A stretch of DNA of 64,000 nucleotides from a virus (taxonomy: Duplodnaviria > Heunggongvirae > Uroviricota > Caudoviricetes). Where the stretch lies: positions 97,983 through 161,982 of IMG/VR virus record IMGVR_UViG_3300011115_000934. One strand, 5' to 3'. Under the pieces are notes generated by a model that was not told the origin of the DNA, ran no database searches, and was given only the letters and a program-made list of their open reading frames with translations. This document shows positions 1-64,000 of the stretch, one piece after another. The position numbers and the translations under genes were made by a program. Positions within the stretch are counted from its first letter, which is position 1, and each line of letters begins with the position of its first letter.

Positions 1-129
1 GTACGATCTGCAAACCTACAAGCAAGACAAAAATCTGGCTTGGGTAAGTTTAACAATTGGAATTTCGAATTAACTAAAATGAATGTCAGAGTTGACAGAC
101 ATGGAAAGTATATTCGTCATCACCAATAA
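1..129 (+). CDS. 3' end of upstream gene (partial, hypothetical)
   Basis: Open frame 1 from window edge to TAA at 127-129; same strand as all other genes. Confidence 0.3.
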   Translation, partial: VRSANLQARQKSGLGKFNNWNFELTKMNVRVDRHGKYIRHHQ

Positions 130-139
130 AAAGTATTTG

Positions 140-172
140 GAGAAAGGTTTGGAAACCTGAACCTTTCTTCTT
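140..172 (+). terminator. hairpin (GAAAGGTT/AACCTTTC) + T-rich tail
   Basis: 8-bp stem 142-149/160-167 followed by TTCTT; lies between two + strand genes. Confidence 0.4.
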
Positions 173-197
173 ATATTAAAGTATAAGAAAATTAGTT

Positions 198-512
198 ATG
201 GAAAAAGAATTTATACCTTATGAACAAGCGTTAGCTTTAAAAGAATTAGGATTCGATGAGCTTTGTTTAAAAAGTTATGGTATCGATGGATTATTAAATC
301 AAAATGACAGTTCACTATATCTTTCAGCACCACTATATCAACAAGCATTTAGATTTTTTAGAGAGAAGTATAAATCTAACTTTATTATAGGATTTGGAAA
401 TGATGGGGGTTATTATAGGATTGGTAATCTTTTTAGTAAATGGTATAAAACTTACAAAGAAGCAGAACTTGAATGTCTTAAAAAATTAATAGAAATAGTA
501 AAACAAAAATAA
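198..512 (+). CDS. hypothetical protein
   Basis: 104-aa ORF, A-rich leader, no recognisable motif. Confidence 0.5.
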   Translation: MEKEFIPYEQALALKELGFDELCLKSYGIDGLLNQNDSSLYLSAPLYQQAFRFFREKYKSNFIIGFGNDGGYYRIGNLFSKWYKTYKEAELECLKKLIEIVKQK

Positions 513-529
513 ATAAAAATAGCATAGTT

Positions 530-1441
530 ATGAAAAATTCGTTATCATCAAAAGGGTTATCAATGTCTCAAGCAGCTTCAATCTCTAACCTTTGTAATCA
601 AAGAGCAAAAGAGATTTCTAGTAAACTAGACAACATTAACAATGTGTCTAAGGAATTAGCAATAGGTGGAGAAACCTATATTGAAACTCAAGGGAACCCA
701 ATCCCTACAGACGTAGTACAGTTACTACAGGCAAAGGCAAGATTGTCTGCCACTCAAGCTTTCTTGATGGAAAACATCAAAGCAAAAGACGAATTGATTA
801 ACCAAATCAAATACGAAGGATTCCAGTATGATGTAGAAGCTCCAGTACGTCCTCAAACAATTGCAGAAACACTTCCAAATGAAGTAGAAGCAAATTTTGG
901 TATGGATCAAATGACTGCAGCAGAGTACAATGAGTATTTAGAAGCAGAGGCTTACGCTTCACATATCGGTCAGTTCATTCATAAAAGAGGAACTCTAGAC
1001 CGTTTAAGAGCAGAACTTCCTACCATTAAAACTTTAGAGTTTATGGAAATTGAAGTAGGAAAGAAAACTCCTCTTAAAGTTTCTATTCACCACACACCTG
1101 AGCAATTGCTTGCAATCCACGAAGAATTAGCAGCACTTCATAGAGGGTATGAGCAAAAAGTGAATTACTTCAAATCAAAAGCAAAGAATGCTGTTACTTC
1201 TGAAAACGCTAGAATTCAGAAAGAGAGAGGTGAGATTCAAGCAAGAGTCAATCAACAAAACTCGGATCTAGCAAATGCTTATAAATTAGCATACGAGGAG
1301 TGGACAGCCAATCAACGTAAAGCTCAACACGAGTTTGAAGAAAAACGTCAAGCAAGAATCCAAGAAGCTGTTAATTTAAAAATTGAAGTAGCAGAAAGAT
1401 TCCAAGACGTAGTAGACGAATTCTTAAATCAACTAAAATAA
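530..1441 (+). CDS. hypothetical coiled-coil protein
   Basis: 303-aa ORF rich in E/K/Q/A heptad-like stretches; no catalytic motif. Confidence 0.55.
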   Translation: MKNSLSSKGLSMSQAASISNLCNQRAKEISSKLDNINNVSKELAIGGETYIETQGNPIPTDVVQLLQAKARLSATQAFLMENIKAKDELINQIKYEGFQYDVEAPVRPQTIAETLPNEVEANFGMDQMTAAEYNEYLEAEAYASHIGQFIHKRGTLDRLRAELPTIKTLEFMEIEVGKKTPLKVSIHHTPEQLLAIHEELAALHRGYEQKVNYFKSKAKNAVTSENARIQKERGEIQARVNQQNSDLANAYKLAYEEWTANQRKAQHEFEEKRQARIQEAVNLKIEVAERFQDVVDEFLNQLK

Positions 1442-1446
1442 TAATT

Positions 1447-1737
1447 ATGAGAGACAATCAAGTAGAAGAGACTGTAAACAGGCCAGTAAGGTTAGAAGAA
1501 CCATGTCAAGTAGAAAAATGTTCAAACGAACCATGGCAACCATCAAGACAGGAATGTCTTAGAGATTGGGAAGTGAAGATTAAATTCTTAACCCTAGGAT
1601 GTGTTATTTCTGTAGGATGTAAAGAAATTCCATTCACAACAATTAAAGAAGGAATGGAAGCTTTAAATCAATACGTAGCAAAACCTTACGAGACAAGACA
1701 GATTTGGGAGAAAAGATTCCAAGAAGAAGAAAAATAA
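1447..1737 (+). CDS. hypothetical protein
   Basis: 96-aa ORF, Cys-containing, no motif recognised. Confidence 0.45.
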   Translation: MRDNQVEETVNRPVRLEEPCQVEKCSNEPWQPSRQECLRDWEVKIKFLTLGCVISVGCKEIPFTTIKEGMEALNQYVAKPYETRQIWEKRFQEEEK

Positions 1738-1739
1738 TT

Positions 1740-2070
1740 TGGTGCTAAGAAGGTAAGCACAAGCTGATCCTTCAGAGCTTTATGCTGGGATAGTAGGGTT
1801 ATCATATAAACTATATAAATGACTTTTAATCATTCATATGACAGACATAACACCTCCGGGTGTTTGTAAACTCGCTTCCCTACAACTTAAACCAAACTGA
1901 GATAGAACTCAACAGCTAGACATGTTACTCCTGAGGGAGATTAAAAGTGGCTAGCGACTCTAAGACTTAGTTTTTGCCCTTGCCCTTGTGGTAGTGGAAG
2001 GTTTTTGACTTTGATTTTGCATTTGACCTAGTCTATATGCTTTACATCCCAGCAACAAAATAATTAACGA
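1740..2070 (+). ncRNA. candidate structured non-coding RNA (GC-rich 330-nt ORF-free gap)
   Basis: Local GC far above genome background; several hairpins (GTGCT..AGCAC, ACACC-TCCG-GGTGT, CTCC-TGAG-GGAG). A long-range 9-bp pairing joins TGCTGGGAT (~1785) to ATCCCAGCA (~2047). No ORF present. Confidence 0.2.
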
Positions 2071-2097
2071 AAGGCTTGCTTAGGCAAGCTTTCTTTC
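2071..2097 (+). terminator. rho-independent terminator GCTTGC-TTAG-GCAAGC + T-run
   Basis: Perfect 6-bp stem 2074-2079/2084-2089 then TTTCTTTCG; identical hairpin recurs at 4988-5003. Confidence 0.5.
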
Positions 2098-2106
2098 GTA
2101 TATTTA
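2076..2106 (+). promoter_or_regulatory. Bacteroidota-type sigma-A promoter (TTG-N20-TATATTTA)
   Basis: TTG at 2076-2078, 20-nt spacer, TAnnTTTn element at 2099-2106, ATG 18 nt downstream. Confidence 0.45.
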
Positions 2107-2123
2107 AGTATAAGAAAAGAGAT

Positions 2124-2774
2124 ATGAAACTAACATTAGAAAAAGGACAAAGACTGTTCTTCACATCAGACACACATTACGCTCACTCAAATATTTGTAG
2201 TGCAACTACAAACTGGTCTGTGAACGATGGATATGCTCGTACATTCAATTCACTTGATCATATGAATGCTACTCTAATTAATAACATTAACTGTATGGTT
2301 GGTGAAGATGATATTCTAATTCACTTAGGAGATTGGTCATTTGGAGGATTTGAAAAAGTACAAGAATTCAGAGATAGAATACTTTGTAAAAACATTCACT
2401 TGGTACTTGGAAATCATGATCACCACATTGAAAGAAACAAGGAAGGAATACAAGATTTATTTTCTTCAGTACAAAACTACTTGAGATTAGAAGTAAAAAG
2501 ACCAATCAACAAAGCAACAACTGAGAAGTTTATTTTCGTTTGTATGCACTATCCAATAGCGTCATGGCATGATATGAACCAAGGAGTAATTCACTTACAT
2601 GGTCATGTTCATTTACCACCACATCTAAGATTAGCAGATGGTAAAGCAATGGATGTTGGAGTAGATGGAAATGGTTTAGAGCCTTTATCATTGAACGAAA
2701 TATTATCTATAATGAAAGATCGTCCAATTAAAAAATTAGCTTTACCAAAGGATCATCACGAAAAGAGATTGTAG
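2124..2774 (+). CDS. calcineurin-like metallophosphoesterase
   Basis: Motifs GDxxxGG (GDWSFGG), GNHDHH, HGHVH typical of binuclear metallophosphatases; start moved to the ATG behind the promoter (ORF track starts at 2076). Confidence 0.8.
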   Translation: MKLTLEKGQRLFFTSDTHYAHSNICSATTNWSVNDGYARTFNSLDHMNATLINNINCMVGEDDILIHLGDWSFGGFEKVQEFRDRILCKNIHLVLGNHDHHIERNKEGIQDLFSSVQNYLRLEVKRPINKATTEKFIFVCMHYPIASWHDMNQGVIHLHGHVHLPPHLRLADGKAMDVGVDGNGLEPLSLNEILSIMKDRPIKKLALPKDHHEKRL

Positions 2775-2775
2775 T

Positions 2776-3039
2776 ATGTATAAGACAAGAATTGAGAAAG
2801 ACCATTTTAATGAAATTGGTTCATTAATATCGTCACGGATTATAATTGAGATTCCATTACCTCTTGAATTACTTCAAGATTGCTATTCATACACAGCAAT
2901 GGATGCTCCATCAGAAATTAAAAGAATGTTAATAGAATCAGTTGGAGTAGCTGTGGATGAGATTATTTTGGGTAATAGGCCTAAACATATTGATGAACAG
3001 TGGTTAAAATCAAAACTAACAAAAGTAAAAGTACTATGA
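2776..3039 (+). CDS. hypothetical protein
   Basis: 87-aa ORF, no motif. Confidence 0.45.
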   Translation: MYKTRIEKDHFNEIGSLISSRIIIEIPLPLELLQDCYSYTAMDAPSEIKRMLIESVGVAVDEIILGNRPKHIDEQWLKSKLTKVKVL

Positions 3040-3455
3040 AGGAACTTTATTTATTAAGAGGATTACCTGGATCAGGTAAATCAACATTAGCAAATTCATT
3101 AGGTGGAGTATGGGTTGAAGCAGACCAGTATTTTATTAACCCTGATGGTGATTATGTGTTTGATGCTTCAAAATTGAAATATGCACATAAGTGGTGTCAA
3201 GATACAGTAGAACACTCCATGGTATGGGAGAATAGAATAGAGATGGAAAAAATAACAGGAGGTAGTTCTAGAATCGTAGTATCAAACACATTCACTCAGG
3301 AATGGGAAATGCAACCGTATTATAACTTAGCAGAAAAATATGGATACAGAGTCTATTCTTTGATTGTAGAAAACAGACATGAAGGAGTGAATGAACATGG
3401 AGTACCAGAAGAAAAATTAGTACAAATGAAAAATAGATTTGAAGTAAAGCTATGA
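3036..3455 (+). CDS. P-loop polynucleotide/nucleoside kinase-like protein
   Basis: Walker A LLRGLPGSGKSTLA at N-terminus, size and layout like the T4 Pnk kinase domain/AAA_33; internal ATG chosen, ATGA-style overlap with upstream gene. Confidence 0.6.
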   Translation: MKELYLLRGLPGSGKSTLANSLGGVWVEADQYFINPDGDYVFDASKLKYAHKWCQDTVEHSMVWENRIEMEKITGGSSRIVVSNTFTQEWEMQPYYNLAEKYGYRVYSLIVENRHEGVNEHGVPEEKLVQMKNRFEVKL

Positions 3456-3829
3456 AAGAAACATTTGAACAATACTTACAAAGACTAAAAGACAGACGTA
3501 CAGAAGACGATTACAAGTACACTGATGAAGATTTTATTCAATATGAAGAGTATATTACAGATTGTTGGTTAACAAATTTAAGTGTTTACAAATGTCTTGA
3601 GTTTATGTATTTTGCAGAAAAAGAAATTCAACCAGAACAAATCTGGAATGATGAGAAAAAAGAAGGTCTTAAAGAGTTTATTAATAAACATAAACAAAAC
3701 TCTCGTAACTTCCTACCAGGGTTCATAAAACAATTTGATCCTAAAGAAGGAGAAATAAATGGAGAAGAATGGACAGCAGTTCATTTTTTAAAGTGGTTAG
3801 AATTAAATAAATTTAAAATTGTAAAATAA
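3452..3829 (+). CDS. hypothetical protein
   Basis: 125-aa ORF, overlaps upstream stop (ATGA). Confidence 0.5.
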   Translation: MKETFEQYLQRLKDRRTEDDYKYTDEDFIQYEEYITDCWLTNLSVYKCLEFMYFAEKEIQPEQIWNDEKKEGLKEFINKHKQNSRNFLPGFIKQFDPKEGEINGEEWTAVHFLKWLELNKFKIVK

Positions 3830-4972
3830 ATGGAAAATAATAATAGTGTTTGCTTTATAGCAAAAATAAACGAAGTAAGAGCAATTGAAGGTGCTGATAA
3901 CATCGAACTTGTAATCGCAGGTGGATGGAATGCTATTACTAAAAAAGGTGAATTTAAAGTAGGTGATGAAACAATCATTGCAACTACTGACGCAGTTATA
4001 CCAGAAAAACTTTCTGAGGAAATGGGAGTTGCAAACTACCTAAGAAAAGGTACTAGAGTAAGAACTGTAAAATTAAGAGGAGTTTATTCTGAGTGTTTAA
4101 TTATTCCAATGAAATACCTTAAAGGTAAAGTAACTATGGGTGATTGGGATACTAAAGAAGGAACTGACTGTATGGGATTCTTAGGAATTACTAAATACGA
4201 GCCACCAGTTAAACAAATTCAATTAGCATCAGGTAGAAAAATCAAATGGAGAGATAATCAAAACTTCCATATCTATTATAAATTTCCAAACCTTAAAAAT
4301 GTTGCTGGAATGTTTACAGAAGAAGATGAAGTTCAAATTACTAGAAAGATTCATGGTACAAATGCTAGATATGGTATTGTAAAGAAAGGTACATTGACAT
4401 TCTGGGATAAAGTAAAAAAATTCTTAAGAATTGCTGATGAGTGGATTGACTACGAATACATTTATGGATCTCATAACTGTGAAAAAGGAAGTGACTCTCA
4501 AGGATTCTATTCAACTGATGTTTGGAGAACAGTTGCTGAAAAATATAACATCAAAGAAAAACTTTGGCAATTAGCTTTTACATATGGAGCAAAAAATATT
4601 GGTGAGGGATTAATCCTTTATGGAGAGATCTACGGAGCTGGTATTCAAAAGAACTATGAATATGGTTTAAAAGATATTGAGTTCGTAGGATTTGATATAA
4701 AGGTGAACGGAGAATACCTACCTACAGAGACAACTGCATATGAAATAGTTAATGAATTACAACTTGAGCATGTGAAAGTGCTATATACAGGAACTTGGAA
4801 TCAAGAAGTTCAAGATAAGTTTACATTCAACGACTTCATTTACGGAACAAAAACTCCTCACGAGGGAATTGTAATCAAAGAGATCTCAGGTGATAGAAAA
4901 AAAGTAGCAAAGGTAATCAACCCAGACTATTTGATCTACGGAGAAAAGAATGATGTAGGAGATTCACATTAA
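3830..4972 (+). CDS. RNA ligase (Rnl family, adenylyltransferase lysine motif KIHGTN)
   Basis: N-terminal KINEVRAIEGADNIELVIAGGWNAI..KGEFKVGD signature of DRB0094/Rnl-type RNA ligases plus KxHGxN nucleotidyltransferase motif I. Confidence 0.7.
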   Translation: MENNNSVCFIAKINEVRAIEGADNIELVIAGGWNAITKKGEFKVGDETIIATTDAVIPEKLSEEMGVANYLRKGTRVRTVKLRGVYSECLIIPMKYLKGKVTMGDWDTKEGTDCMGFLGITKYEPPVKQIQLASGRKIKWRDNQNFHIYYKFPNLKNVAGMFTEEDEVQITRKIHGTNARYGIVKKGTLTFWDKVKKFLRIADEWIDYEYIYGSHNCEKGSDSQGFYSTDVWRTVAEKYNIKEKLWQLAFTYGAKNIGEGLILYGEIYGAGIQKNYEYGLKDIEFVGFDIKVNGEYLPTETTAYEIVNELQLEHVKVLYTGTWNQEVQDKFTFNDFIYGTKTPHEGIVIKEISGDRKKVAKVINPDYLIYGEKNDVGDSH

Positions 4973-4984
4973 AATAATTGTTAA

Positions 4985-5010
4985 AAGGCTTGCTTAGGCA
5001 AGCTTTTTTT
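4985..5010 (+). terminator. rho-independent terminator GCTTGC-TTAG-GCAAGC + T7
   Basis: Stem 4988-4993/4998-5003, T-run 5004-5010. Confidence 0.6.
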
Positions 5011-5020
5011 CGTATCTTTA
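4990..5020 (+). promoter_or_regulatory. sigma-A-type promoter TTG-N20-TATCTTTA
   Basis: TTG 4990-4992 inside terminator stem, 20-nt spacer, TATCTTTA 5013-5020. Confidence 0.45.
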
Positions 5021-5045
5021 AGTATTAGAAACAAATAAAAGAGTT

Positions 5046-5123
5046 ATGAAACAAATTAGAACCTTTGCAATTACATTTGTAGCAATGCTAATATTAATGA
5101 TTATTGTAGTAAATTTAAGATAG
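5046..5123 (+). CDS. 25-aa hydrophobic micro-protein (MKQIRTFAITFVAMLILMIIVVNLR)
   Basis: ATG 26 nt after promoter, single TM helix, stop directly abuts next ATG; below ORF-track length cutoff. Confidence 0.3.
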   Translation: MKQIRTFAITFVAMLILMIIVVNLR

Positions 5124-5124
5124 T

Positions 5125-5742
5125 ATGGAAGATTTTTTTGAAGATTTAAAAAACCAGCCTAGACCAAACTTCTTTAGAAGAATTTATCTTTGGTGGGAAC
5201 ATGATGGAAGGTATTATCATAAATATTTTAAACAAGGTGTAAAAAACATTTTATATTGGTTTCCAGTTATCTGGAAGGATAGAGATTGGGATGATCATTA
5301 CATCTTTGAAGTATTAAAACATAAATTAAAAGCTCAAGCTAAATACATTGGTGATAGAGATTTTCATACTAGAGCTAAACTTGATGCTAAAAGAATGAAC
5401 TTATGTGTTAAATTAATTCAATTAATTCAAGATGAACCTTACTCAATGGAGTACATGGACTACCATAAGGACAGAGTATGGTTTACTGATTGTGAAGACA
5501 GACCAGGATCTTCTTTATATAATTCAGAAGAGGTATGGGAAAAGTATGATGATTTCTTTAAAAAATATCCTTTAGTTTATAAAAGAGTACTAAAAGGAGA
5601 AGGGCCATTTACTTTAGATGGTAGAGATGAGGCTGATATGAAAAGAATTATAGCAATGAATATTGCCCATGTTAATCAAGAAAGAGTACATAAACTTCTA
5701 TTTAAAATTTTAGAAGAAAATATTAGAGGTTGGTGGGACTAA
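5125..5742 (+). CDS. hypothetical protein
   Basis: 205-aa ORF, W/Y-rich. Confidence 0.55.
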   Translation: MEDFFEDLKNQPRPNFFRRIYLWWEHDGRYYHKYFKQGVKNILYWFPVIWKDRDWDDHYIFEVLKHKLKAQAKYIGDRDFHTRAKLDAKRMNLCVKLIQLIQDEPYSMEYMDYHKDRVWFTDCEDRPGSSLYNSEEVWEKYDDFFKKYPLVYKRVLKGEGPFTLDGRDEADMKRIIAMNIAHVNQERVHKLLFKILEENIRGWWD

Positions 5743-5752
5743 AGCAAGAAAG

Positions 5753-6160
5753 ATGAAAAAGAAAATATACCTAGACGATGTAAGAACACCAGTTGATCCA
5801 TCTTGGACTGTAGTAAGAAACTACGAGCAATTTGTTGATACAGTTACTTACATTGGATTGGAAAACATAGATGTAATCTCTCTAGATCACGATTTAGGAG
5901 ACACAGCAATGGCTGAATGGCGTAAAAATGTTTACCATAATTATGAATTAAATTATGATAATATTACAGAGAAGACTGGAATGGATTGCACAAAATGGTT
6001 GGTGGAGCAATGGCTTGATGGAGCTCCTGTTGTTGATGTTGTGATACATTCTGCAAATGCAGTCGGTAGTGGAAACATGATGGGGTACATAAACAACTAC
6101 AGACATATTCACAGATTACCTCAGAATTGTGTAAGAGTACAAATAGAACATACAGTATAA
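5753..6160 (+). CDS. hypothetical protein
   Basis: 135-aa ORF. Confidence 0.55.
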   Translation: MKKKIYLDDVRTPVDPSWTVVRNYEQFVDTVTYIGLENIDVISLDHDLGDTAMAEWRKNVYHNYELNYDNITEKTGMDCTKWLVEQWLDGAPVVDVVIHSANAVGSGNMMGYINNYRHIHRLPQNCVRVQIEHTV

Positions 6161-6163
6161 ATT

Positions 6164-6364
6164 ATGACACTAAAAGAAAAGTTTAAAGAAATATTAACTG
6201 CATTTTGGATAAATGATTGGGAAGATGAATGTGAAAAAGTAGCAGATGAATTTGCTATTGAGTTTGCAGATTGGATTAGAGTTTGTATATTGAAACGCAG
6301 AAGTTATGATTTTGAAAATATAGAAAAGTTATTAGAAATTTATAAAGAAGAAAAAGACTTATGA
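6164..6364 (+). CDS. hypothetical protein
   Basis: 66-aa ORF. Confidence 0.45.
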   Translation: MTLKEKFKEILTAFWINDWEDECEKVADEFAIEFADWIRVCILKRRSYDFENIEKLLEIYKEEKDL

Positions 6365-6723
6365 TAGGAGGTGCACAGCCAAAGGTATTAGTAAAGCTAA
6401 ATGATAGTAATGAACTATTATTAGATGAAATGTTTGTAAAAATCTATGGAAAAGAAGAAGATCATAAATACAAACTAGTTCGAGGAAGAGATCAATTAAC
6501 TAAAACATCCAGAGATGTAAAATGGTTAGAGTTTAATGAGGATGGAAGATACAAAGCAGACCACGAAGATATTGCTGTTGGAAGAAGTTTAATCATGTCT
6601 CCTTTCAATCATTCATTTACTTGGCAAACAACTACGGTAACAGAGATTGTGGAGCAGAGAGACGATTATATTAAGTTTAATACTGAAAATTCTTCTTACG
6701 AATTATTTGTTTTATCGAAATAA
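6361..6723 (+). CDS. hypothetical protein
   Basis: 120-aa ORF, ATGA overlap. Confidence 0.5.
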   Translation: MIGGAQPKVLVKLNDSNELLLDEMFVKIYGKEEDHKYKLVRGRDQLTKTSRDVKWLEFNEDGRYKADHEDIAVGRSLIMSPFNHSFTWQTTTVTEIVEQRDDYIKFNTENSSYELFVLSK

Positions 6724-6759
6724 AGTTCGTATATTTAGTTATATAAAAAAATAGAAATT

Positions 6760-6990
6760 ATGATTTGGATTTTATTACTTTACGTTTTACCATTAGTGCT
6801 TAGTATAATAGGAGCATATTTTTTTGTCAAAAGCGACGGAGGAACAGTAACTGAGTTTTTAGAACCACTACCTTTCCTTTTTATTCCTGTAATGAATATC
6901 GCAGCTGTAATAGCAGGAGTGTATATTATTATTGAGAAATTTTTAGATGAGGATGAATCATGGCAAAACTTTAAAAATAAAAAATTATAA
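6760..6990 (+). CDS. small membrane protein (2 TM)
   Basis: Two hydrophobic helices. Confidence 0.5.
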   Translation: MIWILLLYVLPLVLSIIGAYFFVKSDGGTVTEFLEPLPFLFIPVMNIAAVIAGVYIIIEKFLDEDESWQNFKNKKL

Positions 6991-7706
6991 TGAGAATAAC
7001 AGTAATATCAGATACACATACAAGACATGGATTGATTCCTATGGAAGATCTACCAGGTGGAGATCTATTGTTACATGCCGGAGACATAATGAACTCAGGG
7101 TACAATAGAAATGATATCTGGGATTTTTGTCACTGGTTCCAATCTCTAAAGCAATATGAGGATAAAGTTTTCATTGCAGGTAATCATGATAGAATGTTTC
7201 AAAATCATCCTGAGGATGTAAAGGATTGGTTGGATAAGTTCGGAAATATAATTTACCTACAAGACGATGATTTAGTTTTATACGGAGATGGTCCAAATGG
7301 AGATATGCCTGAAAATAATATTCGTATTTACGGATCACCTTGGCAACCAGAATTCTATTCATGGGCATTCAATTTACCAAAAAATGGAATTGAGATAGCA
7401 GGTAAGTGGGAAGCAATTCCTTCCAACACAGACATTCTTATCACACATGGTCCTGCATTTGGGTCTTTAGATACAGTAGCAGGAAGACCTTGGGACGGAT
7501 TAGGATGTGAGCTACTAGCTCAAAGAATTGAAGTTGTAAAGCCAAAGATTCATATCTGTGGACATATTCATTCAGGATATGGTTATGAGTTTAAAGATGG
7601 TACTCACTTCTTCAATGCATCAGTATTGGATGAGAGTTACGAGTACACTCAAAAGCCAATGACGTTTGATTGGGATAAGGAAACAAATACTATTGAATTT
7701 ATCTAA
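6990..7706 (+). CDS. calcineurin-like metallophosphoesterase (second copy)
   Basis: ISDTHTRHG, GDIMNSG, AGNHDR, ITHGP, CGHIHSGYG motifs. Confidence 0.8.
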   Translation: MRITVISDTHTRHGLIPMEDLPGGDLLLHAGDIMNSGYNRNDIWDFCHWFQSLKQYEDKVFIAGNHDRMFQNHPEDVKDWLDKFGNIIYLQDDDLVLYGDGPNGDMPENNIRIYGSPWQPEFYSWAFNLPKNGIEIAGKWEAIPSNTDILITHGPAFGSLDTVAGRPWDGLGCELLAQRIEVVKPKIHICGHIHSGYGYEFKDGTHFFNASVLDESYEYTQKPMTFDWDKETNTIEFI

Positions 7707-7727
7707 TATTTATTATAAAATAAGAAA

Positions 7728-8153
7728 ATGATAAAATTAATAGATCTTTTAGCAGAGTCTTTATTTCCTTTCCACGAAGATGATGTAACATTCGATGAAA
7801 TGGATGATTCAGTTCTTGCTGTAGATTATGTATTTGAAACACCAGACAATACCTACACAGTTACTTTTTATTCAGGAGAATATAACTCAGAAGATAAAAC
7901 TTTTGATATCTCTTTTGGTGAAAAACCTCAACGTCTAAATAAGTTGGATACTTTTAAAATGACAGGAGAAGGAAAGGTCTATAGCATTATTCAAACAATT
8001 TGTAAAATAATTGAGGAGTTTGTAGACGAATATGGAGATAATGTACAAAAGCTAGTAGTAGCTCCTACAAGTGATAAAAGAGGTAGAGTTTATAAAGAAC
8101 TTATACCAAAGTATCTCAACCCAGCCATAATGAAAATGGTAACTATTAAGTAA
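7728..8153 (+). CDS. hypothetical protein
   Basis: 141-aa ORF. Confidence 0.5.
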   Translation: MIKLIDLLAESLFPFHEDDVTFDEMDDSVLAVDYVFETPDNTYTVTFYSGEYNSEDKTFDISFGEKPQRLNKLDTFKMTGEGKVYSIIQTICKIIEEFVDEYGDNVQKLVVAPTSDKRGRVYKELIPKYLNPAIMKMVTIK

Positions 8154-8171
8154 AAATAATTAGAAAAAGGC

Positions 8172-8202
8172 TTGCATATGTGAGTCTTTTTTCTTATCTT
8201 TA
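8172..8202 (+). promoter_or_regulatory. sigma-A-type promoter TTG-N20-TATCTTTA
   Basis: TTG 8172-8174, TATCTTTA 8195-8202, preceded by imperfect hairpin/T-run. Confidence 0.4.
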
Positions 8203-8226
8203 ATTATAATTAAAACACAAAAGGTT

Positions 8227-8571
8227 ATGTTTAAAAGATTTTTCAAGTACACACCAACACAACAAGAGCAACAATTCATAGACATTGTAAACAAACTCTT
8301 ACTACATCCTAAAACATCTTTAAGGATGACACCTCTAACAGATAAGTATTTTCTTATCAATGAGCAAAAACATTATTATGTTTTACTAAAGAATAATGGA
8401 ATTCAGATTACTAATTCTAAATTTTCTTTTGCAAAATCATTACACCCAAAAGCTTATGATTATATCATAAATATGATTCATGATAACATGGAAGCAAGTA
8501 GACAAGCTCTAGAGGATAGATTATTTAAAAACGAAACAGATACACTGGATGCAGTGTTAAACAATTTATAA
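8227..8571 (+). CDS. hypothetical protein
   Basis: 114-aa ORF. Confidence 0.5.
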   Translation: MFKRFFKYTPTQQEQQFIDIVNKLLLHPKTSLRMTPLTDKYFLINEQKHYYVLLKNNGIQITNSKFSFAKSLHPKAYDYIINMIHDNMEASRQALEDRLFKNETDTLDAVLNNL

Positions 8572-9059
8572 TGGCAACTTTAGAAACACAATACAAGAAT
8601 TTTTTAAAAGACAATCCAAATTCAAACTTACCATTTGAAGAATGGATGAAGGTACATAGTAGATTACTTGAACAAGCCCTAATCAATATGATGAAAGACG
8701 ATGAAGAGTTAGGACTATACGATGAACCATTCAAACATAAAGTAGAAGTAATCCCCACAGAAGAAATACTTGCCAATAGAAGCAATGCTTATGAGTTTAT
8801 TGATTTTGATAAACAAGAAACAAAAGAACTAAATCCTCACATAGGACCATTTCTTCTTAAGAATGGATTTGAAGGAATTGGAGGAGACAGTTATCGTAAT
8901 CCAAAATGTACTGTTAGAGTTTTAGACGCCTGTTATGAAATTAATTACGATCATCCAGAATATGGAGAAGTCTCAACATACACAGACTCTTGGTCAATAC
9001 CACATCTAGCAGGAACATTAACCTGGAACGATTTAATAGATAGAAATTATATAAAATGA
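8571..9059 (+). CDS. hypothetical protein
   Basis: 162-aa ORF. Confidence 0.5.
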   Translation: MATLETQYKNFLKDNPNSNLPFEEWMKVHSRLLEQALINMMKDDEELGLYDEPFKHKVEVIPTEEILANRSNAYEFIDFDKQETKELNPHIGPFLLKNGFEGIGGDSYRNPKCTVRVLDACYEINYDHPEYGEVSTYTDSWSIPHLAGTLTWNDLIDRNYIK

Positions 9060-9274
9060 AAAAAACATTATTGACAGTGACGGTGAATGGGAATGAAATT
9101 GCATTTGTAAAAGATCAAGGACACTATTTTATTCATTGGGGTGAAGAGGACAGAGTAAAAGCCGTACAGGAATTGACAACACCCTCAGGAAGAAAGCCGT
9201 GTCAAGCAACTGCACATAAGAAGTTTTTAGAGGCAGTAGAAGCAACACGTTATTTAAAATTTAGTAGATTGTAA
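9056..9274 (+). CDS. hypothetical protein
   Basis: 72-aa ORF, ATGA overlap. Confidence 0.45.
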   Translation: MKKTLLTVTVNGNEIAFVKDQGHYFIHWGEEDRVKAVQELTTPSGRKPCQATAHKKFLEAVEATRYLKFSRL

Positions 9275-9486
9275 TGGAAAATAAAAAATACTACAGTCCA
9301 GCATTCCCTTCGGAAATAGGATCAAGTGGGTATAGAGCAGGAATGACCCTTAGAGATTACTTTGCAGCAAAAGCAATGCAAGGATTAATAAGTTCTTTCA
9401 AAGGTGATGTATCTGCAGAGTTTGATATAATCTCAATAGTTTCATATAAAATGGCAGATGCAATGTTAAACCAAAGAGAGAAGTAA
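9274..9486 (+). CDS. hypothetical protein
   Basis: 70-aa ORF. Confidence 0.45.
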   Translation: MENKKYYSPAFPSEIGSSGYRAGMTLRDYFAAKAMQGLISSFKGDVSAEFDIISIVSYKMADAMLNQREK

Positions 9487-9683
9487 TGGCAGCACTAACA
9501 GACAACAAATACGACGTATACAATTGGATTACTAAAGTAGTTGATTCTTGTAAAAACTATCACCAATTTAGAGCTGCGGATAATCTTATCTCAAACTTTC
9601 ATGATAGATATGATGATTGGCAACTAACAGGAGCGTTAAAATGTTATTCAAGTGACAAGTATTATACTAGAAAGAATAAATAA
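9486..9683 (+). CDS. hypothetical protein
   Basis: 65-aa ORF. Confidence 0.45.
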   Translation: MAALTDNKYDVYNWITKVVDSCKNYHQFRAADNLISNFHDRYDDWQLTGALKCYSSDKYYTRKNK

Positions 9684-9728
9684 AAACACCTCTTTTAAAT
9701 TAAGATCTATTTATTATAAAATACGCTA

Positions 9729-10067
9729 ATGGCAACATATACAGCAGATCAATTATACGGAAATGGAGTTGTAGGTGAAAACATCACTACTTCTAAAACA
9801 TTCACATTCAACAATCCATCAGGCTCTTCATACTTTACAATAGAGACAGTACAGGATGCAACAGGTAGTTTTAGTGGAAAGCAACAAACCACTAACGGAA
9901 CTTGGGTACCATCAAGTGCAACTATGGGAGCAGTTCAATCTCTATACTTTGCATCAGTAGTAGTGCCACCAGGAGCATCATCAGTAGTTCTCACACCAGC
10001 CACTTCAATCACAGGAACAAATTATAGGATGAAAGGAACTGGAGCATTTAGTGTGGTTACTTCATAA
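9729..10067 (+). CDS. Ser/Thr/Gly-rich beta-type protein (hypothetical)
   Basis: 112 aa, >35% S/T/G, no charged core. Confidence 0.45.
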   Translation: MATYTADQLYGNGVVGENITTSKTFTFNNPSGSSYFTIETVQDATGSFSGKQQTTNGTWVPSSATMGAVQSLYFASVVVPPGASSVVLTPATSITGTNYRMKGTGAFSVVTS

Positions 10068-10089
10068 TACTTAATTGAAAATAATTAAT

Positions 10090-10118
10090 AAAAAGCTTGC
10101 TTCGGTAAGCTTTTTTTT
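10090..10118 (+). terminator. rho-independent terminator AGCTTGC-TTCG-GTAAGCT + T8
   Basis: Hairpin then TTTTTTTT; the TTG in its stem also serves as -33 of the next promoter (TATATTAT at 10120-10127). Confidence 0.55.
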
Positions 10119-10144
10119 GTATATTATAATATTAAAGACAGGTT

Positions 10145-10483
10145 ATGAATTTCATCTTAGGATTCCTTTACGGAATAGCTGCACAAATATTTACTTTTAT
10201 ACAACTGCAAGGTCAGTTTAAGTTTGAATGGGCAAAATCAAATCCTTTCTATATGGCTCTTATGGGTGTTCCTATTTCACTTTTATATTTAGGATCAGTT
10301 AAACATTTAGTAGCACATTTTGAAGGTCAGCTTTGGCCCTCACGTCTTCTAGGATTTGCAATAGGAGCAATGGTATTTACTGGAATGTCTTGGATGTGGT
10401 TCAAGGAACCTTTATCAATAAAAACTTTAATCTGCCTTGGATTGGCAGTTTGTATAATGTGTATTCAATTATTTTGGAAATGA
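10145..10483 (+). CDS. membrane protein (3-4 TM)
   Basis: Hydrophobic helices throughout. Confidence 0.55.
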   Translation: MNFILGFLYGIAAQIFTFIQLQGQFKFEWAKSNPFYMALMGVPISLLYLGSVKHLVAHFEGQLWPSRLLGFAIGAMVFTGMSWMWFKEPLSIKTLICLGLAVCIMCIQLFWK

Positions 10484-10782
10484 AAAAACTAGAAACATGC
10501 CAGCACTGCGGTGAACAAAAAGAAGATTGTTATCACGGATTCATATCAATGTGTCTCCCAATGCCAGAAGCTGAAGCTAAAATTGATAAGTGGGGAAGAG
10601 AGGATTGGTTTAAAAATTTAGAAAGAACAGATCTTACTGAAGAAGAAAGTAAAGAACTTGATGACCTTTGTTTCTATGATCAAATGCTAAACACAGTTGG
10701 AAGAGGAATACAATGTGATGACTGCGGAAGAAAAGAATCAGAACTTTATGAAAAATATTATCCAAAAAGTTTGCAATCGTAA
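10480..10782 (+). CDS. Cys-rich zinc-binding protein (CxxC..CxxC)
   Basis: CQHCGEQ...CDDCG pairs; start placed at the ATGA overlap with the upstream gene rather than at the ORF-track start 10333, which lies inside the membrane-protein gene. Confidence 0.5.
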   Translation: MKKLETCQHCGEQKEDCYHGFISMCLPMPEAEAKIDKWGREDWFKNLERTDLTEEESKELDDLCFYDQMLNTVGRGIQCDDCGRKESELYEKYYPKSLQS

Positions 10783-10805
10783 AATAAATTTTATATATTA
10801 GAACT

Positions 10806-10970
10806 ATGAGACAAGTAAACAATCATGTAAAAGAAGTTATGGGAATTAAAGAACAACCTAAACCATCTGCCAATCCAAAGAATTGGAATTGGACAGCCAT
10901 TATTGCTTGGAGCGTTATCGGAACAATAGCAGCTTCATTAGCAAACTTATTAATTAATTTAATATTTTAA
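10806..10970 (+). CDS. 54-aa membrane micro-protein
   Basis: C-terminal TM helix; below ORF-track cutoff; fills an otherwise empty gap. Confidence 0.35.
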   Translation: MRQVNNHVKEVMGIKEQPKPSANPKNWNWTAIIAWSVIGTIAASLANLLINLIF

Positions 10971-10971
10971 T

Positions 10972-11433
10972 ATGAAATTTCAATCAACAAAAGTCTTCGA
11001 TGGATACTCTACAGTATTTCGTCAATGGAGAGCAGAAGGAACTCACTGTAGGTTCCTACACGGGTATGGTATTTCTTTCAAAATTACATTTGAAGGAGAC
11101 TTAGACGAAAGAAACTGGGTATGGGACTTTGGAGGAATGAAAAGAGCTAAGACTAAGATTGATGGTATGAATCCAAAAGAGTGGATGGACTATATGTTTG
11201 ATCATACCTACTTAGTGGCTGAGGACGATCCATTCCTAATAACAGCATATGCAATGAGCAACGAGAAGGTAATCCAACTAAGAATAGTACCAGCTACAGG
11301 AGCAGAACAATTTGCTAAATTTATTTACGATAAAGTAAATGCATTCGTACTTGAAGAAACAAATAACAGAGTAAGAGTAGTAAGCGTAGAATTTAAAGAA
11401 CATGAGAAAAATTCAGCAATATATGGAGAGTAA
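10972..11433 (+). CDS. queD: 6-carboxy-5,6,7,8-tetrahydropterin synthase-like T-fold protein (QueD family)
   Basis: CxxxHGY zinc motif (THCRFLHGYG) and T-fold length. Confidence 0.65.
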   Translation: MKFQSTKVFDGYSTVFRQWRAEGTHCRFLHGYGISFKITFEGDLDERNWVWDFGGMKRAKTKIDGMNPKEWMDYMFDHTYLVAEDDPFLITAYAMSNEKVIQLRIVPATGAEQFAKFIYDKVNAFVLEETNNRVRVVSVEFKEHEKNSAIYGE

Positions 11434-11788
11434 ATTAGAATTTCTAACTGAGGTAACAGAAGAGTCCTTACCTAAAGTAAAAAATAGGTATTATAAATTT
11501 GGTGCATCTGAAGTACAAGTAGGAGATCAAATTGCTTTTGGAATAATTGAAAGTATTTCTGATGATGGGAAATTAACATCAACACTTCAATCCTTTGTAG
11601 TAGATACAAGCGGAATACTATACCAGCTATCAGAAAATAAACTATGGTCTCCTAAAGGCAATACAGCTGACAAATTCACAATAGGATTCGCAGCATGGTT
11701 ATTAGATAGCTGGACACACCCAGACTTTATACATAAGTCTCCTGAAGAATTAGTAAAAATTTATAAAGAAAATGGTAGCAAAGCCTAA
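11423..11788 (+). CDS. hypothetical protein
   Basis: ORF overlapping queD stop; start at 11402 or 11423. Confidence 0.5.
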   Translation: MESKLEFLTEVTEESLPKVKNRYYKFGASEVQVGDQIAFGIIESISDDGKLTSTLQSFVVDTSGILYQLSENKLWSPKGNTADKFTIGFAAWLLDSWTHPDFIHKSPEELVKIYKENGSKA

Positions 11789-11795
11789 CCTAACA

Positions 11796-11903
11796 ATGGA
11801 TGAATTCCATCAGTACTTACAAAATGTAATAGACTCTAAATTAGATCTAAGACAAAAAGTAGTAGCAGTAGAAAGATATATAAAACAAATAACAGGTAGA
11901 TGA
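11796..11903 (+). CDS. 35-aa micro-ORF (hypothetical)
   Basis: ATG..TGA, overlaps next ATG (ATGA); unannotated gap. Confidence 0.25.
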   Translation: MDEFHQYLQNVIDSKLDLRQKVVAVERYIKQITGR

Positions 11904-12076
11904 CAAAATTAATTATAAAATTTATTAAATTCCTAGCTCATAAAATAGGTTATGACGTAGCATTAGTAGAATACACTCCTGGAGAAATAAGTCTACAAGG
12001 GGATGTAAGACTTCTAAAATTTGTGGATACTATAAAGTACATGCAACATATTCGTAAAGTAAAAAACATAGAATAA
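11900..12076 (+). CDS. 58-aa hypothetical protein
   Basis: Fills gap before the homing-endonuclease gene. Confidence 0.3.
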   Translation: MTKLIIKFIKFLAHKIGYDVALVEYTPGEISLQGDVRLLKFVDTIKYMQHIRKVKNIE

Positions 12077-12169
12077 TAGGTGTGACAGTTGGTAAAGTTA
12101 GAAGTATATTAAGTTATTAAATTTCTGTATATTTTTCTAATTATGTGATATTTATAATAAACATATCAT

Positions 12170-12988
12170 ATGAAAGACAAAATACATTACGTTTATAAAA
12201 TTATAAACATAAAAAATAATAAAGAGTATATCGGAGTTAGGTCACATCCAAATCCTAAAGAAGATGCTTACATGGGTTCTTCTAGAATTTTAGAAAATTT
12301 ATATAAGTTAGAAGGAAAGGAAAATTTTATAAAAGAAATTCTAAAAACTTTTAGTAGTAGAAAAGAAGCAGAGGATTACGAATCATCTCTCTTAACAGAG
12401 AGTTTCTGCAATAGTCCAAATACCTATAACATAATTAATACTGGAGAGTTTAGCGACAATAAACATGGATTCAGAAAAGATATCTGGTTCGATTACTACG
12501 ATCAGATTAGAGAGAAATATGTACAAGGCAAAACTACAAAAGAATTAGGAGATTATTATAATTGTGACGGCGGTACTATAAGAATGATTGTACAGGATAT
12601 TAAAAGAACAAACGCAGAATCTCAAAAACTCAGATATGATAAATTCCTTACATCAGGTAACCGTGATTTAGAATTAGATAAACATATAGGAGACATAGTA
12701 AAACTGTATGTAGAAGACGTAAAATCATTAATTTATATATCAAAACAATATGGAGTTGATCAAGGTACAATAAAGAGGAGATTGATAGTAGAGGGAGTAG
12801 CTATTAGAGATCATAAAGTATCTCAACAATTAAGAAATGATAATAGAAAACGAGCAAAAGCTTGGAATTTTGAAAAAGAAATCGTATCTTTATTTCTACA
12901 AGGAGTTAATATTCCTACTTTAAGTAGGACATATGAAAGTGATTATATGACAATCAAATCGATATTACAACATAATAAATTAAAATAA
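12170..12988 (+). CDS. GIY-YIG homing endonuclease (free-standing)
   Basis: N-terminal HYVYKIINIKNNKEYIGV...Y.GSS GIY-YIG module + basic C-terminal DNA-binding region; sits between queD and queE. Confidence 0.7.
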   Translation: MKDKIHYVYKIINIKNNKEYIGVRSHPNPKEDAYMGSSRILENLYKLEGKENFIKEILKTFSSRKEAEDYESSLLTESFCNSPNTYNIINTGEFSDNKHGFRKDIWFDYYDQIREKYVQGKTTKELGDYYNCDGGTIRMIVQDIKRTNAESQKLRYDKFLTSGNRDLELDKHIGDIVKLYVEDVKSLIYISKQYGVDQGTIKRRLIVEGVAIRDHKVSQQLRNDNRKRAKAWNFEKEIVSLFLQGVNIPTLSRTYESDYMTIKSILQHNKLK

Positions 12989-12993
12989 GTAAC

Positions 12994-13788
12994 ATGGAAA
13001 TACAAAAAAAGAAATTAGGTAGAATTGAGGATTATAACAAAACACTTCCTATCATTGAGCTATACTCCTGTGTCCAAAGTGAGGGGAGTAGAGCAGGATA
13101 TCCTACAATTGCAATTCGAACTACTGGCTGTACTCACCGCTGCTGGTTCGGAGATGGAGGATGGTGCGACAGTTGGTATAGTTCTATTCATCCAGAAAAG
13201 GGAAGTTCAACTTTCCAAGACATTATTAACATGTACGATGCAAATCCTCACATCACAGAGATGATGTTAACAGGAGGATCACCTACAATGCATCCTGCAT
13301 TAGTAAATGAGCTAACACATTTTGCACATGAAAGAAAAATATTTATCACTATTGAAACTGAAGGAAGTCATTTTCTGGAGACTGACTATCCTATTAATTT
13401 ACTTTCCATATCACCTAAGTTTAGTAACTCGGTTCCTAAAATCGGAGTACTTACACCTCAAGGAGCGGTTACGGATGAGAAAATGATCAAGCAGCATAAC
13501 AAGCTAAGATTAAACTACGATGCAATGTCTAAATCAATTGCATACCACTCCGATTATCATTTGAAACCAGTATGGGATGGAGAGGATCAAGAAGCATTAA
13601 AAGAGATCATGGGTTGTATAAAAATACTAGATATCCCCGAAGATAAAGTATGGTTTATGCCTGCAGGAGATTCAAGAGAAGCCTTATTTAAATCATATCC
13701 AAAAATGTTTGATTGGGTGAGAGATAACGGATTTAGATTAACATGGAGGCCTCACATCATTGCATTTGAAGATCAAAGAGAAGTATAG
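12994..13788 (+). CDS. queE: 7-carboxy-7-deazaguanine synthase (radical SAM, QueE)
   Basis: SCVQSEGSRAGYPTIAIRTTGCTHRCWF matches the QueE N-terminal signature (xQGEGxxxGxPxxFIRxxGC); Cys spacing is atypical: C-x3-C-x7-C. Confidence 0.75.
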   Translation: MEIQKKKLGRIEDYNKTLPIIELYSCVQSEGSRAGYPTIAIRTTGCTHRCWFGDGGWCDSWYSSIHPEKGSSTFQDIINMYDANPHITEMMLTGGSPTMHPALVNELTHFAHERKIFITIETEGSHFLETDYPINLLSISPKFSNSVPKIGVLTPQGAVTDEKMIKQHNKLRLNYDAMSKSIAYHSDYHLKPVWDGEDQEALKEIMGCIKILDIPEDKVWFMPAGDSREALFKSYPKMFDWVRDNGFRLTWRPHIIAFEDQREV

Positions 13789-13790
13789 GA

Positions 13791-13975
13791 TGAGACCAGC
13801 AACTACAGTAGAAACATTGTACACTCTTCATACACTGTGGAGAAAGAACCAAATGGAAACAGCACAAGTAAAGCACTTACTAAAAACTAGCTGCTTCTTA
13901 GACCTAACAAGCATAACAAATGGAGGCATTACAGCTCAATCCATAGACGGTAAAACTAAATATTCAATTAAATAA
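13791..13975 (+). CDS. hypothetical protein
   Basis: 61-aa ORF (ORF-track start 13760 overlaps queE). Confidence 0.4.
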
Positions 13976-13981
13976 ATAAAA

Positions 13982-14251
13982 ATGACATTACAAGAATTAA
14001 TTAATTTAGCAGGAGATAGAGACCTATCAAAATCATATCCAAAAGCAGATGGAGTTTACATCTGGGATTACAAATTACAATACAAGCAAGACTTTGAACT
14101 AGAATTGGTACTAATACCAAGCGACTCAAGTAAAGCAGGATTCAAAGACAAAGTATCAGTACAAGAGCTAATAGATTACGTTTTAGATCAATCTATATTT
14201 ACAGAATTAGAAATTGTAGGAGTAGAAGGATTAACAATAGCAAAAGTATAA
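13982..14251 (+). CDS. hypothetical protein
   Basis: 89-aa ORF. Confidence 0.5.
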   Translation: MTLQELINLAGDRDLSKSYPKADGVYIWDYKLQYKQDFELELVLIPSDSSKAGFKDKVSVQELIDYVLDQSIFTELEIVGVEGLTIAKV

Positions 14252-14252
14252 T

Positions 14253-14831
14253 ATGAAAAAGTTTTTATTAGTACTGCTATTACCAATACTTGGGTTCGGA
14301 CAACTAAGAGACAGCGTTTACGTGAATACAGACATCTATGAGGTGATGTATTCTGAAAAGCTAGAACAGCCACTTTGGGTAAAATACCAAGTAGCTTGTA
14401 CGGATGGTAAAGCATCAAGAAAAGGAATGGACTTTTACACAGACAAAAAGATTCACACATCAGATGCAAAAGATTATGCATTTAATGTTTACGACAAAGG
14501 ACACTGTGCACCAGCAGCAGATTTTAATTGTAATAGAGAAATGTTATTCAAAACATTCTCATATCTAAACTGTACTCTTCAGAATGAAAGATTAAATAGA
14601 ATTCATTGGAGATTATTAGAAGATTATGAAAGAACACTAGCAATTACTGAAGGCCCAGTATATGTCGAAATACGAATGGTCTTTGACACCAATCCCAGAC
14701 GAGTACCTGCAGGTGCAGCTATTCCTTCCGCTTTCTATAAAATTATTAAAACAAGAAGTAAGAAGATTGCATTTTTCTTTAAGAATGAGCAACCAACCAA
14801 GGCAACGTTTAAAGATTACCAGATAAAGTAA
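14253..14831 (+). CDS. secreted DNA/RNA non-specific endonuclease (Serratia-nuclease family)
   Basis: Signal peptide MKKFLLVLLLPILGFG; DKGHCAPAADF..N motif equivalent to the DRGH active site. Confidence 0.65.
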   Translation: MKKFLLVLLLPILGFGQLRDSVYVNTDIYEVMYSEKLEQPLWVKYQVACTDGKASRKGMDFYTDKKIHTSDAKDYAFNVYDKGHCAPAADFNCNREMLFKTFSYLNCTLQNERLNRIHWRLLEDYERTLAITEGPVYVEIRMVFDTNPRRVPAGAAIPSAFYKIIKTRSKKIAFFFKNEQPTKATFKDYQIK

Positions 14832-14833
14832 CT

Positions 14834-15238
14834 ATGGCACTAAAAGCAGGCAATAAGGTCTATCTAAGTTGGGATGACATAGAGGATCTAGTAAACAAAT
14901 TATGTACCACAATCCAAAGAGTAAATCCTGATATAAAAAGTGTAACAGGAATTAAAAGAGGAGGATTAATACCAGCAGTTATGGTCTCACACAGACTGAA
15001 CATTCCTTATGTAGAAACTATTAATGCAAGTACTTTGGTCATAGATGATATTTGTGATACAGGAGAAACGTTAAAAGGATTAGTTACTGGAGTTCCAACA
15101 GCAGTTCTTCACTACAAACCACACACATCAGTATTCACACCAAGCATATTTGCAGAAGAGCACAACGGGGATGAGTGGATAATATATCCATGGGAAAGAA
15201 GAGATTCAGAAGCAATTCAAGATTACTTAAAAAAATAA
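14834..15238 (+). CDS. type I phosphoribosyltransferase (purine PRTase-like)
   Basis: PRPP-binding loop VIDDICDTGETL. Confidence 0.65.
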   Translation: MALKAGNKVYLSWDDIEDLVNKLCTTIQRVNPDIKSVTGIKRGGLIPAVMVSHRLNIPYVETINASTLVIDDICDTGETLKGLVTGVPTAVLHYKPHTSVFTPSIFAEEHNGDEWIIYPWERRDSEAIQDYLKK

Positions 15239-15254
15239 CTAAAATTAAATAAAC

Positions 15255-15455
15255 ATGAACAACTATTGGCAAGTAACAGTACAGTTACAACACGAAAGTG
15301 ATAAAGGAAAGGTACAAAGAATCAATGAGCAGTACATAGTGAATGCAGTATCAGCTACAGAAGCTGAAGCAAAGATCTATAAAGACTTTGAAGGAGAATC
15401 AAACTTTGAAGTAATTCGAGTAGCTCAAACAAAGATTATAAAAATAATTGAGTAA
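15255..15455 (+). CDS. hypothetical protein
   Basis: 66-aa ORF. Confidence 0.45.
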   Translation: MNNYWQVTVQLQHESDKGKVQRINEQYIVNAVSATEAEAKIYKDFEGESNFEVIRVAQTKIIKIIE

Positions 15456-15483
15456 AAAGTTGCCTCTTCGGAGGCTTCTTTGT
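15455..15483 (+). terminator. terminator GCCTC-TTCG-GAGGC + T-rich
   Basis: Stem 15462-15466/15471-15475; the next promoter is TTG 15460 / TATATTAA 15483-15490. Confidence 0.5.
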
Positions 15484-15505
15484 ATATTAATAAAAAAGTA
15501 AAGTT

Positions 15506-16012
15506 ATGTTAAATAATGCAGATCAAGTAGAACAACTTCTACAAACAAACGGTAAAGGAGCAAAGGCTCAAGTAGGTTATGATTTAACTCTCAAAGAAGT
15601 AACAAGAATTAATGGAGGAGCAGTTTTCTCAGATAAAACTGTAGTACATGAGTACACACCTATCGTTCCATTGGATACAACAGACACTTCAATGGATCAG
15701 GACGGAACAGGTAGAATAATCTTTGCTCTTGATCCAGGAACGTACAGCTTGACATTTGAACAAGGAGTAAAGCTTCCAAGCGGTAAGACAGCATTCATCA
15801 GACACAGATCAAGCATCCTAAGATGTGGTGGAATAATTACATCAGGAGTTTACGATCCAGGATTTGAAGTAGATGAGATGGGTGGAGTGTTAATAGCAAC
15901 ACGACCAATTACTATTGAGAAAGGAGCAAGAGTAGCTCAGATTATTATCTTTGATAATTTTGATGCAGAACTATATGCAGGTCAGTGGCAAGGAACTAAA
16001 GACGTAAAGTAA
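15506..16012 (+). CDS. dCTP deaminase/dUTPase-fold protein
   Basis: Beta-rich, G-rich motifs (GxYDPGFEVDEMGG, RVAQIIIF) of dUTPase/Dcd superfamily. Confidence 0.55.
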   Translation: MLNNADQVEQLLQTNGKGAKAQVGYDLTLKEVTRINGGAVFSDKTVVHEYTPIVPLDTTDTSMDQDGTGRIIFALDPGTYSLTFEQGVKLPSGKTAFIRHRSSILRCGGIITSGVYDPGFEVDEMGGVLIATRPITIEKGARVAQIIIFDNFDAELYAGQWQGTKDVK

Positions 16013-16013
16013 T

Positions 16014-16370
16014 ATGAAAACAAAAACAACGGTTATAGTAAAATTAGCAGTGGATGGTTGTCATAACTTTCCCAAAGCAGCAGAGTTATTTCCAGAAGTG
16101 GACTTTCTATCTGACAGACACAGACACATGTTTCACTTCACAGTAGCATGTGAGGTTACCCATTCAGATCGTGATAAGGAATTTATCATGTTGAAAAGAG
16201 ACATTATTGATTACATCAATGGAGAATACTTTAATGACTTTACAAGAACTTGTGAGTTTGATTCAAGATCATGTGAGATGTTAGCAGAGGAAGTGTTAAA
16301 GGAATTTGATGCTGAATGGGTTGAAGTTTGGGAGGATATGGAAAATGGTGCTAAAGTAGAAAAGATATAA
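16014..16370 (+). CDS. second T-fold (PTPS/QueD-like) protein
   Basis: 118 aa; H(17) and RHRHMFHF histidine cluster positioned like the PTPS zinc ligands; weak. Confidence 0.3.
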   Translation: MKTKTTVIVKLAVDGCHNFPKAAELFPEVDFLSDRHRHMFHFTVACEVTHSDRDKEFIMLKRDIIDYINGEYFNDFTRTCEFDSRSCEMLAEEVLKEFDAEWVEVWEDMENGAKVEKI

Positions 16371-16837
16371 TGAAAGTAGTATTTTTATTTGGAGAGATAT
16401 GCTCAGGTAAGAGCACACTTGACTTTGGAACACAATCTTCAAGAATTACTGTATCTAATATAGTAAAGAGGTTGATGCAATCTGAGGATAGAGAGGTACT
16501 GCAAAACTCTAAACATCTTGATAATATAATAGCAGATGAGATTATAGAGGAGATTGAGAACATATATAGCTACGCATATCCATTTTCACATACAGTTATT
16601 ATAGATGGAATAAGACAGTATTCAATCGTAGAGCAAGTACAACAGTGGTTGACTAATTCTACAAAAATAAAACTAGAATACAAATGGTTAGAAGTTGGTA
16701 GAGAAGAACGTAAAAGAAGATTCGAAGCTCGTAAAGATCCTAAGGATACTTTAACATTTGAAGAGGCAGAAAAAAGAGACAATGCGTTGGGATTATCAGA
16801 TTTATTTAGTATATTAAAAGAACAAAATAAGATATAA
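16370..16837 (+). CDS. P-loop kinase, dNMP-kinase-like
   Basis: MKVVFLFGEICSGKSTL resembles T4 gp1 MKLIFLSGVKRSGKDT N-terminus. Confidence 0.5.
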   Translation: MKVVFLFGEICSGKSTLDFGTQSSRITVSNIVKRLMQSEDREVLQNSKHLDNIIADEIIEEIENIYSYAYPFSHTVIIDGIRQYSIVEQVQQWLTNSTKIKLEYKWLEVGREERKRRFEARKDPKDTLTFEEAEKRDNALGLSDLFSILKEQNKI

Positions 16838-16841
16838 AAAT

Positions 16842-17483
16842 ATGGAGTTATTAAAAAAAGCCAATGGCAACTTACCTCGTACAACTGAGGAGAAAGCACA
16901 AATGATCGAACAAGCTGCGAAGTATTACGGAGAGTTCTTAACAGCATTAGGATTCGACTGGAGAGCAGATCAGCATAGTGATCGTACACCTCATCGTGTA
17001 GCGAAAGCATGGGTTAATGATCTTATTGCAGGATCAATCAGTGAAGAGCCAGAGATTACAGCATTCCCTAATGATGAAGGGTACACAGGATTAATTTGTC
17101 AAACTCGTATCCCAGTAATGAGTATGTGTGCACATCACAACCTAACATTCTCAGGAGTAGCTCACGTAGCATACATTGCAGGAAAAGAAAAGACAGATTT
17201 AGTTATTGGTTTAAGTAAATTGAATCGTATTGTAGATTTCTATTCTCGTAGACCAAACATCCAAGAAAGTTTGACTAAACAAATTCATGATCACGTTGAA
17301 AGACTTTGTGTAGGTAATAGAGGAGTTGCAGTAGTGATTGAATCACAACACAACTGTGTAAGATGTAGAGGAATTAAACAAGATTCAGTAATGAAGACTT
17401 CACAAATGTCAGGATACTTCTGGACTAATGAAGTAGGTACTCGTCAAGAATTCTTTAACCTAATTGATCAAAGCAGATATTAA
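16842..17483 (+). CDS. folE: GTP cyclohydrolase I
   Basis: Catalytic/zinc segment MCAHHNLTFSGVAHVAYIAG...VIESQHNCVRCRG conserved in FolE. Confidence 0.85.
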   Translation: MELLKKANGNLPRTTEEKAQMIEQAAKYYGEFLTALGFDWRADQHSDRTPHRVAKAWVNDLIAGSISEEPEITAFPNDEGYTGLICQTRIPVMSMCAHHNLTFSGVAHVAYIAGKEKTDLVIGLSKLNRIVDFYSRRPNIQESLTKQIHDHVERLCVGNRGVAVVIESQHNCVRCRGIKQDSVMKTSQMSGYFWTNEVGTRQEFFNLIDQSRY

Positions 17484-18264
17484 TATGGACGTTTACGTAA
17501 TATCACCAGTAAGTGACTTAGAGCCAATGAAGTTGGGAGATCGCATCTTCGTATTGGCTCACTTATGGATTCAGTTTCCAGAGTACAGAGCCTTTATCCT
17601 AGAACAAAAAGAGCAAGGTAAGTTCATAACATTAGATAATTCAGCAGCTGAAAGAGCATTAGTAACTGAAGATATTCTAATTGAAGTATGTAGAGAACTT
17701 ATGCCTGATGAGGTAATAGCACCAGACGTTTTATTCAACAAAGAGGAAACAATTCTTAACGCAAGAATGTTCAGAGATCGTATGGAGCAAGAGGGATTGT
17801 TAGGAACGATTGATATCTTTTTCTGTCCACAAGGAGAGACTAAAGAGGCATGGCTAAATGCATACAACTGGGCAATAAACCAAAGTTGGATTGATGTAAT
17901 AGGATTTTCTAAAATAGCAATACCAAATGTATTCCTAGAAAACTATACAGACGATCAAGGAATTAAAGAAGCTCGTCACATGGCATACGACTATCTGAAA
18001 GAGAAAGGATTATTAGTAAAGCCTATTCACTGTTTAGGTCAAGGAGATCCAACAGAGTTTGCATATTACGATCATCCAATGATGAGAAGTACAGACTCAG
18101 TGTATCCAGTATTTGCAGCATCACTAGGACAAGATTTCTTAATTGATCATACAACACGTACTCCAACACCTCACAACTTCTTAGAGACGTTTGATATGTC
18201 AGATGTTACTCCTGAACTTATTACCTCTAATGTAGAATTTTTAATTAACCAAGCACGTAAATAA
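17464..18264 (+). CDS. dpdA: tRNA-guanine-transglycosylase-superfamily protein, DpdA-like DNA 7-deazaguanine transglycosylase candidate
   Basis: TLDNSAAE aligns to the TGT DSGGFQ catalytic Asp and RSTDSVYPV to the FDCVxPTR Asp; no zinc subdomain; adjacent to folE. Confidence 0.45.
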   Translation: MIKADINMDVYVISPVSDLEPMKLGDRIFVLAHLWIQFPEYRAFILEQKEQGKFITLDNSAAERALVTEDILIEVCRELMPDEVIAPDVLFNKEETILNARMFRDRMEQEGLLGTIDIFFCPQGETKEAWLNAYNWAINQSWIDVIGFSKIAIPNVFLENYTDDQGIKEARHMAYDYLKEKGLLVKPIHCLGQGDPTEFAYYDHPMMRSTDSVYPVFAASLGQDFLIDHTTRTPTPHNFLETFDMSDVTPELITSNVEFLINQARK

Positions 18265-18265
18265 G

Positions 18266-18457
18266 ATGGAAGAGTTAGAACAATACCTAGAAGTAAGTGC
18301 ACAGGATGTAGATGGAGTTTTAATGGTTCCACTATCAATGGCAATACAGGCAGTACAAACATCAAGCAATATTAAAATGCTACAGTCGTTGGATAGCGTA
18401 ATGGCTGACCTACAAAAAACGCTTCTTGATGCAGACTTAACAAACACCGAAGAGTAA
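18266..18457 (+). CDS. hypothetical protein
   Basis: 63-aa ORF. Confidence 0.45.
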   Translation: MEELEQYLEVSAQDVDGVLMVPLSMAIQAVQTSSNIKMLQSLDSVMADLQKTLLDADLTNTEE

Positions 18458-18742
18458 ATGAAAGAGCCAAGAACTATAGATCAAATGCGATTTAGAGTAA
18501 TTGCAAAAAGAGAAGCTCCAGGAGATAGATGGAGACTAGTAGATGAAAATCATAAACCTTCTGGAGAGATCATAGAAGGTTTAGTTGAGACTCTATCAGC
18601 TTATATGAGAAAGACTGGACATAAGGAAGGTTATAGACTGGAACCACTTAGAGGTACTCTGATGGCAATTGAATGGGCAGAACCAGAACCGGAACTCCCT
18701 CCACCACCAACAAAAACATTTGACCTTTACGGTGAATTTTAA
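18458..18742 (+). CDS. hypothetical protein
   Basis: 94-aa ORF. Confidence 0.5.
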   Translation: MKEPRTIDQMRFRVIAKREAPGDRWRLVDENHKPSGEIIEGLVETLSAYMRKTGHKEGYRLEPLRGTLMAIEWAEPEPELPPPPTKTFDLYGEF

Positions 18743-18752
18743 TAAGAAAAAG

Positions 18753-18783
18753 TTGCAGAGATGTAACTTTTTTTGTATCTTAA
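18753..18783 (+). promoter_or_regulatory. sigma-A-type promoter TTG-N20-TATCTTAA
   Basis: TTG 18753-18755, -7 element 18776-18783. Confidence 0.4.
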
Positions 18784-18802
18784 TAGGAATAAAAAAGGTT
18801 AT

Positions 18803-19246
18803 ATGAAAAGCAAAAAAGCAACACAACAACTCCAGCAACTTGGTCTTAAAGATTTTGAACAAACAATAAAGTTAGTAGCACAATCCAACGAAGAGGAATT
18901 AGTAATTAGTAAGGATGTAAAGTGGGGAGCTATAACAGATTGCACCTATTTCATTTACGAAAACTACCAATTAAGAAAGATAGGAAAAGTAGGAGGAGGT
19001 AATCGATGCTTGCGTAGAAGGTTGGCAGATTATAGGTCAACAGATGCAACAGGAATAAAAATTGCACAGTCTATATCAAAAAAACGCAAAGTTCATATCC
19101 TAGCAATACCTTTTGCTACTACTGCTGAAAAGATGTATGGTGTACTTACAGAGGGAAGTGTTAAAGGTCCTAAACTAGAAAAGGCTTTATTAGAAAGAGC
19201 CATTAGTATGGGAATTAATTTACAATGGAATAATAACAGAGGATAA
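18803..19246 (+). CDS. GIY-YIG domain protein
   Basis: TYFIYENYQLRKIGKVGGGNRCLRRRLADY fits GIY..YIG..R..(E/Y) core; start at ATG behind promoter. Confidence 0.45.
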   Translation: MKSKKATQQLQQLGLKDFEQTIKLVAQSNEEELVISKDVKWGAITDCTYFIYENYQLRKIGKVGGGNRCLRRRLADYRSTDATGIKIAQSISKKRKVHILAIPFATTAEKMYGVLTEGSVKGPKLEKALLERAISMGINLQWNNNRG

Positions 19247-21579
19247 TGATATTAGAGAAAAAATACTACCACGTTGACAGTATTGAAACAGTCAACCTAC
19301 TTATTGAACACATAAACAATTCTGAGGTGATCGCTTACGATACTGAGACGGATGGTTTGAATGTTAGGAAAGGAACAATTGTAGGATGGTCAGTATCAGG
19401 TGATGAGGGTATAGGATTCTATTTACCAACCCAGAAATGGAATGCACAAACAAATCAATTAGAGGAATGTCATATCGGTGGAAAAGGAGCACATGGTATT
19501 ACTAAAAAGTTACTCCCGCTGCTTAAGGGTAAGAGACTAGTAATGCACAATGCTTCTTTTGACTGCCGTTTTACTAAGAACTATTACGGAGTATCTTTAT
19601 TAGAAGATCTTTGGGTGGATACAGCTCTGCTTGTTCATACAGTACAAGAAGAAGGAGCTGGTATGGGTGTGTTTGGATTGAAAGCATTAGCAATCTCTAT
19701 TCAAAAAGAGATTGGATTAGATGTTGAGGAGGCAGCCAACAAAGAGCAAGTAGAGTTGAAAGAGTCTATTAAAAAGAATGGAGGATCAATCACAAAAGAC
19801 AACTACGAGATCTTCAAAGCAGATATGGATATTTTATCTAAGTATGCTGCAGCCGATACCGATTTAACTCTTAGAGTTTGTAATCATTTCTTAAAAGTTT
19901 TAAAACAAGAAAACCTAGAACAATTCTTCTTTGAGGAAGAAGTAATGCCTCTTTATAGAGAAGTAACTGTTCCTATGGAAGAGTTTGGTGTAGCACTAAA
20001 CCTTCCACTACTAGAAAAGACAAAAGAAGATATCATAAGAGATTTACAAGCAAACAAGAAGATTGTAATAGATAGTATCTTAAACATTCCAGAAGCAAAA
20101 GAATGGGTAGTGGATACAGCACTACACAACTATCCACCATCCCATAGAGGCAACTGGGCTCAGAATCTAGCAATCATGCACTCACTACCATTACCAAGAA
20201 GCGAAAAGACAGGAAAGTATTCTTTAGGAAAAAAGGATATTGAAAGCCTAGAGGATAGTAATGTAAAACAATTTTTACTAACAGGAGAACTATCTCTACT
20301 AGATGAAATGGAAGTTGTTAGAATTTCTATGTCAATGTGGAAGGATGAGAATGAGGGAGACTATTTGAATATACAATCTAAGAAACACTTAGGTGAGATT
20401 GCATTTAAGTATATGGGAATCAAACCTCTTACCCAAACTAAAAAAGGTCAAGATCAATTTGATATGGATATGTTGGAAGAGCTTTCTAAAACATACGAGT
20501 GGGCAAATAATCTTAGAACGTATAACAAATTAGTTAAGATTAAATCAACATACATTGATAGGTTCTTAGACGGACAAGAAGACGGACGATACTATTTCTA
20601 CTACAAACAAAACGGTACAGTATCAGGACGATATGGTTCAGATGCTCAACAACTTCCTAAACCAAAAGAAGAAGGAGAAGAATCTCCACTACTAGTACAC
20701 TATACAAATGTAGTAAGAGAATTTCTAATTGCTGGAGAAGGAAGAAAGTTAATCGATAATGACTACACCTCACTAGAACCTCACTGTTTTGCTTCTGTAT
20801 CAGGAGATAAAGGACTACAAGACATTTTTAATAATGGATGGGACTTCTATTCTACAATTGCAATCAAAACAGAAAAATTAGATCAAGATACAATAAAGTA
20901 TCCAAACGGAGTATCACCAGACACCAAGTCACCAATATTCTTAAAGAAATTAGATCCAGTTAAGAGACAGCAAGCAAAGTCATATTCCTTAGGAGTAGCA
21001 TACGGAATGTCAGGTTACGCATTAGCAATGACATTAGGAATACCTGCTAAGGAAGGAGACAAATTAGTTGAAGGATACTTGAGTGGGTTTCCACAACTAA
21101 GAGAGTGGATGATTGCTTCAAGGAACCAAGCAAAGAGTCATGGGTTTGTTACAAATAAAGTAGGACGTATTCGTCACTTACCAAAAGTAAAACAGATCTT
21201 TGAAAAGTTTGGAGACCAAGTATTGGATTGGAGATTTAGAAAAGATCTAGAAACAAGATACGGAAAAGATCCAGTAAACAGAATGTACATGGATTATCGA
21301 AATGGAATTAACAACTGTTTAAATTTTCAACTACAATCACTTGCAGCAGCGGTTGTAAACAGAGCAGCAATTCAGATTAATAGAAAAGCAAAAGAGCTAG
21401 GAGTAGATGCCAGAGTACAAGCCCAGATTCATGATCAACTTATTATAAATGTAAGAGAAGATCAAGCAGAAATGTTCATGCCCTATGTTCAAGAGTTGAT
21501 GGAATTAACAACACAACTACCAGGAGTAACACTAAAAGCACCACCACAAATAGCAAATAACTTTGCTGAAGGGCATTAA
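19246..21579 (+). CDS. family A DNA polymerase with 3'-5' exonuclease domain
   Basis: Exo I YDTETDGL; motif A DNDYTSLEP, motif B RQQAKSYSLGVAYG, motif C QIHDQLII. Confidence 0.9.
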   Translation: MILEKKYYHVDSIETVNLLIEHINNSEVIAYDTETDGLNVRKGTIVGWSVSGDEGIGFYLPTQKWNAQTNQLEECHIGGKGAHGITKKLLPLLKGKRLVMHNASFDCRFTKNYYGVSLLEDLWVDTALLVHTVQEEGAGMGVFGLKALAISIQKEIGLDVEEAANKEQVELKESIKKNGGSITKDNYEIFKADMDILSKYAAADTDLTLRVCNHFLKVLKQENLEQFFFEEEVMPLYREVTVPMEEFGVALNLPLLEKTKEDIIRDLQANKKIVIDSILNIPEAKEWVVDTALHNYPPSHRGNWAQNLAIMHSLPLPRSEKTGKYSLGKKDIESLEDSNVKQFLLTGELSLLDEMEVVRISMSMWKDENEGDYLNIQSKKHLGEIAFKYMGIKPLTQTKKGQDQFDMDMLEELSKTYEWANNLRTYNKLVKIKSTYIDRFLDGQEDGRYYFYYKQNGTVSGRYGSDAQQLPKPKEEGEESPLLVHYTNVVREFLIAGEGRKLIDNDYTSLEPHCFASVSGDKGLQDIFNNGWDFYSTIAIKTEKLDQDTIKYPNGVSPDTKSPIFLKKLDPVKRQQAKSYSLGVAYGMSGYALAMTLGIPAKEGDKLVEGYLSGFPQLREWMIASRNQAKSHGFVTNKVGRIRHLPKVKQIFEKFGDQVLDWRFRKDLETRYGKDPVNRMYMDYRNGINNCLNFQLQSLAAAVVNRAAIQINRKAKELGVDARVQAQIHDQLIINVREDQAEMFMPYVQELMELTTQLPGVTLKAPPQIANNFAEGH

Positions 21580-21642
21580 AAGTTGTCTCGTGTAGTATTT
21601 ATTAGTATATTATTGAAATAAGTTATTAACCAAATTAAGTTT

Positions 21643-23582
<1,940 letters not shown>

Positions 23583-23604
23583 TATTAATCAAAAACAAAT
23601 AAAG

Positions 23605-23772
23605 ATGAACAAGCAAGAATTATTCGAACAAATCGATGAATTGTATCAAAGTTTTGTAGCAAGCCATAACGGAACTACTAAAAAATCACAAGCCAATGCA
23701 AGAAAGTCAATTGGAGAGATCAAAAAGTTAATTACCGACTACAGAAAAGCATCGACAGTAGAGAGCAAATAA
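23605..23772 (+). CDS. hypothetical small protein
   Basis: 55 aa from the first ATG after the groEL stop. Confidence 0.4.
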   Translation: MNKQELFEQIDELYQSFVASHNGTTKKSQANARKSIGEIKKLITDYRKASTVESK

Positions 23773-23823
23773 AAAGCAGAGACCGAGAGGTGAGGTGGCG
23801 CAAACCTCCTCACCGAAGGTGTC

Positions 23824-23839
23824 ACGCGCAAATTTTAAC
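23824..23839 (+). promoter_or_regulatory. ACGCGCAAATTTTAAC element (copy 1 of 2)
   Basis: Exact 16-mer also at 53854-53869; both lie 15-18 nt upstream of an ATG and behind a GC-rich hairpin. Confidence 0.35.
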
Positions 23840-23853
23840 CAACAAATAAACAT

Positions 23854-24285
23854 ATGACAATTTTAACATCAATTATTTTAGTAGTAGCTGTTGTAGCAAT
23901 AGCACTATTTATTGCGTACAATGCGCAAAGAGGTACAAAAGCCTTAAAAGATTTCAAAGCAGACTATGACAACAATGCCGAAGTACAAGAATTAGCAGAC
24001 CTAGCTAAAGAGCTTTACAACAAAGACTTACGTCCGGTTGCACCTAAGAAAGCTCCTAAAAAGGTAAAAGCAGTAGAAACTATTGCCGAAGTAATAACAC
24101 CACAGGTTGTGGAGAAAGTGCTAGAGGTTGCCGACATTGCACCAGTAAATGTTGAGGCATTAGTAAGCAAAGCTACCGGAGTAGACGAAGCTCCTATCCA
24201 AACAGTTGAAGTAGTGGTAGAGATACCAAAGCCAGCTAAAAAGAAAAGAAAGCACTACCCAAGAAAACCTAAAGCAAACAACTAA
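23854..24285 (+). CDS. membrane-anchored A/P/K-rich protein
   Basis: N-terminal TM helix, PKKAPKK repeats. Confidence 0.5.
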   Translation: MTILTSIILVVAVVAIALFIAYNAQRGTKALKDFKADYDNNAEVQELADLAKELYNKDLRPVAPKKAPKKVKAVETIAEVITPQVVEKVLEVADIAPVNVEALVSKATGVDEAPIQTVEVVVEIPKPAKKKRKHYPRKPKANN

Positions 24286-24287
24286 CA

Positions 24288-24542
24288 ATGTCAGATTCAA
24301 GAGCCAAGTACGAAGAGTTAAGAGAGAAGCCATCGTTTATTGATACTACAGAGCATCAAAGAAGTGTAGGTGTTATTGTAGAAATACTACAAGCAAGTGA
24401 CTATATCTCCCTTACCAAGCAACTTTTATCAAAAGTTTTACAAGTATCAAAGGAGGGTCCAAACCTCTCACCGGCTACTGTCTTCCAAATAGCAGCAGAT
24501 GCTGTGAAGGTAGATGAATTATGCAATGCAAAACAAAATTAA
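24288..24542 (+). CDS. hypothetical protein
   Basis: 84-aa ORF. Confidence 0.45.
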   Translation: MSDSRAKYEELREKPSFIDTTEHQRSVGVIVEILQASDYISLTKQLLSKVLQVSKEGPNLSPATVFQIAADAVKVDELCNAKQN

Positions 24543-24543
24543 A

Positions 24544-24780
24544 ATGGAACAACAACCAAGAATGAATCTATCGATTGATCAAACCCTTCCGGTAGAATGT
24601 GAAAAATGTGGTGGTGTATACTTCCAAGAGGCTCTTCATATTAGAAAAGCAAGTGGTATCCTAACAGGTACAGGACAAACAACCTATATGCCAATACCAG
24701 TATTCGCGTGCAAGGCGTGCGGCCATGTTAACACTGAGTTCCTTCCAAAGGAATTAAAAGGGTTGAATTCTGAGGAGTAA
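24544..24780 (+). CDS. zinc-ribbon protein (CEKCGG..CKACGH)
   Basis: Two CxxC pairs. Confidence 0.45.
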   Translation: MEQQPRMNLSIDQTLPVECEKCGGVYFQEALHIRKASGILTGTGQTTYMPIPVFACKACGHVNTEFLPKELKGLNSEE

Positions 24781-24801
24781 GACAGACTTTAATCAAACAT
24801 C

Positions 24802-24828
24802 AAAGAGGCCTCGTGCCTCTTTTTTTTG
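24802..24828 (+). terminator. terminator AAAGAGGC-CTCGT-GCCTCTTT + T8
   Basis: 8-bp stem and long T-run. Confidence 0.6.
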
Positions 24829-24853
24829 TGCCTATTTATACCAAAGAGTTACT

Positions 24854-25165
24854 ATGAAAAATTTGTTATTACCAATTAGTTATATTCTAACTAACTTAAA
24901 AAATTATTTTATGGGATTTTTCAGTATTTTTAAAAAATCAAATGATTACAATGAAAAAGTTGTAATTGGATTCATGTCATTCATGGTAATGGTAATTGCA
25001 ATTGCAGTAGACCTAGTAACAGGATACATGGGTAGAGCATTGGAATTAAACGAGTACATCTTCGATTCATTCATGTACATCACATTGGGTTCATTCCTTC
25101 CAGACGTCTTAGAGAAGTTTGCAGGGTTTAAAAATGGCAAAAAAGAAAACAATAACGAAGAATAA
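24854..25165 (+). CDS. membrane protein
   Basis: 2 TM helices. Confidence 0.5.
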   Translation: MKNLLLPISYILTNLKNYFMGFFSIFKKSNDYNEKVVIGFMSFMVMVIAIAVDLVTGYMGRALELNEYIFDSFMYITLGSFLPDVLEKFAGFKNGKKENNNEE

Positions 25166-25175
25166 AAATTAGATT

Positions 25176-25787
25176 ATGAGCTTAAAAAGTTTACAAGAAA
25201 AGATTGGAGTAGCAGCAGATGGTGCCTTCGGTCCAGGAACAATGAAAAAAGCAATGGAGTTTTATAAATTGACTCCAGTTAGAGCAGCACATTTCTTTGC
25301 TCAAACAGCACACGAAACAGGAGGGTTTAAAGCATTTGCAGAAAACCTTAACTACTCAGGAGATGGATTAAAAGGTATATTTGGAAAATACTTTCCAGGT
25401 AACTTAAACGAACTGTACGCTCGTAATCCAGAAAAGATTGCCAATAGAGTATATGGATCAAGAATGGGTAATGGAGCAGAGGCTTCAGGAGACGGATACA
25501 AGTTCAGAGGAAGAGGAGCTCTTCAATTGACAGGAAAAGAAAACTACAAAGCATTTTCAGACTATTTGAAAAAGCCAGAGATCATGACCAATCCAGATTT
25601 AGTAGCAACTACTTACTCTTTTGAATCAGCAATGTTCTTTTTTGATAAAAACAAATTATGGTCCATTTGTGACCAAGGAGTTAATGATGCATCAATCCTA
25701 GCTCTTACAAAAAGAATTAACGGTGGTACTCATGGATTAGCAGATCGCTCAGAGAAAACTAAAAAATATTACGAATACGTTAAATAG
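25176..25787 (+). CDS. endolysin: PG-binding domain + GH19/lysozyme-like catalytic domain
   Basis: N-terminal IGVAADGAFGPGT (PG_binding_1-like), FFAQTAHETGGF...GRGALQLTG chitinase-class-I/lysozyme catalytic signature. Confidence 0.75.
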   Translation: MSLKSLQEKIGVAADGAFGPGTMKKAMEFYKLTPVRAAHFFAQTAHETGGFKAFAENLNYSGDGLKGIFGKYFPGNLNELYARNPEKIANRVYGSRMGNGAEASGDGYKFRGRGALQLTGKENYKAFSDYLKKPEIMTNPDLVATTYSFESAMFFFDKNKLWSICDQGVNDASILALTKRINGGTHGLADRSEKTKKYYEYVK

Positions 25788-25798
25788 GTAAGTATAAG

Positions 25799-26224
25799 AT
25801 GAAAACATCACTATTAATTACATTATCATTGACTACAGCATTAGCATTTATTGGTTCATATTTTATGCACCTAACAGCAGATAACATCGAACAATTTCTC
25901 TCAGTAGGATTGGTTGTCTTTGCTGATGGCTTCTTTGGTATATGGGCAGGAGTTAAAAGAGAAGGTTTTCAAACTAGAAAAGCATTAAGCGTACTAAAAA
26001 CATTTGGTTTCTGGACAGTAATGTTAGCAGCCATCTTATCAATAGAAAAAGGATTTACTGGAACGTCTTGGCTAAGTGAGACCATCATGGCTCCCTTCTT
26101 AGTGTTCCAGTTAGTTTCTATTTTAAAGAATGCCTCAATGGTAGGTATAGTAAAAAACGAACTAGCAGTTCAGATATTGGACAAACTAGATAAACATAAA
26201 GGAGACAGAGATGTTACAGAATAA
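25799..26224 (+). CDS. holin-like membrane protein (4 TM)
   Basis: Immediately downstream of the endolysin. Confidence 0.45.
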   Translation: MKTSLLITLSLTTALAFIGSYFMHLTADNIEQFLSVGLVVFADGFFGIWAGVKREGFQTRKALSVLKTFGFWTVMLAAILSIEKGFTGTSWLSETIMAPFLVFQLVSILKNASMVGIVKNELAVQILDKLDKHKGDRDVTE

Positions 26225-26564
26225 ACAAAATTTATTATTGGTTATAGTAGTTGTATTAATTGGTTACAGTATCTTCAATACAAATAGCATCCGAACAGAT
26301 GTAAAAGGTTACAAAGATAAAATAGAATTACTACAAACCAAAGTAGACTCAGCTAAAGTAGTCAACCAACAAATCGATACTAAAATTGATTCAGTAAAAG
26401 AAAATGTAATTTCTATTACAAAAGAAATACATCACATAGACAACACAATAACAATCGTAAAAAATCAAACAAATGAAAAAGCTAATAATGCTGGTAAGTT
26501 TTCTAATGTTGAGCTTGAGCAGTTTTTCGCAAGCAGATACAACAAAAGTCTTACTCCCAACTAA
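26211..26564 (+). CDS. type-II membrane protein (i-spanin-like)
   Basis: N-terminal TM, coiled C-terminal part. Confidence 0.35.
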   Translation: MLQNKQNLLLVIVVVLIGYSIFNTNSIRTDVKGYKDKIELLQTKVDSAKVVNQQIDTKIDSVKENVISITKEIHHIDNTITIVKNQTNEKANNAGKFSNVELEQFFASRYNKSLTPN

Positions 26565-26871
26565 AATTGCTAGACAGGTTGCACAAGATCTAATTAGGTA
26601 TGATGGTTGCAAACAAGAACTAAAACTTACTCAAGAAAAAGTTATCAAATTAGAACAAAGAGAAGTACAAAAAGATACTATTATCAAACTTCTAAATGAT
26701 AAGGATGAGAATAACAAATACATCATTCATCAACAAGAATTACAAATTGGACAGTACGAACATATGACTGACGATTTACAAAAAGAGTTGAAAGCATCTA
26801 GGACAAAAACATTCTTATATAAAGTAGGAACGTTTCTCGGGTTGGCCTCAACACTATACTTTATAAAATAA
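26473..26871 (+). CDS. signal-peptide protein with C-terminal TM (o-spanin-like, no lipobox)
   Basis: MKKLIMLVSFLMLSLSSFSQ signal, frame-shifted overlap with upstream gene. Confidence 0.35.
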   Translation: MKKLIMLVSFLMLSLSSFSQADTTKVLLPTKIARQVAQDLIRYDGCKQELKLTQEKVIKLEQREVQKDTIIKLLNDKDENNKYIIHQQELQIGQYEHMTDDLQKELKASRTKTFLYKVGTFLGLASTLYFIK

Positions 26872-26877
26872 ATCAAA

Positions 26878-26905
26878 TAAGGCTTGCTTTCGCAAGTCTT
26901 TTTTG
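26878..26905 (+). terminator. terminator GGCTTGC-TTTC-GCAAGTC + T-run
   Basis: Variant of the 2071/4985 hairpin. Confidence 0.5.
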
Positions 26906-26934
26906 TTATATTATAGTTATACAAATTAGTTATT

Positions 26935-27204
26935 ATGAATCAGAGAGAAGCAATTTTTACTATTGACGAACCAAGACCAAAGAAAGAATTAGTAAATCAC
27001 CCAAATCATTACGGAGGAAAGGATAGTCCCTACGAAGCTATAAAAGTTATCGAAGCTTGGAACTTAGGTTTCTGTTTAGGAAATACTGTCAAGTACATTT
27101 CAAGAGCTGGAAAGAAAGATGAAACAATCCAGGAACTTGAAAAAGCTTTATGGTATTTAAAGAGAGAAATCAAAAGACTAAAAGATGCCGAAGAAAATTC
27201 TTAA
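26935..27204 (+). CDS. DUF3310-like phage protein
   Basis: VNHPNHYGG...YEAIKVIEAW resembles the NHPxHY signature of that family. Confidence 0.4.
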   Translation: MNQREAIFTIDEPRPKKELVNHPNHYGGKDSPYEAIKVIEAWNLGFCLGNTVKYISRAGKKDETIQELEKALWYLKREIKRLKDAEENS

Positions 27205-28126
27205 ACAAGTAAGCCTGATAAGAAATTTCTGCAACCCAGTCATAGACTATAGCATCAGCAAATCAATATCGTATAGCCAAACCTTAGCATATAATACCTG
27301 TCCGCACCAATGGGCATTGAAGTATGTGAAAGGATTACAGGAATACAAGCCATCCATCCACACAGTCTTTGGTACAGCAGTGCACGAGGTGATGCAAGAA
27401 TGGTTGACAGAGTTGTATGATGGAACAGTTAAGAAAGCAACTGAGATGAATCTTGGACAGATGTTACACGAAAAGTTATTTACCATCTATGCACAGGAGA
27501 AAGAAAAGTACGGAAAACATTTTTCCACTTCTGAGGAACTTTCTGAGTTTCATAATGATGGAGTTGAAATTCTAGAGTACGTTCGTAAGAAACGCTCTAG
27601 TTACTTTGGAACTAAATACTACAAGCTAGTAGGAGTTGAGATTCCATTGATACATAAAATAGCTGACAATGTTTTCTTCAAAGGATATATTGATATAGTT
27701 TTATACGACGAACAGGATGACAAATATATCATCATAGATATTAAAACATCTACCTCAGGATGGAATGATTATGCAAAGAAGGATGATAAAAAACTAGCAC
27801 AACTACTTCTTTATAAAGAATTCCTAGCAAGACAATTTAATATTGATGTAGAGAAAGTGGATGTAAAATATTTTATTGTAAAAAGAAAGGTTCCCAAAGA
27901 TCCAGAATTTCCAGCTATGGGAAGAAGGGTTCAAGAGTTTATACCACCTTCAGGAAGGATTAAAAGAGGTCAGGCTACTACAGCACTTACAAAATTTATT
28001 GACGATGCTTTTGATTCACATGGAAAGTATATTGATAAGGAGTATGACAAGAAGCCATCCAAGTCCAACTGTATGTTTTGTGACTTCAAAGGAACAGAAC
28101 ACTGCCATGCAGGTGTTTTAGTATAG
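27185..28126 (+). CDS. PD-(D/E)XK nuclease, Cas4/AddB-like with 4-Cys Fe-S motif
   Basis: DIVLYDEQDDKYIIIDIKTS (D..D/ExK core) plus one N-terminal Cys and C-terminal CMFCDFKGTEHC. Confidence 0.6.
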   Translation: MPKKILKQVSLIRNFCNPVIDYSISKSISYSQTLAYNTCPHQWALKYVKGLQEYKPSIHTVFGTAVHEVMQEWLTELYDGTVKKATEMNLGQMLHEKLFTIYAQEKEKYGKHFSTSEELSEFHNDGVEILEYVRKKRSSYFGTKYYKLVGVEIPLIHKIADNVFFKGYIDIVLYDEQDDKYIIIDIKTSTSGWNDYAKKDDKKLAQLLLYKEFLARQFNIDVEKVDVKYFIVKRKVPKDPEFPAMGRRVQEFIPPSGRIKRGQATTALTKFIDDAFDSHGKYIDKEYDKKPSKSNCMFCDFKGTEHCHAGVLV

Positions 28127-28174
28127 TGGTAGGTGTTTTTATAAAATGTATATATTTATTATAAATATACTAAT

Positions 28175-28618
28175 ATGAAAAATGAATACAAAGGAACGAC
28201 CGTTTACGTGTATGCACTTCTAGACAGCAATGACAATCCAATCTATATTGGAAAATCTTCATCTCCTAAGAGTCGCTGCTACGGACACGCACAGCACTTT
28301 ACGGACAAAGTTGTAATGAAAATCTTAGATCGATACTATGATTTAGAGTCCTACTGGATTAGAAAGCTCCAAGAGGAGGGATACACTCTCCTAAACAAGG
28401 AGATTGATATGACTGAGGAGAGTTGGGAAGTGGGAGATCTTATTGAAATAAAGAAGCAAGCAAGAGTAGGAGTACTTCACACAACAACAGGAAATAGGTA
28501 TAAGAGTATATCCGAAGCTAGCAAAGCTTTAGGAATATCCTACAGTGCACTTCAGCAAACACTAAACTCCCCAACTAGACAACTATCCAATGAACATAAT
28601 GTAATCCGAGAAACATAG
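28175..28618 (+). CDS. GIY-YIG endonuclease with C-terminal HTH
   Basis: YVYALLDSNDNPIYIGKSS...R..H; C-terminal YKSISEASKALGISYSALQ (NUMOD1-like). Confidence 0.6.
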   Translation: MKNEYKGTTVYVYALLDSNDNPIYIGKSSSPKSRCYGHAQHFTDKVVMKILDRYYDLESYWIRKLQEEGYTLLNKEIDMTEESWEVGDLIEIKKQARVGVLHTTTGNRYKSISEASKALGISYSALQQTLNSPTRQLSNEHNVIRET

Positions 28619-28623
28619 AGAAA

Positions 28624-28812
28624 ATGAACAACAATAGCAAAAAACTAACATCAGTTAAAGTAGAAGAGGATCTTTTACAAGAATTCAAAGAGCAATGTGT
28701 AAGAGATAAATTTTCTTTACAAAAGCTTGTAGACAGAGCAATTTTTCTGTATATTACAGAAGACGGCTTTAAACAAAAGTTACGCACACAAACAGATATT
28801 AAATTAAAATAG
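28624..28812 (+). CDS. hypothetical protein
   Basis: 62-aa ORF. Confidence 0.4.
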   Translation: MNNNSKKLTSVKVEEDLLQEFKEQCVRDKFSLQKLVDRAIFLYITEDGFKQKLRTQTDIKLK

Positions 28813-28816
28813 TTAC

Positions 28817-30259
28817 ATGAAAGAAAAATTTCGTTATGTTAAGAAAGAGGATCGTAAGAAGATTCTTTTGTTATGCGATGATATTAGGATGCATTCCGGT
28901 ATCGCAACAATGGCCAGAGAGATTGTAGTAGGAACATCTCACCACTTTAATTGGATCAACCTAGGAGCAGCAATCAACCATCCAGAAGCAGGAAAGGGAT
29001 TTGACATCTCAGCTGAGGTAAACAAATTAACAGGAATAGAGGACTCAGATGTAAAAGTTCTTCCTAACAATGGTTATGGAGATGCAATGCAAGTTAGAGC
29101 TTTAATTGCCCAAGAACAACCAGATGCAATCTTTATCTTTACAGATCCAAGATACTGGGTATGGTTATTTGAAATAGAAAGAGAGATCAGAAATGAAATT
29201 CCTTTGATGTATTTAAACATTTGGGATGACTATCCAGCACCTCTTTACAATAAACCTTACTACGAGTCATGTGATTTGTTAATGGCAATTTCAAAACAAA
29301 CTAAAAATATTAATGAAATAGTTTTAGGAGAACAAGCAAAAGATAAAATCATTAAGTACGTTCCTCATGGAATAAATGATGAGCACTTCTTTCCAATGAC
29401 TTCGGTAGATCAATTGGAAGCATTAGGTGAGTTTAGAAAAAATTTATTCCAAGGAAAGGATATTGAATTCGTAGCATTCTTCAACTCAAGAAACATCAGA
29501 AGAAAATCTCCAGGAGATGTAATTCTTTCTTATAGAATGTTCTGTGATTTAATCGGAGAAGAAAAAGCTAAGAAGTGCGCTTTAGTAATGCATACACAAG
29601 CTGTAGACGAAAATGGTACAGACCTTTATGCAGTAAGAGAGGCAGTGTGTGATGACAGTTATGTAAATGTATTCTTCTCACAAGAAAGATTAGACACACC
29701 TCAAATTAATCTACTTTACAATATAGCAGATGTGGGATTACTTATTACTTCCAATGAAGGATGGGGATTATCTTTAACTGAAACTATGATGGCAGGTAAA
29801 ATGATTATTGCCAACGTAACAGGAGGTATGCAGGATCAAATGAGATTTACAGACGAGAACGGTAAGTGGATTGACTTCACTCCTGACTTCCCTTCTAACC
29901 ATAGAGGAACATATAAAGAGTGTGGAGAATGGGCAGTACCTGTGTTTCCTTCAAACATTTCAATGGTAGGTTCAGTTCCAACTCCTTACATCTTTGATGA
30001 TAGATGTGCACCAGAAGATGTAGCAAAAGCTTTAGAACAAGTTTACAACTTAGGAAAAGAAGAAAGAGATAGAAGAGGTGCAGCAGCTAGGGAATGGGTA
30101 ACTTCAGATGAATCAGGAATGTCAGCACGTCAAATGTGTGAGAATGTAATTGATTCAATGGATGAAACATTTGAAAAGTTTACTCCAAGATCTAGATTTG
30201 ATCTAATAAAAGTAACAGACAGACCAAAAAAATATATCACACATAAATTAATATACTAG
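28817..30259 (+). CDS. glycosyltransferase family 4-like (GT-B)
   Basis: EGWGLSLTETMMAGKMIIA = E-x7-E/GT1 signature. Confidence 0.7.
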   Translation: MKEKFRYVKKEDRKKILLLCDDIRMHSGIATMAREIVVGTSHHFNWINLGAAINHPEAGKGFDISAEVNKLTGIEDSDVKVLPNNGYGDAMQVRALIAQEQPDAIFIFTDPRYWVWLFEIEREIRNEIPLMYLNIWDDYPAPLYNKPYYESCDLLMAISKQTKNINEIVLGEQAKDKIIKYVPHGINDEHFFPMTSVDQLEALGEFRKNLFQGKDIEFVAFFNSRNIRRKSPGDVILSYRMFCDLIGEEKAKKCALVMHTQAVDENGTDLYAVREAVCDDSYVNVFFSQERLDTPQINLLYNIADVGLLITSNEGWGLSLTETMMAGKMIIANVTGGMQDQMRFTDENGKWIDFTPDFPSNHRGTYKECGEWAVPVFPSNISMVGSVPTPYIFDDRCAPEDVAKALEQVYNLGKEERDRRGAAAREWVTSDESGMSARQMCENVIDSMDETFEKFTPRSRFDLIKVTDRPKKYITHKLIY

Positions 30260-30261
30260 TT

Positions 30262-31548
30262 ATGAGTAAACCTACATTAGTAGTAAGCTGTCCAATCGAC
30301 ACTTACTCAGGATATGGAGCAAGAGCAAGAGATTTTGTACAATCAATTATAGATTTAGATAAGTACGATGTAAAAATATTGGGACAGAGATGGGGAGGAA
30401 CTAGATTTGGGTACTTAAAGGATCATGGAAACACTTCGTTAGCCTCAAGAATCATTCTACAACTAACACAACAACCAGACATTTGGATTCAAATCACAGT
30501 ACCAAATGAATTTCAAAAGGTTGGTAAGTATAACATTGGAGTAACAGCAGGAATTGAAACTACACTTTGTGATCCTTCTTGGATTCAAGGATGCAACAAC
30601 ATGGACTTGGTACTGGCATCAGCACAGCATGCTAAGAAAGTATTTGAAGAAAGTAAATTCAATATGCAAGATAATCAAACTGGACAAGTAACAGGTACAG
30701 TTGAGTTAAAAACAAAAGTAGAGGTTTTATTTGAAGGAGCTGACATAGAGAAGTATGCACCATTAGCATTACCAACTAAACTAGATCTTTCAAATATAGA
30801 GGAGCAGTTCTGCTTCCTAACAGTAGGACACTGGCTTCCAGGAGCATTAGGAGAGGATAGAAAGAATATAGGATACACTATTAAAGCATTCTTAGAAACA
30901 TTTAAGAATAAGAAAGCAGGACCTGCACTTATCTTAAAAGTACAAGCAGGATCAGGAACCTCTATTATGGATAGAGATGAGGTGTTAAATAGAATTGATT
31001 CAATCAGAAAGACAGTAAAAGGAAAATTACCAAACGTTTACCTGTTACATGGGGATATGTCTGATGCAGAAGTTAATGAACTATACAATCACGGTAAAGT
31101 AAAGGCAATGATCTCCTTAACAAAAGGAGAAGGATTTGGAAGACCCCTACTAGAATTCAGTTTAGTAAACAAACCAATCATAGCCTCAGGATGGTCAGGT
31201 CATATTGATTTCTTAGATAATCAATTCACTAAACAAATAGGAGGAACTCTGAATAATATACACCCATCAGCTGTAATTGATAAAATGATTTTAGCAGAGA
31301 GTCAGTGGTTCAGACCAGATGATGCTCTTGTAGGAAAGGCTTTGAAGGATGTGTTTGAGGATTACAAAGTTTATAAGGAATTAGCAAAGAGACAAGGACA
31401 TAGGTCTAGAACACAATTCTCGTATAATAAGATGAGAGAAACGCTAGATACTCTTCTAACACAATACATTCCTGAGTTTCCTAAGCAAGTTCAACTTAAA
31501 CTACCAACACTTAAGAAAATAGAACTACCAAAATTAAAAAAGATATAA
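30262..31548 (+). CDS. glycosyltransferase family 4-like (GT-B)
   Basis: EGFGRPLLEFSLVNKPIIA signature. Confidence 0.65.
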   Translation: MSKPTLVVSCPIDTYSGYGARARDFVQSIIDLDKYDVKILGQRWGGTRFGYLKDHGNTSLASRIILQLTQQPDIWIQITVPNEFQKVGKYNIGVTAGIETTLCDPSWIQGCNNMDLVLASAQHAKKVFEESKFNMQDNQTGQVTGTVELKTKVEVLFEGADIEKYAPLALPTKLDLSNIEEQFCFLTVGHWLPGALGEDRKNIGYTIKAFLETFKNKKAGPALILKVQAGSGTSIMDRDEVLNRIDSIRKTVKGKLPNVYLLHGDMSDAEVNELYNHGKVKAMISLTKGEGFGRPLLEFSLVNKPIIASGWSGHIDFLDNQFTKQIGGTLNNIHPSAVIDKMILAESQWFRPDDALVGKALKDVFEDYKVYKELAKRQGHRSRTQFSYNKMRETLDTLLTQYIPEFPKQVQLKLPTLKKIELPKLKKI

Positions 31549-32006
31549 TGGAAGAAAAAATGTCAATCTGTCCACATTGTGGAGGAAATGCTTGCTATGA
31601 ACAGCAAGTAAGCGAAGAAGTAACAACGAGCTTTTGCTTTGGTTGTGGATATTCAACTTCAACTCTAATGGTTGAGGGAGGAGAATTAGTAACCAAAACA
31701 CTAGAAGCATCACCGGAACTATATAAAGATCTTATGTTTATAAGTGAAGATAAAAAAGTTTGGTTCCCTTCAACAGTTACTCTTCCAAATAAAGGAATGG
31801 TATTCTTAGATGGAAATTCTAAAGACAGTTGGAAGTGGGCTGCAGTAAGCTCTATAGAGATTCTAGAAGAAGAGAAAGCAAAGTTCCCAAAAGGTCAGAC
31901 AACAAAAATGGATATGAAAAATATCAAACATTTTGACAAAGAAGACTTCATGGAAGCATTAGATGCTATCAACTTTTTTGATGTAGAAGTTGCAGAATCA
32001 AAATAG
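31548..32006 (+). CDS. zinc-ribbon protein
   Basis: CPHCGG...CFGCG. Confidence 0.45.
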   Translation: MEEKMSICPHCGGNACYEQQVSEEVTTSFCFGCGYSTSTLMVEGGELVTKTLEASPELYKDLMFISEDKKVWFPSTVTLPNKGMVFLDGNSKDSWKWAAVSSIEILEEEKAKFPKGQTTKMDMKNIKHFDKEDFMEALDAINFFDVEVAESK

Positions 32007-32024
32007 ATTTCGTATATTAATAGT

Positions 32025-32639
32025 ATGAAAATAAGTTATGCAATAACAGTTTGTAATGAATTGGAGGAAGTGAAAAGACTAGTCAACTTCCTCCTTTCCA
32101 ACAAACGAGAAGAGGATGAGATAGTAATACTTCTTGACCATTCAAATGGAAAAGATGAGGTATACAGGTACCTACTAACACTTCCAACCGAAGTACAGTG
32201 TAATAGAGATACATTCCAAGGACACTTTGCTGATTGGAAAAATCAACTAAACTCATACTGCAGTGGAGATTATATCTTCCAGATAGATGCTGATGAGATT
32301 CCTCATATCAATCTAATACAAAACCTACCTGAAATGCTGAAGACTAATGATGTCGATATGCTTAGAATCCCTAGAGTAAATACTGTAGAGGGCTTAACTC
32401 AAGAGCATATACAGAAGTGGGGATGGAATGTAAATGAAAAAGGATGGGTTAACTGGGCCGATTGGCAAATGAGAATATACAAGAATGCTCCTCACATTAA
32501 GTGGGTTAATAAAGTACATGAAGTATTAGAAGGATTTAAGATACACGGAATGCTTCCACCGGAAGAGGAATGGGCTTTATATCATCCAAAGACAATCGAC
32601 AGACAAGAGAAGCAGAATAATTATTACAACACTTTATAA
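32025..32639 (+). CDS. GT-A fold glycosyltransferase (family 2-like)
   Basis: N-terminal ISYAITVCNE..., DADE (DxD) motif. Confidence 0.55.
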   Translation: MKISYAITVCNELEEVKRLVNFLLSNKREEDEIVILLDHSNGKDEVYRYLLTLPTEVQCNRDTFQGHFADWKNQLNSYCSGDYIFQIDADEIPHINLIQNLPEMLKTNDVDMLRIPRVNTVEGLTQEHIQKWGWNVNEKGWVNWADWQMRIYKNAPHIKWVNKVHEVLEGFKIHGMLPPEEEWALYHPKTIDRQEKQNNYYNTL

Positions 32640-32647
32640 AATCAGTT

Positions 32648-33958
32648 ATGGATAGTATTTTAAATTTAGTACAAGAGTACATTACAAAAAAAGACAGTGA
32701 GAAGAAATGGGTAGCAGGAGAGGACTTAGTCCAATATGCAGGGCCTTACTTCGATGGCCAAGAAGCTCAGGCAGTTGTTAGGACTATGCTTGAAGGTTGG
32801 TTAGTTTTAGGAAAAGAAGGAGCAATGTTTGAAAGACGTTTCCCTAAGAAGCTAGGACAAAAGACTGGAGTTATTGTTAATAGTGGCTCAAGTGCTAATC
32901 TACTAATGATGTTAGCCTTAACATCTAAGAGAGGATTAAACCTACCAAAAGGTACAAAAGTAATTACTCCAATAGCAGGATTCCCAGCTACACTTAGTCC
33001 AACAATTCAAGTAGGCTTTACGCCAATATTTGTTGATATTGAATTAGAATCTCTAAACTTAGATCTAGATCAAGTAGAGCAAGCATGCATTGATCATCCA
33101 GATGCAAAGATAATTACTTTTGCTCACGTATTAGGTAATCCACCTAACATGGATCGATTAATGGAAATCGTAAACAAATACAATTTAATATTACTAGAAG
33201 ACTGCTGTGATGCTTTAGGAACAACTTACGATGGAAAGATGTTAGGATCATTTGGTAAAATGTCTTCATGTTCATTCTATCCAGCACACCACATTACAAT
33301 GGGTGAGGGAGGATTTGTAGCTTGTGGAGATGCTCATACAGAAAAGATTTTAAGAAGCTTTAGAGACTGGGGTAGAGGATGTTTCTGTCAAGGTAAAGCA
33401 AATGCTTTAGAATGTGGTTCCTGTGGAATAAGATTTAGTAACTGGTTGCCAAGTTTACCTAATGAGATCTTTGATCACAAATATACTTACGAAGAGATTG
33501 GTTACAACTTAAAGCCAACTGAGTTACAAGCAGCAATGGGTAATGTTCAGTTAGGTAAGTTGGAAGAGATTGGAGTACTAAGAAGAAGAAATCATAAAGC
33601 AATTGTTGATATCTTTAAAAAGTATGAGGACAAATTCATACTACCAAAGGCTACAGCTAAGTCAGATCCAGATTGGTTTGCAGTTGCATTAACACTAAGA
33701 GATGGAGTAGGGTTTACGAGATCTGAATTCTGCCAATACCTAGAGGCAAATAAGATTCAAACAAGACCATACTTCGCAGGTAACATTATGCTACAGCCAG
33801 GATACTCTCACTTAATTGATTCGAAAGAAGTAATAGAGAAGTTCCCAGTATCGAGAAAAGTAACAACAGATACTTTCTTCTTAGGATGCTCTCCAATTAT
33901 TACATTAGAACAAATTGAATATATTGGAACGATTGTAGACAAATTCTTCAACAAATAG
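32648..33958 (+). CDS. PMP-dependent NDP-4-keto-6-deoxyhexose 3-dehydrase (E1/DdhC-like) with Fe-S Cys motif
   Basis: DegT/AHBA-synthase fold; His replaces the Schiff-base Lys (SFYPAHHITMGEGG); CFC-x8-C-x2-C cluster (GRGCFCQGKANALECGSCG) like the E1 C-x-C-x7-C motif. Confidence 0.7.
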   Translation: MDSILNLVQEYITKKDSEKKWVAGEDLVQYAGPYFDGQEAQAVVRTMLEGWLVLGKEGAMFERRFPKKLGQKTGVIVNSGSSANLLMMLALTSKRGLNLPKGTKVITPIAGFPATLSPTIQVGFTPIFVDIELESLNLDLDQVEQACIDHPDAKIITFAHVLGNPPNMDRLMEIVNKYNLILLEDCCDALGTTYDGKMLGSFGKMSSCSFYPAHHITMGEGGFVACGDAHTEKILRSFRDWGRGCFCQGKANALECGSCGIRFSNWLPSLPNEIFDHKYTYEEIGYNLKPTELQAAMGNVQLGKLEEIGVLRRRNHKAIVDIFKKYEDKFILPKATAKSDPDWFAVALTLRDGVGFTRSEFCQYLEANKIQTRPYFAGNIMLQPGYSHLIDSKEVIEKFPVSRKVTTDTFFLGCSPIITLEQIEYIGTIVDKFFNK

Positions 33959-33959
33959 T

Positions 33960-34940
33960 ATGAGGATAGCATTTATGACAGAGATGGGGTTTGAGGGAAA
34001 GGTTCCCTCTAACCACTCTAACATGCGAACTGAGTTTGCTTGGATGCATACATTGGATGCTGACCACAAACACATATACAACTACAAAGAAGTAAAAGGC
34101 TATGATCACATCTTTATTATTTTTCCTAAAGGAAGAGTGTACTTAGATGCCTGTGGAAGTAGGTTAGTGGATCAAGTAAATCCTGTATCGGGATTACTAG
34201 CTTCAAATATAGTAGAGCAACTAAAACAGTATAACAAGAAAGTTTACATAGTACAAGAAGGTCCTCACTGGTTATGGAATGACTATGAGATGGCTGATCA
34301 GATTGAATTCTACAACATGCTTACATCTTCAGATGGTATCTTTGCACACAATGAACATGACGTAAAATACTATAAAGGAATGTTTCCTAACGTACCTGTG
34401 CACGTTATGCCTACTCTAATGATTGATTCTATAGTACAAGACATTCAACCTGTTACAGAGGAGAAAGTTATTATAGGAGGAAACTTTGCTAGATGGTATG
34501 GAGGAATGGAAAGCTTCACAGTAGCACAAAGATTACAAGTTCCAATATGGGGACAGACATCTCACGCAATGAGAGATGGAGAGGATCAATTAGTAAATCA
34601 TCTACCAAGAGTTATGTGGACAGATTGGATGAAACAACTAAGTTCATTCAAGTATGCTGTACATCTTATGCCAACCATAGCAGCAGGAACGTTTAGTTTA
34701 AATTGTGCTTACTTTGGTATTCCTTGTATAGGAAATGAGAAAGTAGACACACAAAGATTATGTCATCCAGACCTAGCAGTTGACGTAGAGGATGTAGATA
34801 AAGCAGCAATGCTGGCTGAAAGGCTGAGTTATGATGAAGAGTTCTACCAAGAGTGCAGCAAAACAGCTCAGGAGAATTATAAAAAATACTACAGCCAAGA
34901 GTTGTTTAAACAGAAAATAAATAGTATAATAGTATTATGA
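33960..34940 (+). CDS. hypothetical protein (sugar-island)
   Basis: 326 aa, no motif recognised. Confidence 0.5.
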   Translation: MRIAFMTEMGFEGKVPSNHSNMRTEFAWMHTLDADHKHIYNYKEVKGYDHIFIIFPKGRVYLDACGSRLVDQVNPVSGLLASNIVEQLKQYNKKVYIVQEGPHWLWNDYEMADQIEFYNMLTSSDGIFAHNEHDVKYYKGMFPNVPVHVMPTLMIDSIVQDIQPVTEEKVIIGGNFARWYGGMESFTVAQRLQVPIWGQTSHAMRDGEDQLVNHLPRVMWTDWMKQLSSFKYAVHLMPTIAAGTFSLNCAYFGIPCIGNEKVDTQRLCHPDLAVDVEDVDKAAMLAERLSYDEEFYQECSKTAQENYKKYYSQELFKQKINSIIVL

Positions 34941-37318
34941 TAGTACAAATAACAATGGTTAGGAATGAAAAATTCCTAATAGAAAAACTACTTCCTATAT
35001 GGACAAAATATGCAGATGGCTTTGTATTTTTAGTTGATACCTCCAATGATGGAACAGAGGAGTTTCTTAGAGAAGCAGCTAAGCAGTATAACATTCTGGA
35101 TATAATAGTTCAAGAAGCAGACGATAATACTTTATGGGTAGCTTCGGAAGTAAGACAAAAAATGTTTGACACAGCTAAGCAGTATACAAATAAGATAGTA
35201 TGTCTAGATGCAGATGAATATTTTGACGGTTCCATGACTAAAGAGGAATTAGAAAACACATTAGACTCACACCAAGATACCCTATTTGATCTGAGATGGG
35301 TTCAGTACACATCTACTAATACTATCAGAGTTGATGGCCCTTGGAAAAATAACACAAAAGGTAGGATAGGAGTGTTCAATAAAGAATACACCTTCAGGTA
35401 TGACACAATGCATGCAACTCACTTACCAATCCCACAGAACCAATACATGTTTCCTGAAGAGAGTTTGTTTATAGCTCATCTACAGTGGTTAGATAGAAAC
35501 ATAGTCGGAATAAAGCAGTACTGCTATAAAGTGCAAGACTATGCAAGTCATGTTAAGTTTGGAGCTAATGTTGTAGAAAAGGAGGCGTATGATGCTTCTA
35601 TAAATGATTTTAATTGGGAAGAGGAGTACTACAACTATCCACTTAAAATACAAGAAGACATTTACGAACACATGATTAATGGAGACTACTATAGAACAGA
35701 TATCATAAAACAGTATACAAAAGAATTAGATATTCCAAATTTAGGAGATTGGGGATTGAATATTCACGATAGTGTTCCAATGTACTTCTGTACAGGTGCA
35801 GATGAAAAGCACTATCCACTTCTACTAAATATGATAGGAAGTATTCATAAATATAACTTTTACGATACTGTAGAGATTAGAATATACGATTTAGGATTAA
35901 ATGAGAGACAGAAACAAGAACTGAAGAACCTAAAGAAAGTTAACATATACCAAGTAGAACAAACTAACTCAGAAATATTAAAAGATGTCCAGACAAATCC
36001 AACTAGATTTGTTAAAGGACTGTTCTCATGGAAACCAGTTCTAATAAAGGACTCACTGGACCACTGTCCGTACGTTCTATACCTAGATGCTGGAACTGAG
36101 ATAAGAAAGCCTTTGAATAGTTTATTTAAACATATAATTCAAAATAAGTATCTGTTTTTTGATTGTGGACATTCAATAAGATGGATGAGTACAGATTATA
36201 ATATTCAAAGTTTGGATCTACAATCTAAAGAAAATTCTTGGATACTTAAAGACGATACCTTTGGAGTTGATGCTGGGTTTATGGGCTTGTCGAGAGAAGT
36301 CTATGATGAGTTTGTACTACCTATGTATGAGCTATCTAAAAATCTTAAAAACTTCGAAGACAATGGTTCTTGCCCTGATGGATGGGGTTCAGGGAGACAC
36401 GACCAAACACTGTTTAGTATATTAGCTAGAAAACTAAACTATAGTATTATAGCAAGTAAGGATGATTACAAGGACTGTAAGTTAGTAGTAGATGGAAAGG
36501 ATATAGAATTTCACATTACTCATGCTAGAGCAGATGTTAAAGACAGTACAGTTGTCTATAGATCTAGGTGGGATTTGTCCTATAGTAAGTACAAAGACAA
36601 TGTAGCATCTATAAAAAGGGATTATATACTTTCTGTAATAACTGCTATAGGAAGTCTTAGTAAGTATGAGAAATTCTTAGAACAATACTTTGAGAATATA
36701 TTACAGCAAATAGGTTTCTCAAGATTTGAATTTATAATAGTATACAGTGAGTGGAGTAGTATTTTTGATAAGTACACTAACTATGTAAATATTAAGTTCG
36801 TAAAAGAAGATCAGCAGAAAGGAGTATACAATGCTTGGAACATAGGAATACTTAATTCAACTACAGAATACATTACAAACTGGAACGTAGATGACATCAG
36901 ATTTGATATCAGCACCATTACAAAGTACCATGCACTTTCTAAAAATATAAATACAGATTTAGCATACAGCTACTATATAGGAATAGATGAGAGTGAAATA
37001 GGCATAGTTGACCTGAATGAGCAGCAATATATTGAGTACCCTGACAATTTTCACGAGCAGGCCCTATCGATGTGTATGGCAGGTCCTGATCCAATGTGGA
37101 GAAAATCTACTCACATATTTTATGGATACTTTGATTATACCAACTATAGTATAATAGGAGATTGGGAAATGTGGGTACGGATGGCTAAGAATGGATTAAC
37201 CTTCACACTACTTCCTTACGTATTAGGTGTCTATGTAGATCACAAGGACACAGTTAGTAAGAGTAGTGAGGAAAAAGTGGAACAACAAAAACAAAACTTA
37301 CGAAGACAGTATACGTAA
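34937..37318 (+). CDS. 793-aa multidomain glycosyltransferase (several GT-A-like modules)
   Basis: N-terminal GT2-like segment (VFLVDTSNDGT, DADE) and further nucleotide-diphospho-sugar-transferase-like segments. Confidence 0.55.
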   Translation: MIVQITMVRNEKFLIEKLLPIWTKYADGFVFLVDTSNDGTEEFLREAAKQYNILDIIVQEADDNTLWVASEVRQKMFDTAKQYTNKIVCLDADEYFDGSMTKEELENTLDSHQDTLFDLRWVQYTSTNTIRVDGPWKNNTKGRIGVFNKEYTFRYDTMHATHLPIPQNQYMFPEESLFIAHLQWLDRNIVGIKQYCYKVQDYASHVKFGANVVEKEAYDASINDFNWEEEYYNYPLKIQEDIYEHMINGDYYRTDIIKQYTKELDIPNLGDWGLNIHDSVPMYFCTGADEKHYPLLLNMIGSIHKYNFYDTVEIRIYDLGLNERQKQELKNLKKVNIYQVEQTNSEILKDVQTNPTRFVKGLFSWKPVLIKDSLDHCPYVLYLDAGTEIRKPLNSLFKHIIQNKYLFFDCGHSIRWMSTDYNIQSLDLQSKENSWILKDDTFGVDAGFMGLSREVYDEFVLPMYELSKNLKNFEDNGSCPDGWGSGRHDQTLFSILARKLNYSIIASKDDYKDCKLVVDGKDIEFHITHARADVKDSTVVYRSRWDLSYSKYKDNVASIKRDYILSVITAIGSLSKYEKFLEQYFENILQQIGFSRFEFIIVYSEWSSIFDKYTNYVNIKFVKEDQQKGVYNAWNIGILNSTTEYITNWNVDDIRFDISTITKYHALSKNINTDLAYSYYIGIDESEIGIVDLNEQQYIEYPDNFHEQALSMCMAGPDPMWRKSTHIFYGYFDYTNYSIIGDWEMWVRMAKNGLTFTLLPYVLGVYVDHKDTVSKSSEEKVEQQKQNLRRQYT

Positions 37319-37331
37319 CAAACTATAGCTT

Positions 37332-38126
37332 ATGCAAAAAAATAAACTAAAAGTAGCAGTTTGCCTAAGTGGAGAAGTGCGCCACTTTACTCACGACCTT
37401 GTTGTAGAAGGTTTTCAAAAATACATACAAACTTGGAACCCTGATATATTTATCTCAACTTGGGACCACTTAGGTAGGTCAATGAATCATGAGTATATTT
37501 CACCAAGAGAATTAAAAGAGCAGCAAGAAGACTTAGAACTCTACATAAAACAGATCTACCCAGGAATTAAATCAGTTGAGATAGAAAACTACAATAGGTG
37601 GATAGATCACATGCCAAAAGACGAATATAACCTAGCCTATTCAGACCTATACTTCTCAAGGACAATTAATAGTTATACACAATTGTACAAAATATACAAA
37701 GCTAATAATTTAAAGATTTGTTATGAAAAAGAACAAGGGATCAAATATGATATTGTACTTCGTGTTAGACCTGATAACTTATTTATAAGACCACTCGCTC
37801 TAGAGGAAGTGCGGCAAAAAACTATCTACAATGTAAATCTAGGAGGTGAGGCTTACTACCCTAATCGCATCTATGATATGTTCTTTTATGGTGGAAGTAG
37901 TGAAATGGATATATTATGCAACTCTTATTTAAAATATAAAGAACTGCTATACTCACCTTTTAACAATGGACTCTGCCCTAGAGATACCTGCAGACTACTC
38001 TACCTACAGGCAACCAACTCAGGACTAAGTGTTGAATCAACTAAAGATAGGTCCTGTGATATATACAGAGGACAGACCTTTGAAGAGTACTACAACCTAT
38101 TGCAGAGTTGGGGAGGATTAGATTAA
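37332..38126 (+). CDS. hypothetical protein (sugar-island)
   Basis: 264-aa ORF. Confidence 0.5.
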   Translation: MQKNKLKVAVCLSGEVRHFTHDLVVEGFQKYIQTWNPDIFISTWDHLGRSMNHEYISPRELKEQQEDLELYIKQIYPGIKSVEIENYNRWIDHMPKDEYNLAYSDLYFSRTINSYTQLYKIYKANNLKICYEKEQGIKYDIVLRVRPDNLFIRPLALEEVRQKTIYNVNLGGEAYYPNRIYDMFFYGGSSEMDILCNSYLKYKELLYSPFNNGLCPRDTCRLLYLQATNSGLSVESTKDRSCDIYRGQTFEEYYNLLQSWGGLD

Positions 38127-38142
38127 TATAAACACATAAAAA

Positions 38143-39948
38143 ATGATAGCAGTTATACCAATGCTAGGCATAGGAGAACGTTTTGCAAAAAATGGATACT
38201 CTGAGAGCAAGCCTTTTATACGAGTAAATGCAGAGATCCTTATTACAAAGGTGGTTAGTAATCTGTATGAGCATTTTTCTAAAATAGTAATTATATGCAG
38301 TACTGAAAATGCTGAGCAGGTTAGAGCTCTGTTTGATGAAAGAGTTACGATTGTACAAAGTGCAGCACCTACTAGAGGAGCAGCAGAGACAGTTCTGCTT
38401 TCGTATTTAGAGTTAGGAGAACAAGAGCAAATAGTATGTATGGACTGTGATACAGTACTATCACAAGAAGCTTTGTGTAAATTACCACAAGTAGATAGTA
38501 ATGGTATTTTAAGTTTTCTAGACAAAGACCGTACAGGATTGTATAGCTACCTATCATTAGACAAAAGCAGAAACATATTAGAGATACGAGAGAAGGTTGC
38601 TATAAGCGATGTAGCAAATGCAGGAGTATATGTTTTTAGTAATAAAGAAATAATGAAACTTGCTTGCGAAAATGTACTAGAGCAAACAAACGAATTATAC
38701 CTTAGCAAAGCAATACAAACACTAATAGACCAAAACTACAAAGTAGTATCAGTAGACATCTCAGGAGAGTTTACATGCTACGGAACACCTTACCAATTGC
38801 AGAGTCAAGCTAGAAATGAAAGTAAAGATAAACAATTAACTCTATGTTTTGATATTGATGGAACACTTGTGTACGATCTCTACACCAACCCTACAGCAGT
38901 AACTAAAAATGTATTGTTCTGCAATCAGGCATATAAAAGTGGGTGCAAAATAATACTACACACAGCTAGAGGAATGTTATCAACAAATTCAAATGTTCAA
39001 GAGATAGAGGCAAAACGTCCTCACATAGAGAAAGTTCTTAAGGACTTAGGTATATGTTACCATGAGTTGGTATTAATGAAACCCTACGCAGACATCTATA
39101 TTGACGACAAAGCTGTACCAGCTTATAAGAATTTAGAAAAGGCAACAGGACTATATCTGTCAGAGGAGCATACAGCTAGAGCTCACAACAAGATTATTGT
39201 AAATGGAGATACTATTGAAAAACAAGGAAGCATTGAGGGGGAAGACTACTACTACAGAACACTCCCAAAGGATCTACAGAAGTACTTTCCAACAGTAGTT
39301 AGTACCACACCAGAGAGTATAGTGCTGTCTAGGATTGTAAAGCCTACATACTCGTCTCTATTACTTTCACAAAGACTTTCCAAGACAGACCTAGATATGT
39401 TAGTCGAGTCACTAAACGTAATTCACAACTTCCCTTCAGACAATATTGAAATAGATCTTAACTGGGCCTATGGTTCAAAGATTAAAGAAAGGTTTACTAA
39501 GTTTAGCTCTTTGTATAAAAAGTTAGGAGTAGATACTACTCAGTATGAGCAGTTGTGTGATGTTTGTTTTGATAATAAGTATGGACGCATACATGGAGAT
39601 ACTGTATTCACCAACATCTTTGCAGGAGATGCTAAGTGCAGCTTCATAGATATGAGAGGAGAGTGGGACAATAGGTTGACAGTTGGAGGAGACATATACT
39701 ACGACTTTGCCAAAGTTCTACAAAGCTTAACAGGATACGACTATGCATTACACAATGAACCTATCCAGAATGAATACCTAAAGAGCTTGAGAGAGCATTT
39801 TGTAGGCAAGCTATTGCAGATACATCCAACACTTTCAATAGACCAGTTGCAAAGTAAAGTTAGATTACTTTACATTTCGTTAATACCTTTTCATAGAGAC
39901 GATTTACAGAGGTGTGGTAGATTTATTAAGTTGCTAGACAGTATTTAA
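38143..39948 (+). CDS. tri-domain enzyme: sugar-/alcohol-phosphate nucleotidyltransferase + HAD phosphatase + APH/choline-kinase-fold kinase
   Basis: N-terminal AVIPMLGIGERF...KPF (DdhA/RfbA-like NTase), middle LCFDIDGTLV (HAD motif I), C-terminal IHGDTVFTNIF (Brenner HGDxxxxN kinase motif). Confidence 0.6.
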   Translation: MIAVIPMLGIGERFAKNGYSESKPFIRVNAEILITKVVSNLYEHFSKIVIICSTENAEQVRALFDERVTIVQSAAPTRGAAETVLLSYLELGEQEQIVCMDCDTVLSQEALCKLPQVDSNGILSFLDKDRTGLYSYLSLDKSRNILEIREKVAISDVANAGVYVFSNKEIMKLACENVLEQTNELYLSKAIQTLIDQNYKVVSVDISGEFTCYGTPYQLQSQARNESKDKQLTLCFDIDGTLVYDLYTNPTAVTKNVLFCNQAYKSGCKIILHTARGMLSTNSNVQEIEAKRPHIEKVLKDLGICYHELVLMKPYADIYIDDKAVPAYKNLEKATGLYLSEEHTARAHNKIIVNGDTIEKQGSIEGEDYYYRTLPKDLQKYFPTVVSTTPESIVLSRIVKPTYSSLLLSQRLSKTDLDMLVESLNVIHNFPSDNIEIDLNWAYGSKIKERFTKFSSLYKKLGVDTTQYEQLCDVCFDNKYGRIHGDTVFTNIFAGDAKCSFIDMRGEWDNRLTVGGDIYYDFAKVLQSLTGYDYALHNEPIQNEYLKSLREHFVGKLLQIHPTLSIDQLQSKVRLLYISLIPFHRDDLQRCGRFIKLLDSI

Positions 39949-40011
39949 TTTTGGATATTGTAGTGGTAGTTAAAGTAGTATTAAGTGTAAAATTATAATT
40001 TAAAATAGAAA

Positions 40012-40968
40012 ATGACAAAAGTAGTTTACATAACAGGTTGTTTAGGATTTATAGGATCTTACGTAACAAGAGCATGCCTCGAGAAAGGATGGTATGTTAA
40101 AGGAGTTGATAAGAAGACCTATGCAGCCAATAAAGATTTATTAAAAGAGTTTAAGGAGTATGAAAACTTTTCATTTGTAGATTGTGACATAAATGATTTA
40201 AAGTTTCTATACGACTGTGACTATATAATTAATACAGCAGCCGAGACGCACGTAGGCAACTCTATAATGAACTCAGACGTATTTGTACATTCAAACGTAA
40301 ATGGAGTTCATAACTTACTAGAGTTAATAAAAAACCATAGAGGAGAGAATGCAACCAAGCCTACACTACTTCACTTTAGTACAGATGAAGTATATGGAGA
40401 TATTGAGGAAGGAGAGCATATAGAAACTGATATACTTAAACCATCTAACCCATACTCAGCTACTAAAGCAGCAGCAGATATGTTAGTAACAGCTTGGGCA
40501 AGAACTTACAAGCTTCCCTATATTATAATAAGACCAACAAACAATTATGGAATAGGACAGTATGTAGAAAAACTAATACCTAAAGCCTGCAAGTACCTAA
40601 GACTTGGTAAAAAGATTCCTTTACACAATAATGGTACTCCAATCAGAAACTGGCTCCATGCTCAAGATACGGCTGAGGCTGTCATCACAATCATCGAATC
40701 AGGAGTACAGAATGAAATCTATAATATTTGTGGAGGATTTGAGCAAAATAATTTGGATACTATCAAAAAAGTTCTTATATTATATAATGAAAACAAAGAG
40801 CATGTGTTAGAGGATTTTGTAGACTTTTCATGTGACAGACAAGGACAGGATGTTAGGTATGCTTTGAATGATGATAAACTAAGAGCATTAGGATGGAAGC
40901 CTACAATCGACTTTGACTCAGAACTAAAACATGTTGTAAAGTATTATAGAGAAAAATTTATATGGTAA
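40012..40968 (+). CDS. NDP-hexose 4,6-dehydratase/epimerase (extended SDR)
   Basis: GCLGFIGS Rossmann motif, YSATK (YxxxK). Confidence 0.7.
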   Translation: MTKVVYITGCLGFIGSYVTRACLEKGWYVKGVDKKTYAANKDLLKEFKEYENFSFVDCDINDLKFLYDCDYIINTAAETHVGNSIMNSDVFVHSNVNGVHNLLELIKNHRGENATKPTLLHFSTDEVYGDIEEGEHIETDILKPSNPYSATKAAADMLVTAWARTYKLPYIIIRPTNNYGIGQYVEKLIPKACKYLRLGKKIPLHNNGTPIRNWLHAQDTAEAVITIIESGVQNEIYNICGGFEQNNLDTIKKVLILYNENKEHVLEDFVDFSCDRQGQDVRYALNDDKLRALGWKPTIDFDSELKHVVKYYREKFIW

Positions 40969-42716
40969 AAGTAAGTGATGTAATCGTTCAATACCTTAAG
41001 GCTAATAACATAGAAATTGTATTTGGGATAATTGGTTCAGCCAACTCTCACATATTCAATTCAATATTAGAAGAAGGGAGTATCAAATTGGTATCGGTAC
41101 ATCACGAACAAGCTGCTGTAATGGCTATGGGAGCTTACTATCGTTCAACTGGAAAGATGGCTGTTGCATTAGTAACAGCAGGAGGAGGAGCCTCAAATGC
41201 TTCAACAGGAATTCTTTCCAACTGGGCTGACTCTATTCCTGGAATTATTATCTCAGGACAGGAACAGTCGTATTACCTAGATGAGTACAGAGATATGAGA
41301 ATGTTCGGAGTACAAGGCTATGATGCAGTAAAGGCATATGAAAACTGTACTAAGATGTCGCATGTAATTACAGAAGATACTCTACATACAATAATGCCAT
41401 TCGCATTTGCTTTAACACAAGAAGGAAGACCAGGTCCAGTATTCTTAGAAGTACCCTTCGACGTTCAGAGTAAGATGGTAGAAGATAGAGGAGTACAGAT
41501 TGGAACAACCACCTTTACAAATCCTCACATATCCTCTAGTACCGATTACATACTAGCAGCACTAGCACAAGCAAAGCGACCAGTAGTGTTAGGAGGTCAC
41601 GGTGTTAAGCTGGCCAAAGCAGAAGGAGCTTTCAAACAATTTGTAGAAGAGTACAATGTACCAACAGTATTAAGTTGGTCAGCAGTGGACTTGCTTGATG
41701 ATAACAATCTAAACTATTTTGGAAGACCAGGAGTTCAAGGACAGAGAGCAGCTAACTTTATAGTACAGAACTCTGATTTACTAATTGTATTAGGAAGCAG
41801 ACTATCACTACTACAAACAGGATACAAGAGAGAGGACTTTGCTCCAAATGCTAATATTATTCATGTTGACATAGATGATGCAGAGATTAGAAAGTTTAAA
41901 GGAAAGAATATTGTAGCAGATGCTGGAGATATCCTTAGTAGCTTGAACTCTAAAGTAAGAGTTGAACTTGATATAGAGGAATGGATCACATACTGTAATC
42001 AAATCAAACAAAAGTATCCTTTGGTAATGCCTGAGCATTTAGCAGATCCTACTAATTCATATACATTTATTGATAAATTCTCACAAAAAGTACCAGATAA
42101 CTATACAATTGTTACTGATATGGGAACAGCATTGTTGAGTGGATTCTATGGATGGAGAATTAAACCTAACCAAAAAATGTTTACTTCTCTAGGATTAGGA
42201 GAGATGGGATACGGATTAGCAGCAGCAGTCGGAGCAGGGTTTGGACAAAGACCAGTGATGTGTTTAAACTGTGATGGAGGTATGATGATGAACCTACAAG
42301 AGTTGCAAACAATCAAGACACACAACCTTCCAGTAAAGATTATTATATTCAACAATGACGGATACCTAATGATCAAACATACCCAGAATATGTTATTCAA
42401 AGGAGCTCGTACTTGTGTAGATCAACAATCAGGAGTAACATTACCTGACTATAGAAAAGTAGCACACGCATTTGATTTTGAATACTTCACAGAGGATAGG
42501 GTAGATGACTTCCTAGCATTTGAAGGCCAGGCTATCATGGAAGTGTTTATGAACCCAGATCAAGAATTTATTCCTAAAGTAAGAGGAATGAAATTAGAAG
42601 ACAATACAATTCAAGCAGGACTGCTAGAAGAAATGTCACCACTACTACCATTAGAACAAATAGAACAAGCTATGGTTGCAGGTATTAATCAAAGAAGTAA
42701 AACAGTTGTAAGATGA
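40962..42716 (+). CDS. thiamine-diphosphate-dependent carboligase (acetolactate-synthase large-subunit/YerE-like)
   Basis: Three-domain ALS layout, GGGASNASTGI and TPP-binding GLGEMGYGLAAAVGAG...NNDGY. Confidence 0.8.
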   Translation: MVKVSDVIVQYLKANNIEIVFGIIGSANSHIFNSILEEGSIKLVSVHHEQAAVMAMGAYYRSTGKMAVALVTAGGGASNASTGILSNWADSIPGIIISGQEQSYYLDEYRDMRMFGVQGYDAVKAYENCTKMSHVITEDTLHTIMPFAFALTQEGRPGPVFLEVPFDVQSKMVEDRGVQIGTTTFTNPHISSSTDYILAALAQAKRPVVLGGHGVKLAKAEGAFKQFVEEYNVPTVLSWSAVDLLDDNNLNYFGRPGVQGQRAANFIVQNSDLLIVLGSRLSLLQTGYKREDFAPNANIIHVDIDDAEIRKFKGKNIVADAGDILSSLNSKVRVELDIEEWITYCNQIKQKYPLVMPEHLADPTNSYTFIDKFSQKVPDNYTIVTDMGTALLSGFYGWRIKPNQKMFTSLGLGEMGYGLAAAVGAGFGQRPVMCLNCDGGMMMNLQELQTIKTHNLPVKIIIFNNDGYLMIKHTQNMLFKGARTCVDQQSGVTLPDYRKVAHAFDFEYFTEDRVDDFLAFEGQAIMEVFMNPDQEFIPKVRGMKLEDNTIQAGLLEEMSPLLPLEQIEQAMVAGINQRSKTVVR

Positions 42717-43570
42717 AAATAAAAGTAGCAATTATTGGTACAGGTAATATCGGAACAGATCTATTACTGAAAGCCCTAAAGACAGACTTCATGGATGTAG
42801 TAGCATTTGTAGGTCGTAGGTTAGATTCGGATGGAATGCTAACAGCTAAGAAACATAGCATATTAATATCTGATCAAGGTATTCAATACTTTATTGATAA
42901 TCCAAATTGTTGTGATGTGGTATACGATTGCACATCAGCAGCAGATGCTATTGAGCATGCTAAGTTATTTAAACAACAAGGAATAAAAGTAATTGACTTA
43001 ACTCCAGCCAAGGTAGGAGATATGTGTGTACCGGATGTTAACTCTGAGATTATCTTAACAGATGGTAATGTTAATATGATTACTTGTGGAGGACAAGCTT
43101 CCATGCCAATGTTACACTTATTATCAAAAGAGTGTACAGGATTAGAATATATTGAAGTAGTCTCTCAAATTGCATCTAAGAGTGCAGGAATGGCTACAAG
43201 GATAAATGTAGACAACTATATCCAAACAACACAGAAGGCTATTGCAAAGTTTACAGGTTGTTCAAATAATAAAGTAATCTTAAATCTTAATCCTGCTGAG
43301 CCTTGTGTTGATATGCAAACAACAATCTTCATCAAAGCAAAGAAAGTTAATTTTGAAAACTTAACAGAGAAGGTTTTAGATAAGATTGAAGAGTTAAGAA
43401 CTTACATCCCTTACTACGAAATGGTTCTTCCTCCAACTATGAACGACAGTGGAGTAGTTGTAATGAGTATCAAAGTAAGAGGTACAGGAGATTACCTTCC
43501 AGCATATGCAGGTAACCTAGATATTATTAACTGTGCAGCAATTAAAGTAACAGAAAGATTAGTAAAATGA
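42713..43570 (+). CDS. acetaldehyde dehydrogenase (acylating), DmpF/MhpF-like
   Basis: N-terminal MKIKVAIIGTGNIGTDLL and catalytic-Cys loop ITCGGQASMP as in DmpF; ATGA overlap with the upstream TPP-enzyme gene. Confidence 0.7.
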   Translation: MKIKVAIIGTGNIGTDLLLKALKTDFMDVVAFVGRRLDSDGMLTAKKHSILISDQGIQYFIDNPNCCDVVYDCTSAADAIEHAKLFKQQGIKVIDLTPAKVGDMCVPDVNSEIILTDGNVNMITCGGQASMPMLHLLSKECTGLEYIEVVSQIASKSAGMATRINVDNYIQTTQKAIAKFTGCSNNKVILNLNPAEPCVDMQTTIFIKAKKVNFENLTEKVLDKIEELRTYIPYYEMVLPPTMNDSGVVVMSIKVRGTGDYLPAYAGNLDIINCAAIKVTERLVK

Positions 43571-44565
43571 GAAAAGTAATCATAACAGATTCAAGTCTTA
43601 GAGATGGAAATCATAGCGTTAAGCATACTATCAGTTTAGATAGTATAGCAAGGTATTGTCAATTTGCTGATAAGGCAGGAGTACCAATTGTAGAGGTAGG
43701 TCATGGAAATGGATTAGCAGCTTCTTCTCTACTTGTAGGTAAGTCTGTTAACACAGATGAGGAAATGCTAATAACTGCTAAAAACAATTTGAAGAATTCC
43801 AAACTAGGAATTCACATGATACCAGGACTAGCAACACTGGAACATACTAGAAAGGCTATTGACCTAGGAGTAGATGTAGTAAGAGTAGCAACACATTGTA
43901 CTGAAGCAACTTTGTCTAAGTCTCACATCGAAGCATTAGCAAAAGCAGATGTGGAAGTGTTCGGAGTGCTAATGATGAGTGCCTTGATCACTCCTCAGGA
44001 ATTACTAGAGCAAACTAAAATAATGGAAGGGTACGGAGCTAGGGCTATTATTATAATGGACTCTACAGGAACATACCTACCATTTGATGTACAACAAAGA
44101 ATCTCTTTACTAAAAAGCAACCTAAGCATACCAGTAGGATTTCATGCTCACAACAACTTAGGATGTGCAGTAGCAAATTCCTTAATAGCAGTAGAGTTTG
44201 GAGCAGATTATATTGACGGATGTATTAGAGGTTTTGGAGCTGGAGCAGGTAACGCTCCACTAGAACTTCTTATACCAGTACTAGAACAAAGCGGCTTCCA
44301 AGTAGGAATAAACTTTCAAGAGACAATCAAAGAAGCAGATAATGCAATGGACTACTTGGTTCCTTCAGCACCTATCACAACACCAATTAACATATTAACA
44401 GGACTTAAAAAACTATTCTCAGGATTTGAAAAGCCAATTGTAAGTGCTTCTAAACTATACGGAATAGAGTACTCATCTCTTATCTTTGAATTAGGAAATA
44501 GAAAGTTAGTAGCCGGGCAAGAAGATCTTATATTGGAAATAGCACAGAAGCTAAAAAAGAAATAG
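43567..44565 (+). CDS. 4-hydroxy-2-oxovalerate aldolase-like (DmpG/MhpE, DRE-TIM metallolyase)
   Basis: ITDSSLRDGNHSVKH metal-site signature; ATGA overlap with the dmpF-like gene. Confidence 0.7.
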   Translation: MRKVIITDSSLRDGNHSVKHTISLDSIARYCQFADKAGVPIVEVGHGNGLAASSLLVGKSVNTDEEMLITAKNNLKNSKLGIHMIPGLATLEHTRKAIDLGVDVVRVATHCTEATLSKSHIEALAKADVEVFGVLMMSALITPQELLEQTKIMEGYGARAIIIMDSTGTYLPFDVQQRISLLKSNLSIPVGFHAHNNLGCAVANSLIAVEFGADYIDGCIRGFGAGAGNAPLELLIPVLEQSGFQVGINFQETIKEADNAMDYLVPSAPITTPINILTGLKKLFSGFEKPIVSASKLYGIEYSSLIFELGNRKLVAGQEDLILEIAQKLKKK

Positions 44566-45477
44566 ATGAACGTAATCATTACAGGAGGTAATGGATTTTT
44601 AGGATCTAACATTGCTAGAAGGCTTTTAAAACAAAATCATAAGGTTTATATATTTTCAAACAATATAAATAACATAGAGGATATACTACCTGAGGTTATA
44701 TTTGACTATAGTGACACTAAGTCTTTGCCTGCCTTTGAAAAAAAGATAGAGACATTCTCACCAGACATAGTAATCCATTGTGGATGGAGTGGAGGAAATA
44801 GCTATGCAGATACAAACAGCGTAGATCAATTCTACGAAAATGTAGATCCGAGCATATCCCTACTACAGCTTTTAGGTAAACTTAACAAGAAGCCTAAATT
44901 TGTAGGCTTTGGAAGCTTTGCAGAATATGGAAACATTAGTACGCCAGTAAGTGAAGAAGTGCAGGAAATACCTACAAACTTATATGGACTCTCTAAATAC
45001 ACTTTTAAAAAGTATAGTGAGATGTTATGTAGCCGTTACGAAATGGAATGGGTATGGATAAGACCTTGCTACGTATACGGACCAGGAGATGTAAGCACAA
45101 GACTACTTCCTAGTATAGTAGCAAAATTTTTAAGTAATGAAACAGTAGTACTTGATGAGTGTACCTCCATTGCAGATTATATTTACATAGATGATTTTGT
45201 TAATTCAATTTATTTCCTTATATTAACAGAACACACAGGGGTATACAACATATGCTCAGGAAAGCAGTACAAGATAAGAGATATAGTTGAGCAAGTTCAC
45301 AAACAAGTAGGAAGCAGTAGCACTATTAAGTTTGATAGTACTTTAGCAAGATCCTCAACATATTCGTACATATGTGGAAGTAGGAGTAAGTTAGACAATG
45401 CTATAGGAAATCTAGAACAAATATCTTTAACTGAAGGATTAGAAAAAGTAATAATTAGTAATAAATTAAGTAAATGA
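44566..45477 (+). CDS. NAD(P)-dependent epimerase/reductase (SDR)
   Basis: TGGNGFLGS, YGLSKY (YxxxK). Confidence 0.7.
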   Translation: MNVIITGGNGFLGSNIARRLLKQNHKVYIFSNNINNIEDILPEVIFDYSDTKSLPAFEKKIETFSPDIVIHCGWSGGNSYADTNSVDQFYENVDPSISLLQLLGKLNKKPKFVGFGSFAEYGNISTPVSEEVQEIPTNLYGLSKYTFKKYSEMLCSRYEMEWVWIRPCYVYGPGDVSTRLLPSIVAKFLSNETVVLDECTSIADYIYIDDFVNSIYFLILTEHTGVYNICSGKQYKIRDIVEQVHKQVGSSSTIKFDSTLARSSTYSYICGSRSKLDNAIGNLEQISLTEGLEKVIISNKLSK

Positions 45478-46112
45478 AAAACGAAGTTGTAGAAAAAGAA
45501 GGAGGCTGGATTTGGCCTAAGAGTGACGAGAATAGTTGGGAAGGTCAGAACGAGCACAGTAGCCTTGCTAAATATGTACTCCCTTATGTAAAAAATAATA
45601 GAGTAATGATTCAAGCAGGAGGTAACTGTGGATTTATATTAAGTACCTTTGTTGAACACTTTGATAATGTATACACATTTGAACCAGACCCTATAAACTT
45701 TTACTGCTTAAATCAAAATGTTACTTCACCTAACGTTATTAAAATGCAATGCTGCCTAGGGAAGGAAAACTCACCAGTAAAAGTACAACAATTAGACAGA
45801 CCAGGAAGACTAAGAGATACAGGTGGAGTGCACGTAGAAGGGTCAGGAGTAACTCCTACCATTATTATCGACAACTTGAATTTACAAGCATGTGACTTAA
45901 TCCAATTAGATGTGGAAGGCTACGAACTTAATGCATTACTTGGAGCAGTGGAGACTATTAAGAAGTACAAACCAGTACTGTGTATAGAATTTTGTGAAAA
46001 ATGGCTAAACAGATACGAAACTACATCAAGTAGCATTGAAGCTCTTTTAGCTGAATTAAACTACAAGCATGTGGAATCGTACGGAGTAGATAGGATTTTT
46101 ATACCACAATAG
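45474..46112 (+). CDS. FkbM-family methyltransferase
   Basis: IQAGGNCGF SAM-binding motif, family-typical length. Confidence 0.55.
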   Translation: MKNEVVEKEGGWIWPKSDENSWEGQNEHSSLAKYVLPYVKNNRVMIQAGGNCGFILSTFVEHFDNVYTFEPDPINFYCLNQNVTSPNVIKMQCCLGKENSPVKVQQLDRPGRLRDTGGVHVEGSGVTPTIIIDNLNLQACDLIQLDVEGYELNALLGAVETIKKYKPVLCIEFCEKWLNRYETTSSSIEALLAELNYKHVESYGVDRIFIPQ

Positions 46113-46130
46113 TATATAGACTAAACAAAG

Positions 46131-47402
46131 ATGAAGCATCCAATTAGCTTTTGTATTAATACAGCAGTAAATGAATTAGACTACCTAAAACTACTACTAA
46201 AGTCACTAAAGGAGAACCTAAAGCACGACTACCATGAGGTAGTTGTGTTTATAGATTCGGATAATCAAGATACCTTCGAATGGCTACTTACTCAAAAATC
46301 AGAATTTAAAGATTTAAAAATACTTCGAAACATACTACCAGTATGCTATAGTCCGGTTAGGAATATAAATGAAATGTTTAAGTTTGCTTCTCATGAAATA
46401 GTTTCTTATATACAATCTGATATGGTTATTTGTAAGGACTATGACAAGTACTTACTAAAGCATATCAAGCCTAATATGATTCTGTCTAGTACTAGGATCG
46501 AACCACCATTGCATGGGCCTGGTTCCGAGAAGCACACTATGGACTTTGGGCTAAATCCTTCTGAGTTTCGCTATGATGAGTTTTTAAAGTATTGTGATGC
46601 AGTTAGAGAAGATAAGGTAACAAGTTACTACTTTGCACCATTCACCTTATATAAAGAGGTTTGGAATAAGATAGGAGGACAGGACACAACTTTTAGACGT
46701 TCAAGAGATGACTCGGATATCCTAAACAGATTTACACTCTCAGGAGTAGATATTGCTCAGACATGGGAAGCACTAGTATACCACTTTACTTGCACTTCAA
46801 GTAGAGGACAAGGTTGGTATGAAGCAGGTAATGCTAAGGCACAGGAGAAGGTACGGCTTCAAGCAAAAGCAGATGAAGTAGAATTAACCCGAATATTCAG
46901 GAAATGGGGAGAATTTAGTCATGGACATCCTGCACAATACTATTACAACATATCATCTAATATTAATATAGATGTTGAAGATGCAAATCTATATTCCAAT
47001 GTTGAGATGTTCTTTAGTAGGAATTACATAAATTCTCATAAGATGTATAACGCATTCATCAATCAGGACGAGCACGAGTACGCCAACATTCTGTATAACT
47101 ACTCAGATGAGCAGTGGAAAGAGTATAGCTATATGTGTAATCTACAAAAACTAGAAGATAGAGTTTGTGTAGGAGAACCACAAGGAGATATATTAGTTTC
47201 CTTCAACCTTAGCAGCATTACTCAAAATACATTTGATAATGTTCTAAGCAAACTACAACACATAGTGCATGAGGTAGAACCAGGAGAGTATGAGTTTGAA
47301 GGATTTACTTTTTCCATAAAAAATAAACGAAACATAATACAAGACAAACTAAAAGTAATCAACCCAGAAATAAAACCAGAACATTTGTACGAGGTGTATT
47401 AG
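46131..47402 (+). CDS. GT-A glycosyltransferase (family 2-like) with C-terminal extension
   Basis: ISFCINTAVNE...VVVFIDSDNQD. Confidence 0.5.
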   Translation: MKHPISFCINTAVNELDYLKLLLKSLKENLKHDYHEVVVFIDSDNQDTFEWLLTQKSEFKDLKILRNILPVCYSPVRNINEMFKFASHEIVSYIQSDMVICKDYDKYLLKHIKPNMILSSTRIEPPLHGPGSEKHTMDFGLNPSEFRYDEFLKYCDAVREDKVTSYYFAPFTLYKEVWNKIGGQDTTFRRSRDDSDILNRFTLSGVDIAQTWEALVYHFTCTSSRGQGWYEAGNAKAQEKVRLQAKADEVELTRIFRKWGEFSHGHPAQYYYNISSNINIDVEDANLYSNVEMFFSRNYINSHKMYNAFINQDEHEYANILYNYSDEQWKEYSYMCNLQKLEDRVCVGEPQGDILVSFNLSSITQNTFDNVLSKLQHIVHEVEPGEYEFEGFTFSIKNKRNIIQDKLKVINPEIKPEHLYEVY

Positions 47403-47429
47403 AACATAAACTATTTATAATAAAAACAT

Positions 47430-47786
47430 ATGAGCTTAATCAACGAAATAAAAGAGATGCTATCTGAAGTTACAAAAGTAAACTTCAAGGGAAACAAATT
47501 CGTACTAAAGATAGATGTAAACGAAGATCCAAATAAAAAAGGAATCAAGATACAATTCCTTCCAACTACATTTGCAGGAATGTCTAAACAACAGCAAGAT
47601 GATATTGCTATGGACTTAGCTGCTAAGTTGAATCAAGGACTAGCACCTTTAGGATTGACAGTTGAAAGAGATAGAGAATTGAAGGATAAGACAATTGTAG
47701 GATTTTTTATCTATATTGAATATCTTGATAAGATTATCATCAATGCTTTGAACCAAGCATCAAAGGAACCAGACACTAACAACTAA
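47430..47786 (+). CDS. hypothetical protein
   Basis: 118-aa ORF. Confidence 0.5.
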   Translation: MSLINEIKEMLSEVTKVNFKGNKFVLKIDVNEDPNKKGIKIQFLPTTFAGMSKQQQDDIAMDLAAKLNQGLAPLGLTVERDRELKDKTIVGFFIYIEYLDKIIINALNQASKEPDTNN

Positions 47787-47796
47787 ATAATACAAT

Positions 47797-48009
47797 ATGG
47801 CACAGTTTTGTTTTTATTCAAAGAATAACCCTACACAAGAACCAGTAGGAGTAATACATGCAACAAGTAGAGAAGAAGCAGTAAAATTCTTCTCACTATC
47901 AAAACAATTATCAATACCTGATTTTCTAACAATTTTTGAAGTTAAAAGCTACACATATGGTGCACAAGAAGGAATTACGGAAAGCAATAAACAACTACTT
48001 AAAGGGTAG
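47797..48009 (+). CDS. hypothetical protein
   Basis: 70-aa ORF. Confidence 0.45.
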   Translation: MAQFCFYSKNNPTQEPVGVIHATSREEAVKFFSLSKQLSIPDFLTIFEVKSYTYGAQEGITESNKQLLKG

Positions 48010-48046
48010 TGTTAGAATAAGAGAAAGAGACGTGGCTAGAGATATA

Positions 48047-48355
48047 ATGGAGAAGAAACTTTTTATCGAAAGCATAGTCCTTTTGAAAGAGATAGAAGAT
48101 CGAAGAGACTTTATGGAGGAGGAGATAGGAATGGATATGTCTATATACGAAGACAAGTTCCTACAGATAATAGAAAATCTATTTAAAGTTCACTTCAACA
48201 AAGAGCAGTTTGCTTTGATACAATATTACCTATACAAAGTTCCAACAATAGAGGACTGGGATGGAATGATAGATCTTTCAGATGGAAAGGACATGATCAC
48301 AGTTAAGTTTGAGACACCAGACCAAGTTTGGACTGTAATTAATAGCTTAAAATAA
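48047..48355 (+). CDS. hypothetical protein
   Basis: First in-frame ATG after the upstream stop (ORF-track 47936 overlaps the previous gene). Confidence 0.4.
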   Translation: MEKKLFIESIVLLKEIEDRRDFMEEEIGMDMSIYEDKFLQIIENLFKVHFNKEQFALIQYYLYKVPTIEDWDGMIDLSDGKDMITVKFETPDQVWTVINSLK

Positions 48356-48367
48356 ATAATAAAAAAG

Positions 48368-48398
48368 TTGCATACTACGAATGTTGTTCGTATATTTG
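48368..48398 (+). promoter_or_regulatory. sigma-A-type promoter TTG-N20-TATATTTG
   Basis: Perfect TAnnTTTG at 48391-48398. Confidence 0.45.
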
Positions 48399-48426
48399 CG
48401 TATAGAAATTTTAAAACAAAAGGGTT

Positions 48427-48840
48427 ATGAGTTTAGAACAGATTAAATGTACAAGGTGTAAGAACGATATGCCTAAATTGAGATTGGATAAATATGGATA
48501 CGACTTCTGTGTATCATGTTCAGATGTAAAACCTAAAGTAGGTAGAGTAAGAGTAATCGGAGAAGGAGATTACACAGTTACTGAATTAGACATCTTAGAT
48601 CAGGACACAGCTAAAAGACTCCAGGAGTTAGAAAATACCTCAAGAGGAGTACGAAATGTTCCATTAGAGATCCTAAACTTTGATGAGGATGAATTATCTG
48701 ACGACAGTAGAGCAATTGTAGAAGCTACTGACAAAGCGTTAGAGGGAGAACTAGAAGTGGATGAGGATGATGAGTTATTAGATTTGGAAGACATTGATGA
48801 TGCAGAAGGATTAGAACTTGAAGACGAAGACGACGAGTAG
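48427..48840 (+). CDS. C4 zinc-finger protein with poly-acidic C-terminal tail
   Basis: CTRCKND...CVSC; last 40 aa about 60% D/E. Confidence 0.5.
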   Translation: MSLEQIKCTRCKNDMPKLRLDKYGYDFCVSCSDVKPKVGRVRVIGEGDYTVTELDILDQDTAKRLQELENTSRGVRNVPLEILNFDEDELSDDSRAIVEATDKALEGELEVDEDDELLDLEDIDDAEGLELEDEDDE

Positions 48841-49497
48841 ATGCCAGTAAGTAAATTTTTATCTAAAGAAGATATTTTAAGAGCCATGCAGAACACCAAG
48901 AGTAATCATGGTGCTGCAAGGTTTCTTAGGTGCTCTTTAAACCACTACAAGAAATATGCAACAGTCTATGTGGATGAGGCAACAGGCCTAACCCTAAACG
49001 ACCTACATAAGAATCCTTCAGGCAAAGGTATTCCCAAATTCCTATCCAACAAAGGAAGGAAAGCTCCACTCAAAGAATTAATAGCAGGTACTCTTTCCAT
49101 TGAAAGTTTTGAACCAGCCAAGATCAAACAAAGATTAGTATTTGAAGGATACCTAAAGGAGGAGTGTAGCAGATGTGGCTTTCACGAAGAACGATTAGCA
49201 GATCAAAAGATTCCATTAATACTACAATTCAAGGATCGAAACAAAAAGAACTACGAGCTAGAAAATATTGAGCTGATGTGCTACAATTGTTCGTACCTAT
49301 ATGCAATCTCTCCAATATCTGAGAAGCAAGTAATCAAAATGGAAGACTACGTTGAGAAGCAAGGAGGAGATGTTTCTTGGGATGTAGATGATGCAATGAA
49401 GGAGCATTTACAATCCTTAGGATTATGGAAAGAAGAGTTTGATCCTACTGATGGAACAAACTACATCTCAGAGAACTACAAGCGAAATGAAGAATAA
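48841..49497 (+). CDS. HNH-like endonuclease candidate
   Basis: CSRCGFHE...N..N...CYNCS arrangement resembles an HNH/zinc core; weak. Confidence 0.35.
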   Translation: MPVSKFLSKEDILRAMQNTKSNHGAARFLRCSLNHYKKYATVYVDEATGLTLNDLHKNPSGKGIPKFLSNKGRKAPLKELIAGTLSIESFEPAKIKQRLVFEGYLKEECSRCGFHEERLADQKIPLILQFKDRNKKNYELENIELMCYNCSYLYAISPISEKQVIKMEDYVEKQGGDVSWDVDDAMKEHLQSLGLWKEEFDPTDGTNYISENYKRNEE

Positions 49498-49615
49498 GAC
49501 TAAACCTTCCAGACAACAAAGTGTAGCCAACAAACTTGTTAAGCAATCTGAGCAGAATGAAAAGCTAAGAGAGAAAACAATTACTAATTCTTTTTGGAAA
49601 TTATTTAAAAAATAG

Positions 49616-49646
49616 TTGCTAGAACGAAAGTTTATCCGTATCTTTA
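49616..49646 (+). promoter_or_regulatory. promoter TTG-N20-TATCTTTA; start codon only 4 nt downstream (leaderless?)
   Basis: TTG 49616-49618, -7 element 49639-49646, ATG 49650. Confidence 0.4.
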
Positions 49647-49649
49647 GGT

Positions 49650-49964
49650 ATGGAAAAAACAGGAGCAACAGTAAAGAAGCTACATGACTTCAGTACCTCA
49701 GGAGTATTAGAGGTGTGCATCAAAGGAACTTGGTATAGGACTACTTGCAATGACTTTAGATCATTTGATGGCAGTAGAAGAATAACTGAGCCAATCAAGC
49801 AACCAGGAATAGGAGACAGGTTTGAGGATATTGTATTCCATACCTACGAATACAATGGTCCTGTATATGTTCTGCAGACAAACCTAGAAGTAATTAGATT
49901 GGATACAGAAACTATTGTAACTAGTCCAAAATTTCCTACATATAAAAAAATCATTAGTAAATAG
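49650..49964 (+). CDS. hypothetical protein
   Basis: 104-aa ORF. Confidence 0.45.
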   Translation: MEKTGATVKKLHDFSTSGVLEVCIKGTWYRTTCNDFRSFDGSRRITEPIKQPGIGDRFEDIVFHTYEYNGPVYVLQTNLEVIRLDTETIVTSPKFPTYKKIISK

Positions 49965-49973
49965 TAATCGCAT

Positions 49974-50270
49974 ATGAAAAAATTAGTTTTTGAATCCACA
50001 GATCAATTCTCAGAATTCTTTAAAGGAAAGAGTCCAGAGCTCACAAATGCAATAGTGGAGTCTATTCGAGATGCATTTATGTTTCACAAGAAGACAGCCA
50101 ATCTATTTGAAATTACATTTGATGCTAGTGATTCAGTATTTGAAATCTCACTATCACACAAAGAGTGGATAGTAGCTTTAGAGAATTGCTTGAAGCATTA
50201 CGAAGAGTGGGAGATGGGAGACGACGCAATAGACACATTTTTATTAATCAAAGAGATCAGATCATGGTAA
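49974..50270 (+). CDS. hypothetical protein
   Basis: 98-aa ORF. Confidence 0.45.
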   Translation: MKKLVFESTDQFSEFFKGKSPELTNAIVESIRDAFMFHKKTANLFEITFDASDSVFEISLSHKEWIVALENCLKHYEEWEMGDDAIDTFLLIKEIRSW

Positions 50271-50524
50271 AACAGCAACAACCTTACATTAAGACATTTG
50301 TATGTGATGTCACAGGAATTAAGACTACGTACACCTACAACGGCAGTAGTATTGTTAATGGAATAATCAAAGCAGAGTTTGATTACCCTCCAGGATACCT
50401 AGAAGCCTTCAACAAGAAAGAGAAACGTCAGGATAACTTACCTAAGACCAAGAGGTTATATCTTAATCCTGTAACAGGGAATGAAGTATCCTATGCTAGA
50501 GCAAAAGCTTTAAAAATAATTTAA
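50264..50524 (+). CDS. hypothetical protein
   Basis: ATGGTAA overlap start; ORF-track start 50165 lies inside the previous gene. Confidence 0.4.
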   Translation: MVKQQQPYIKTFVCDVTGIKTTYTYNGSSIVNGIIKAEFDYPPGYLEAFNKKEKRQDNLPKTKRLYLNPVTGNEVSYARAKALKII

Positions 50525-50542
50525 AAATAATTGCAAAAAAAG

Positions 50543-50573
50543 TTGCTAGAAAGGAACTTTAGGAGTATCTTTA
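50543..50573 (+). promoter_or_regulatory. promoter TTG-N20-TATCTTTA
   Basis: TTG 50543-50545, -7 element 50566-50573. Confidence 0.45.
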
Positions 50574-50602
50574 GGTATATTAATCAATTAAAACAATCAG
50601 TT

Positions 50603-51433
50603 ATGTTATCAAAATTTTCTACAGGTCTGGATTCTTACCTTACAAAAGAACAAATCAAAGAAGTAGCTCCAGTTGTATTTGCTACAGAACCTACTAACAA
50701 AAATGTTAGTGAAAAGTATCTTCATGTTAATACTGAAACAGTTATCGATGACTTAGCAAAGTTAGGATGGCTTCCAGTAACTGCAATGCAGAGAAGAACT
50801 AAACCAAGAAAGGATGGAACTCCTACCATAAGATCCAAACACATGGTATCATTTCAGAATCCTGATCTTATCATTAAAGGTAAGAATGGAGATGATGCTT
50901 TCCCAAGAATCATTGTAACAAACTCTCACGATGGATTAAGTTCATTCCAGTTTAGAGTTGGGATCTACAGATTAGTTTGTTCTAATGGATTAGTAGTTGC
51001 TGATGAGGAATTCTCAGCATTCAGTATCAAACACAAAGGATATACTTTTGAGGAATTACAAACAGTAGTAGCTTCTGCAGTTGCGGATCTTCCAAATAAG
51101 ATTGAGGTTCTAAACAAAATGCAAGTTAGAATGCTTACTGCTGAGGAGCAAAGACAATTAGCAATCGACGCTATGGCTTTGAGATCTACCAATCCTGATG
51201 CTAAGTACGATGAGGCTTCAATTGAAGAAGTACTTACTGCAACTAGAAAAGAGGATGAAGGAGACAGTTTGTGGTTAGTATTCAACAGAGTACAAGAGTC
51301 AATCATCAACGGAGGATACTCAGCAGCCTTAAGAGGAGCTAAAGTAAGAAAGGTTAAGAAGATCAAAAGCTTTGAAAGAGATCTTCAAGTGAACCAAGAC
51401 CTATTCAAATTAGCAACAGCATTTATCAACTAA
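50603..51433 (+). CDS. hypothetical protein (possibly DUF932-like)
   Basis: 276 aa from the ATG behind the promoter. Confidence 0.45.
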   Translation: MLSKFSTGLDSYLTKEQIKEVAPVVFATEPTNKNVSEKYLHVNTETVIDDLAKLGWLPVTAMQRRTKPRKDGTPTIRSKHMVSFQNPDLIIKGKNGDDAFPRIIVTNSHDGLSSFQFRVGIYRLVCSNGLVVADEEFSAFSIKHKGYTFEELQTVVASAVADLPNKIEVLNKMQVRMLTAEEQRQLAIDAMALRSTNPDAKYDEASIEEVLTATRKEDEGDSLWLVFNRVQESIINGGYSAALRGAKVRKVKKIKSFERDLQVNQDLFKLATAFIN

Positions 51434-51672
51434 TGGATAGAGAAAAGTATATACAAATGAGAAAATCAGGCCAGTATGATCTGGCCTGGTTCTACGAATT
51501 CTATGTTCAAGAAAAGAACAAGGAGTGGCCAACATATGACTTCAATACTTTTCAACAATCATTCAACATGTACTTTCAATTCTGTGGGAAGCAGATACTA
51601 GAGTACATGGATAAGAAAATGGAAGTAACAAAAATAGAGAACGCAGAAGGAAATTTAATTTACATAAACTAA
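51433..51672 (+). CDS. hypothetical protein
   Basis: 79 aa. Confidence 0.45.
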   Translation: MDREKYIQMRKSGQYDLAWFYEFYVQEKNKEWPTYDFNTFQQSFNMYFQFCGKQILEYMDKKMEVTKIENAEGNLIYIN

Positions 51673-51674
51673 AC

Positions 51675-51914
51675 ATGGACGGAAAAGTAAAAACACCAAA
51701 AGAATTAATGGCAGACTTGAATGGTAATTTTATTCAAGTAATCAAGAAGAATGGAAAGACTCACGATAAACTATATAAAGATCCCCAGAGAGCAATCAGA
51801 GGAGTAGGAGGAGTAGAGTATGTAAAGTATCTAAGGGAAGTTCTTAAGGAGCAAGTAAATGCAAAATACGTAGAAGAAGATTCATTAACAGGAACACCAG
51901 AGAACGAACTATAA
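51675..51914 (+). CDS. hypothetical protein
   Basis: 79 aa. Confidence 0.45.
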   Translation: MDGKVKTPKELMADLNGNFIQVIKKNGKTHDKLYKDPQRAIRGVGGVEYVKYLREVLKEQVNAKYVEEDSLTGTPENEL

Positions 51915-52117
51915 TGGTAGAAAAAGTAGGATTAGCAATAGTAGCAGCTCTAGGAGTTGCACTAGTAACAGCAGTATTGCTGGCATGGCCAACACAATGG
52001 CTTTGGAACAATGCTCTAGTTGGAGCAGTAGAAGGAATCAATCCAATAGGATTTTGGCAAGCATTAGGGATTACATTCCTTTGTAATGTATTATTCAAAT
52101 CAACATCAAGCAAATAA
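51914..52117 (+). CDS. membrane protein
   Basis: 2 TM. Confidence 0.45.
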   Translation: MVEKVGLAIVAALGVALVTAVLLAWPTQWLWNNALVGAVEGINPIGFWQALGITFLCNVLFKSTSSK

Positions 52118-52118
52118 G

Positions 52119-52361
52119 ATGAAGACAAAAACAATTTTAAAGACAATTGGATTTTTTATAGGATGGTTACTATCCTTCCAATTAATAGGTGTGGGAACAT
52201 ATCTAATGAACAAACCAAGTAGTGTAGCATTTACAGCTGGAGTAATATTTTTTATTTTAAATGCAGGGGCTATCTTTGGATGTGCCTACAAATTCTCACA
52301 GGCTGCAGCACAGTTGGTTACAGAGTACATAGAGAGTAGAGAAGTTAAACAAGATAAATAA
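52119..52361 (+). CDS. membrane protein
   Basis: 2 TM; start at the ATG right after the previous stop. Confidence 0.45.
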   Translation: MKTKTILKTIGFFIGWLLSFQLIGVGTYLMNKPSSVAFTAGVIFFILNAGAIFGCAYKFSQAAAQLVTEYIESREVKQDK

Positions 52362-52369
52362 GAATAGTT

Positions 52370-52735
52370 ATGGGAGTATTTTTAACAATATTAACAATAG
52401 CAGCGCTTATAGTACTGATAATAGCACATATATTCTTCTTAGTTGAGAATGAAGGTATGTTAAATGATCAAATAGTAAAAGACTACTTAGACAAACTAGG
52501 AGACCAGTACTCAGTGTATACTTCAGAACATAGCCAGAGCATAGATCCTAAATATTCAGCGAATGTAAAAAAAAGCATTGAAAGATCTCCTGCAGTATTT
52601 AGATTTCTTTTTCCATACTACATGGAGTATGTAGGGATAATTCCAGTCTGGAGTAAGTCAAAGTCAAGGATTGATGCAATGTTTGCTACAGGAATAAAAA
52701 GAAATTTTAAGAGAGAAAAATTAGGATTAGAATAA
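52370..52735 (+). CDS. membrane protein (N-terminal TM)
   Basis: 121 aa. Confidence 0.45.
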   Translation: MGVFLTILTIAALIVLIIAHIFFLVENEGMLNDQIVKDYLDKLGDQYSVYTSEHSQSIDPKYSANVKKSIERSPAVFRFLFPYYMEYVGIIPVWSKSKSRIDAMFATGIKRNFKREKLGLE

Positions 52736-52793
52736 AAGATTTCGTATATTAATAAAAATAAAAGTAAACAATTAAATTTAAACAAAAGAAGTT

Positions 52794-53651
52794 ATGAACA
52801 GAATTTTAGTAGCAGTAGCAGTTTTAGTAGTAGTATTAGGATTAGCAGGATCATGTAAGATTGCCGATTCGGCAGAAGTAGCATTAGTAGTAGATCAGAT
52901 TGGAACCAATAAAGGAGTTCCCAACATTGAAATGGCATCAGGATTTATTTTCTACTTCCCGCCAACACAGGATGTATTTATGTACCCAACATCAGTACAA
53001 CATAAGGTGTGGACAGCAGATTCAAATGAAGACTCACCAACAGATGAGCATATTGATGTAACGTCGGCAGATGGAGCGACATTTGGATTAGATGTATCTA
53101 TCAACTTGCAATTGCAGAGAGCAAGAGCAGCTGAGTTATTTATTAAGTACAGAGTTGATATGGAAGATTTAATTAATTCAAGAGTAAGAACTATAGTTAG
53201 AAAAGAATTATTAGATAATGCAGTTAACTTCGCTTCAGATAGTTTATTGCAACATAGAAACATATATGAAGGTAATGTAACAAAATCTTTAACAGCTTCT
53301 TTAGAGAAGGAAGGATTCACTCTTAATAACATTGCTATATTAAAAATGCAATTGCCTAAATCATACAAAGCAGCTATTGAAAGAAAGATTGCAGTACTAC
53401 AAGAGACAGCAACTATTATCTCTCAAACAAAGCAAGCAGAGCAGACAGCATTAAAGAAAGTGGCATTGGCTAAAGGTAATTATGAAGCAGCACAGTATGA
53501 TGCTAAGACAAAAGAAATCCTATCTCAGCCTAAATTACTTGAATTGTATAAAGCAGAGACAGCACGTATTAGAGCAACAAATGGTACATCAGAGTACGGA
53601 TCTAACAACGTCTTTGGTTCAGCATCAGGAATACTTTTAAATAGAAACTAA
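52794..53651 (+). CDS. SPFH/band-7 (stomatin/HflKC-like) lipoprotein
   Basis: Lipoprotein-type signal LGLAGSC followed by an SPFH-like domain with an A/Q/K-rich coiled C-terminus. Confidence 0.55.
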   Translation: MNRILVAVAVLVVVLGLAGSCKIADSAEVALVVDQIGTNKGVPNIEMASGFIFYFPPTQDVFMYPTSVQHKVWTADSNEDSPTDEHIDVTSADGATFGLDVSINLQLQRARAAELFIKYRVDMEDLINSRVRTIVRKELLDNAVNFASDSLLQHRNIYEGNVTKSLTASLEKEGFTLNNIAILKMQLPKSYKAAIERKIAVLQETATIISQTKQAEQTALKKVALAKGNYEAAQYDAKTKEILSQPKLLELYKAETARIRATNGTSEYGSNNVFGSASGILLNRN

Positions 53652-53673
53652 AATATATTAAAAATAAATACAA

Positions 53674-53702
53674 AAAGAGTTGCTTCGGTGACTCTTTTTT
53701 TG
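53674..53702 (+). terminator. terminator AGAGT..TTCG..ACTCT + T7
   Basis: Hairpin + T-run; the next promoter is TTG 53680 / TATCTTTA 53703-53710. Confidence 0.5.
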
Positions 53703-53734
53703 TATCTTTAATTATAATTAAAAACATAAAGGTT

Positions 53735-53842
53735 ATGATACAAGCAATAGTAGGAACAATAGCAGGAGGATGCGTTGTAGGAGGATTCGTAATAGGAATA
53801 GTATTAATTTTTGAAAATGTAGCAAAGAGGCCAAGGCGCTAA
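53735..53842 (+). CDS. 35-aa hydrophobic micro-protein
   Basis: G/V/I-rich single TM helix with KRPRR tail; promoter-driven; below ORF cutoff. Confidence 0.3.
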   Translation: MIQAIVGTIAGGCVVGGFVIGIVLIFENVAKRPRR

Positions 53843-53853
53843 CTCAAGCCGTG

Positions 53854-53869
53854 ACGCGCAAATTTTAAC
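53854..53869 (+). promoter_or_regulatory. ACGCGCAAATTTTAAC element (copy 2 of 2)
   Basis: Identical 16-mer to 23824-23839. Confidence 0.35.
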
Positions 53870-53886
53870 AATCTAACAAACATTAC

Positions 53887-54447
53887 ATGAACGATTCAAA
53901 CTTTAAACCTAACTTAACTCCAAGTCAAATGCTAAAAAAAGGCATCTTTGGAGGATCTTATTTCGGAATACAAAAGCTACAAGGTGATATGTACTATGGT
54001 GAATTGTTCGAATCATTTGTAGATGTGGACAAAAGTTTGTACATGGGAGACAAGTACCAGCCAAAAAGTAATAAGTTTAAGATAAAAAGTGGAAAGGACT
54101 ACCAATTTTGGAAGGATATGAATTGGATGCATGAGGATGATCCATACGGATGGTTTGAATGGTATTGTAAATACTACATGGGTAGAAGACATTCAGATGA
54201 TCAAAGACAGATACAGAGATGGTTGGACTTTTGCGGACCTAAAGGAAGATGGAGACAAAGGATCTACGGAATGATTGATAGTACAGGTAATTGGGATGTA
54301 AGTCCTAGAATACAGCAAAGCCTTCTTCATTGGGGATATCAGGTCAATGAGAATGATTACTATGCTTGGAGTGAACAAAAACAATACTCAGAGGATCAGT
54401 GGTGTCATTACGCAGGACTTCCCTCACCTAAGGCATACCAATATTAA
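53887..54447 (+). CDS. hypothetical W/Y-rich protein
   Basis: 186 aa. Confidence 0.5.
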   Translation: MNDSNFKPNLTPSQMLKKGIFGGSYFGIQKLQGDMYYGELFESFVDVDKSLYMGDKYQPKSNKFKIKSGKDYQFWKDMNWMHEDDPYGWFEWYCKYYMGRRHSDDQRQIQRWLDFCGPKGRWRQRIYGMIDSTGNWDVSPRIQQSLLHWGYQVNENDYYAWSEQKQYSEDQWCHYAGLPSPKAYQY

Positions 54448-54591
54448 AGTAAACACATATGAAAGTTATATACATGCAACAAACCCTACATCTAATGTCC
54501 AACGGAAGTGCTAAGGAGACAGAGATTTTAATAAGCTCAGGACAAGTTAAACAAACTAACGATGGAATTAATTACCTACTAACAATTATAG

Positions 54592-54780
54592 ATGATGGAG
54601 ATAGTATTGTACAGTAAGAGGTATAAGGGAATGAAACAAACATTCAACTCTAGAAAAGGAAGTGGAACTACAATTGAGGGAATAGCCGTACAGGAAGTAC
54701 CGGAACTAGATGTAGTAATTCTCAGAGATAGGGAGAACTTCTCCCACGCAGTGAGCATCAATTCAATTAAAGAAGTATAG
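54592..54780 (+). CDS. hypothetical protein
   Basis: 62 aa. Confidence 0.4.
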   Translation: MMEIVLYSKRYKGMKQTFNSRKGSGTTIEGIAVQEVPELDVVILRDRENFSHAVSINSIKEV

Positions 54781-54783
54781 TAT

Positions 54784-54975
54784 ATGAAAAAGTTATATTA
54801 CAGGTTATGTGAATGGATAGGATACCTAATGATTGTCCAACACAATTATGATCCGCACACATTTGAATATACAAAATACAATCGTATAATACTATTCAAG
54901 TTCATAGGAAAAAGAGATGATACAGGATTCAGAAAGATAAAAGAAATATTTCAAATACAACTAAAAAGGAAATGA
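54784..54975 (+). CDS. hypothetical protein
   Basis: 63 aa. Confidence 0.4.
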   Translation: MKKLYYRLCEWIGYLMIVQHNYDPHTFEYTKYNRIILFKFIGKRDDTGFRKIKEIFQIQLKRK

Positions 54976-55199
54976 GTGATCAACCGGTAATGCATAAAGC
55001 ATCATTTGAATTTTACCAAGAAGGTAATGGAGATGGAACAACAGACGAGACAGAAGAGATCAGAATTGAATGTATGGGCATAGGAGATCTTAAAGAAGGA
55101 TGTTACTATGTGATAAGAACACAAACAGGATGGTCAGTAGATAGTCCACAGGAGATAGAACAATTACTTGAAAGAGTAGATAAAATGATGAAGGTATGA
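54972..55199 (+). CDS. hypothetical protein
   Basis: 75 aa. Confidence 0.45.
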   Translation: MSDQPVMHKASFEFYQEGNGDGTTDETEEIRIECMGIGDLKEGCYYVIRTQTGWSVDSPQEIEQLLERVDKMMKV

Positions 55200-55333
55200 A
55201 GCTAACACAAAAAGCAGCAAACATTCTAGAGATGTTAAGCAATAGAAAAGGATTTGGAGATGTAATAGATAATCTTGATGAGGATATCATAGAAGAAATT
55301 ATAGAAGAAATTGTAGACATAATCAAACAATAA
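55196..55333 (+). CDS. 45-aa acidic micro-protein
   Basis: ATGA overlap with the upstream gene; DEDIIEEIIEEIVD tail. Confidence 0.3.
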   Translation: MKLTQKAANILEMLSNRKGFGDVIDNLDEDIIEEIIEEIVDIIKQ

Positions 55334-55336
55334 ACC

Positions 55337-55594
55337 ATGACAGTAAAAGAACTAATTCAAAGTCTAAGTAAGATAGAAGACCAAGACATAAGAGTAATGG
55401 TAAGAGGATATGAAAGAGGAGTAAATAATATAGAAGATATAATTCCAGCAATTGAAAATATAGCGTTAGATGTAAATGATGAATGGTATTACGGAAGACA
55501 TGAAGTACAAAACTTTGATCATGAGTATAGAGATAAACAAATAGTACAAGCAATAATACTAACAGGACACAATGCAAGTATGGGGAGTAAATAA
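55337..55594 (+). CDS. hypothetical protein
   Basis: 85 aa. Confidence 0.45.
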   Translation: MTVKELIQSLSKIEDQDIRVMVRGYERGVNNIEDIIPAIENIALDVNDEWYYGRHEVQNFDHEYRDKQIVQAIILTGHNASMGSK

Positions 55595-55763
55595 ACTAAA
55601 GGATCCAAATTCAAATCATATCCTAAGGAAGGTTATAAAGAGAAGAGAACAATTACTTACTAGGGAACAAACTCCTAAGGTAATCAAAGAGCTTAAATAC
55701 CTAGACAAAAGGATGGAGATAGGGGAGATGCTATTGGAAAGATGGTATGAAAACCATTTGTAA
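55572..55763 (+). CDS. hypothetical protein
   Basis: 63 aa; its 3' end runs into iteron array A. Confidence 0.4.
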   Translation: MQVWGVNKLKDPNSNHILRKVIKRREQLLTREQTPKVIKELKYLDKRMEIGEMLLERWYENHL

Positions 55764-55835
55764 AACCGATCACAAAACCGTCTACCAAACCGTTTCGCTA
55801 ACCGTTTATATAACCAATTAGCCAACCAATCCTAT
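55750..55835 (+). repeat. iteron array A: 7 x 12-bp-phased (A)AACC(G/A)(T/A)T units
   Basis: CC(G/A) trinucleotides at 55754, 55766, 55778, 55790, 55802, 55814, 55826, i.e. exact 12-bp phase. Confidence 0.7.
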
Positions 55836-56095
55836 AACACATAATAAGGGAGTAGAAACGGGGATAATTGCTGAGAAACATATGTGAATACGTAAGGAGA
55901 TCTGAGAATGGAACGTTTGTCAAACTGATTGCAAGTATATAAAGTACATAGTACTAGGTAATACATAATACTATATATGATATGGTAATGCGTATAAAAG
56001 AGAGGGAAGAGGGTCAAATAAAATTAGTAATTAACTGTCACGTGTTCACCTCTATAACAAATTGCTATATAGAAGATGTTTTCCTCCTTTAGAAC
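55836..56095. other. AT-rich ORF-poor core between the two iteron arrays
   Basis: About 260 bp, highly AT-rich, no convincing ORF. Confidence 0.4.
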
Positions 56096-56265
56096 CGTTT
56101 ATAAACACCTAGAAAACCGTTTGGAAAAGCGATTGGCAAACCGATCACAGAACCGATTAGGGAACCGTTTGGCAAACCGACTAGCAAACCGTTTGGGGAA
56201 CCGTCTAGTAAACCGATCCTAAAACCGATTTGGCTAACCGATTCGCAATAGAAAACCGTTTTGGT
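56096..56265 (+). repeat. iteron array B: 11 perfectly phased + 3 flanking 12-bp units, consensus GnAAACCGaTTn
   Basis: CCG (once GCG) at 56118, 56130, 56142, 56154, 56166, 56178, 56190, 56202, 56214, 56226, 56239, plus 56096 and 56257; same orientation as array A. Confidence 0.75.
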
Positions 56266-56329
56266 TACGAATATAATAACTGACCCCTATAGCAAAAGTA
56301 AAAAACATTGCGAATAATGTAAAAAAGTG

Positions 56330-56360
56330 TTGCCTGGCAAGCAAAAAAAGAGTATCTTTA
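56330..56360 (+). promoter_or_regulatory. promoter TTG-N20-TATCTTTA
   Basis: TTG 56330-56332, -7 element 56353-56360. Confidence 0.45.
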
Positions 56361-56378
56361 GGGACTAAAGACAAACAT

Positions 56379-56594
56379 ATGACACGTACCCAGGATCTAA
56401 ACACAGTAATAGGAAAAGATTGTTCATGTAATCAGTCTCCTACCCTTAGGGCTAAATTAATCTCAGTAGGCAAACACAAAAGCCTTCTGGAGGTAACCGC
56501 AACTATGTATAGTAGAGCGCAGTGGAATAATATCTACGTAGGGAAAAAGTTTACCCTGGACAACACAATCGCTCACAATATGTATTTTTTCTAG
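56379..56594 (+). CDS. hypothetical protein
   Basis: 71-aa ORF behind a consensus promoter. Confidence 0.4.
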   Translation: MTRTQDLNTVIGKDCSCNQSPTLRAKLISVGKHKSLLEVTATMYSRAQWNNIYVGKKFTLDNTIAHNMYFF

Positions 56595-56703
56595 CCCTAT
56601 GAAAACAATTACCTTAACAATTCAAGAGAGGTGGGCCGCTTCCCAGCACAAGGTGCACAAAAGCAAAAAAACATACGATAGGAAAAATTTACCTAAAGTA
56701 ATA

Positions 56704-56769
56704 CTTTCAGTTAAATCATAGCTTTCAGTTAAAGTGTTGATGGAAGTGAAAGCATTCCTTTCAGTTAAA
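56704..56769 (+). repeat. 3 x CTTTCAGTTAAA direct repeats
   Basis: Copies at 56704, 56722, 56758 in an ORF-free region. Confidence 0.45.
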
Positions 56770-56949
56770 GCTTTGCTTTAAGTAACGAATGTGGAGCGCT
56801 CTCCGGTCTACTCTTCCGGATTGTCAGATCCAGGCCCCTGTCGCATCTCTGCTTTTTCAATACCTAAAGATACCCCTAAAGATCTTTATATGCAACAGTT
56901 TGATCAATTATTTTTGTTATTTTTTTTCATTCTAAATAACAGTTGACTG

Positions 56950-56980
56950 TTGACTTGTACGTTCTTTTATAGTATCTTTA
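56950..56980 (+). promoter_or_regulatory. promoter TTGAC(x2)-N20-TATCTTTA
   Basis: Tandem GTTGACT at 56942-56956; -7 element 56973-56980. Confidence 0.45.
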
Positions 56981-57007
56981 AGTATTAATAATTAAAACAA
57001 CAACATT

Positions 57008-57352
57008 ATGAAAAAATTTGTAGAAGTATTTGTAGGAAGTAGAGGATGTTTAGAAGAAGTTAAATTAGTAGAAACTTATTTTACTTTGAATGAGTATTAT
57101 GAGGATGTAGTAGAGAAGATTAAAGATGAAATGAAAGAAGATTGTGAAGATGAAGAGGATTTAGAATTTATGACTGAATTTGTAGGAGTTGAGGATTATG
57201 AAGGATTTAGTGTAGTAGGATTAAATGAAGAAGAAAGTTTAATTGTATTTGATTTTGATGTGAATAAAGAAGTTTGTGAAAAACTTTTAGAATTGTTTGA
57301 AAATGAAGATGAAGAAGGAATTATGAATATTATTGATAATTTAGATTATTAA
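57008..57352 (+). CDS. highly acidic small protein
   Basis: 114 aa, >35% D/E. Confidence 0.5.
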   Translation: MKKFVEVFVGSRGCLEEVKLVETYFTLNEYYEDVVEKIKDEMKEDCEDEEDLEFMTEFVGVEDYEGFSVVGLNEEESLIVFDFDVNKEVCEKLLELFENEDEEGIMNIIDNLDY

Positions 57353-57381
57353 TAATAATTTAAAAATAAACTGAAAAGTAG

Positions 57382-57412
57382 TTGTGAGAATGATTACTTT
57401 TCAGTATCTTTA
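57382..57412 (+). promoter_or_regulatory. promoter TTG-N20-TATCTTTA inside a 10-bp hairpin (CTGAAAAGTA/TACTTTTCAG)
   Basis: TTG 57382-57384, -7 element 57405-57412. Confidence 0.45.
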
Positions 57413-57438
57413 TCAAAATAATTAAAACAACAACAAAC

Positions 57439-57597
57439 ATGATTGTAAACGAAAGTATAAGGACAGTAATCTTAAGTATTATAAAGTCCAAGATCCAAAG
57501 TGATTCAGTAAGTCCTAATCAAGTAGCCCAGGTTGCTTGGGATTGTGGAGTGGAATTGACAAGTGCTCAAATAGTGTACATTAGTAATAACTTCTAA
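57439..57597 (+). CDS. 52-aa hypothetical protein
   Basis: Promoter-driven, below ORF cutoff. Confidence 0.35.
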   Translation: MIVNESIRTVILSIIKSKIQSDSVSPNQVAQVAWDCGVELTSAQIVYISNNF

Positions 57598-57602
57598 AAA
57601 AG

Positions 57603-57633
57603 TTGCTAGTAAAGTATTAAAGGAGTATCTTTA
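57603..57633 (+). promoter_or_regulatory. promoter TTG-N20-TATCTTTA
   Basis: TTG 57603-57605, -7 element 57626-57633. Confidence 0.45.
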
Positions 57634-57658
57634 TCAAAATAATTAAAACAACAACATC

Positions 57659-58264
57659 ATGAGAGTAGTAGAAACAAAAATTTACACATTCGAGGAATTA
57701 GCAGAGGATTCAAAACAAACTGCAATTGAAAATCACAGAGACGTCAATACGTATGATGGTTGGTGGGAGCCTATCTTTGAAGGAATCACAGAGGAAGCAG
57801 AGCAAGCAGGATTCCATGTAGGGAATATCTACTTTTCAGGATTTTGGTCTCAGGGAGACGGAGCAATGTTTGAGTACACTACAGTAGGGGATACATTGTT
57901 AAATAAATTTGTAGATCAGTTGGATTTATCACCTCTAAGAAAGGAATGGTTGAGATCTCAGACATTTGCACAAAGTAGAGGAGATCACTCAGGACATTAC
58001 TATCACGAGAATTGTTGTGATCATGTTATAGATTTTGAATCTAACTTTGGTTACAATTTTGCTAATATTAATTTTTACAATTGGATCAATAGTTTTGCAG
58101 ATCAGTATGAAGAGTTTGTCATTGCTGAGTACAAATCATTGTGTAGAGAATTGTATAGTAGGTTAAATAAGTACAACGACGAACTTAGTACAGATGAAGC
58201 AGTTGCTGACACTATTATAATGAATGATTGGGAATTTGATGAGGATGGGAATAATTTTCGATAA
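57659..58264 (+). CDS. hypothetical protein
   Basis: 201 aa. Confidence 0.5.
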   Translation: MRVVETKIYTFEELAEDSKQTAIENHRDVNTYDGWWEPIFEGITEEAEQAGFHVGNIYFSGFWSQGDGAMFEYTTVGDTLLNKFVDQLDLSPLRKEWLRSQTFAQSRGDHSGHYYHENCCDHVIDFESNFGYNFANINFYNWINSFADQYEEFVIAEYKSLCRELYSRLNKYNDELSTDEAVADTIIMNDWEFDEDGNNFR

Positions 58265-58269
58265 AAAAG

Positions 58270-58300
58270 TTGCACCGTATTATCTTTTTCAGTATCTTTA
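58270..58300 (+). promoter_or_regulatory. promoter TTG-N20-TATCTTTA
   Basis: TTG 58270-58272, -7 element 58293-58300. Confidence 0.45.
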
Positions 58301-58326
58301 AGTATTAATAATTAAAACAACAAATC

Positions 58327-58620
58327 ATGTCAAGAAAAATTACACAAGAAGCAGTAGCAGCATTTTACAGCAATCGAAAATTCAACAAGTCTAATATGTC
58401 AGTTGAGATCACAGATGAGGGTGAAACCTTATTAAAACTCCATGGCAATACAATTGCAGGAATTAATTACTACGGAACTTGGATCACTGATGCAGGATGG
58501 CCTACCAGAACTACATTTGAAAGATTGAATGGCTTTGACAATGTTAGAGTCAACACCAAGAAGGGTCAGGTGTATTTGAATGGAGAAGCTTGGGATGGAG
58601 AAAAAGTTTATATTAATTAG
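58327..58620 (+). CDS. hypothetical protein
   Basis: 97 aa. Confidence 0.5.
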   Translation: MSRKITQEAVAAFYSNRKFNKSNMSVEITDEGETLLKLHGNTIAGINYYGTWITDAGWPTRTTFERLNGFDNVRVNTKKGQVYLNGEAWDGEKVYIN

Positions 58621-58629
58621 TAAAAAAAG

Positions 58630-58660
58630 TTGCATACGAACTATTAATTCAGTATCTTTA
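58630..58660 (+). promoter_or_regulatory. promoter TTG-N20-TATCTTTA
   Basis: TTG 58630-58632, -7 element 58653-58660. Confidence 0.45.
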
Positions 58661-58688
58661 AGTATTAATAATTAAAACAACAAATCAC

Positions 58689-58949
58689 ATGAAAAGAGGA
58701 ACAGTTACAGGAGAAGTTAAAAGTATTATAAAAGATTTAGGATTGAGTTGGGATTATTCCTACTCTGACAATCGTGTTAAAAATAGTGTAGGAGTTAAGT
58801 TGGTTGGAACTTACTTGACAGAATCTCAGAGAGAAGTTGTTAAAGGTGAAATGATTGAGAGAGGCTTTACTTTTCGTTACATCAGAGAAAATGATAAAGG
58901 TTGGAGAGGTGATTGTAATGGGACTAGGTTTTGTTTTATTAGAAAATAA
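58689..58949 (+). CDS. hypothetical protein
   Basis: 86 aa. Confidence 0.5.
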   Translation: MKRGTVTGEVKSIIKDLGLSWDYSYSDNRVKNSVGVKLVGTYLTESQREVVKGEMIERGFTFRYIRENDKGWRGDCNGTRFCFIRK

Positions 58950-58972
58950 TTTAAAAATAATCGGAGAAAGTG

Positions 58973-59003
58973 TTGCATACTAAATGCTTTCTCCGTATCT
59001 TTA
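58973..59003 (+). promoter_or_regulatory. promoter TTG-N20-TATCTTTA inside an 8-bp hairpin (GGAGAAAG/CTTTCTCC)
   Basis: TTG 58973-58975, -7 element 58996-59003. Confidence 0.45.
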
Positions 59004-59029
59004 GGTATCAATAATTAAAACAACAAATC

Positions 59030-59266
59030 ATGGCTACATTAGTAAAAGTTATTAGAACACCAAAATTCAATTTAGGAGACAAAGTTCAATTCTCTATCAT
59101 CTCAAGACATGACAACTACTCTCCTGAGTATAAAACAATGTACGGATATGCTTCAAAGATTAATAAGGTTACTATGACTATTTTAGGAGTAGATGCTGAA
59201 AGATATGTTGCTAACATCTCAGAAGTAAAAAAATATGTGGATCCATTTGAAGGATTGTCCTTATAA
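59030..59266 (+). CDS. hypothetical protein
   Basis: 78 aa. Confidence 0.5.
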   Translation: MATLVKVIRTPKFNLGDKVQFSIISRHDNYSPEYKTMYGYASKINKVTMTILGVDAERYVANISEVKKYVDPFEGLSL

Positions 59267-59270
59267 AAAG

Positions 59271-59301
59271 TTGCAAGTAAAGTATTAAAAGAGTATCTTT
59301 A
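59271..59301 (+). promoter_or_regulatory. promoter TTG-N20-TATCTTTA
   Basis: TTG 59271-59273, -7 element 59294-59301. Confidence 0.45.
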
Positions 59302-59327
59302 GGTATTAATAATTAAAACAACAAGTT

Positions 59328-59579
59328 ATGTGGAATAAACCAGCACCTTATCGTTCAGTTAAAGAGATTGCAAATTTCTTAAAAGACAATCCTTTTCAAA
59401 CAGAAACTCAAATCCAGGAAAAAGTATTCGGATATTTCAGAAGTTCAAGTTATGAGTCAAATAAAAAGTATGCTGACATGTTAAGACGAGGTCTTGGTAA
59501 GGGGTTATATAAGAGAATCTTGTTACAAGAGGACAGAGATTCAAGAGCTTATTTTAAGTATTTTGTTGAAAATAATTAG
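59328..59579 (+). CDS. hypothetical protein
   Basis: 83 aa. Confidence 0.5.
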   Translation: MWNKPAPYRSVKEIANFLKDNPFQTETQIQEKVFGYFRSSSYESNKKYADMLRRGLGKGLYKRILLQEDRDSRAYFKYFVENN

Positions 59580-59587
59580 TAAAAAAG

Positions 59588-59618
59588 TTGCAAGCAATCG
59601 ATTAAAAGAGTATCTTTA
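59588..59618 (+). promoter_or_regulatory. promoter TTG-N20-TATCTTTA
   Basis: TTG 59588-59590, -7 element 59611-59618. Confidence 0.45.
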
Positions 59619-59642
59619 GGTATCAATAAAAAAATAAGAGTT

Positions 59643-59750
59643 ATGGAAGATGTAAATAGATTCTACGAGTGGATGTTAGCAATGGGAAATATTCATTTAG
59701 CTGACAATGAACAAATGTCAAAGGCTTTTGAAAGGGTTGCTGAGAATTAA
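59643..59750 (+). CDS. 35-aa micro-protein
   Basis: Promoter-driven, below ORF cutoff. Confidence 0.3.
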   Translation: MEDVNRFYEWMLAMGNIHLADNEQMSKAFERVAEN

Positions 59751-59773
59751 ATAATATTTGGATCTGCAGATCC

Positions 59774-59833
59774 AGGAGTGGTTTGGTTAAAGCGTGACTG
59801 TCATCGCAAGAGGTTCGAATCCTCTCACTCCAC
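59774..59833 (+). other. tRNA-like minihelix (T-arm GAGG-TTCGAAT-CCTC + 6-7-bp acceptor stem); not a complete tRNA
   Basis: AGAGGTTCGAATCCTCT is a canonical T-arm; GGAGTG(59775-59780) pairs with CACTCC (59826-59831). Only 28 nt separate the acceptor 5' strand from the T-arm, so the D and anticodon arms cannot both exist. Confidence 0.3.
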
Positions 59834-60080
59834 TAAAAATTATCCAAAGTAAAAAGCTCTACACCTGACTGAAGCCTGAGTACTACCAATTATAAAGGTA
59901 CAGGGGGAGGAGGGAACATAGTATACTAGAAGGCTGGTGAAGCTCCAGAAGGATAATTTTATTTAAAAATAATTAGCTATTAGGTGGAATCCCCTATTTT
60001 GAATGAGTTATGCAGTGAGTGTCACCTGCTTTGGAAAAACAATAGGTAGTTAATTAATTTAAAAATAATTGAATAAAAAG

Positions 60081-60111
60081 TTGCAAGCAGTCTATTAATT
60101 GAGTATCTTTA
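60081..60111 (+). promoter_or_regulatory. promoter TTG-N20-TATCTTTA
   Basis: TTG 60081-60083, -7 element 60104-60111. Confidence 0.45.
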
Positions 60112-60137
60112 GGTATTAATAATTAAAAAGATATATT

Positions 60138-60425
60138 ATGAGAGCATACACAGAGAAACAATACTACGTAATAGACAAATCAGTCTACAGAAACGGAAAT
60201 CTTATAACTACCTTGAAAAGGCCTTTACAAGCAGAGGTTCATGCTGAGGGCTTAAACAAGCAATTTGGAGACTTAGAGGCTTATGAATTGTTAATCAGTA
60301 TTAGAAATGAAATAACCTTACATGAGGATGGAGAATTCTCTGCTGAAACTATTGTAGAGTCAATCAAAGCAATCCTAGATAGTAGAGAAAAAAAGTTGTA
60401 TAAAAAGTTGCATAGTAAGTTCTAA
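60138..60425 (+). CDS. hypothetical protein
   Basis: 95 aa. Confidence 0.5.
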   Translation: MRAYTEKQYYVIDKSVYRNGNLITTLKRPLQAEVHAEGLNKQFGDLEAYELLISIRNEITLHEDGEFSAETIVESIKAILDSREKKLYKKLHSKF

Positions 60426-60466
60426 TTCAGTATCTTTAGGTATTAATAATTAAAACAGATAACAAC

Positions 60467-61252
60467 ATGACAAGAATTCAAGTATTACAAGACGCAAGAG
60501 CAGAGTGGGTAGAAAAAAATATCGCTGCTAAAGAAACAACAAGTGAGATCTACGCAAGAGAGCAGAATGCAATTAAAGATGTACTACTTCCTTTCTTTGA
60601 AGATTTCAGTGAAGGAGTATTGGTTGAAGTAGGAAGAGGATCTGTCTACTTTAAAATGTTTGATCCTCAAAGAGGTTACCATAAAGAGATCTTCAGTCTG
60701 TATTTGAAAGAGAATTATTTTGGTGAGGGTGATCGCTACTCTGCTGTTGATCTTTCTTATTACACTACTTCAACGAGTGGAGTTGATGAATGGGAGTTGA
60801 AAAGATTACAGTTGTTAGGAAAACTTGCTGAGGTTGTGAAGGATAATCAGTTTTCAATACTTCATGCTGCTAATAAAGTTATACCTACTTTCAAAGAAGA
60901 GTACGAAGTTGCATTTCAGTTACAGAATATGATCAGTACTGCAATCAGTGATATTGATGTTAGAATACGTCAATTGATAAAAGAAAGAGTTGAGTTTGAT
61001 TTGAAAGCAGATGGAATAGTATTCTCAGAAAGAGTTGAGATTGATCTAAAGTATAACTACACTCCAAGAGTTCAGTTCATCAAGTTAGAAAATATAAGTA
61101 AGAGTGGTAAGACAGCTACAGTCGTTTACATGACTAGTGATGGGTACCAGACAAAAGAAGAGAATTGCAACATAGAAAAAATAGTGGACCAGGTTGCTCA
61201 CTACTATCCTAACTTTGCTATAGATACCAAGGAGGAGTTGTTACCTTCTTAG
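60467..61252 (+). CDS. hypothetical protein
   Basis: 261 aa. Confidence 0.55.
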   Translation: MTRIQVLQDARAEWVEKNIAAKETTSEIYAREQNAIKDVLLPFFEDFSEGVLVEVGRGSVYFKMFDPQRGYHKEIFSLYLKENYFGEGDRYSAVDLSYYTTSTSGVDEWELKRLQLLGKLAEVVKDNQFSILHAANKVIPTFKEEYEVAFQLQNMISTAISDIDVRIRQLIKERVEFDLKADGIVFSERVEIDLKYNYTPRVQFIKLENISKSGKTATVVYMTSDGYQTKEENCNIEKIVDQVAHYYPNFAIDTKEELLPS

Positions 61253-61334
61253 TTTTAATTATTGATCAAAGAAAGAGCTGCCTTAGGGTGGCTCTTTTGG
61301 GTTATAAATAATTTGAAAATAATTGTAAAAAAAG

Positions 61335-61365
61335 TTGCACCACTTGTATTAATTGAGTATCTTTA
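61335..61365 (+). promoter_or_regulatory. promoter TTG-N20-TATCTTTA
   Basis: TTG 61335-61337, -7 element 61358-61365; upstream hairpin AGAGCTGCC..GGTGGCTCT + T-run acts as terminator. Confidence 0.45.
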
Positions 61366-61391
61366 GGTATCAATAATTAAAACAACAAATC

Positions 61392-61574
61392 ATGACAACA
61401 ATTAATTCTTACTTTGCAGACAAATTTCCTCACATTAACTTTCAGGGATTAGACCAATCAGTGGTTAGTGACTTTATGTCCAATACTTACTTAATAGGTT
61501 TAGACTTTCCTGAACAAATGGAATGCCTTGCGGATTATATAGTTGCAAATGACTTAACTGAAGTATCAATTTAA
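61392..61574 (+). CDS. hypothetical protein
   Basis: 60 aa. Confidence 0.45.
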   Translation: MTTINSYFADKFPHINFQGLDQSVVSDFMSNTYLIGLDFPEQMECLADYIVANDLTEVSI

Positions 61575-61585
61575 TTAGAACAAAC

Positions 61586-62023
61586 ATGACAAAATTATTC
61601 AGAGACGTAGATTATTACGTAGTGCAGGCTTCTAATAGTACACAGAGAGAATTTGAATTAGACTTCGCAGACATCATTGAAGTTTATGATACAAATGAAA
61701 CTACAATCACTACACAGTGTGGTAGAACTGTAATCATTAATTGGGAGGACAAAGGTTACTTTAAGTCCTATCATGTAATCTACGAGACTGCTCAAATGGA
61801 AAGTTCTATCAATAGAACATATATTAATGATATTATCAATAAGCTTCGTACAATAGAGGTAGATGGAGAAACTATGCAGTACATTATTGAGAAAGTTGGA
61901 ATGACAGATCAGATGTTAAGACAATTAGTAATGAATAATCCTTACACTGATACTTCAGATCTATTGGAGGAGAAAGTTAGATTGAGTGATGAATACTTAA
62001 GATCACTTTCTAAAAATAATTAG
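61586..62023 (+). CDS. hypothetical protein
   Basis: 145 aa. Confidence 0.5.
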   Translation: MTKLFRDVDYYVVQASNSTQREFELDFADIIEVYDTNETTITTQCGRTVIINWEDKGYFKSYHVIYETAQMESSINRTYINDIINKLRTIEVDGETMQYIIEKVGMTDQMLRQLVMNNPYTDTSDLLEEKVRLSDEYLRSLSKNN

Positions 62024-62031
62024 TAAAAAAG

Positions 62032-62062
62032 TTGCAAGTAAAGTATTAAAAGAGTATCTTTA
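62032..62062 (+). promoter_or_regulatory. promoter TTG-N20-TATCTTTA
   Basis: TTG 62032-62034, -7 element 62055-62062. Confidence 0.45.
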
Positions 62063-62090
62063 GGTATTAATAATTAAAACAAACAATATT

Positions 62091-62270
62091 ATGTCAGACA
62101 GAAACAAAGCCTTTGAATTACAAGAGAGATTAGAAGAGAACGGAGTCTCACACGCTTCTTTGTTAGGATTTTTAATGAACGATTACTTCTCAGGATCTGC
62201 AGTATTAGGAGCAATGCAAAGTGCTTTAATTGAATTTGGATTAGAAGAAGAAGAAGAGGAAGATGAATAA
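62091..62270 (+). CDS. 59-aa acidic-tailed protein (paralogue of 62610-62777)
   Basis: Promoter-driven + strand ORF; GSAVLGAMQSALIEF vs GSEALNAMICAEEEF; the ORF-track minus-strand call 62089-62301 is rejected. Confidence 0.4.
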   Translation: MSDRNKAFELQERLEENGVSHASLLGFLMNDYFSGSAVLGAMQSALIEFGLEEEEEEDE

Positions 62271-62286
62271 AAAAGTTTAAAAAAAA

Positions 62287-62317
62287 GTTGCAAGCAATCA
62301 ATTAAAAGAGTATCTTT
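62287..62317 (+). promoter_or_regulatory. promoter TTG-N20-TATCTTTA
   Basis: TTG 62287-62289, -7 element 62310-62317. Confidence 0.45.
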
Positions 62318-62345
62318 AGGTATTAATAATTAAAACAAATAAAAC

Positions 62346-62594
62346 ATGAAAAGTTTAGATCAAGTTAACATTGAGGACATTAAGTCAGACAAGAAGTATT
62401 TGTTAGTAGTTTCGATGTATGAAAGATATGGTGATGGAGGGACGGAATCTTACATTGGGACAGGAGATGAAGTTATTGAAGAGATCAAACAAATCTTTGG
62501 TTATGAAGAAGAGGAGGGAGATGATTGGTTAGAGTTTGTTGAAGAGAGAAATGGTGATGGAGATGATTTCGTTGAAGTATTTGAAGTTGAATAA
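62346..62594 (+). CDS. acidic small protein
   Basis: 82 aa, D/E/G-rich. Confidence 0.5.
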   Translation: MKSLDQVNIEDIKSDKKYLLVVSMYERYGDGGTESYIGTGDEVIEEIKQIFGYEEEEGDDWLEFVEERNGDGDDFVEVFEVE

Positions 62595-62609
62595 TTAAAA
62601 TAACAAACT

Positions 62610-62777
62610 ATGTCAAGAAGTAATCGTGATCAAGCAATAGACAAAAAAGAACAACTACTAGAGATGATCTCAGCAGAGAGATTATTAGATTATGTATTAG
62701 AAAATTACTTAGGAGGATCAGAAGCATTGAATGCAATGATTTGTGCTGAGGAAGAGTTCTTTCCTGAAGAAGATTAA
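62610..62777 (+). CDS. 55-aa acidic-tailed protein (paralogue of 62091-62270)
   Basis: + strand ORF replacing the minus-strand call 62608-62814. Confidence 0.4.
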   Translation: MSRSNRDQAIDKKEQLLEMISAERLLDYVLENYLGGSEALNAMICAEEEFFPEED

Positions 62778-62800
62778 TTAAAAAATAATTAGTAAAAAAG

Positions 62801-62831
62801 TTGCACCACATCAATTAAAAGAGTATCTTTA
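62801..62831 (+). promoter_or_regulatory. promoter TTG-N20-TATCTTTA
   Basis: TTG 62801-62803, -7 element 62824-62831. Confidence 0.45.
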
Positions 62832-62860
62832 GGTATTAATAATTAAAACAACAAATCATT

Positions 62861-63238
62861 ATGAAAAAAGAATTAGTATTACAATCAGTTCAGAATTCAG
62901 TATCTTCAATCTTTTCAAAAGAAGATGTTATCAATCTTATCAATTCAGTTGAAGGTTCTAGTAGAGTAATTACTACTAACGATATTCAGAGAGCGATTGA
63001 TAATACAATTAGTTGGATTGAAAACAATGAAAGAGAAGTATTAGATTTGGATAATGCTGAGTTTGAAATCTCTTACAACAATCAATTAGAATGTACTAGT
63101 GTAGGAATTAACACTAATGAGATTCGTGAAGCATTAGAAAATAACTTCATGGATTTTGGAGAAGTTGATGAAGTTCAACAAGATGCTGATGAAAAAGAAT
63201 TAGAAGAGATTAAACGTATTGAGGAGGATTTTAGTTAA
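62861..63238 (+). CDS. acidic protein
   Basis: 125 aa. Confidence 0.5.
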   Translation: MKKELVLQSVQNSVSSIFSKEDVINLINSVEGSSRVITTNDIQRAIDNTISWIENNEREVLDLDNAEFEISYNNQLECTSVGINTNEIREALENNFMDFGEVDEVQQDADEKELEEIKRIEEDFS

Positions 63239-63247
63239 TTAAAAAAA

Positions 63248-63291
63248 GTTAGCAGATCAGTTGCTGGTCTGCTTTCTTTTGGGTATCTTTA
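63248..63291 (+). promoter_or_regulatory. fused terminator hairpin (AGCAGATCAG/CTGGTCTGCT) + promoter TTG-N20-TATCTTTA
   Basis: -33 TTG 63261-63263 sits in the hairpin loop; -7 element 63284-63291. Confidence 0.45.
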
Positions 63292-63317
63292 GGTATTAAT
63301 AATTAAAACAAAACACT

Positions 63318-63509
63318 ATGGCAAAGTTCAATGGTTTCGAAAAGTATTTATTGGTTCAAGGTTTAGATAGAGTGGCTTTAGAAATGAAAGCAGATATCAG
63401 AGATCTGGAAGAGAGAGGAAAAAATCCTTTAATGACTGTTGGATATGTTGAGATGGTTGTAAGAGATACTTTAGATAAGTTAAATTCATTTACACTCAAA
63501 CAAAAGTAG
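63318..63509 (+). CDS. hypothetical protein
   Basis: 63 aa. Confidence 0.45.
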   Translation: MAKFNGFEKYLLVQGLDRVALEMKADIRDLEERGKNPLMTVGYVEMVVRDTLDKLNSFTLKQK

Positions 63510-63713
63510 ATGAGTGAACTATATAACACATGGAAAGGAAAGGGGAGGAAGGTTTCTAAGACCTCCCCTCCAATGATCGGAATGATATATCAATCAAACA
63601 ATTACATAGGAGCATTAGTTGCAATTGAAGATGATGTTGCAACATTACAATTGAAGAATAAAAGTCTAATCAAAGTACAAGTACAAACACTAAAAATCAA
63701 GATCGATGGATAA
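63510..63713 (+). CDS. hypothetical protein
   Basis: 67 aa. Confidence 0.45.
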   Translation: MSELYNTWKGKGRKVSKTSPPMIGMIYQSNNYIGALVAIEDDVATLQLKNKSLIKVQVQTLKIKIDG

Positions 63714-63852
63714 AGTAAAGCAGTTCAAGAATAGTATCACATTGGGAGGTAAGAAGTATTTCAACTCTGCTTACTTAATGAACATCGGTAAATCTTTTGA
63801 TGGAGCAGAGTTTGTTAAGGTTGGTAATCAAGTATTTTATTTAGTAAAATAG
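63706..63852 (+). CDS. 48-aa hypothetical protein
   Basis: Overlapping start; weak. Confidence 0.25.
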   Translation: MDKVKQFKNSITLGGKKYFNSAYLMNIGKSFDGAEFVKVGNQVFYLVK

Positions 63853-63883
63853 TTGCATCATAAATGTTTATTTAGTATCTTTA
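63853..63883 (+). promoter_or_regulatory. promoter TTG-N20-TATCTTTA
   Basis: TTG 63853-63855, -7 element 63876-63883. Confidence 0.45.
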
Positions 63884-63911
63884 GGTATCAATAATTAAAA
63901 CAAGATACATT

Positions 63912-64000
63912 ATGACAAGAGAACAATTCTTAAACGGAACAATTTTTACAGTAGGGTTTGTAACTTACAAAGGAGCAAGTACTTATTCGTACAACGAGAA
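63912..64000 (+). CDS. hypothetical protein (5' partial at window end)
   Basis: ATG behind a consensus promoter; runs off the window. Confidence 0.4.
   Translation, partial: MTREQFLNGTIFTVGFVTYKGASTYSYNE

What the first reader, a model, noticed from the sequence alone, without database searches (positions are those of the whole stretch)
38143..39948. Single 601-aa polypeptide fusing nucleotidyltransferase, HAD phosphatase and APH/choline-kinase-fold kinase
The domain order NTase (GxGxR..K N-terminus), HAD (DxDGT) and kinase (HGDxxxxN) would allow phosphorylation, dephosphorylation and NDP-activation of a small alcohol or sugar by one protein. This resembles LicA/LicC or heptose HddA/GmhB/HddC logic, but the fused arrangement is not familiar. 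It may supply the NDP-hexose for the downstream dehydratases, or an NDP-activated non-sugar substituent such as a phosphocholine-like group.
Basis: inference. Interest (0 to 1): 0.6.

Follow-up and report, generated by a model that had tools for sequence, protein, structure and literature searches.

The report
Three-in-one viral sugar-activating enzyme
A Flavobacterium-type phage encodes one 601-residue protein that joins a sugar kinase, a phosphatase and a nucleotidyltransferase. Other phages use these three activities as separate or pairwise-fused proteins to make activated sugars; this all-in-one form is common in uncultured phages and giant viruses, is uncharacterised, and its sugar is not known.

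Summary
Positions 38143-39948 (+) hold one uninterrupted 601-aa ORF with three intact domains in the stated order: sugar-1-P nucleotidyltransferase (1-226), small HAD phosphatase (232-338) and an APH/choline-kinase-fold kinase (345-601). All catalytic motifs are invariant across 25 homologs of 28-88% identity.

It is not a frameshift artefact. 96 of 109 homologs have the same architecture, as do 92 of 143 further 50%-identity cluster representatives. These include giant-virus MAGs and Indivirus ILV1. No record in the phage-isolate collection covers 80% of it.

The kind is known. In T-even phages, AfhE (NTase-kinase) plus AfhF (HAD) make UDP-arabinofuranose. A phage HAD-APH enzyme plus a cytidylyltransferase is needed to put heptose on DNA. 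The kinase and HAD domains here are clear homologs of the T-even ones.

Most likely route: sugar omega-phosphate -> 1,omega-bisphosphate -> sugar-1-P -> NDP-sugar.

The sugar is unresolved. The adjacent RmlB/RfbH/ErwE-like pathway suggests NDP-glucose. However, the closest collinear phage clusters run that pathway without this gene. Its most frequent neighbour is instead a DUF7796-like protein (37332-38126).

Verdict: a new variant of a known kind, moderately interesting.

The parts
38143..39948 (+). Whole 601-aa ORF: NTase-HAD-kinase trifunctional protein
38143..38820 (+). Residues 1-226: sugar-1-phosphate nucleotidylyltransferase domain (G9xG11xR13, K23, D101xD103, E150-K151)
   Evidence: Pfam PF00483 above its cutoff. 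Foldseek matches 5z0a, 4evw and RmlA. Residues invariant. GIGER read at 38167-38181.
38836..39156 (+). Residues 232-338: small cap-less HAD phosphatase domain (D237xD239xT241, T274/R276, K313, D321-D322), inserted between the NTase and the kinase
   Evidence: TIGR01689 and Hydrolase_3 matches. PDB 9iqw and 1xpj. 39% identity to the HAD of a T-even phage arabinosylation cluster, 68.8 bits with a local HMM. DIDGT read at 38851-38865. It is the most conserved of the three domains.
39175..39948 (+). Residues 345-601: APH/choline-kinase-fold kinase domain (K360, E367, H484-G-D486-x4-N491, D503, YD520-521xAK, GYD531-533)
   Evidence: Profile alignment to APH(3'). AF2 model pLDDT 93. Foldseek matches APH, ChoK, LicA and Mak. 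Homologous to the AfhE-like C-terminal domain at 77.8 bits and to phiRSL1 ORF236 at 122 bits. Motifs read.
37332..38126 (+). 264-aa DUF7796-like protein of unknown function, the most frequent neighbour of the fusion and its probable functional partner
   Evidence: Present within 8 kb in 27 of 90 three-domain loci, and within 1.5 kb in 21, in phage and giant-virus contigs. Weak Pfam DUF7796 match. No PDB match.
33960..37318 (+). 326-aa unknown protein and 793-aa multi-domain GT2 protein. Together with 37332-39948 they form the segment that L119/L120 replace with two other genes
40012..40968 (+). dTDP-glucose-4,6-dehydratase-like SDR directly downstream, a possible consumer of an NDP-glucose product
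   Evidence: TIGR01181 at 309 bits, Pfam. Usually occurs without the fusion in related phages.

Best explanation
The protein is a self-contained, three-step NDP-sugar synthase of a large Flavobacterium-type phage.

Proposed steps:
1. The C-terminal APH-fold kinase uses ATP to phosphorylate the anomeric C1-OH of a sugar that already carries a distal phosphate, taken from host central metabolism.
2. The central HAD domain removes the distal phosphate from the resulting 1,omega-bisphosphate.
3. The N-terminal nucleotidyltransferase condenses the sugar-1-phosphate with an NTP to give NDP-sugar plus PPi.

The product is the donor for glycosyltransferases in the same variable cassette of the phage glycosylation cluster. 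The DUF7796-like protein next to it is the likeliest partner.

Shown here: the three folds, intact and conserved active-site residues, specific homology of the kinase and HAD domains to the T-even cluster genes that the cited paper treats as AfhE/AfhF analogues, and the conservation of the fusion.

Inferred: the order of the steps, by analogy with the published AfhE/AfhF biochemistry and the heptose pathways. The identity of the sugar and of the nucleotide is not determined.
For: - Three intact domains with invariant or nearly invariant catalytic residues.
- The kinase HMM scores 77.8 bits on the C-terminal domain of the NTase-kinase protein of a T-even arabinosylation cluster, and 122 bits on phiRSL1 ORF236. 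The HAD HMM scores 68.8 bits on the adjacent T-even HAD, with 39% identity. That HAD closely matches the solved 9iqw (phmmer E 5.7e-48, about 70% identical by my count of the alignment).
- Published function of the separate parts. AfhE is an Ara5P kinase plus UDP-Ara pyrophosphorylase, and AfhF is a Mg-dependent phosphatase acting on Araf-1,5-P2 (PMC13326640). A HAD-APH enzyme, a CTP-transferase and a GT were all required for heptosyl-5hmC.
- Rosetta-stone pattern. All pairings occur in different viruses: NTase-kinase, HAD-kinase, NTase-HAD, HAD-NTase and the triple fusion.
- Context is always glycosylation. Neighbours are GTs and sugar-modifying genes here and in L001, and TET/JBP DNA-hypermodification genes in L004, L005 and 6 other loci.
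- Cassette behaviour and the DUF7796-like partner.
Against: - There is no biochemical data on any three-domain member.
- The NTase domain belongs to a different subfamily from the T-even AfhE-like N-terminal domain (no HMM hit), so the analogy rests on two of the three domains.
- The order of the kinase and phosphatase steps cannot be read from sequence.
- No sugar-phosphate isomerase lies nearby to indicate the substrate.
- The acceptor of the glycosylation cluster (virion protein, DNA or host surface) is unknown.
- The DUF7796-like partner is present in only about 30% of loci.
Confidence: 0.62

Rival explanations
1. Entry enzyme of the adjacent deoxysugar pathway. It converts host glucose-6-P (via glucose-1,6-bisP and glucose-1-P) into NDP-glucose for the RmlB-like 4,6-dehydratase, the RfbH-type 3-dehydrase and the ErwE-like ThDP enzyme. 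It would take the place of RfbF/RmlA and bypass phosphoglucomutase.
For: - It lies 64 nt upstream of a dTDP-glucose-4,6-dehydratase-like gene.
- The cluster otherwise matches the erwiniose/yersiniose scheme but has no other NTase.
- The fusion, RmlB-like and RfbH-like genes co-occur in L001, L039, L040, L046, L058, L061, L066, L069, L072, L073 and L098, even where the fusion is only about 30% identical.
Against: - RmlB, RfbH and ErwE genes are very common in this phage lineage without the fusion. 58 of 66 loci with at least 6 kb upstream have no domain of this family. The nearest relatives L119/L120 have two unrelated genes in its place and no canonical NTase.
- Most three-domain homologs, including the giant-virus ones, have no 4,6-dehydratase nearby.
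Confidence: 0.28
2. The same three activities in the recycling order seen for MupP/AmgK/MurU. The HAD first removes the phosphate from a sugar-6-P, the APH-fold kinase then phosphorylates the free sugar at C1, and the NTase activates it.
For: From my own knowledge, APH-fold anomeric kinases that act on free sugars exist (NahK, AmgK, maltose kinase). Mak is among the fold matches. The overall stoichiometry is the same as for the bisphosphate route.
Against: The characterised homologous pair is reported to go through the 1,5-bisphosphate, with the HAD acting after the kinase (PMC13326640). Small cap-less HADs such as GmhB typically take bisphosphates (own knowledge).
Confidence: 0.2
3. In this phage the donor is used to hypermodify DNA, not a glycan. 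This is what the distant three-domain homologs next to TET/JBP genes appear to do.
For: Three-domain homologs sit beside Tet_JBP genes in 8 loci. The separate-gene versions serve DNA arabinosylation and heptosylation.
Against: The window has no Tet/JBP, ThyA-like or hydroxymethylase gene. The cluster has many GT1/GT2 genes, an O-antigen-like variable cassette and deoxysugar tailoring genes. The DNA-modification genes present are of the 7-deazaguanine type.
Confidence: 0.1
4. A LicA/LicC-like activation of a non-sugar alcohol (choline, ethanolamine or similar) to a CDP-alcohol.
For: Choline kinases and LicA are among the best fold matches for the kinase domain. One JGI homolog is labelled choline kinase.
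Against: - APH enzymes match equally well.
- The kinase is far closer to the AfhE-type sugar-phosphate kinase, at 77.8 bits against 18 bits.
- The NTase best matches sugar-1-P NTases.
- A conserved phosphatase has no role in that route.
- All contexts are glycosyltransferase-rich.
Confidence: 0.04
5. An artefact: three separate genes joined by a sequencing or assembly error.
For: None found. RB69 shows the opposite error, with AfhE split in two by a sequencing error.
Against: The same uninterrupted architecture appears in about 190 independent protein clusters from many samples, and in 80 of 80 of the best IMG/VR loci. The full-length model is confident.
Confidence: 0.01

Closest known systems
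AfhE / AfhF of arabinosyl-5-hydroxycytosine phages (HY126; RB69 gp52:53 + gp51; DLP3 gp82 + gp81). He et al. 2026 Nat Chem Biol, as summarised in PMC13326640
   Same: The same three activities: an APH-like kinase acting on a sugar phosphate, a small HAD phosphatase acting on the bisphosphate, and an NDP-sugar pyrophosphorylase. The kinase and HAD domains are demonstrable homologs. It is also virus-encoded and supplies the virus's own glycosyltransferases.
   Different: There the NTase and kinase form one protein and the HAD is a separate gene downstream. Here all three are one chain with the HAD between them. The NTase belongs to another subfamily. The window has no arabinose-5-P isomerase, ThyA-like hydroxylase or DNA arabinosyltransferase context. 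The sugar is probably different.
Phage 'contig 53' HAD-APH bifunctional enzyme + cytidylyltransferase + GT-B (bioRxiv 10.1101/2023.12.21.572611)
   Same: The same trio of domains. All were required in E. coli to install heptose on 5hmC. HAD-kinase two-domain proteins are close relatives of the kinase domain here (24 of 143 representatives).
   Different: That system is a two-protein arrangement in a TET/methyltransferase DNA-modification cluster.
Bacterial nucleotide-heptose pathways (HddA/GmhB/HddC; HldE/GmhB). Own knowledge
   Same: The same logic: sugar-7-P -> 1,7-bisP -> 1-P -> NDP-sugar, with a HAD phosphatase in the middle step.
   Different: Those kinases are of the GHMP or ribokinase type, not APH fold. 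They need a GmhA isomerase, and no SIS gene is present here. The enzymes are separate, or fused only as kinase plus adenylyltransferase.
MupP / AmgK / MurU cell-wall recycling route (own knowledge; MurU cited in PMC13326640 ref 54)
   Same: A HAD phosphatase, an APH-fold anomeric sugar kinase and a minimal sugar-1-P uridylyltransferase acting on one sugar.
   Different: In that route the phosphatase acts first and the kinase acts on the free sugar. The genes are separate bacterial genes. Homology to them was not tested here.
Indivirus ILV1 A0A1V0SE67 'Nucleotidyl transferase domain-containing protein' (635 aa)
   Same: A full-length structural and sequence match: 30% identity over 646 aligned columns, Foldseek E 6.6e-56. 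It has the same three-domain architecture.
   Different: It comes from a giant virus of eukaryotes, is uncharacterised, and is annotated only for its N-terminal domain.

Membership tests
Sugar-1-phosphate nucleotidylyltransferase (Pfam PF00483) | Score above the Pfam gathering threshold | tested here: met
   32.1 bits against a cutoff of 21.2, residues 9-208.
Sugar-1-phosphate nucleotidylyltransferase (Pfam PF00483) | N-terminal GxGxR(x)nK signature, acidic metal-binding pair and EK sugar/phosphate motif | tested here: met
   G9, R13, K23, D101, D103, E150 and K151 are invariant, and G11 is at least 90% conserved. GIGER read.
Sugar-1-phosphate nucleotidylyltransferase (Pfam PF00483) | Rossmann-like NTase fold | tested here: met
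   Foldseek probability 1.0 to 5z0a, 2ggo, 4evw (TM 0.77 normalised to the target) and RmlA.
Sugar-1-phosphate nucleotidylyltransferase (Pfam PF00483) | Which NTP and which sugar-1-P are used | not testable with these tools
   All equivalog models fall far below their cutoffs.
HAD-superfamily phosphatase | Four HAD motifs: DxDxT, T/S, K and DD | tested here: met
   D237, D239 and T241; T274 with R276; K313; D321 and D322. All are conserved in at least 90% of 25 homologs. DIDGT read.
TIGR01689 EcbF/BcbF capsule biosynthesis phosphatase | Score above the NCBIfam curated cutoff | tested here: not met
   24.8 bits against a cutoff of 162. The domain is homologous but is not a member at that level.
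APH / choline-kinase fold (Pfam PF01636) | Brenner motif HxDxxxxN, a downstream metal-binding Asp, and a beta3 Lys with an alphaC Glu | tested here: met
   H484, D486, N491, D503, K360 and E367 are conserved. The motif aligns to APH(3') HGDACLPN...FID. K360 lies in a strand and E367 in the following helix of the model.
APH / choline-kinase fold (Pfam PF01636) | Match to the Pfam model | tested here: not met
   No PF01636 hit at E <= 1 for this protein. Only homologs P0092 and P0093 carry it.
APH / choline-kinase fold (Pfam PF01636) | Bilobal kinase fold | tested here: met
   Domain model pLDDT 93. Foldseek probability 1.0 and TM 0.55-0.63 to 4few, 3mes, 4r7b and 4o7o.
AfhE/AfhF UDP-arabinofuranose system | Kinase and HAD homologous to AfhE C-terminal domain and AfhF | tested here: met
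   77.8 bits for the kinase, and 68.8 bits with 39% identity for the HAD, against Enterobacter phage IME523 gp045/gp044. The gp044 HAD closely matches PDB 9iqw (phmmer E 5.7e-48, about 70% identical by my count of the alignment).
AfhE/AfhF UDP-arabinofuranose system | Bifunctional NTase-kinase protein with a separate HAD gene | tested here: not met
   Here there is one chain, with the HAD inserted between the NTase and the kinase.
AfhE/AfhF UDP-arabinofuranose system | Arabinose-5-P isomerase (SIS) in the cluster | tested here: not met
   IME523 has a SIS gene. None was found in the window or in 198 loci by Pfam on window ORFs, tblastn and jackhmmer.
AfhE/AfhF UDP-arabinofuranose system | ThyA-like 5-hydroxy-dCMP synthase and DNA arabinosyltransferases adjacent | tested here: not met
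   No ThyA-like match in the window.
AfhE/AfhF UDP-arabinofuranose system | NTase of the LicC/MurU-like subfamily | tested here: inconclusive
   The NTase HMM of this family does not hit the IME523 N-terminal domain, but it does hit phiRSL1 ORF235 at 112 bits. Full-length structural matches to proteins of 563 and 576 aa, unnamed in the table, exist.
Heptose HddA/GmhB/HddC or HldE/GmhB pathway | GHMP or ribokinase-type kinase, plus a GmhA isomerase | tested here: not met
   The kinase has the APH fold, and no SIS gene is present.
LicA/LicC phosphocholine activation | Choline kinase plus CTP:phosphocholine cytidylyltransferase, with no phosphatase step | tested here: inconclusive
   LicA is a fold match. 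Against this, a conserved HAD is present, the NTase best matches sugar-1-P NTases, and the kinase is much closer to the AfhE type.
MupP/AmgK/MurU | Sequence homology to AmgK, MurU and MupP | not tested
   No reference sequences were at hand. Only the analogy of logic is claimed.

The most novel reading that the evidence does not exclude
The three-domain protein and its DUF7796-like neighbour form a previously undescribed, portable viral glycosylation module shared by phages and giant viruses. The module would make an NDP-sugar that is neither UDP-arabinofuranose nor the NDP-heptose already linked to this enzyme trio. It would do so directly from a central sugar phosphate, for example glucose-6-P through an APH-fold glucose-6-P 1-kinase, which would be a new activity. 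Intermediates would pass between three active sites on one chain, independent of host mutases.
Probability: 0.3. Interest if true: 0.65.

Novelty: new variant of a known kind. Interest (0 to 1): 0.5.

Why it matters
Viruses that decorate their DNA or particles with unusual sugars need donors the host may not make. The kinase/phosphatase/NTase trio has only recently been reported as the phage solution for two sugars. This finding shows that a single-chain version is the dominant form among the closest relatives of the kinase. It is spread across uncultured phages and giant viruses and is unannotated beyond 'nucleotidyl transferase'. A one-gene route from a sugar phosphate to an NDP-sugar would also be a convenient tool for glyco-engineering. 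Identifying its sugar would help decode the variable glycan cassettes of marine and freshwater phages.

Tried and rejected
- Megablast of 36000-44000 against isolate phages found nothing.
- tblastn of the protein against isolate phages found 360 records, but none covers at least 80% of it.
- I expected a canonical RfbF/RmlA in the collinear relatives L119/L120, which would have shown gene displacement. The two replacement genes (281 and 342 aa) have no NTase or other informative PDB match.
- I looked for a sugar-phosphate isomerase to reveal the substrate and found none.
- I tried to identify the DUF7796-like partner by Pfam, PHROGs, NCBIfam and a profile search of the PDB. Nothing usable came back.
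- The genome-contig scan gave only MAG/SAG contigs and no cultured organism.
- A second homolog search with the kinase profile returned only unnamed metagenomic fragments.
- The AFDB fold library was unavailable.
- The primary AfhE/AfhF paper is not held, so its biochemistry is cited second-hand from PMC13326640.
- I could not inspect model coordinates, so inter-domain channelling and a phosphate-binding pocket in the kinase were not assessed.
Full report
OBSERVATION

The ORF at 38143-39948 (+) is real. It starts with ATG, has no internal stop and encodes 601 aa. The overlapping minus-strand ORFs are short, and none was examined further. All ORFs of 120 aa or more in the window that matched a protein family lie on the + strand, and GC is about 35%.

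The window is part of a large phage. It carries a family A DNA polymerase, GroEL, an RNA ligase, a holin, a chitinase-like lysin and 7-deazaguanine genes. The polymerase is 88% identical to that of Flavobacterium phage vB_FspM_immuto, genus Immutovirus.

THE THREE DOMAINS

- Nucleotidyltransferase, residues 1-226. Pfam NTP_transferase scores above its gathering threshold. The family profile hits V. cholerae 4evw at E 8e-29, plus ST0452, GlmU and RmlA. The full-length AF2 model (pLDDT 90, pTM 0.79) gives Foldseek probability 1.0 to the same structures.
- HAD phosphatase, residues 232-338. It matches the small TIGR01689 'capsule biosynthesis phosphatase' type, but below that model's cutoff. It also matches PDB 9iqw and 1xpj.
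- Kinase, residues 345-601. It has no Pfam hit of its own. A profile of 20 homologs aligns HGDxxxxN and the following ID to APH(3'). The domain model (pLDDT 93) matches APH(3')-Ia, APH(2''), choline kinases, LicA and maltose kinase at probability 1.0.

In a 25-sequence alignment spanning 28-88% identity, every catalytic residue of all three domains is invariant or nearly so. The HAD domain is the best conserved of the three. The motifs were also read directly from the DNA.

IS THE FUSION REAL AND HOW COMMON IS IT?

- Of 109 homologs found with the whole protein, 96 have NTase-HAD-kinase in one chain.
- A kinase-domain profile searched against 1.84 billion cluster representatives finds 4,384 proteins at E <= 1e-3 and 563 at E <= 1e-30.
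- Of the 143 new representatives among the best 150, 92 are three-domain proteins, 24 are HAD-kinase, 18 are kinase alone and 8 are NTase-kinase.
- In IMG/VR, 186 contigs encode a relative. The best 80 are nearly all close to full length, and 29 of them are giant-virus MAG contigs.
- The best viral structure match is a 635-aa Indivirus ILV1 protein aligned end to end.
- No record in the isolate-phage collection covers 80% of the protein.
- A scan of species-representative genomes found only MAG/SAG contigs.

The architecture is therefore widespread. It appears to be essentially viral, and no source gives it a name beyond generic labels.

WHAT IS KNOWN ABOUT THE PARTS

T-even-like phages that arabinosylate 5-hydroxycytosine encode AfhE, which has an NTase N-terminal domain and an APH-like kinase C-terminal domain. 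AfhE phosphorylates arabinose-5-P to the 1,5-bisphosphate and later forms UDP-arabinofuranose. They also encode AfhF, a Mg-dependent HAD that removes the 5-phosphate, and an arabinose-5-P isomerase (PMC13326640, section 27; the primary paper, He et al. 2026, is not held).

In Enterobacter phage IME523 these genes lie in the order SIS isomerase, 562-aa NTase-kinase, 121-aa HAD, ThyA-like gene. Local HMMs of my three domains gave these results:
- Kinase: 77.8 bits on the IME523 C-terminal domain and 122 bits on phiRSL1 ORF236.
- HAD: 68.8 bits on the IME523 HAD, which is 39% identical.
- NTase: no hit on the IME523 N-terminal domain, but 112 bits on the separate phiRSL1 ORF235.

The IME523 HAD closely matches the solved 9iqw (phmmer E 5.7e-48, about 70% identical by my count of the printed alignment).

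Independently, a phage 'contig 53' encodes a HAD-APH bifunctional enzyme, a cytidylyltransferase and a GT-B. All three were needed in E. coli to place one or two heptoses on 5hmC (bioRxiv 10.1101/2023.12.21.572611).

So the same trio has been tied experimentally to two different sugars. Every pairwise fusion exists somewhere, which is strong Rosetta-stone evidence that the three activities serve one pathway.

MECHANISM

By homology and analogy, the most likely route has three steps:
1. The kinase puts a phosphate on C1 of a sugar omega-phosphate.
2. The HAD removes the omega-phosphate.
3. The NTase makes the NDP-sugar.

The three folds and intact active sites are shown. The order of steps is inferred. 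The alternative order, with the phosphatase first and the kinase acting on the free sugar as in MupP/AmgK/MurU, has the same stoichiometry and cannot be excluded.

WHICH SUGAR, AND FOR WHAT?

The gene lies inside a 19-kb glycosylation cluster (28817-47402). In order, the cluster encodes:
- two GT1 proteins, a 152-aa protein and a GT2;
- an RfbH-type 3-dehydrase, which scores above the NCBIfam equivalog cutoff;
- a 326-aa unknown protein, a 793-aa GT2-containing protein and a 264-aa unknown protein;
- the fusion;
- an RmlB-like 4,6-dehydratase;
- an acetolactate-synthase-like ThDP enzyme;
- an acylating acetaldehyde dehydrogenase and a 4-hydroxy-2-oxovalerate aldolase;
- an SDR, an FkbM methyltransferase and a GT2.

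The downstream part reproduces the published erwiniose scheme: ErwE, ErwF, ErwI and ErwJ acting on an NDP-4-keto-3,6-dideoxyglucose (PMC9306805). That pathway needs NDP-glucose, and the cluster has no other NTase.

Comparison argues against a dedicated link, however:
- The isolate immuto phages share the 5' glycosyltransferases (89-92% identity) but carry a different sugar cassette without the fusion.
- I collected 80 viral loci through the RmlB-like protein (72-92% identity). Of the 66 with at least 6 kb upstream, 58 have no domain of this family, and only 3 have the fusion.
- The closest relatives, L119 and L120, are collinear with the window gene for gene (GT1a 94%, RfbH 99%, RmlB 92%, ErwE 89%). 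The exception is that two unrelated genes of 281 and 342 aa replace the segment 326-aa / 793-aa / 264-aa / fusion. Neither is a recognisable NTase.

The deoxysugar pathway therefore normally runs on host NDP-glucose. The fusion belongs to a swappable segment.

An unbiased clustering of neighbours within 4 kb of 91 three-domain genes shows the following:
- The 264-aa DUF7796-like family is the most frequent partner, in 23 loci. By HMM it is found in 27 of 90 loci within 8 kb, and in 21 within 1.5 kb, often abutting the fusion. These loci include giant-virus contigs.
- SDRs follow in 20 loci, and DegT/RfbH-type enzymes in 15.
- A family overlapping the Tet/JBP matches occurs in 8 loci.

No SIS isomerase, ThyA-like or Tet/JBP gene is present in the window.

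I conclude that the enzyme is a portable NDP-sugar supply module. Its sugar may differ between lineages. In this phage it most likely serves the glycosyltransferases of its own cassette. NDP-glucose for the dehydratase branch remains a substantial minority possibility.

COMPARISON AND NOVELTY

The protein works like AfhE plus AfhF, and like the heptose nucleotide pathways. It is not a member of the AfhE/AfhF system as defined. The architecture differs, the NTase belongs to another subfamily, and the isomerase, hydroxylase and DNA glycosyltransferase context is absent. It is also not a LicA/LicC system.

It is best described as a new single-chain variant of a known viral kinase/phosphatase/NTase route. 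I found no paper describing the triple fusion.

Interest is moderate. The logic is known. The breadth of the family across phages and giant viruses, the unknown sugar and the unknown DUF7796-like partner are open and directly testable.

Noticed in passing
window 32648-33958 and 40012-46112: The phage encodes what looks like a complete erwiniose/yersiniose-type branched 3,6-dideoxyhexose pathway. It has an RfbH-type E1 dehydrase, an RmlB-like dehydratase, an ALS-like ThDP carboligase, an acetaldehyde dehydrogenase plus a 4-hydroxy-2-oxovalerate aldolase (ErwJ/ErwI-like), an SDR reductase and an FkbM methyltransferase. No E3 reductase is recognisable.
   Followed up: partly
window 37332-38126: A 264-aa DUF7796-like protein has no recognisable fold match by sequence. 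Its invariant residues are G14, R17, D38, S42, W44, D45, Y139, D140, R146, D148 and D182. It is the most frequent neighbour of the three-domain enzyme in both phage and giant-virus contigs. It may be the transferase that uses the product, or an enzyme that makes the substrate.
   Followed up: partly
window 33960-39948 compared with L119 8137-9973: The middle of the glycosylation cluster behaves like an O-antigen-style variable cassette. In near-identical collinear phages, four genes (including the fusion) are replaced by two unrelated genes of 281 and 342 aa. The isolate immuto phages carry yet another cassette, with WecE-like transaminases, a PglB-like gene and a mannosyltransferase.
   Followed up: partly
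L129 8149-8451; L137 10936-11232; L140 9170-9463; L142 5455-5751; L145 and L158 10939-11241: In several related phage loci a small stand-alone HAD of the same family sits directly after the RmlB-like gene, with no kinase or NTase of this family nearby. Its role there is unexplained.
   Followed up: no
L001 13556-14744: A related phage has the same cluster, but the ALS-like ThDP enzyme and the aldolase/dehydrogenase pair are replaced by a split pyruvate-dehydrogenase-E1-like pair (E1_dh + Transket_pyr). This suggests a different branch, probably acetyl, on the sugar. A WcbI-domain gene precedes the fusion there.
   Followed up: no
window 10972-13788 and 16842-17483: The window holds a 7-deazaguanine (preQ0-type) gene set: PTPS/QueD-like, a QueC-like protein, a QueE-like radical SAM enzyme and GTP cyclohydrolase I. 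This points to deazaguanine DNA modification in this phage. The ORF at 17464-18264 (phrog_20335, function unknown) could be the transglycosylase.
   Followed up: no
window 2076-6160: There is a possible RNA-repair set: a metallophosphoesterase, an AAA_33 kinase, an Rnl-type RNA ligase and a cREC_REC 'cyclic-phosphate processing receiver' domain protein.
   Followed up: no
L004 6071-9205; L005 7829-8728; L042-L044, L070, L074, L075: Distant three-domain homologs (about 30% identity) lie next to Tet_JBP dioxygenases. In L004 an ADDT-domain and a P-loop nucleotide kinase gene are also present. In those phages the same enzyme presumably feeds glycosylation of 5-hydroxymethylpyrimidines in DNA.
   Followed up: partly
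L006 6001-6366 and PHROG phrog_1238: The small HAD phosphatase of T-even arabinosylation clusters is annotated 'phosphoheptose isomerase' in RefSeq and PHROGs. By sequence it is a HAD phosphatase that closely matches PDB 9iqw (phmmer E 5.7e-48), so this looks like a propagated misannotation.
   Followed up: partly
P0098 (homolog): One three-domain homolog has lost the HAD motifs: its HAD region is 12% identical and has no DxD. The NTase and kinase are kept, so this is a natural HAD-dead variant.
   Followed up: no

Follow-up and report, generated by a model that had tools for sequence, protein, structure and literature searches.

A probable phage counterpart of the bacterial erwiniose-type sugar-branching module

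Three tightly coupled genes of an Immutovirus-like Flavobacterium phage, encoding a YerE-like ThDP-dependent carboligase, a CoA-acylating acetaldehyde dehydrogenase and a pyruvate aldolase, most probably correspond to the ErwJ/ErwI/ErwE module with which bacteria make acyl-branched (erwiniose-type) sugars. The mechanism is already known from bacteria, and the phage trio is a new member: with the gene set ErwE/ErwJ/ErwI/ErwF, Pectobacterium atrosepticum SCRI1043 converts acetyl-CoA to acetaldehyde, combines this with pyruvate to give (R)-4-hydroxy-2-oxopentanoate, adds the acid with decarboxylation to C4 of an NDP-4-keto-3,6-dideoxyhexose and ends with a reduction (Steitz et al. 2022, PMC9306805). 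A preliminary description of this DNA, which took DmpFG-type enzymes to be without a known part in making deoxysugars, and the route to be new, is superseded on this point by that publication (PMC9306805); what is new is the finding of erwiniose-type chemistry widespread and modular in phages.

In the pathway we propose, flux direction, donor, stereochemistry and acceptor are taken from the published biochemistry of ErwE, ErwI and ErwJ and from a residue signature in the aldolase. The DmpF-like dehydrogenase would reduce acetyl-CoA to acetaldehyde; the DmpG-like class II aldolase would take this over and join it to pyruvate as 4-hydroxy-2-oxopentanoate, predicted to be 4R; the CDG-type ThDP enzyme would then decarboxylate this acid to a 3-hydroxybutanoyl carbanion, which would attack an NDP-4-keto-3,6-dideoxyhexose at its C4 carbonyl. 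An RmlB-type 4,6-dehydratase would supply the 4-keto-6-deoxy intermediate and an E1-type 3-dehydrase would turn it into the 3,6-dideoxy-4-keto acceptor. A downstream SDR probably reduces the side-chain ketone, an FkbM methyltransferase may O-methylate the product, and cassette glycosyltransferases would place the resulting ten-carbon sugar on an acceptor. The general idea of the preliminary description, a higher-carbon branched deoxysugar as the trio's product, is retained here; its C2/C3 donor gives way to a C5 2-oxo acid delivering a C4 (3-hydroxybutanoyl) unit, which we regard as the most likely donor.

Gene coupling within a replaceable glycan cassette

The window, meaning the whole stretch of 64,000 nucleotides analysed, encodes the trio and its neighbours on the plus strand. 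The ThDP enzyme (40962..42716, 584 amino acids), the acylating acetaldehyde dehydrogenase (42713..43570, 285 amino acids) and the 4-hydroxy-2-oxovalerate aldolase (43567..44565, 332 amino acids) overlap by ATGA at 42713-42716 and 43567-43570, as the preliminary description had reported and as we read directly in the sequence. Coupling reaches past the trio on both sides: upstream, the end of the 4,6-dehydratase gene (40012-40968) overlaps the start of the ThDP gene by 7 nucleotides, while downstream an SDR gene starts at 44566, immediately after the aldolase stop codon, and its end at 45477 overlaps the methyltransferase open reading frame that starts at 45474.

Local blastn of the window against Flavobacterium phage immuto (MW353175) delimits a replaceable glycan cassette of 14.8 kb (32642..47406), within which no DNA homology to immuto was found; collinear matches stop at 32641 and restart at 47407, just past the stop of the last cassette gene, a GT2 gene ending at 47402. 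At the same site immuto has a different cassette of ~7 kb, annotated with WecE-type aminotransferases, a methyltransferase and a PglD-like protein. The conserved left flank (28817..32639, plus strand) encodes two GT1 glycosyltransferases (480 and 428 amino acids), a 152-residue protein and a GT2 enzyme (204 amino acids), assigned as glycosyltransferases from Pfam and PHROG, and these four proteins are 92%, 89%, 89% and 59% identical to immuto_90 to immuto_93.

Enzyme assignments and the predicted donor

Sequence comparison assigns the first enzyme of the trio to the YerE-like ThDP-dependent carboligases of the JanthE/CDG type. Its three domains match Pfam TPP_enzyme_N/M/C (E 1e-27 to 1e-32), and its PDB matches rank JanthE (8RPH; E 1.8e-150, full length) above 5AHK (1.3e-75) and both above AHAS, bearing out the YerE-like character first proposed for it. 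JanthE, from Janthinobacterium sp. HH01 (PDB 8RPH/8RPI/8RPJ), is the closest solved homologue, with 44% identity over the full length; unlike the phage enzyme, it is bacterial and has been studied as a biocatalyst (PMC12188165, PMC12247030). The cofactor-activating Glu49 lies within VHHEQAA, and the ThDP motif NCDGGMMMN (residues 436-444) is identical in JanthE, its CDG element being common to 92/92 aligned homologues; if the numbering is taken to be shifted by one residue, two of the five hot-spot residues reported for JanthE are changed in the phage enzyme (Y268 to Q and P293 to L). JanthE accepts ketones and takes 4-hydroxy-2-oxovalerate as donor (PMC12188165), and is promiscuous, also using pyruvate and other short 2-oxo acids; its physiological substrates are not identified in the literature (PMC12188165, PMC12247030). 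In Rugamonas and Duganella, ThDP genes 98-99% identical to JanthE adjoin DmpF and DmpG homologues and an E1 gene.

Because this closest characterised homologue accepts pyruvate (PMC12188165, PMC12247030), C2 transfer by the phage enzyme is possible on sequence, and the product could be a yersiniose-type acetyl branch, with DmpFG as an accessory that delivers acetaldehyde or pyruvate, takes either away, or works on the branch once it has been transferred. Sibling phage cassettes L124 and L128, which resemble the simpler YerE/YerF form as the window does not, hold a ThDP enzyme and an SDR without an aldolase, and their existence suggests a scaffold able to run on a common metabolite. Pyruvate transfer is nevertheless unlikely here: abundant pyruvate would make a dedicated, coupled aldolase-dehydrogenase pair needless, yet the pair adjoins the ThDP gene in 79/79 viral loci that have it. 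In vitro, moreover, ErwE joins 4-hydroxy-2-oxopentanoate, preferably the R form, to a ketone that mimics the sugar, and refuses pyruvate; an order in which the aldolase acts after branching was tested and rejected (PMC9306805). The CDG motif goes with the presence of DmpG in 154/154 cases, whereas HpcH-paired ThDP enzymes carry GDG, which suggests donor-specific co-evolution. ErwE possibly carries GDG, in which case the phage enzyme may come from a sister clade.

The second and third genes are assigned, likewise by homology, to a DmpF/BphJ/ErwJ-like CoA-acylating acetaldehyde dehydrogenase and a DmpG/BphI/ErwI-like class II pyruvate aldolase. The dehydrogenase scores 322 bits against TIGR03215 (acetaldehyde dehydrogenase, acetylating; cutoff 282) and matches PDB entries 7Z3S (1e-73), 4JN6_B and 1NVM_B; its catalytic Cys125 lies within ITCGGQAS, a motif kept in 89/89 homologues. 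The aldolase scores 339 bits against TIGR03217 (4-hydroxy-2-oxovalerate aldolase; cutoff 286), ends in a DmpG communication domain (PF07836, 8.9e-16), matches 8IH7, 4JN6, 1NVM and 4LRS (E 1e-65 to 1e-71) and has R12, D13, H16, H193 and H195 as key residues. The three family identities given by the preliminary description are far above chance in Pfam, TIGRFAM (NCBIfam) and PDB comparisons; the two motifs it cited, ITCGGQAS and LRDGNHS, occur in the translations, and the metal ligands and catalytic Cys to which it pointed are, like all the catalytic residues, intact on alignment.

Fold, metal ligands, catalytic His/Arg and Cys, communication domain and coupled neighbours are all as in DmpFG, BphIJ, MhpEF and HsaFG of aromatic and steroid catabolism, so the phage aldolase and dehydrogenase likely form an aldehyde-channelling complex; the gene order, dehydrogenase then aldolase, is also the same. 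Unlike those complexes, the phage pair has a biosynthetic setting and a reversed predicted flux (reductive, from acetyl-CoA to acetaldehyde), lacks accompanying meta-cleavage genes, has His for Leu87 and Phe for Tyr290, and reaches 35-38% identity (35% to E. coli MhpF for the dehydrogenase, 38% to E. coli MhpE for the aldolase).

These two substitutions (His83 for BphI Leu87, Phe284 for Tyr290) typify the sugar loci: the former position is His in 154/154 sugar-locus aldolases, the latter Phe in 137 and His in 16. The catabolic aldolases E. coli MhpE, 8IH7, 4LRS and 4JN6 have Leu and Tyr; DmpG (1NVM) has Leu at the first, its second position lying outside the alignment shown. Wild-type BphI shows 4S specificity, stereocontrol is lost in Y290F, and the double variant L87N/Y290F is specific for 4R (PMC3962088). 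The sugar-locus signature resembles this last, engineered variant, and by analogy with its Asn/Phe pair, the phage pair being His/Phe, a 4R product is predicted, which would match the R acid needed by ErwE (PMC9306805).

The same residues bear on whether DmpFG could be a captured meta-cleavage fragment that splits 4-hydroxy-2-oxovalerate into pyruvate and acetyl-CoA for host energy, beside an acetolactate synthase. Automated annotation names a 4-hydroxy-2-oxovalerate aldolase, an acetaldehyde dehydrogenase and an acetolactate synthase, and the NCBIfam equivalog models of the catabolic enzymes are matched above cutoff. We find this reading exceedingly improbable. The Leu87/Tyr290 pair is replaced in every sugar-locus aldolase, and the trio is embedded in and coupled to sugar genes; neither the window's open reading frames nor their domain annotation revealed a meta-cleavage hydratase, dioxygenase or hydrolase near it. 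In bacterial sugar loci, homologues of the dehydrogenase and aldolase reach 45-55% identity, against the lower values for MhpF and MhpE; no AHAS small subunit adjoins the ThDP gene, and its product scores far higher with JanthE than with any AHAS.

Sugar genes around the trio

The 4,6-dehydratase (40012..40968, 318 amino acids) is of the RmlB type, with TIGR01181 at E 2.9e-92 against 1e-19 for the CDP-glucose dehydratase model TIGR02622, and its PDB matches are all dTDP-glucose 4,6-dehydratases (best 2HUN, 4e-69). Its gene also adjoins the ThDP gene in phage relatives, with at least 55% identity in 49/78 IMG/VR loci. The E1 3-dehydrase that the preliminary description named as a neighbour is the product of 32648..33958 (436 amino acids), an E1-type PMP/[2Fe-2S] 4-keto-6-deoxyhexose 3-dehydrase aligning over its full length with PDB 3BCX/3BB8 (E 1e-102) and keeping the AHH histidine motif, SFYPAHHITMGEGG and the Cys-rich insertion; it is 95-99% identical in close phage relatives and ~41% in bacterial loci. 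A 601-residue fusion protein (38143..39948; PF00483 1.1e-7, TIGR01689 1.6e-5, PHROG 3980/1238/24015) joins an N-terminal sugar-1-phosphate nucleotidyltransferase, a HAD-type capsule-biosynthesis phosphatase-like domain and an uncharacterised C-terminal domain, with weak PDB matches to 9IQW and 4EVW, and presumably supplies the NDP-hexose.

Downstream, the extended SDR of 303 residues (44566..45477; Pfam Epimerase 8.5e-38), whose best PDB match, 2PK3, is a GDP-6-deoxy-D-lyxo-4-hexulose reductase, is the candidate ketoreductase of the acyl branch, in the role of ErwF or YerF. In most phage cassettes the gene after the aldolase encodes a 255-residue SDR; the window's SDR shares 26% identity with this protein and is not its orthologue, while it is 53% identical to a 306-residue SDR of sibling cassette L155. 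The window has no other homologue of the 255-residue SDR. The FkbM-family SAM methyltransferase (45474..46112, 212 amino acids; PF05050 4.3e-12, TIGR01444 3.1e-14) travels with the 303-residue SDR in 22 viral loci and probably adds an O-methyl group to the sugar or to its side chain. The final gene of the variable cassette encodes a GT2 glycosyltransferase (46131..47402, 423 amino acids; PF00535), a candidate transferase for the branched sugar.

Neither an E3 reductase nor a glucose-1-phosphate cytidylyltransferase is encoded in the window, and since the 255-residue SDR is missing too, the acceptor nucleotide, completion of 3-deoxygenation and the reduction step are uncertain. The trio might use another acyl-CoA or aldehyde, giving a longer or functionalised branch, or, with no E3 encoded, a sugar that is not 3-deoxygenated. 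BphI-type aldolases take aldehydes of several lengths under control of residue 89 (PMC3962088), where the window has Ile in place of Leu; ErwE also turns over C4 and C6 hydroxy-keto acids (PMC9306805). In one set of viral loci (group B), the DegT protein found with the trio shares only 31-33% identity with the E1-like protein of the window. Against these points, the aldolase pocket is near-invariant between phages and bacterial loci that encode E3 and DdhA/B, and E1 homologues such as SpnQ function with general cellular reductases, so that a different aldehyde or acceptor appears very unlikely.

Distribution and relation to known systems

Among loci found with the ThDP enzyme as query, both partner genes accompany the ThDP gene in 75/80 bacterial loci from many phyla, in 69/78 IMG/VR viral loci and in 10/10 metagenomic phage contigs; in 69/69 of these IMG/VR and 10/10 of these metagenomic viral loci, a partner sits no more than 300 bp away from it. 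The trio is co-conserved with the sugar genes in related phages, unlike a captured catabolic fragment of the kind that the preliminary description set against its own reading; no deposited phage genome was found to carry it. A typical bacterial locus, in Flavobacterium aquidurense, is of O-antigen/CPS type, with ddhA, ddhB, an E3-like reductase, RfbH/E1 and Wzx.

By enzyme type, going by the published description, the window shares with the Erw system a YerE-like ThDP carboligase, a BphI-like aldolase, a BphJ-like dehydrogenase and an adjacent NAD(P)H reductase; in both, the trio adjoins 4-keto-3,6-dideoxyhexose genes, and a gamma-hydroxy 2-oxo acid would be built first and then transferred with decarboxylation to the C4 ketone. 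Unlike Erw, the module is phage-encoded, with an RmlB-type rather than CDP-glucose-type 4,6-dehydratase, a CDG-motif ThDP enzyme, an added FkbM methyltransferase and a different SDR as the candidate reductase, and the window lacks cytidylyltransferase, E3, Wzx and Wzy. The YerE/YerF pathway to yersiniose A in Yersinia pseudotuberculosis likewise places a ThDP-dependent branch at C4 of an NDP-4-keto-3,6-dideoxyhexose before SDR reduction, after upstream 4,6-dehydratase and E1 steps; there, unlike in the window, the branch is a C2 unit drawn from pyruvate, and no aldolase or dehydrogenase accompanies YerE.

In the caryophyllose and gastriose systems (MMAR_2331 HpcH-type aldolase with MMAR_2332 ThDP enzyme; MygI/MyGE) an aldolase also makes the donor that a ThDP enzyme transfers. 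With an aldolase of the DmpFG and not the HpcH type, the window's pathway should give a C4 branch, not one of C6 or C7. Sibling phage cassettes hold on to the dehydratase, ThDP enzyme and SDR while the donor module changes, a swap that parallels the caryophyllose system: L124 and L128 have no aldolase, and in L154, L155 and L170 two HpcH/HpaI aldolases stand in place of DmpFG, accompanied by a 4Fe-4S protein, and the ThDP enzyme is of the GDG type.

Gene coupling and enzyme identities

The preliminary description had read a ThDP-dependent enzyme (40962-42716), a DmpF-like dehydrogenase (42713-43570) and a DmpG-like aldolase (43567-44565) as a coupled trio within a sugar pathway, and the sequence confirms both the ORF positions and the ATGA overlaps at 42713-42716 and 43567-43570. 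The coupling reaches further than was first noted: a 4,6-dehydratase gene (40012-40968) shares its last 7 nt with the ThDP gene, an SDR gene (44566-45477) begins immediately after the aldolase stop codon, and this SDR gene overlaps an FkbM methyltransferase ORF starting at 45474. Pfam assigns three ThDP domains to the first protein of the trio, AcetDehyd-dimer and Semialdhyde_dh to the dehydrogenase, and HMGL-like and DmpG_comm to the aldolase; in NCBIfam, the latter two proteins also score above the equivalog thresholds of TIGR03215, acetaldehyde dehydrogenase (acetylating), and TIGR03217, 4-hydroxy-2-oxovalerate aldolase, respectively. Sequence matches to solved structures at E values of 1e-70 to 1e-150 settle the folds, with the aldolase matching 8IH7, 4JN6, 1NVM and 4LRS (1e-65 to 1e-71) and the dehydrogenase 7Z3S, 4JN6_B and 1NVM_B. 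Loss of the metal ligands of the aldolase, or of the dehydrogenase cysteine, had been named as evidence that would speak against these assignments; on structure-matched alignments these and the catalytic residues are in place, with R12, D13, H16, H193 and H195 of the aldolase and the catalytic Cys in ITCGGQAS of the dehydrogenase. The E1 3-dehydrase likewise stands, as an ORF (32648-33958) with a full-length match to 3BCX/3BB8 (E 1e-102), the AHH histidine motif and a Cys-rich insertion.

The best PDB match of the ThDP enzyme is the ketone-accepting JanthE (8RPH; 1.8e-150), followed by 5AHK, which we take to be PpYerE, with AHAS entries far lower. The alignment pairs residues 2-583 with JanthE 7-612, C-terminal extension included, at 44% identity; the motif NCDGGMMMN (residues 436-444 of the phage enzyme), in which Cys-Asp-Gly replaces Gly-Asp-Gly, is identical in JanthE and common to all 92 aligned ThDP homologues. 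Assignment as an acetohydroxyacid synthase (IlvB/IlvI) was rejected, as all AHAS NCBIfam models score far under cutoff (for example TIGR00118, 308 bits vs 538) and no regulatory small-subunit ORF lies adjacent to the ThDP gene. JanthE, a YerE-like lyase from Janthinobacterium sp. HH01 whose CDG motif is unusual, takes ketones as acceptors and also accepts 4-hydroxy-2-oxovalerate; according to published work, its physiological substrates have still to be identified (PMC12188165, PMC12247030). ThDP genes of Rugamonas and Duganella are 98-99% identical to JanthE, and both loci also encode the dehydrogenase, the aldolase and E1. The ThDP gene in Rugamonas rivuli (L076) and Duganella sp. (L075) sits between the E1 dehydrase gene and the DmpF/DmpG homologues (~8700-14700). 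This context of near-identical genes points to 4-hydroxy-2-oxopentanoate and a 4-keto-3,6-dideoxy sugar as the natural substrates of JanthE, which gives the JanthE/CDG clade a likely natural donor.

Aldolase stereochemistry and the proposed route

A closely comparable gene set is known from P. atrosepticum SCRI1043, in which the genes for the ThDP enzyme ErwE (WP_011093010), the reductase ErwF, the BphI-like aldolase ErwI (WP_011093013) and the BphJ-like dehydrogenase ErwJ (WP_011093012) are adjacent, beside genes for CDP-4-keto-3,6-dideoxyglucose (Steitz et al. 2022, PMC9306805). ErwE was shown to join 4-hydroxy-2-oxopentanoate, the R form being strongly preferred, to aldehydes as well as a ketone sugar analogue, and to reject pyruvate; the proposed order of action leading to erwiniose is ErwJ, ErwI, ErwE, ErwF, and the scheme has been extended to caryophyllose (through MMAR_2331, an HpcH-type aldolase, and MMAR_2332) and to gastriose (PMC9306805). 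The suggestion in the preliminary description that the trio represents a new route, DmpFG having no known role in deoxysugar synthesis, is thus superseded, since both the chemistry and the gene set are already published (PMC9306805). What is undescribed, as far as we have found, is the phage location, the RmlB-type context lacking an E3, the swapping of donor modules and the His/Phe signature of the aldolase.

The window agrees with the Erw scheme in encoding a YerE-like carboligase, a BphI-like aldolase and a BphJ-like dehydrogenase. A candidate for the NAD(P)H-dependent side-chain reductase (the ErwF/YerF role) is the SDR at 44566-45477, directly after the aldolase gene; its best PDB match is an NDP-4-ketosugar reductase, but it is only 26% identical to SDR255, the 255-aa SDR holding this position in most phage cassettes. 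Where Erw-type acceptor synthesis uses DdhA, DdhB, E1/DdhC and E3/DdhD, the window has E1 and a 4,6-dehydratase of the dTDP-glucose type.

BphI is strictly 4S-specific, loses stereocontrol in the Y290F variant and becomes 4R-specific as L87N/Y290F or L87W/Y290F (PMC3962088). By alignment, the window aldolase carries His83 at the Leu87 position and Phe284 at the Tyr290 position. His occupies the former in every sugar-locus aldolase compared (79/79 viral and 75/75 bacterial), while the latter is Phe in 137 of these 154 proteins, His in 16 (one viral subgroup) and Tyr in none. Leu and Tyr stand at these positions in E. coli MhpE and in three solved catabolic aldolases (8IH7, 4LRS and 4JN6); a fourth, DmpG (1NVM), has Leu at the first, the second, Tyr291 according to the literature, falling beyond the alignment shown. 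Because ErwE needs the R acid, a signature of His with Phe or His fits a biosynthetic, 4R-forming aldolase, a reading made by analogy with an engineered 4R variant that has Asn, not His. If so, the natural His/Phe pair may mark 4R-selective DmpG-type aldolases, which would be useful for biocatalysis.

The signature also argues against a captured catabolic enzyme. That the trio comprises catabolic auxiliary genes, as the family names of its dehydrogenase and aldolase might invite, is extremely unlikely: the 4S-enforcing Leu87/Tyr290 pair (BphI numbering) is absent from the window and sugar-locus aldolases, and no hydratase, hydrolase or dioxygenase genes lie nearby, unlike in the E. coli mhp operon; the ORF neighbours are solely sugar-nucleotide enzymes and glycosyltransferases. 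Through His83 and Phe284, the aldolase lends indirect support to the prediction that the phage ThDP enzyme would use (R)-4-hydroxy-2-oxopentanoate as donor and reject pyruvate. Transfer of a C2 unit from pyruvate by the ThDP enzyme, with the DmpFG pair as an accessory, we consider unlikely.

The route that we favour, and regard as probable when taken as a whole, would begin with the reduction of acetyl-CoA to acetaldehyde, which would be joined to pyruvate to give (4R)-4-hydroxy-2-oxopentanoate; ThDP-dependent decarboxylation of this acid and addition to C4 of an NDP-4-keto-3,6-dideoxyhexose would follow, and then reduction and possibly O-methylation. This would yield a ten-carbon sugar of the erwiniose type, which the cassette glycosyltransferases would attach to a target. 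A variant using another aldehyde or another acceptor appears quite unlikely. Stetter-type addition at C6, extending the chain, was considered and set aside because the published scheme accounts for the deoxy and hydroxy pattern.

A replaceable glycan cassette

The window is AT-rich (~35% G+C), with nearly all genes on the + strand, and belongs to a lytic Flavobacterium phage related to vB_FspM_immuto, a Flavobacterium myovirus of 160 kb in the genus Immutovirus. By local blastn, the window aligns collinearly with immuto as far as position 32641 and once more from 47407 onwards; the intervening 14.8 kb have no counterpart in immuto, whose own, different sugar cassette there measures ~7 kb. The trio thus sits within a replaceable glycan cassette. 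The left flank (28817-32639) encodes conserved glycosyltransferases 59-92% identical to immuto proteins. From there the cassette encodes, in order, E1, an unknown 326-aa protein, a 793-aa multi-GT2 protein, an unknown 264-aa protein, a nucleotidyltransferase-HAD fusion, the RmlB-type dehydratase, the trio, the SDR, the FkbM methyltransferase and a GT2; a PHROGs search returned no functional information for its unknown proteins. No Wzx, Wzy, E3 or cytidylyltransferase emerged when the cassette ORFs were scanned with Pfam and NCBIfam, tblastn with bacterial E3 and DdhA queries gave no match anywhere in the window, and the window holds no SDR255 homologue other than the 303-aa SDR at 44566-45477. 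The 326-aa protein (33960-34940) was examined as an E3 replacement and rejected, having no redox domain and just a faint WsaF-like glycosyltransferase hint.

Compared with L093, a closely related IMG/VR contig, the segment 33964-39987, spanning the 326-aa, 793-aa multi-GT2, 264-aa and nucleotidyltransferase-HAD proteins, is an indel, with only 1.8 kb at that site in L093; sub-modules of the cassette are thus exchanged independently.

Elsewhere the window encodes homologues of immuto QueD (10972-11433; 81% identity), QueE (12994-13788; 91%), GTP cyclohydrolase I (16842-17483; 50%) and a distant DpdA-like protein (17464-18264; 27%), which suggests that guanine in the phage DNA is replaced by a 7-deazaguanine derivative; neither QueC nor QueF was detected in the window. 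The presence of these genes makes a second, sugar-based DNA modification, and hence DNA glycosylation as the target of the sugar, less likely. Other features include homologues of the proteins annotated as GroES and GroEL in immuto (21643-23582), an RNA ligase that has an OB-fold domain of the PHA02142 type (3830-4972) and two ORFs resembling GIY-YIG homing endonucleases, of which one (28175-28618) lies immediately upstream of the glycan island and the other (12170-12988) adjoins QueE.

Distribution and variation of the donor module

Close homologues of the ThDP enzyme are very numerous in metagenomes, forming at least 120 clusters at ≥68% identity, on contigs that carry the block dehydratase, ThDP enzyme, dehydrogenase, aldolase and SDR, usually with an E1 gene. 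The backgrounds of these contigs are phage-like, some with immuto-like flanks and others with RecA-like and 2OG-Fe(II) oxygenase genes. Among 78 viral loci in IMG/VR with a ThDP relative (43-89% identity), 69 carry both partner genes, one of them directly adjacent. The related phage contigs keep the dehydratase-trio-SDR block, contrary to the earlier alternative of a catabolic fragment not co-conserved with sugar genes. A tblastn search of deposited phage genomes (50,697 records) with the aldolase and the ThDP enzyme returned just bacterial contamination at <36% identity and no trio; we found nothing relevant in the literature on phage occurrence of the pathway, and a review of these enzymes from 2025 describes viruses as unexplored (PMC12247030). 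A recently found bacterial route to long-branched sugars is now extended into viruses, and mhpE, mhpF and ilvB calls in viromes are likely to denote glycan genes rather than auxiliary genes of aromatic degradation or amino-acid metabolism.

The trio also occurs in bacterial polysaccharide loci, where the preliminary description had proposed to look for it. In a scan of one genome per species, the best 80 loci (ThDP identity 42-58%; Pectobacterium not among them) came from Bacteroidota, Proteobacteria, Leptospira, Armatimonadota, Acidobacteriota, Actinomycetota, Omnitrophota and others; both partner genes lie within 10 kb flanks in 75 of the 80, and an E1 homologue is present in 57. That of Flavobacterium aquidurense, annotated as a representative, is a standard surface-polysaccharide locus, running from an E3-like reductase, glucose-1-phosphate cytidylyltransferase, CDP-glucose 4,6-dehydratase and an SDR through the ThDP enzyme, dehydrogenase, aldolase and a further SDR to RfbH/E1, Wzx and a glycosyltransferase. 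An RmlB-type dehydratase at ≥55% identity is present in 49/78 viral vs 1/80 bacterial loci, and DdhA, found in 63/80 bacterial loci, never accompanies the phage versions, in which the nucleotide carrier probably differs from CDP. The sole nominally bacterial locus with such a dehydratase, a 6.6 kb Ignavibacteria MAG contig (L012) whose dehydratase and ThDP enzyme are 70% and 58% identical to those of the phage, probably derives from a phage and ended up in a bacterial MAG through binning.

Sibling cassettes vary around the ThDP gene. It is followed directly by SDR255, with no aldolase, in L124 and L128, an arrangement resembling YerE/YerF. Two HpcH/HpaI aldolases, a 386-aa 4Fe-4S protein and a 125-aa protein take the place of the DmpFG pair in L154, L155 and L170 (~11700-14750), whose ThDP enzymes have the canonical GDG motif rather than CDG; this set resembles the caryophyllose system and probably makes a different, longer branch. 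L002 (8821-9993) and L003 (880-2052) encode a split E1 alpha/beta ThDP enzyme (E1_dh and Transket_pyr) between the dehydratase and the YerE-like gene, similar to the two-carbon branching enzymes of antibiotic sugars, and such a phage may perform two ThDP-dependent C-C couplings. The 303-aa SDR and the FkbM methyltransferase replace SDR255 in the window and in the contigs nearest to it (L093, L094 and L114); the ThDP enzymes of L093 and L114 are 89% identical to that of the window.

We offer one broader reading, tentatively and as a single proposal. The recombining glycan island of these aquatic phages would swap its donor module between relatives (no aldolase; the DmpFG type; two HpcH aldolases with the 4Fe-4S protein; or an added split E1 alpha/beta enzyme), and its variants might produce a family of acyl-branched deoxysugars. 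The window's sugar could then be a not-yet-described, O-methylated, erwiniose-type C10 member, made on a dTDP or UDP carrier with no dedicated E3, and might decorate the virion or re-dress the infected cell, making the island a phage 'serotype' locus. The naturally swapped donor modules provide a set for studying the co-evolution of ThDP enzymes and aldolases.

A second viral group (L126-L153 and L160-L164) has the dehydrogenase and ThDP genes followed by the aldolase on the opposite strand, a DegT protein just 31-33% identical to the window's E1-like protein, and an aldolase with His at both stereo-determinant positions. Some of its IMG/VR contigs are labelled GVMAG (giant-virus MAG bins), but they are short (~6 kb) and may be misbinned.

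Follow-up and report, generated by a model that had tools for sequence, protein, structure and literature searches.

Classical iterons measure 17–22 bp, are spaced at about 22 bp and lie beside rather than around an unwinding element; those of phage lambda, whose origin is situated inside gene O (the ori-in-O arrangement), are about 19 bp long. At the pac sites of P1 and SPP1, repeat clusters flank the cut on both sides, and the parC site of R1 is a split centromere made up of direct repeats. Reading the ends of phage T7 directly, we found five CCTAAAG-type units (SRR), a 160-bp terminal repeat and 12 units at 12–13 bp (SRL), with all units in one orientation and the early promoters next. The tubC centromere of prophage c-st is split into two iteron clusters and carries a double ring that partly covers a promoter (PMC6009700). 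Protein p6 of phi29 occupies 12 bp per monomer and 24 bp per dimer and winds DNA into a superhelix; besides activating origins, it contributes to the switch from early to late transcription, and it is not sequence-specific, binding instead through the minor groove and reading bendability (PMC10899789). At the origin of a T4-type phage, '12-nt iterons' have been described at oriE (PMC3016281); these proved to lie within gene 5, where they recur every 24 bp as coding repeats for the beta-helix of gp5 and have no established role, and were discarded as a parallel.

The locus considered here resembles the origins in lambda O and SPP1 gene 38 in having short direct repeats of one orientation near an easily melted or low-complexity stretch, together with a DnaB-type helicase. 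Unlike the lambda-type origins, it is non-coding, its 20 units are divided between two blocks round a 257-bp core, and it lies neither inside nor beside a recognisable initiator gene. Judged by its genes, the source is a large Immutovirus-like Flavobacterium myophage: GroEL, QueD/E and other genes are syntenic between this phage and the cultured phage immuto, and its modification genes comprise QueD, QueE, FolE and a divergent DpdA. The complete 160-kb genome of immuto, deposited as a virulent myovirus, contains roughly 240 genes, which occupy one strand apart from about nine tiny minus-strand ORFs (31–84 aa, at least one of them spurious). They include T4-like portal, capsid and large-terminase genes as well as genes for DnaB, DnaG, SSB, a RecA-like protein and PolA. 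Every G in immuto is replaced by fdPreQ1, i.e. 7-(formylamino)methyl-7-deazaguanine (PMC10516641). GC skew, put forward in the original prediction as a check on an origin, was computed and found to be positive over the whole 160 kb with no origin signal; because all genes are co-oriented, it is uninformative on this point.

Two phased arrays and the core between them

Array A (55752–55835) consists of seven plus-strand units starting at 55752, 55764, 55776, 55788, 55800, 55812 and 55824, every step being exactly 12 bp, just as originally predicted. Its consensus is AACC(G/A)WT, with AACCG in four of the seven units and AACCA variants in the other three. Array B (56093–56265) comprises 13 direct AACCGWT units, also all on the plus strand, which start at 56093, 56115, 56127, 56139, 56151, 56163, 56175, 56187, 56199, 56211, 56223, 56236 and 56254. 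Ten of these (56115–56223) occupy a perfect 12-bp lattice made up of nine exact motifs and one degenerate unit (AAGCG, at 56127), whilst three flanking units stand out of phase at −22, +13 (56236) and +18 (56254). The original prediction had counted 11 perfectly phased units and three flanking ones; the flankers were recovered, but the lattice holds ten units and the total is 13, not 14. A weak 24-bp alternation between TTTGG and AYTAG spacers was also apparent in array B.

Across both arrays the unit consensus is AACCG(T/A)TT(A/G)G-N-A, with information at 9–10 of the 12 positions. In the window (the whole 64-kb stretch of DNA analysed), 17 of the 22 plus-strand occurrences of AACCG fall inside the 515 bp of the arrays and core, and seven occurrences were counted on the minus strand. 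Autocorrelation of base identity at lag 12 reached 0.63 in array A (z = 6.7) and 0.56 in array B (z = 8.6), compared with a non-significant 0.32 in the core (z = 1.2); the downstream DNA likewise lacked periodicity. TRF and a repeat finder concurred with both arrays. With 20 direct units in one orientation and a regular 12-bp period, the locus has the repeat cluster expected of an iteron origin. The repeats are far beyond chance, and the arrays almost certainly provide a docking platform for a putative sequence-specific phage protein.

On DNA with a helical repeat of 10.5 bp, a 12-bp step turns each successive site by about +51 degrees, and seven units (84 bp) span eight helical turns and one full revolution of site position. 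Because 12 bp exceeds the helical repeat, a laterally contacting or straight filament must either untwist the DNA, by about one turn per 84 bp, or wrap it into a superhelix; melting could result from either. The slight over-winding that had been predicted has the wrong sign; this phase implies under-winding or a superhelical protein path.

The core (55836–56092, 257 bp) shows no 12-bp periodicity and contains blocks common to both of the motif classes described below. It had been predicted to be an AT-rich segment of 260 bp, and this holds for its central 40–60 bp; as a whole it has a GC content of 32.7 % against a window mean of 34.2 %. That the core is not AT-rich overall, and that it is conserved in sequence rather than merely AT-rich, both count against an origin. 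Its centre (55936–55995) is unusually AT-rich over 40–60 bp, at 22–28 % GC, and ranks among the 0.4–0.9 % least stable windows of the 64 kb, where dozens of comparable places exist. Within this easily melted centre lies a conserved block, ATAGTACTAGGTA...(G/A)TACT, which forms an imperfect palindrome with AGTACT (55950–55955) in the middle; a second block, ATG(T/C)GTA, is likewise kept across both motif classes. No early-type phage promoter was found inside the core on either strand, and single-stranded folding of the core showed no advantage over shuffled sequence.

Conservation among relatives and the motif switch

Relatives were identified by neighbour-gene searches, by synteny with immuto and by means of a conserved 22-mer downstream of the arrays. 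The neighbour-gene searches yielded L121 (99 %) and, from the 156.9-kb contig IMGVR_UViG_3300012346_000561, L122 (85 %); AACCG arrays occupied the same place in each, whereas in L123 (62 % neighbour) the region was not contained. In immuto, two syntenic arrays were present at 66317–66411 and 66770–66889 with the motif ACCCGT, and the 22-mer query retrieved 11 viral and 26 metagenome loci. The layout was kept in at least 14 distinct relatives, including the cultured immuto and the 156.9-kb contig, and every locus that reached far enough displayed array A (5–9 units), a core (219–315 bp), array B (8–14 units) and an early promoter in that order. A search of related phages for the same iteron had been proposed at the outset, and the prediction survives it, as arrays occupied the syntenic place in every relative found. 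A phased 5-mer scan of the 160-kb immuto genome showed the arrays to be its only non-coding phased array. Comparison of the locus by blastn with GenBank phages and plasmids gave no match.

Only two motif classes were seen, AACCG(W)T and ACCCGT; within any one genome, arrays A and B never differed in class. This pairing points to a single, co-evolving, sequence-specific binding protein for both arrays, a putative binder that, from the two motifs, changed its specificity at one base. Units of the ACCCG class follow one another at alternating distances of 11, 12 and 13 bp, which leaves no reading frame intact, and the arrays are therefore non-coding. The mean period is nonetheless 11.95 bp, with slips of ±1 bp compensated so that cumulative drift stays at or below 3 bp; successive steps had a lag-1 correlation of −0.39, although the arrays share descent and the steps are not independent. 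Taken with the periodicity scores, conservation and co-variation of the motif in both arrays uphold the prediction that these are non-chance, almost certainly protein-binding repeats.

The discreteness of the two classes might also be expected if the arrays acted as decoys or docking sites for a protein encoded by the host, for instance a transcription factor or a defence sensor of Flavobacterium, with the classes corresponding to different hosts, and our searches for a phage-encoded binder (below) returned no candidate. Replacement of every G by fdPreQ1 in immuto alters the major groove, which would impede those proteins of the host that are suited to unmodified DNA, and a constant layout with a switching motif fits a phage-encoded partner better. 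We regard a host-directed role as very improbable.

Flanking genes, promoters and the search for a binding protein

The locus forms a seam, with the last accessory gene on one side and the early-gene array on the other, a position that had been predicted and was confirmed. The last upstream ORF (63 aa, 55572–55763, plus strand) ends with its stop codon within the second unit of array A, and neither L122 nor immuto conserves it at the syntenic position. A terminator hairpin lies upstream of array A in immuto, where the region sits between this terminator and the first early promoter. Since the terminator precedes array A there and the first early promoter follows array B, the arrays and core constitute a transcriptionally silent gap.

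A strong early-promoter consensus, (A)GTTGC-N19-TATCTTTAGGTATTAATAATTAAAACAACAA-ATG, is represented by about 20 copies from 56353 to 63876; we read it as probably of the Bacteroidetes −33/−7 type. The first such promoter (56323–56364, plus strand; TTGC at 56330, TATCTTTA at 56353) lies about 60 bp past array B, and the second (56943–56984, plus strand) is the promoter of the gene (57008–57352) with which the dense early array opens. Between them are a 71-aa ORF (56379–56594, plus strand), which is found in only some relatives and is absent from immuto and L121, and a conserved small basic ORF (56599–56721, plus strand) of 40 aa here and 44–53 aa in relatives, whose differences from the immuto counterpart are mostly synonymous. 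A further early-type promoter on the minus strand (56861–56902) is directed at the arrays and has a conserved counterpart in immuto (67555); it is the sole minus-strand copy of the consensus both in the 64-kb window and in all of immuto. The segment it faces (56690–56856, minus strand) shows the strongest conservation in the region and may encode an antisense sRNA of 170–200 nt, read leftward beside the arrays. This candidate consists of a GC-rich 5′ domain and four copies of UUUAACUGAAAG with an 18-bp period (56704–56783 in plus-strand coordinates). Compensatory changes support one hairpin in it, and most relatives also have a bidirectional terminator there. Rfam and tRNA scans gave no match. 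The 1.2-kb setting, described in the original prediction as poor in ORFs, thus holds a promoter, the 71-aa and conserved 40-aa ORFs, a leftward promoter and the candidate sRNA.

The proximity of these elements bears on a second possibility, namely that a complex like that of phi29 p6 polymerizes from the arrays beside the early-promoter cluster and has an architectural or regulatory function rather than serving as an origin. Such a complex might silence or insulate early transcription, stop read-through coming from the operon upstream, or organize the genome. The locus shares with the p6 system its 12-bp period, hints of a 24-bp superperiod and a tie to early promoters, array B ending just before the first of the roughly 20, and the adjoining candidate sRNA and only leftward promoter of the genome suggest a regulatory hub. 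Phi29 differs in its protein-primed replication from linear ends. Moreover, p6-type binding is motif-free, whereas the 7–10-bp motif here is strictly conserved and co-varies; 20 sites far exceed the need for repressing one promoter, the other early promoters lack such sites, and no gene for a p6-like protein or repressor was found. On balance we consider this explanation unlikely.

Neither of the small ORFs beside array B could be sustained as the source of the binding protein. The 40-aa ORF was considered as a ribbon-helix-helix-like binder and rejected, its residues 1–34 being identical in L122 (AACCG) and L128 (ACCCG). The 71-aa ORF was likewise set aside owing to its absence from immuto and L121, both of which have arrays; where present, its sequences separate by motif class (three versus three sequences). 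A screen of flanking gene families for class-specific divergence found that only two small clusters split, on few data and confounded by phylogeny. Pfam and PHROG scans of neighbours, early genes and the hypothetical genes next to dnaB/dnaG gave no match to an initiator family. Among the ORFs of the window and of immuto, we found no homologue of the N-terminal domain of DnaD/O-like initiators and none of a 264-aa protein of the L053 lineage, the best hits having E values of 0.6 and 0.047 in a tiny database. No host DnaA boxes were present at the locus and counts in the window matched chance, which counts against an origin. An iteron origin has a cognate initiator, as a rule encoded close by, and these scans recovered none; the protein may belong to a novel family.

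Two same-orientation arrays around a core, with array B abutting the promoter of small basic ORFs, also recall a partition centromere for a carrier or plasmid-like state, in which split direct-repeat arrays are bound by a small centromere-binding protein. R1 parC and c-st tubC similarly have two clusters of direct iterons with a spacer, on which cooperative binding builds ring-shaped or helical scaffolds overlapping a promoter. They differ in lying directly beside a par operon, whereas the spacer at this locus is much longer and no partition NTPase or centromere-binding protein was seen: genes of the ParA, ParM and TubZ types are absent from the immuto annotation and from the scanned neighbours. 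In addition, the conserved small ORF does not change in step with the motif class, and the virulent status under which immuto was deposited sits poorly with such a state. The parS-like alternative raised in the original prediction is accordingly weak, and we would give a centromere very little credence.

Possible replication origin or packaging signal

Scanning viral contigs for three AACCGWT units at 12-bp spacing recovered mostly coding tandem repeats, along with two informative groups. The first comprised at least 20 unrelated contigs, mostly of high GC content, with three to eight units of AACGGTT at 12 bp directly after the N-terminal domain, in the linker, of DnaD-like or O-like initiator genes (PHROGs labels: DnaD-like helicase loader, replication initiation protein and O-like). 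Where the flank was captured, dnaB lay directly downstream in about 10 of 20 loci, with all six ORFs tested by Pfam in agreement; at one locus a DnaC/IstB-like ATPase intervened between the initiator gene and dnaB. The N-terminal domains are only 33–43 % identical across the set, and the repeats are read in two frames, as ETVS/QTVT in some genes and NGSx/NGLx in others, which indicates that the DNA motif rather than the peptide is conserved. This corresponds to the ori-in-O arrangement of lambda. By its sequence and placement, AACGGTT at 12 bp serves as an origin iteron in these phages, and the arrays within DnaD/O-like initiator genes define a widespread and apparently undescribed iteron type. 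The arrays of our locus have what we read as the same heptamer at the same 12-bp spacing. By analogy this supports the view that they may work like those iterons, not that they belong with them; because no homologue of the initiator domain was found in the window or immuto, the likeness is a functional one only.

The second group consisted of seven contigs from one low-GC lineage, carrying 5–10 units of GTAACCGTT at 12 bp with an AT-rich stretch. These arrays lie just upstream of a gene of 253–273 aa, TerL and a P22-like portal, a context that fits a pac site or an origin between modules. The 253–273-aa gene is a putative terS. This placement counts against an origin and lends some support to a packaging or terminus signal in our phage as well. 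Under that explanation the core would be a direct terminal repeat or terminase cut site and the arrays its flanking recognition repeats; in a variant, a ring-shaped small terminase could read one array unit per subunit.

The closest anatomical match to such a signal is the concatemer junction of T7, with which the locus was compared directly. Both have two same-orientation heptamer arrays, a unique segment of 160–260 bp between them, early promoters next and a genome transcribed in one direction. Fixed genome ends usually fall at the seam of a one-directional genome, and the locus is indeed such a seam, lying where the last gene gives way to the first of the early genes and including a core with conserved blocks, one of them palindromic. 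T7 is nonetheless a 40-kb podovirus with a T7-type terminase and further motif copies inside its terminal repeat. The analogy is anatomical only; to our knowledge the function of the T7 arrays is itself not established, and a literature search on the motif and on T7 array function returned nothing usable. The immuto TerL is of the T4 gp17 type (32–33 % identity to T4-like cyanophage terminases and 27 % to T4) rather than the T7 gp19 type associated with fixed ends, and the T4 gp17 family packages by headful without fixed ends. It is also encoded at 119.0–120.6 kb, about 52 kb from the arrays at 66.3–66.9 kb, whereas pac sites usually lie inside terS or adjoin it. The left ends of 26 metagenome contigs showed no pile-up at one position in the core, which is at most weak evidence against a fixed terminus there. 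Packaging, offered in the original prediction as an alternative, therefore finds a near copy of its anatomy in T7 but a distant, T4-like terminase, and appears doubtful.

We tentatively favour the interpretation of the locus as an iteron-type replication origin of an Immutovirus-like Flavobacterium myophage, the best of the readings weighed here. It rests on the uniqueness of the arrays, their conservation and co-variation, a meltable core centre, the negative supercoiling expected behind early promoters that fire outwards, the AACGGTT arrays in initiator genes and the presence of a replisome of the DnaB/DnaG type, which normally needs an origin-binding initiator. Against it, T4-like phages are able to replicate without iteron origins, and classical iterons differ in length, in spacing and in where they stand relative to the unwinding element. 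The original prediction had named an origin as the best candidate, and as the most likely single reading it stands, albeit with no initiator gene found.

We infer that, at such an origin, one putative protein species would bind the A(A/C)CCG(T/A)T units of both arrays head-to-tail, each protomer covering 12 bp and a dimer possibly covering 24 bp. A cooperative, laterally contacting filament would then either unwind the DNA until a turn approached 12 bp or coil it into a superhelix. The resulting strain would pass to the conserved core, as would the negative supercoiling left behind by the roughly 20 strong early promoters that fire rightward; there the AT-rich, palindrome-bearing centre may melt and the phage DnaB-type helicase could be loaded. 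Replication starting here would be co-directional with the uniformly rightward transcription.

A more elaborate proposal combines origin and terminus. The arrays would recruit a new filament- or ring-forming protein that reads DNA hypermodified with 7-deazaguanine, and at the seam of the one-directional 160-kb genome the bipartite complex would have two roles: firing an origin of unidirectional replication and designating, for a T4-type terminase, a fixed end of the genome or the point where packaging starts. We think this improbable; if true, the dual complex would amount to a T7-style concatemer junction in a T4-like myovirus.

As far as the literature shows, the element is apparently undescribed. 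It is unusual in its bipartite layout round a long conserved core, its 12-bp lattice, its clean two-state specificity switch, the lack of a recognisable initiator and its setting in DNA fully modified with 7-deazaguanine. Immutovirus-like phages are abundant Flavobacterium phages of fresh water and the Baltic whose guanines are fully modified, and we know of no information on how they replicate or package their genomes. For these phages the locus represents a single, sharply defined and evolutionarily validated cis-element. The AACCG and ACCCG classes provide a natural specificity swap with which to find the binding protein, and whether the element is an origin or a terminus is directly testable.

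Early promoters and a candidate leftward transcript beside the arrays

Rightward of the two arrays, the window contained approximately 20 near-identical, strong early-promoter copies (56353-63876), with further copies at 5013, 8195, 49639, 50566 and 53703. The promoters took the form AAAAAGTTGC-N19-GTATCTTTAGGTATTAATAATTAAAACAACAA-ATG and each was followed by a small ORFan gene, the promoter-ORFan units together making up an early-gene array that is densely packed, lower in GC content and higher in GC skew. The promoter consensus occurred on the minus strand only once (56861-56902) across the 64 kb of the window, and likewise only once (at 67555) in the complete 160-kb genome of the cultured Flavobacterium phage immuto. 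The leftward sequence after this promoter was highly conserved and represents a candidate sRNA of 170-200 nt (56690-56856, minus strand), comprising a GC-rich domain whose hairpin shows compensatory changes, four to five repeats of UUUAACUGAAAG and, in most relatives, a bidirectional terminator. No match to it was found in Rfam. A small basic ORF at 56599-56721 was also conserved (consensus MKTI(T/Q)(L/V)T(I/L)QERWAASxHxVHKSKK.Y.RK). Its changes relative to immuto were mostly synonymous, a substitution pattern which indicates that it encodes a real small protein.

Comparable repeats in other phages

The octamer TGTTCACC was identified once within the core between the arrays (56043-56050) and is identical to the type I origin iteron of phage P4. 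It was retained in the close relative L121 and not conserved in L122 and immuto, and the match is probably due to chance. The T4 oriE repeats inside gene 5 (L169 5403-5570, corresponding to T4 79,402-79,569) code for the C-terminal beta-helix of gp5.

Among other viral contigs (L034, L174, L177, L194, L223, L245, L266, L272 and approximately 12 more), AACGGTT at 12-bp spacing was located within the linker-encoding part of DnaD/O-like initiator genes, and dnaB lay directly 3' wherever the flank was captured. The repeats were translated in two frames depending on the phage (ETVS... or NGSx...). They look like origin iterons, of an apparently undescribed in-gene type. The same heptamer, as GTAACCGTT, was present in 5-10 copies spaced 12 bp apart, together with an AT-rich stretch (L053 7706-7880; L012 3437-3500; also L186, L195, L222, L226 and L236), immediately 5' of an unannotated gene of 253-273 aa, after which come TerL and a P22-like portal. 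These arrays may serve either as a pac site or as an origin.

7-Deazaguanine genes and motif class

The 7-deazaguanine gene region (10972-18129) carried QueD, QueE and FolE, and a DpdA sharing only 27 % identity with immuto DpdA3, whilst QueC, QueF and DpdN were not found in the window. This combination suggests that modification could differ between motif classes, such that phages with AACCG arrays and those with ACCCG arrays may carry different 7-deazaguanine modifications.
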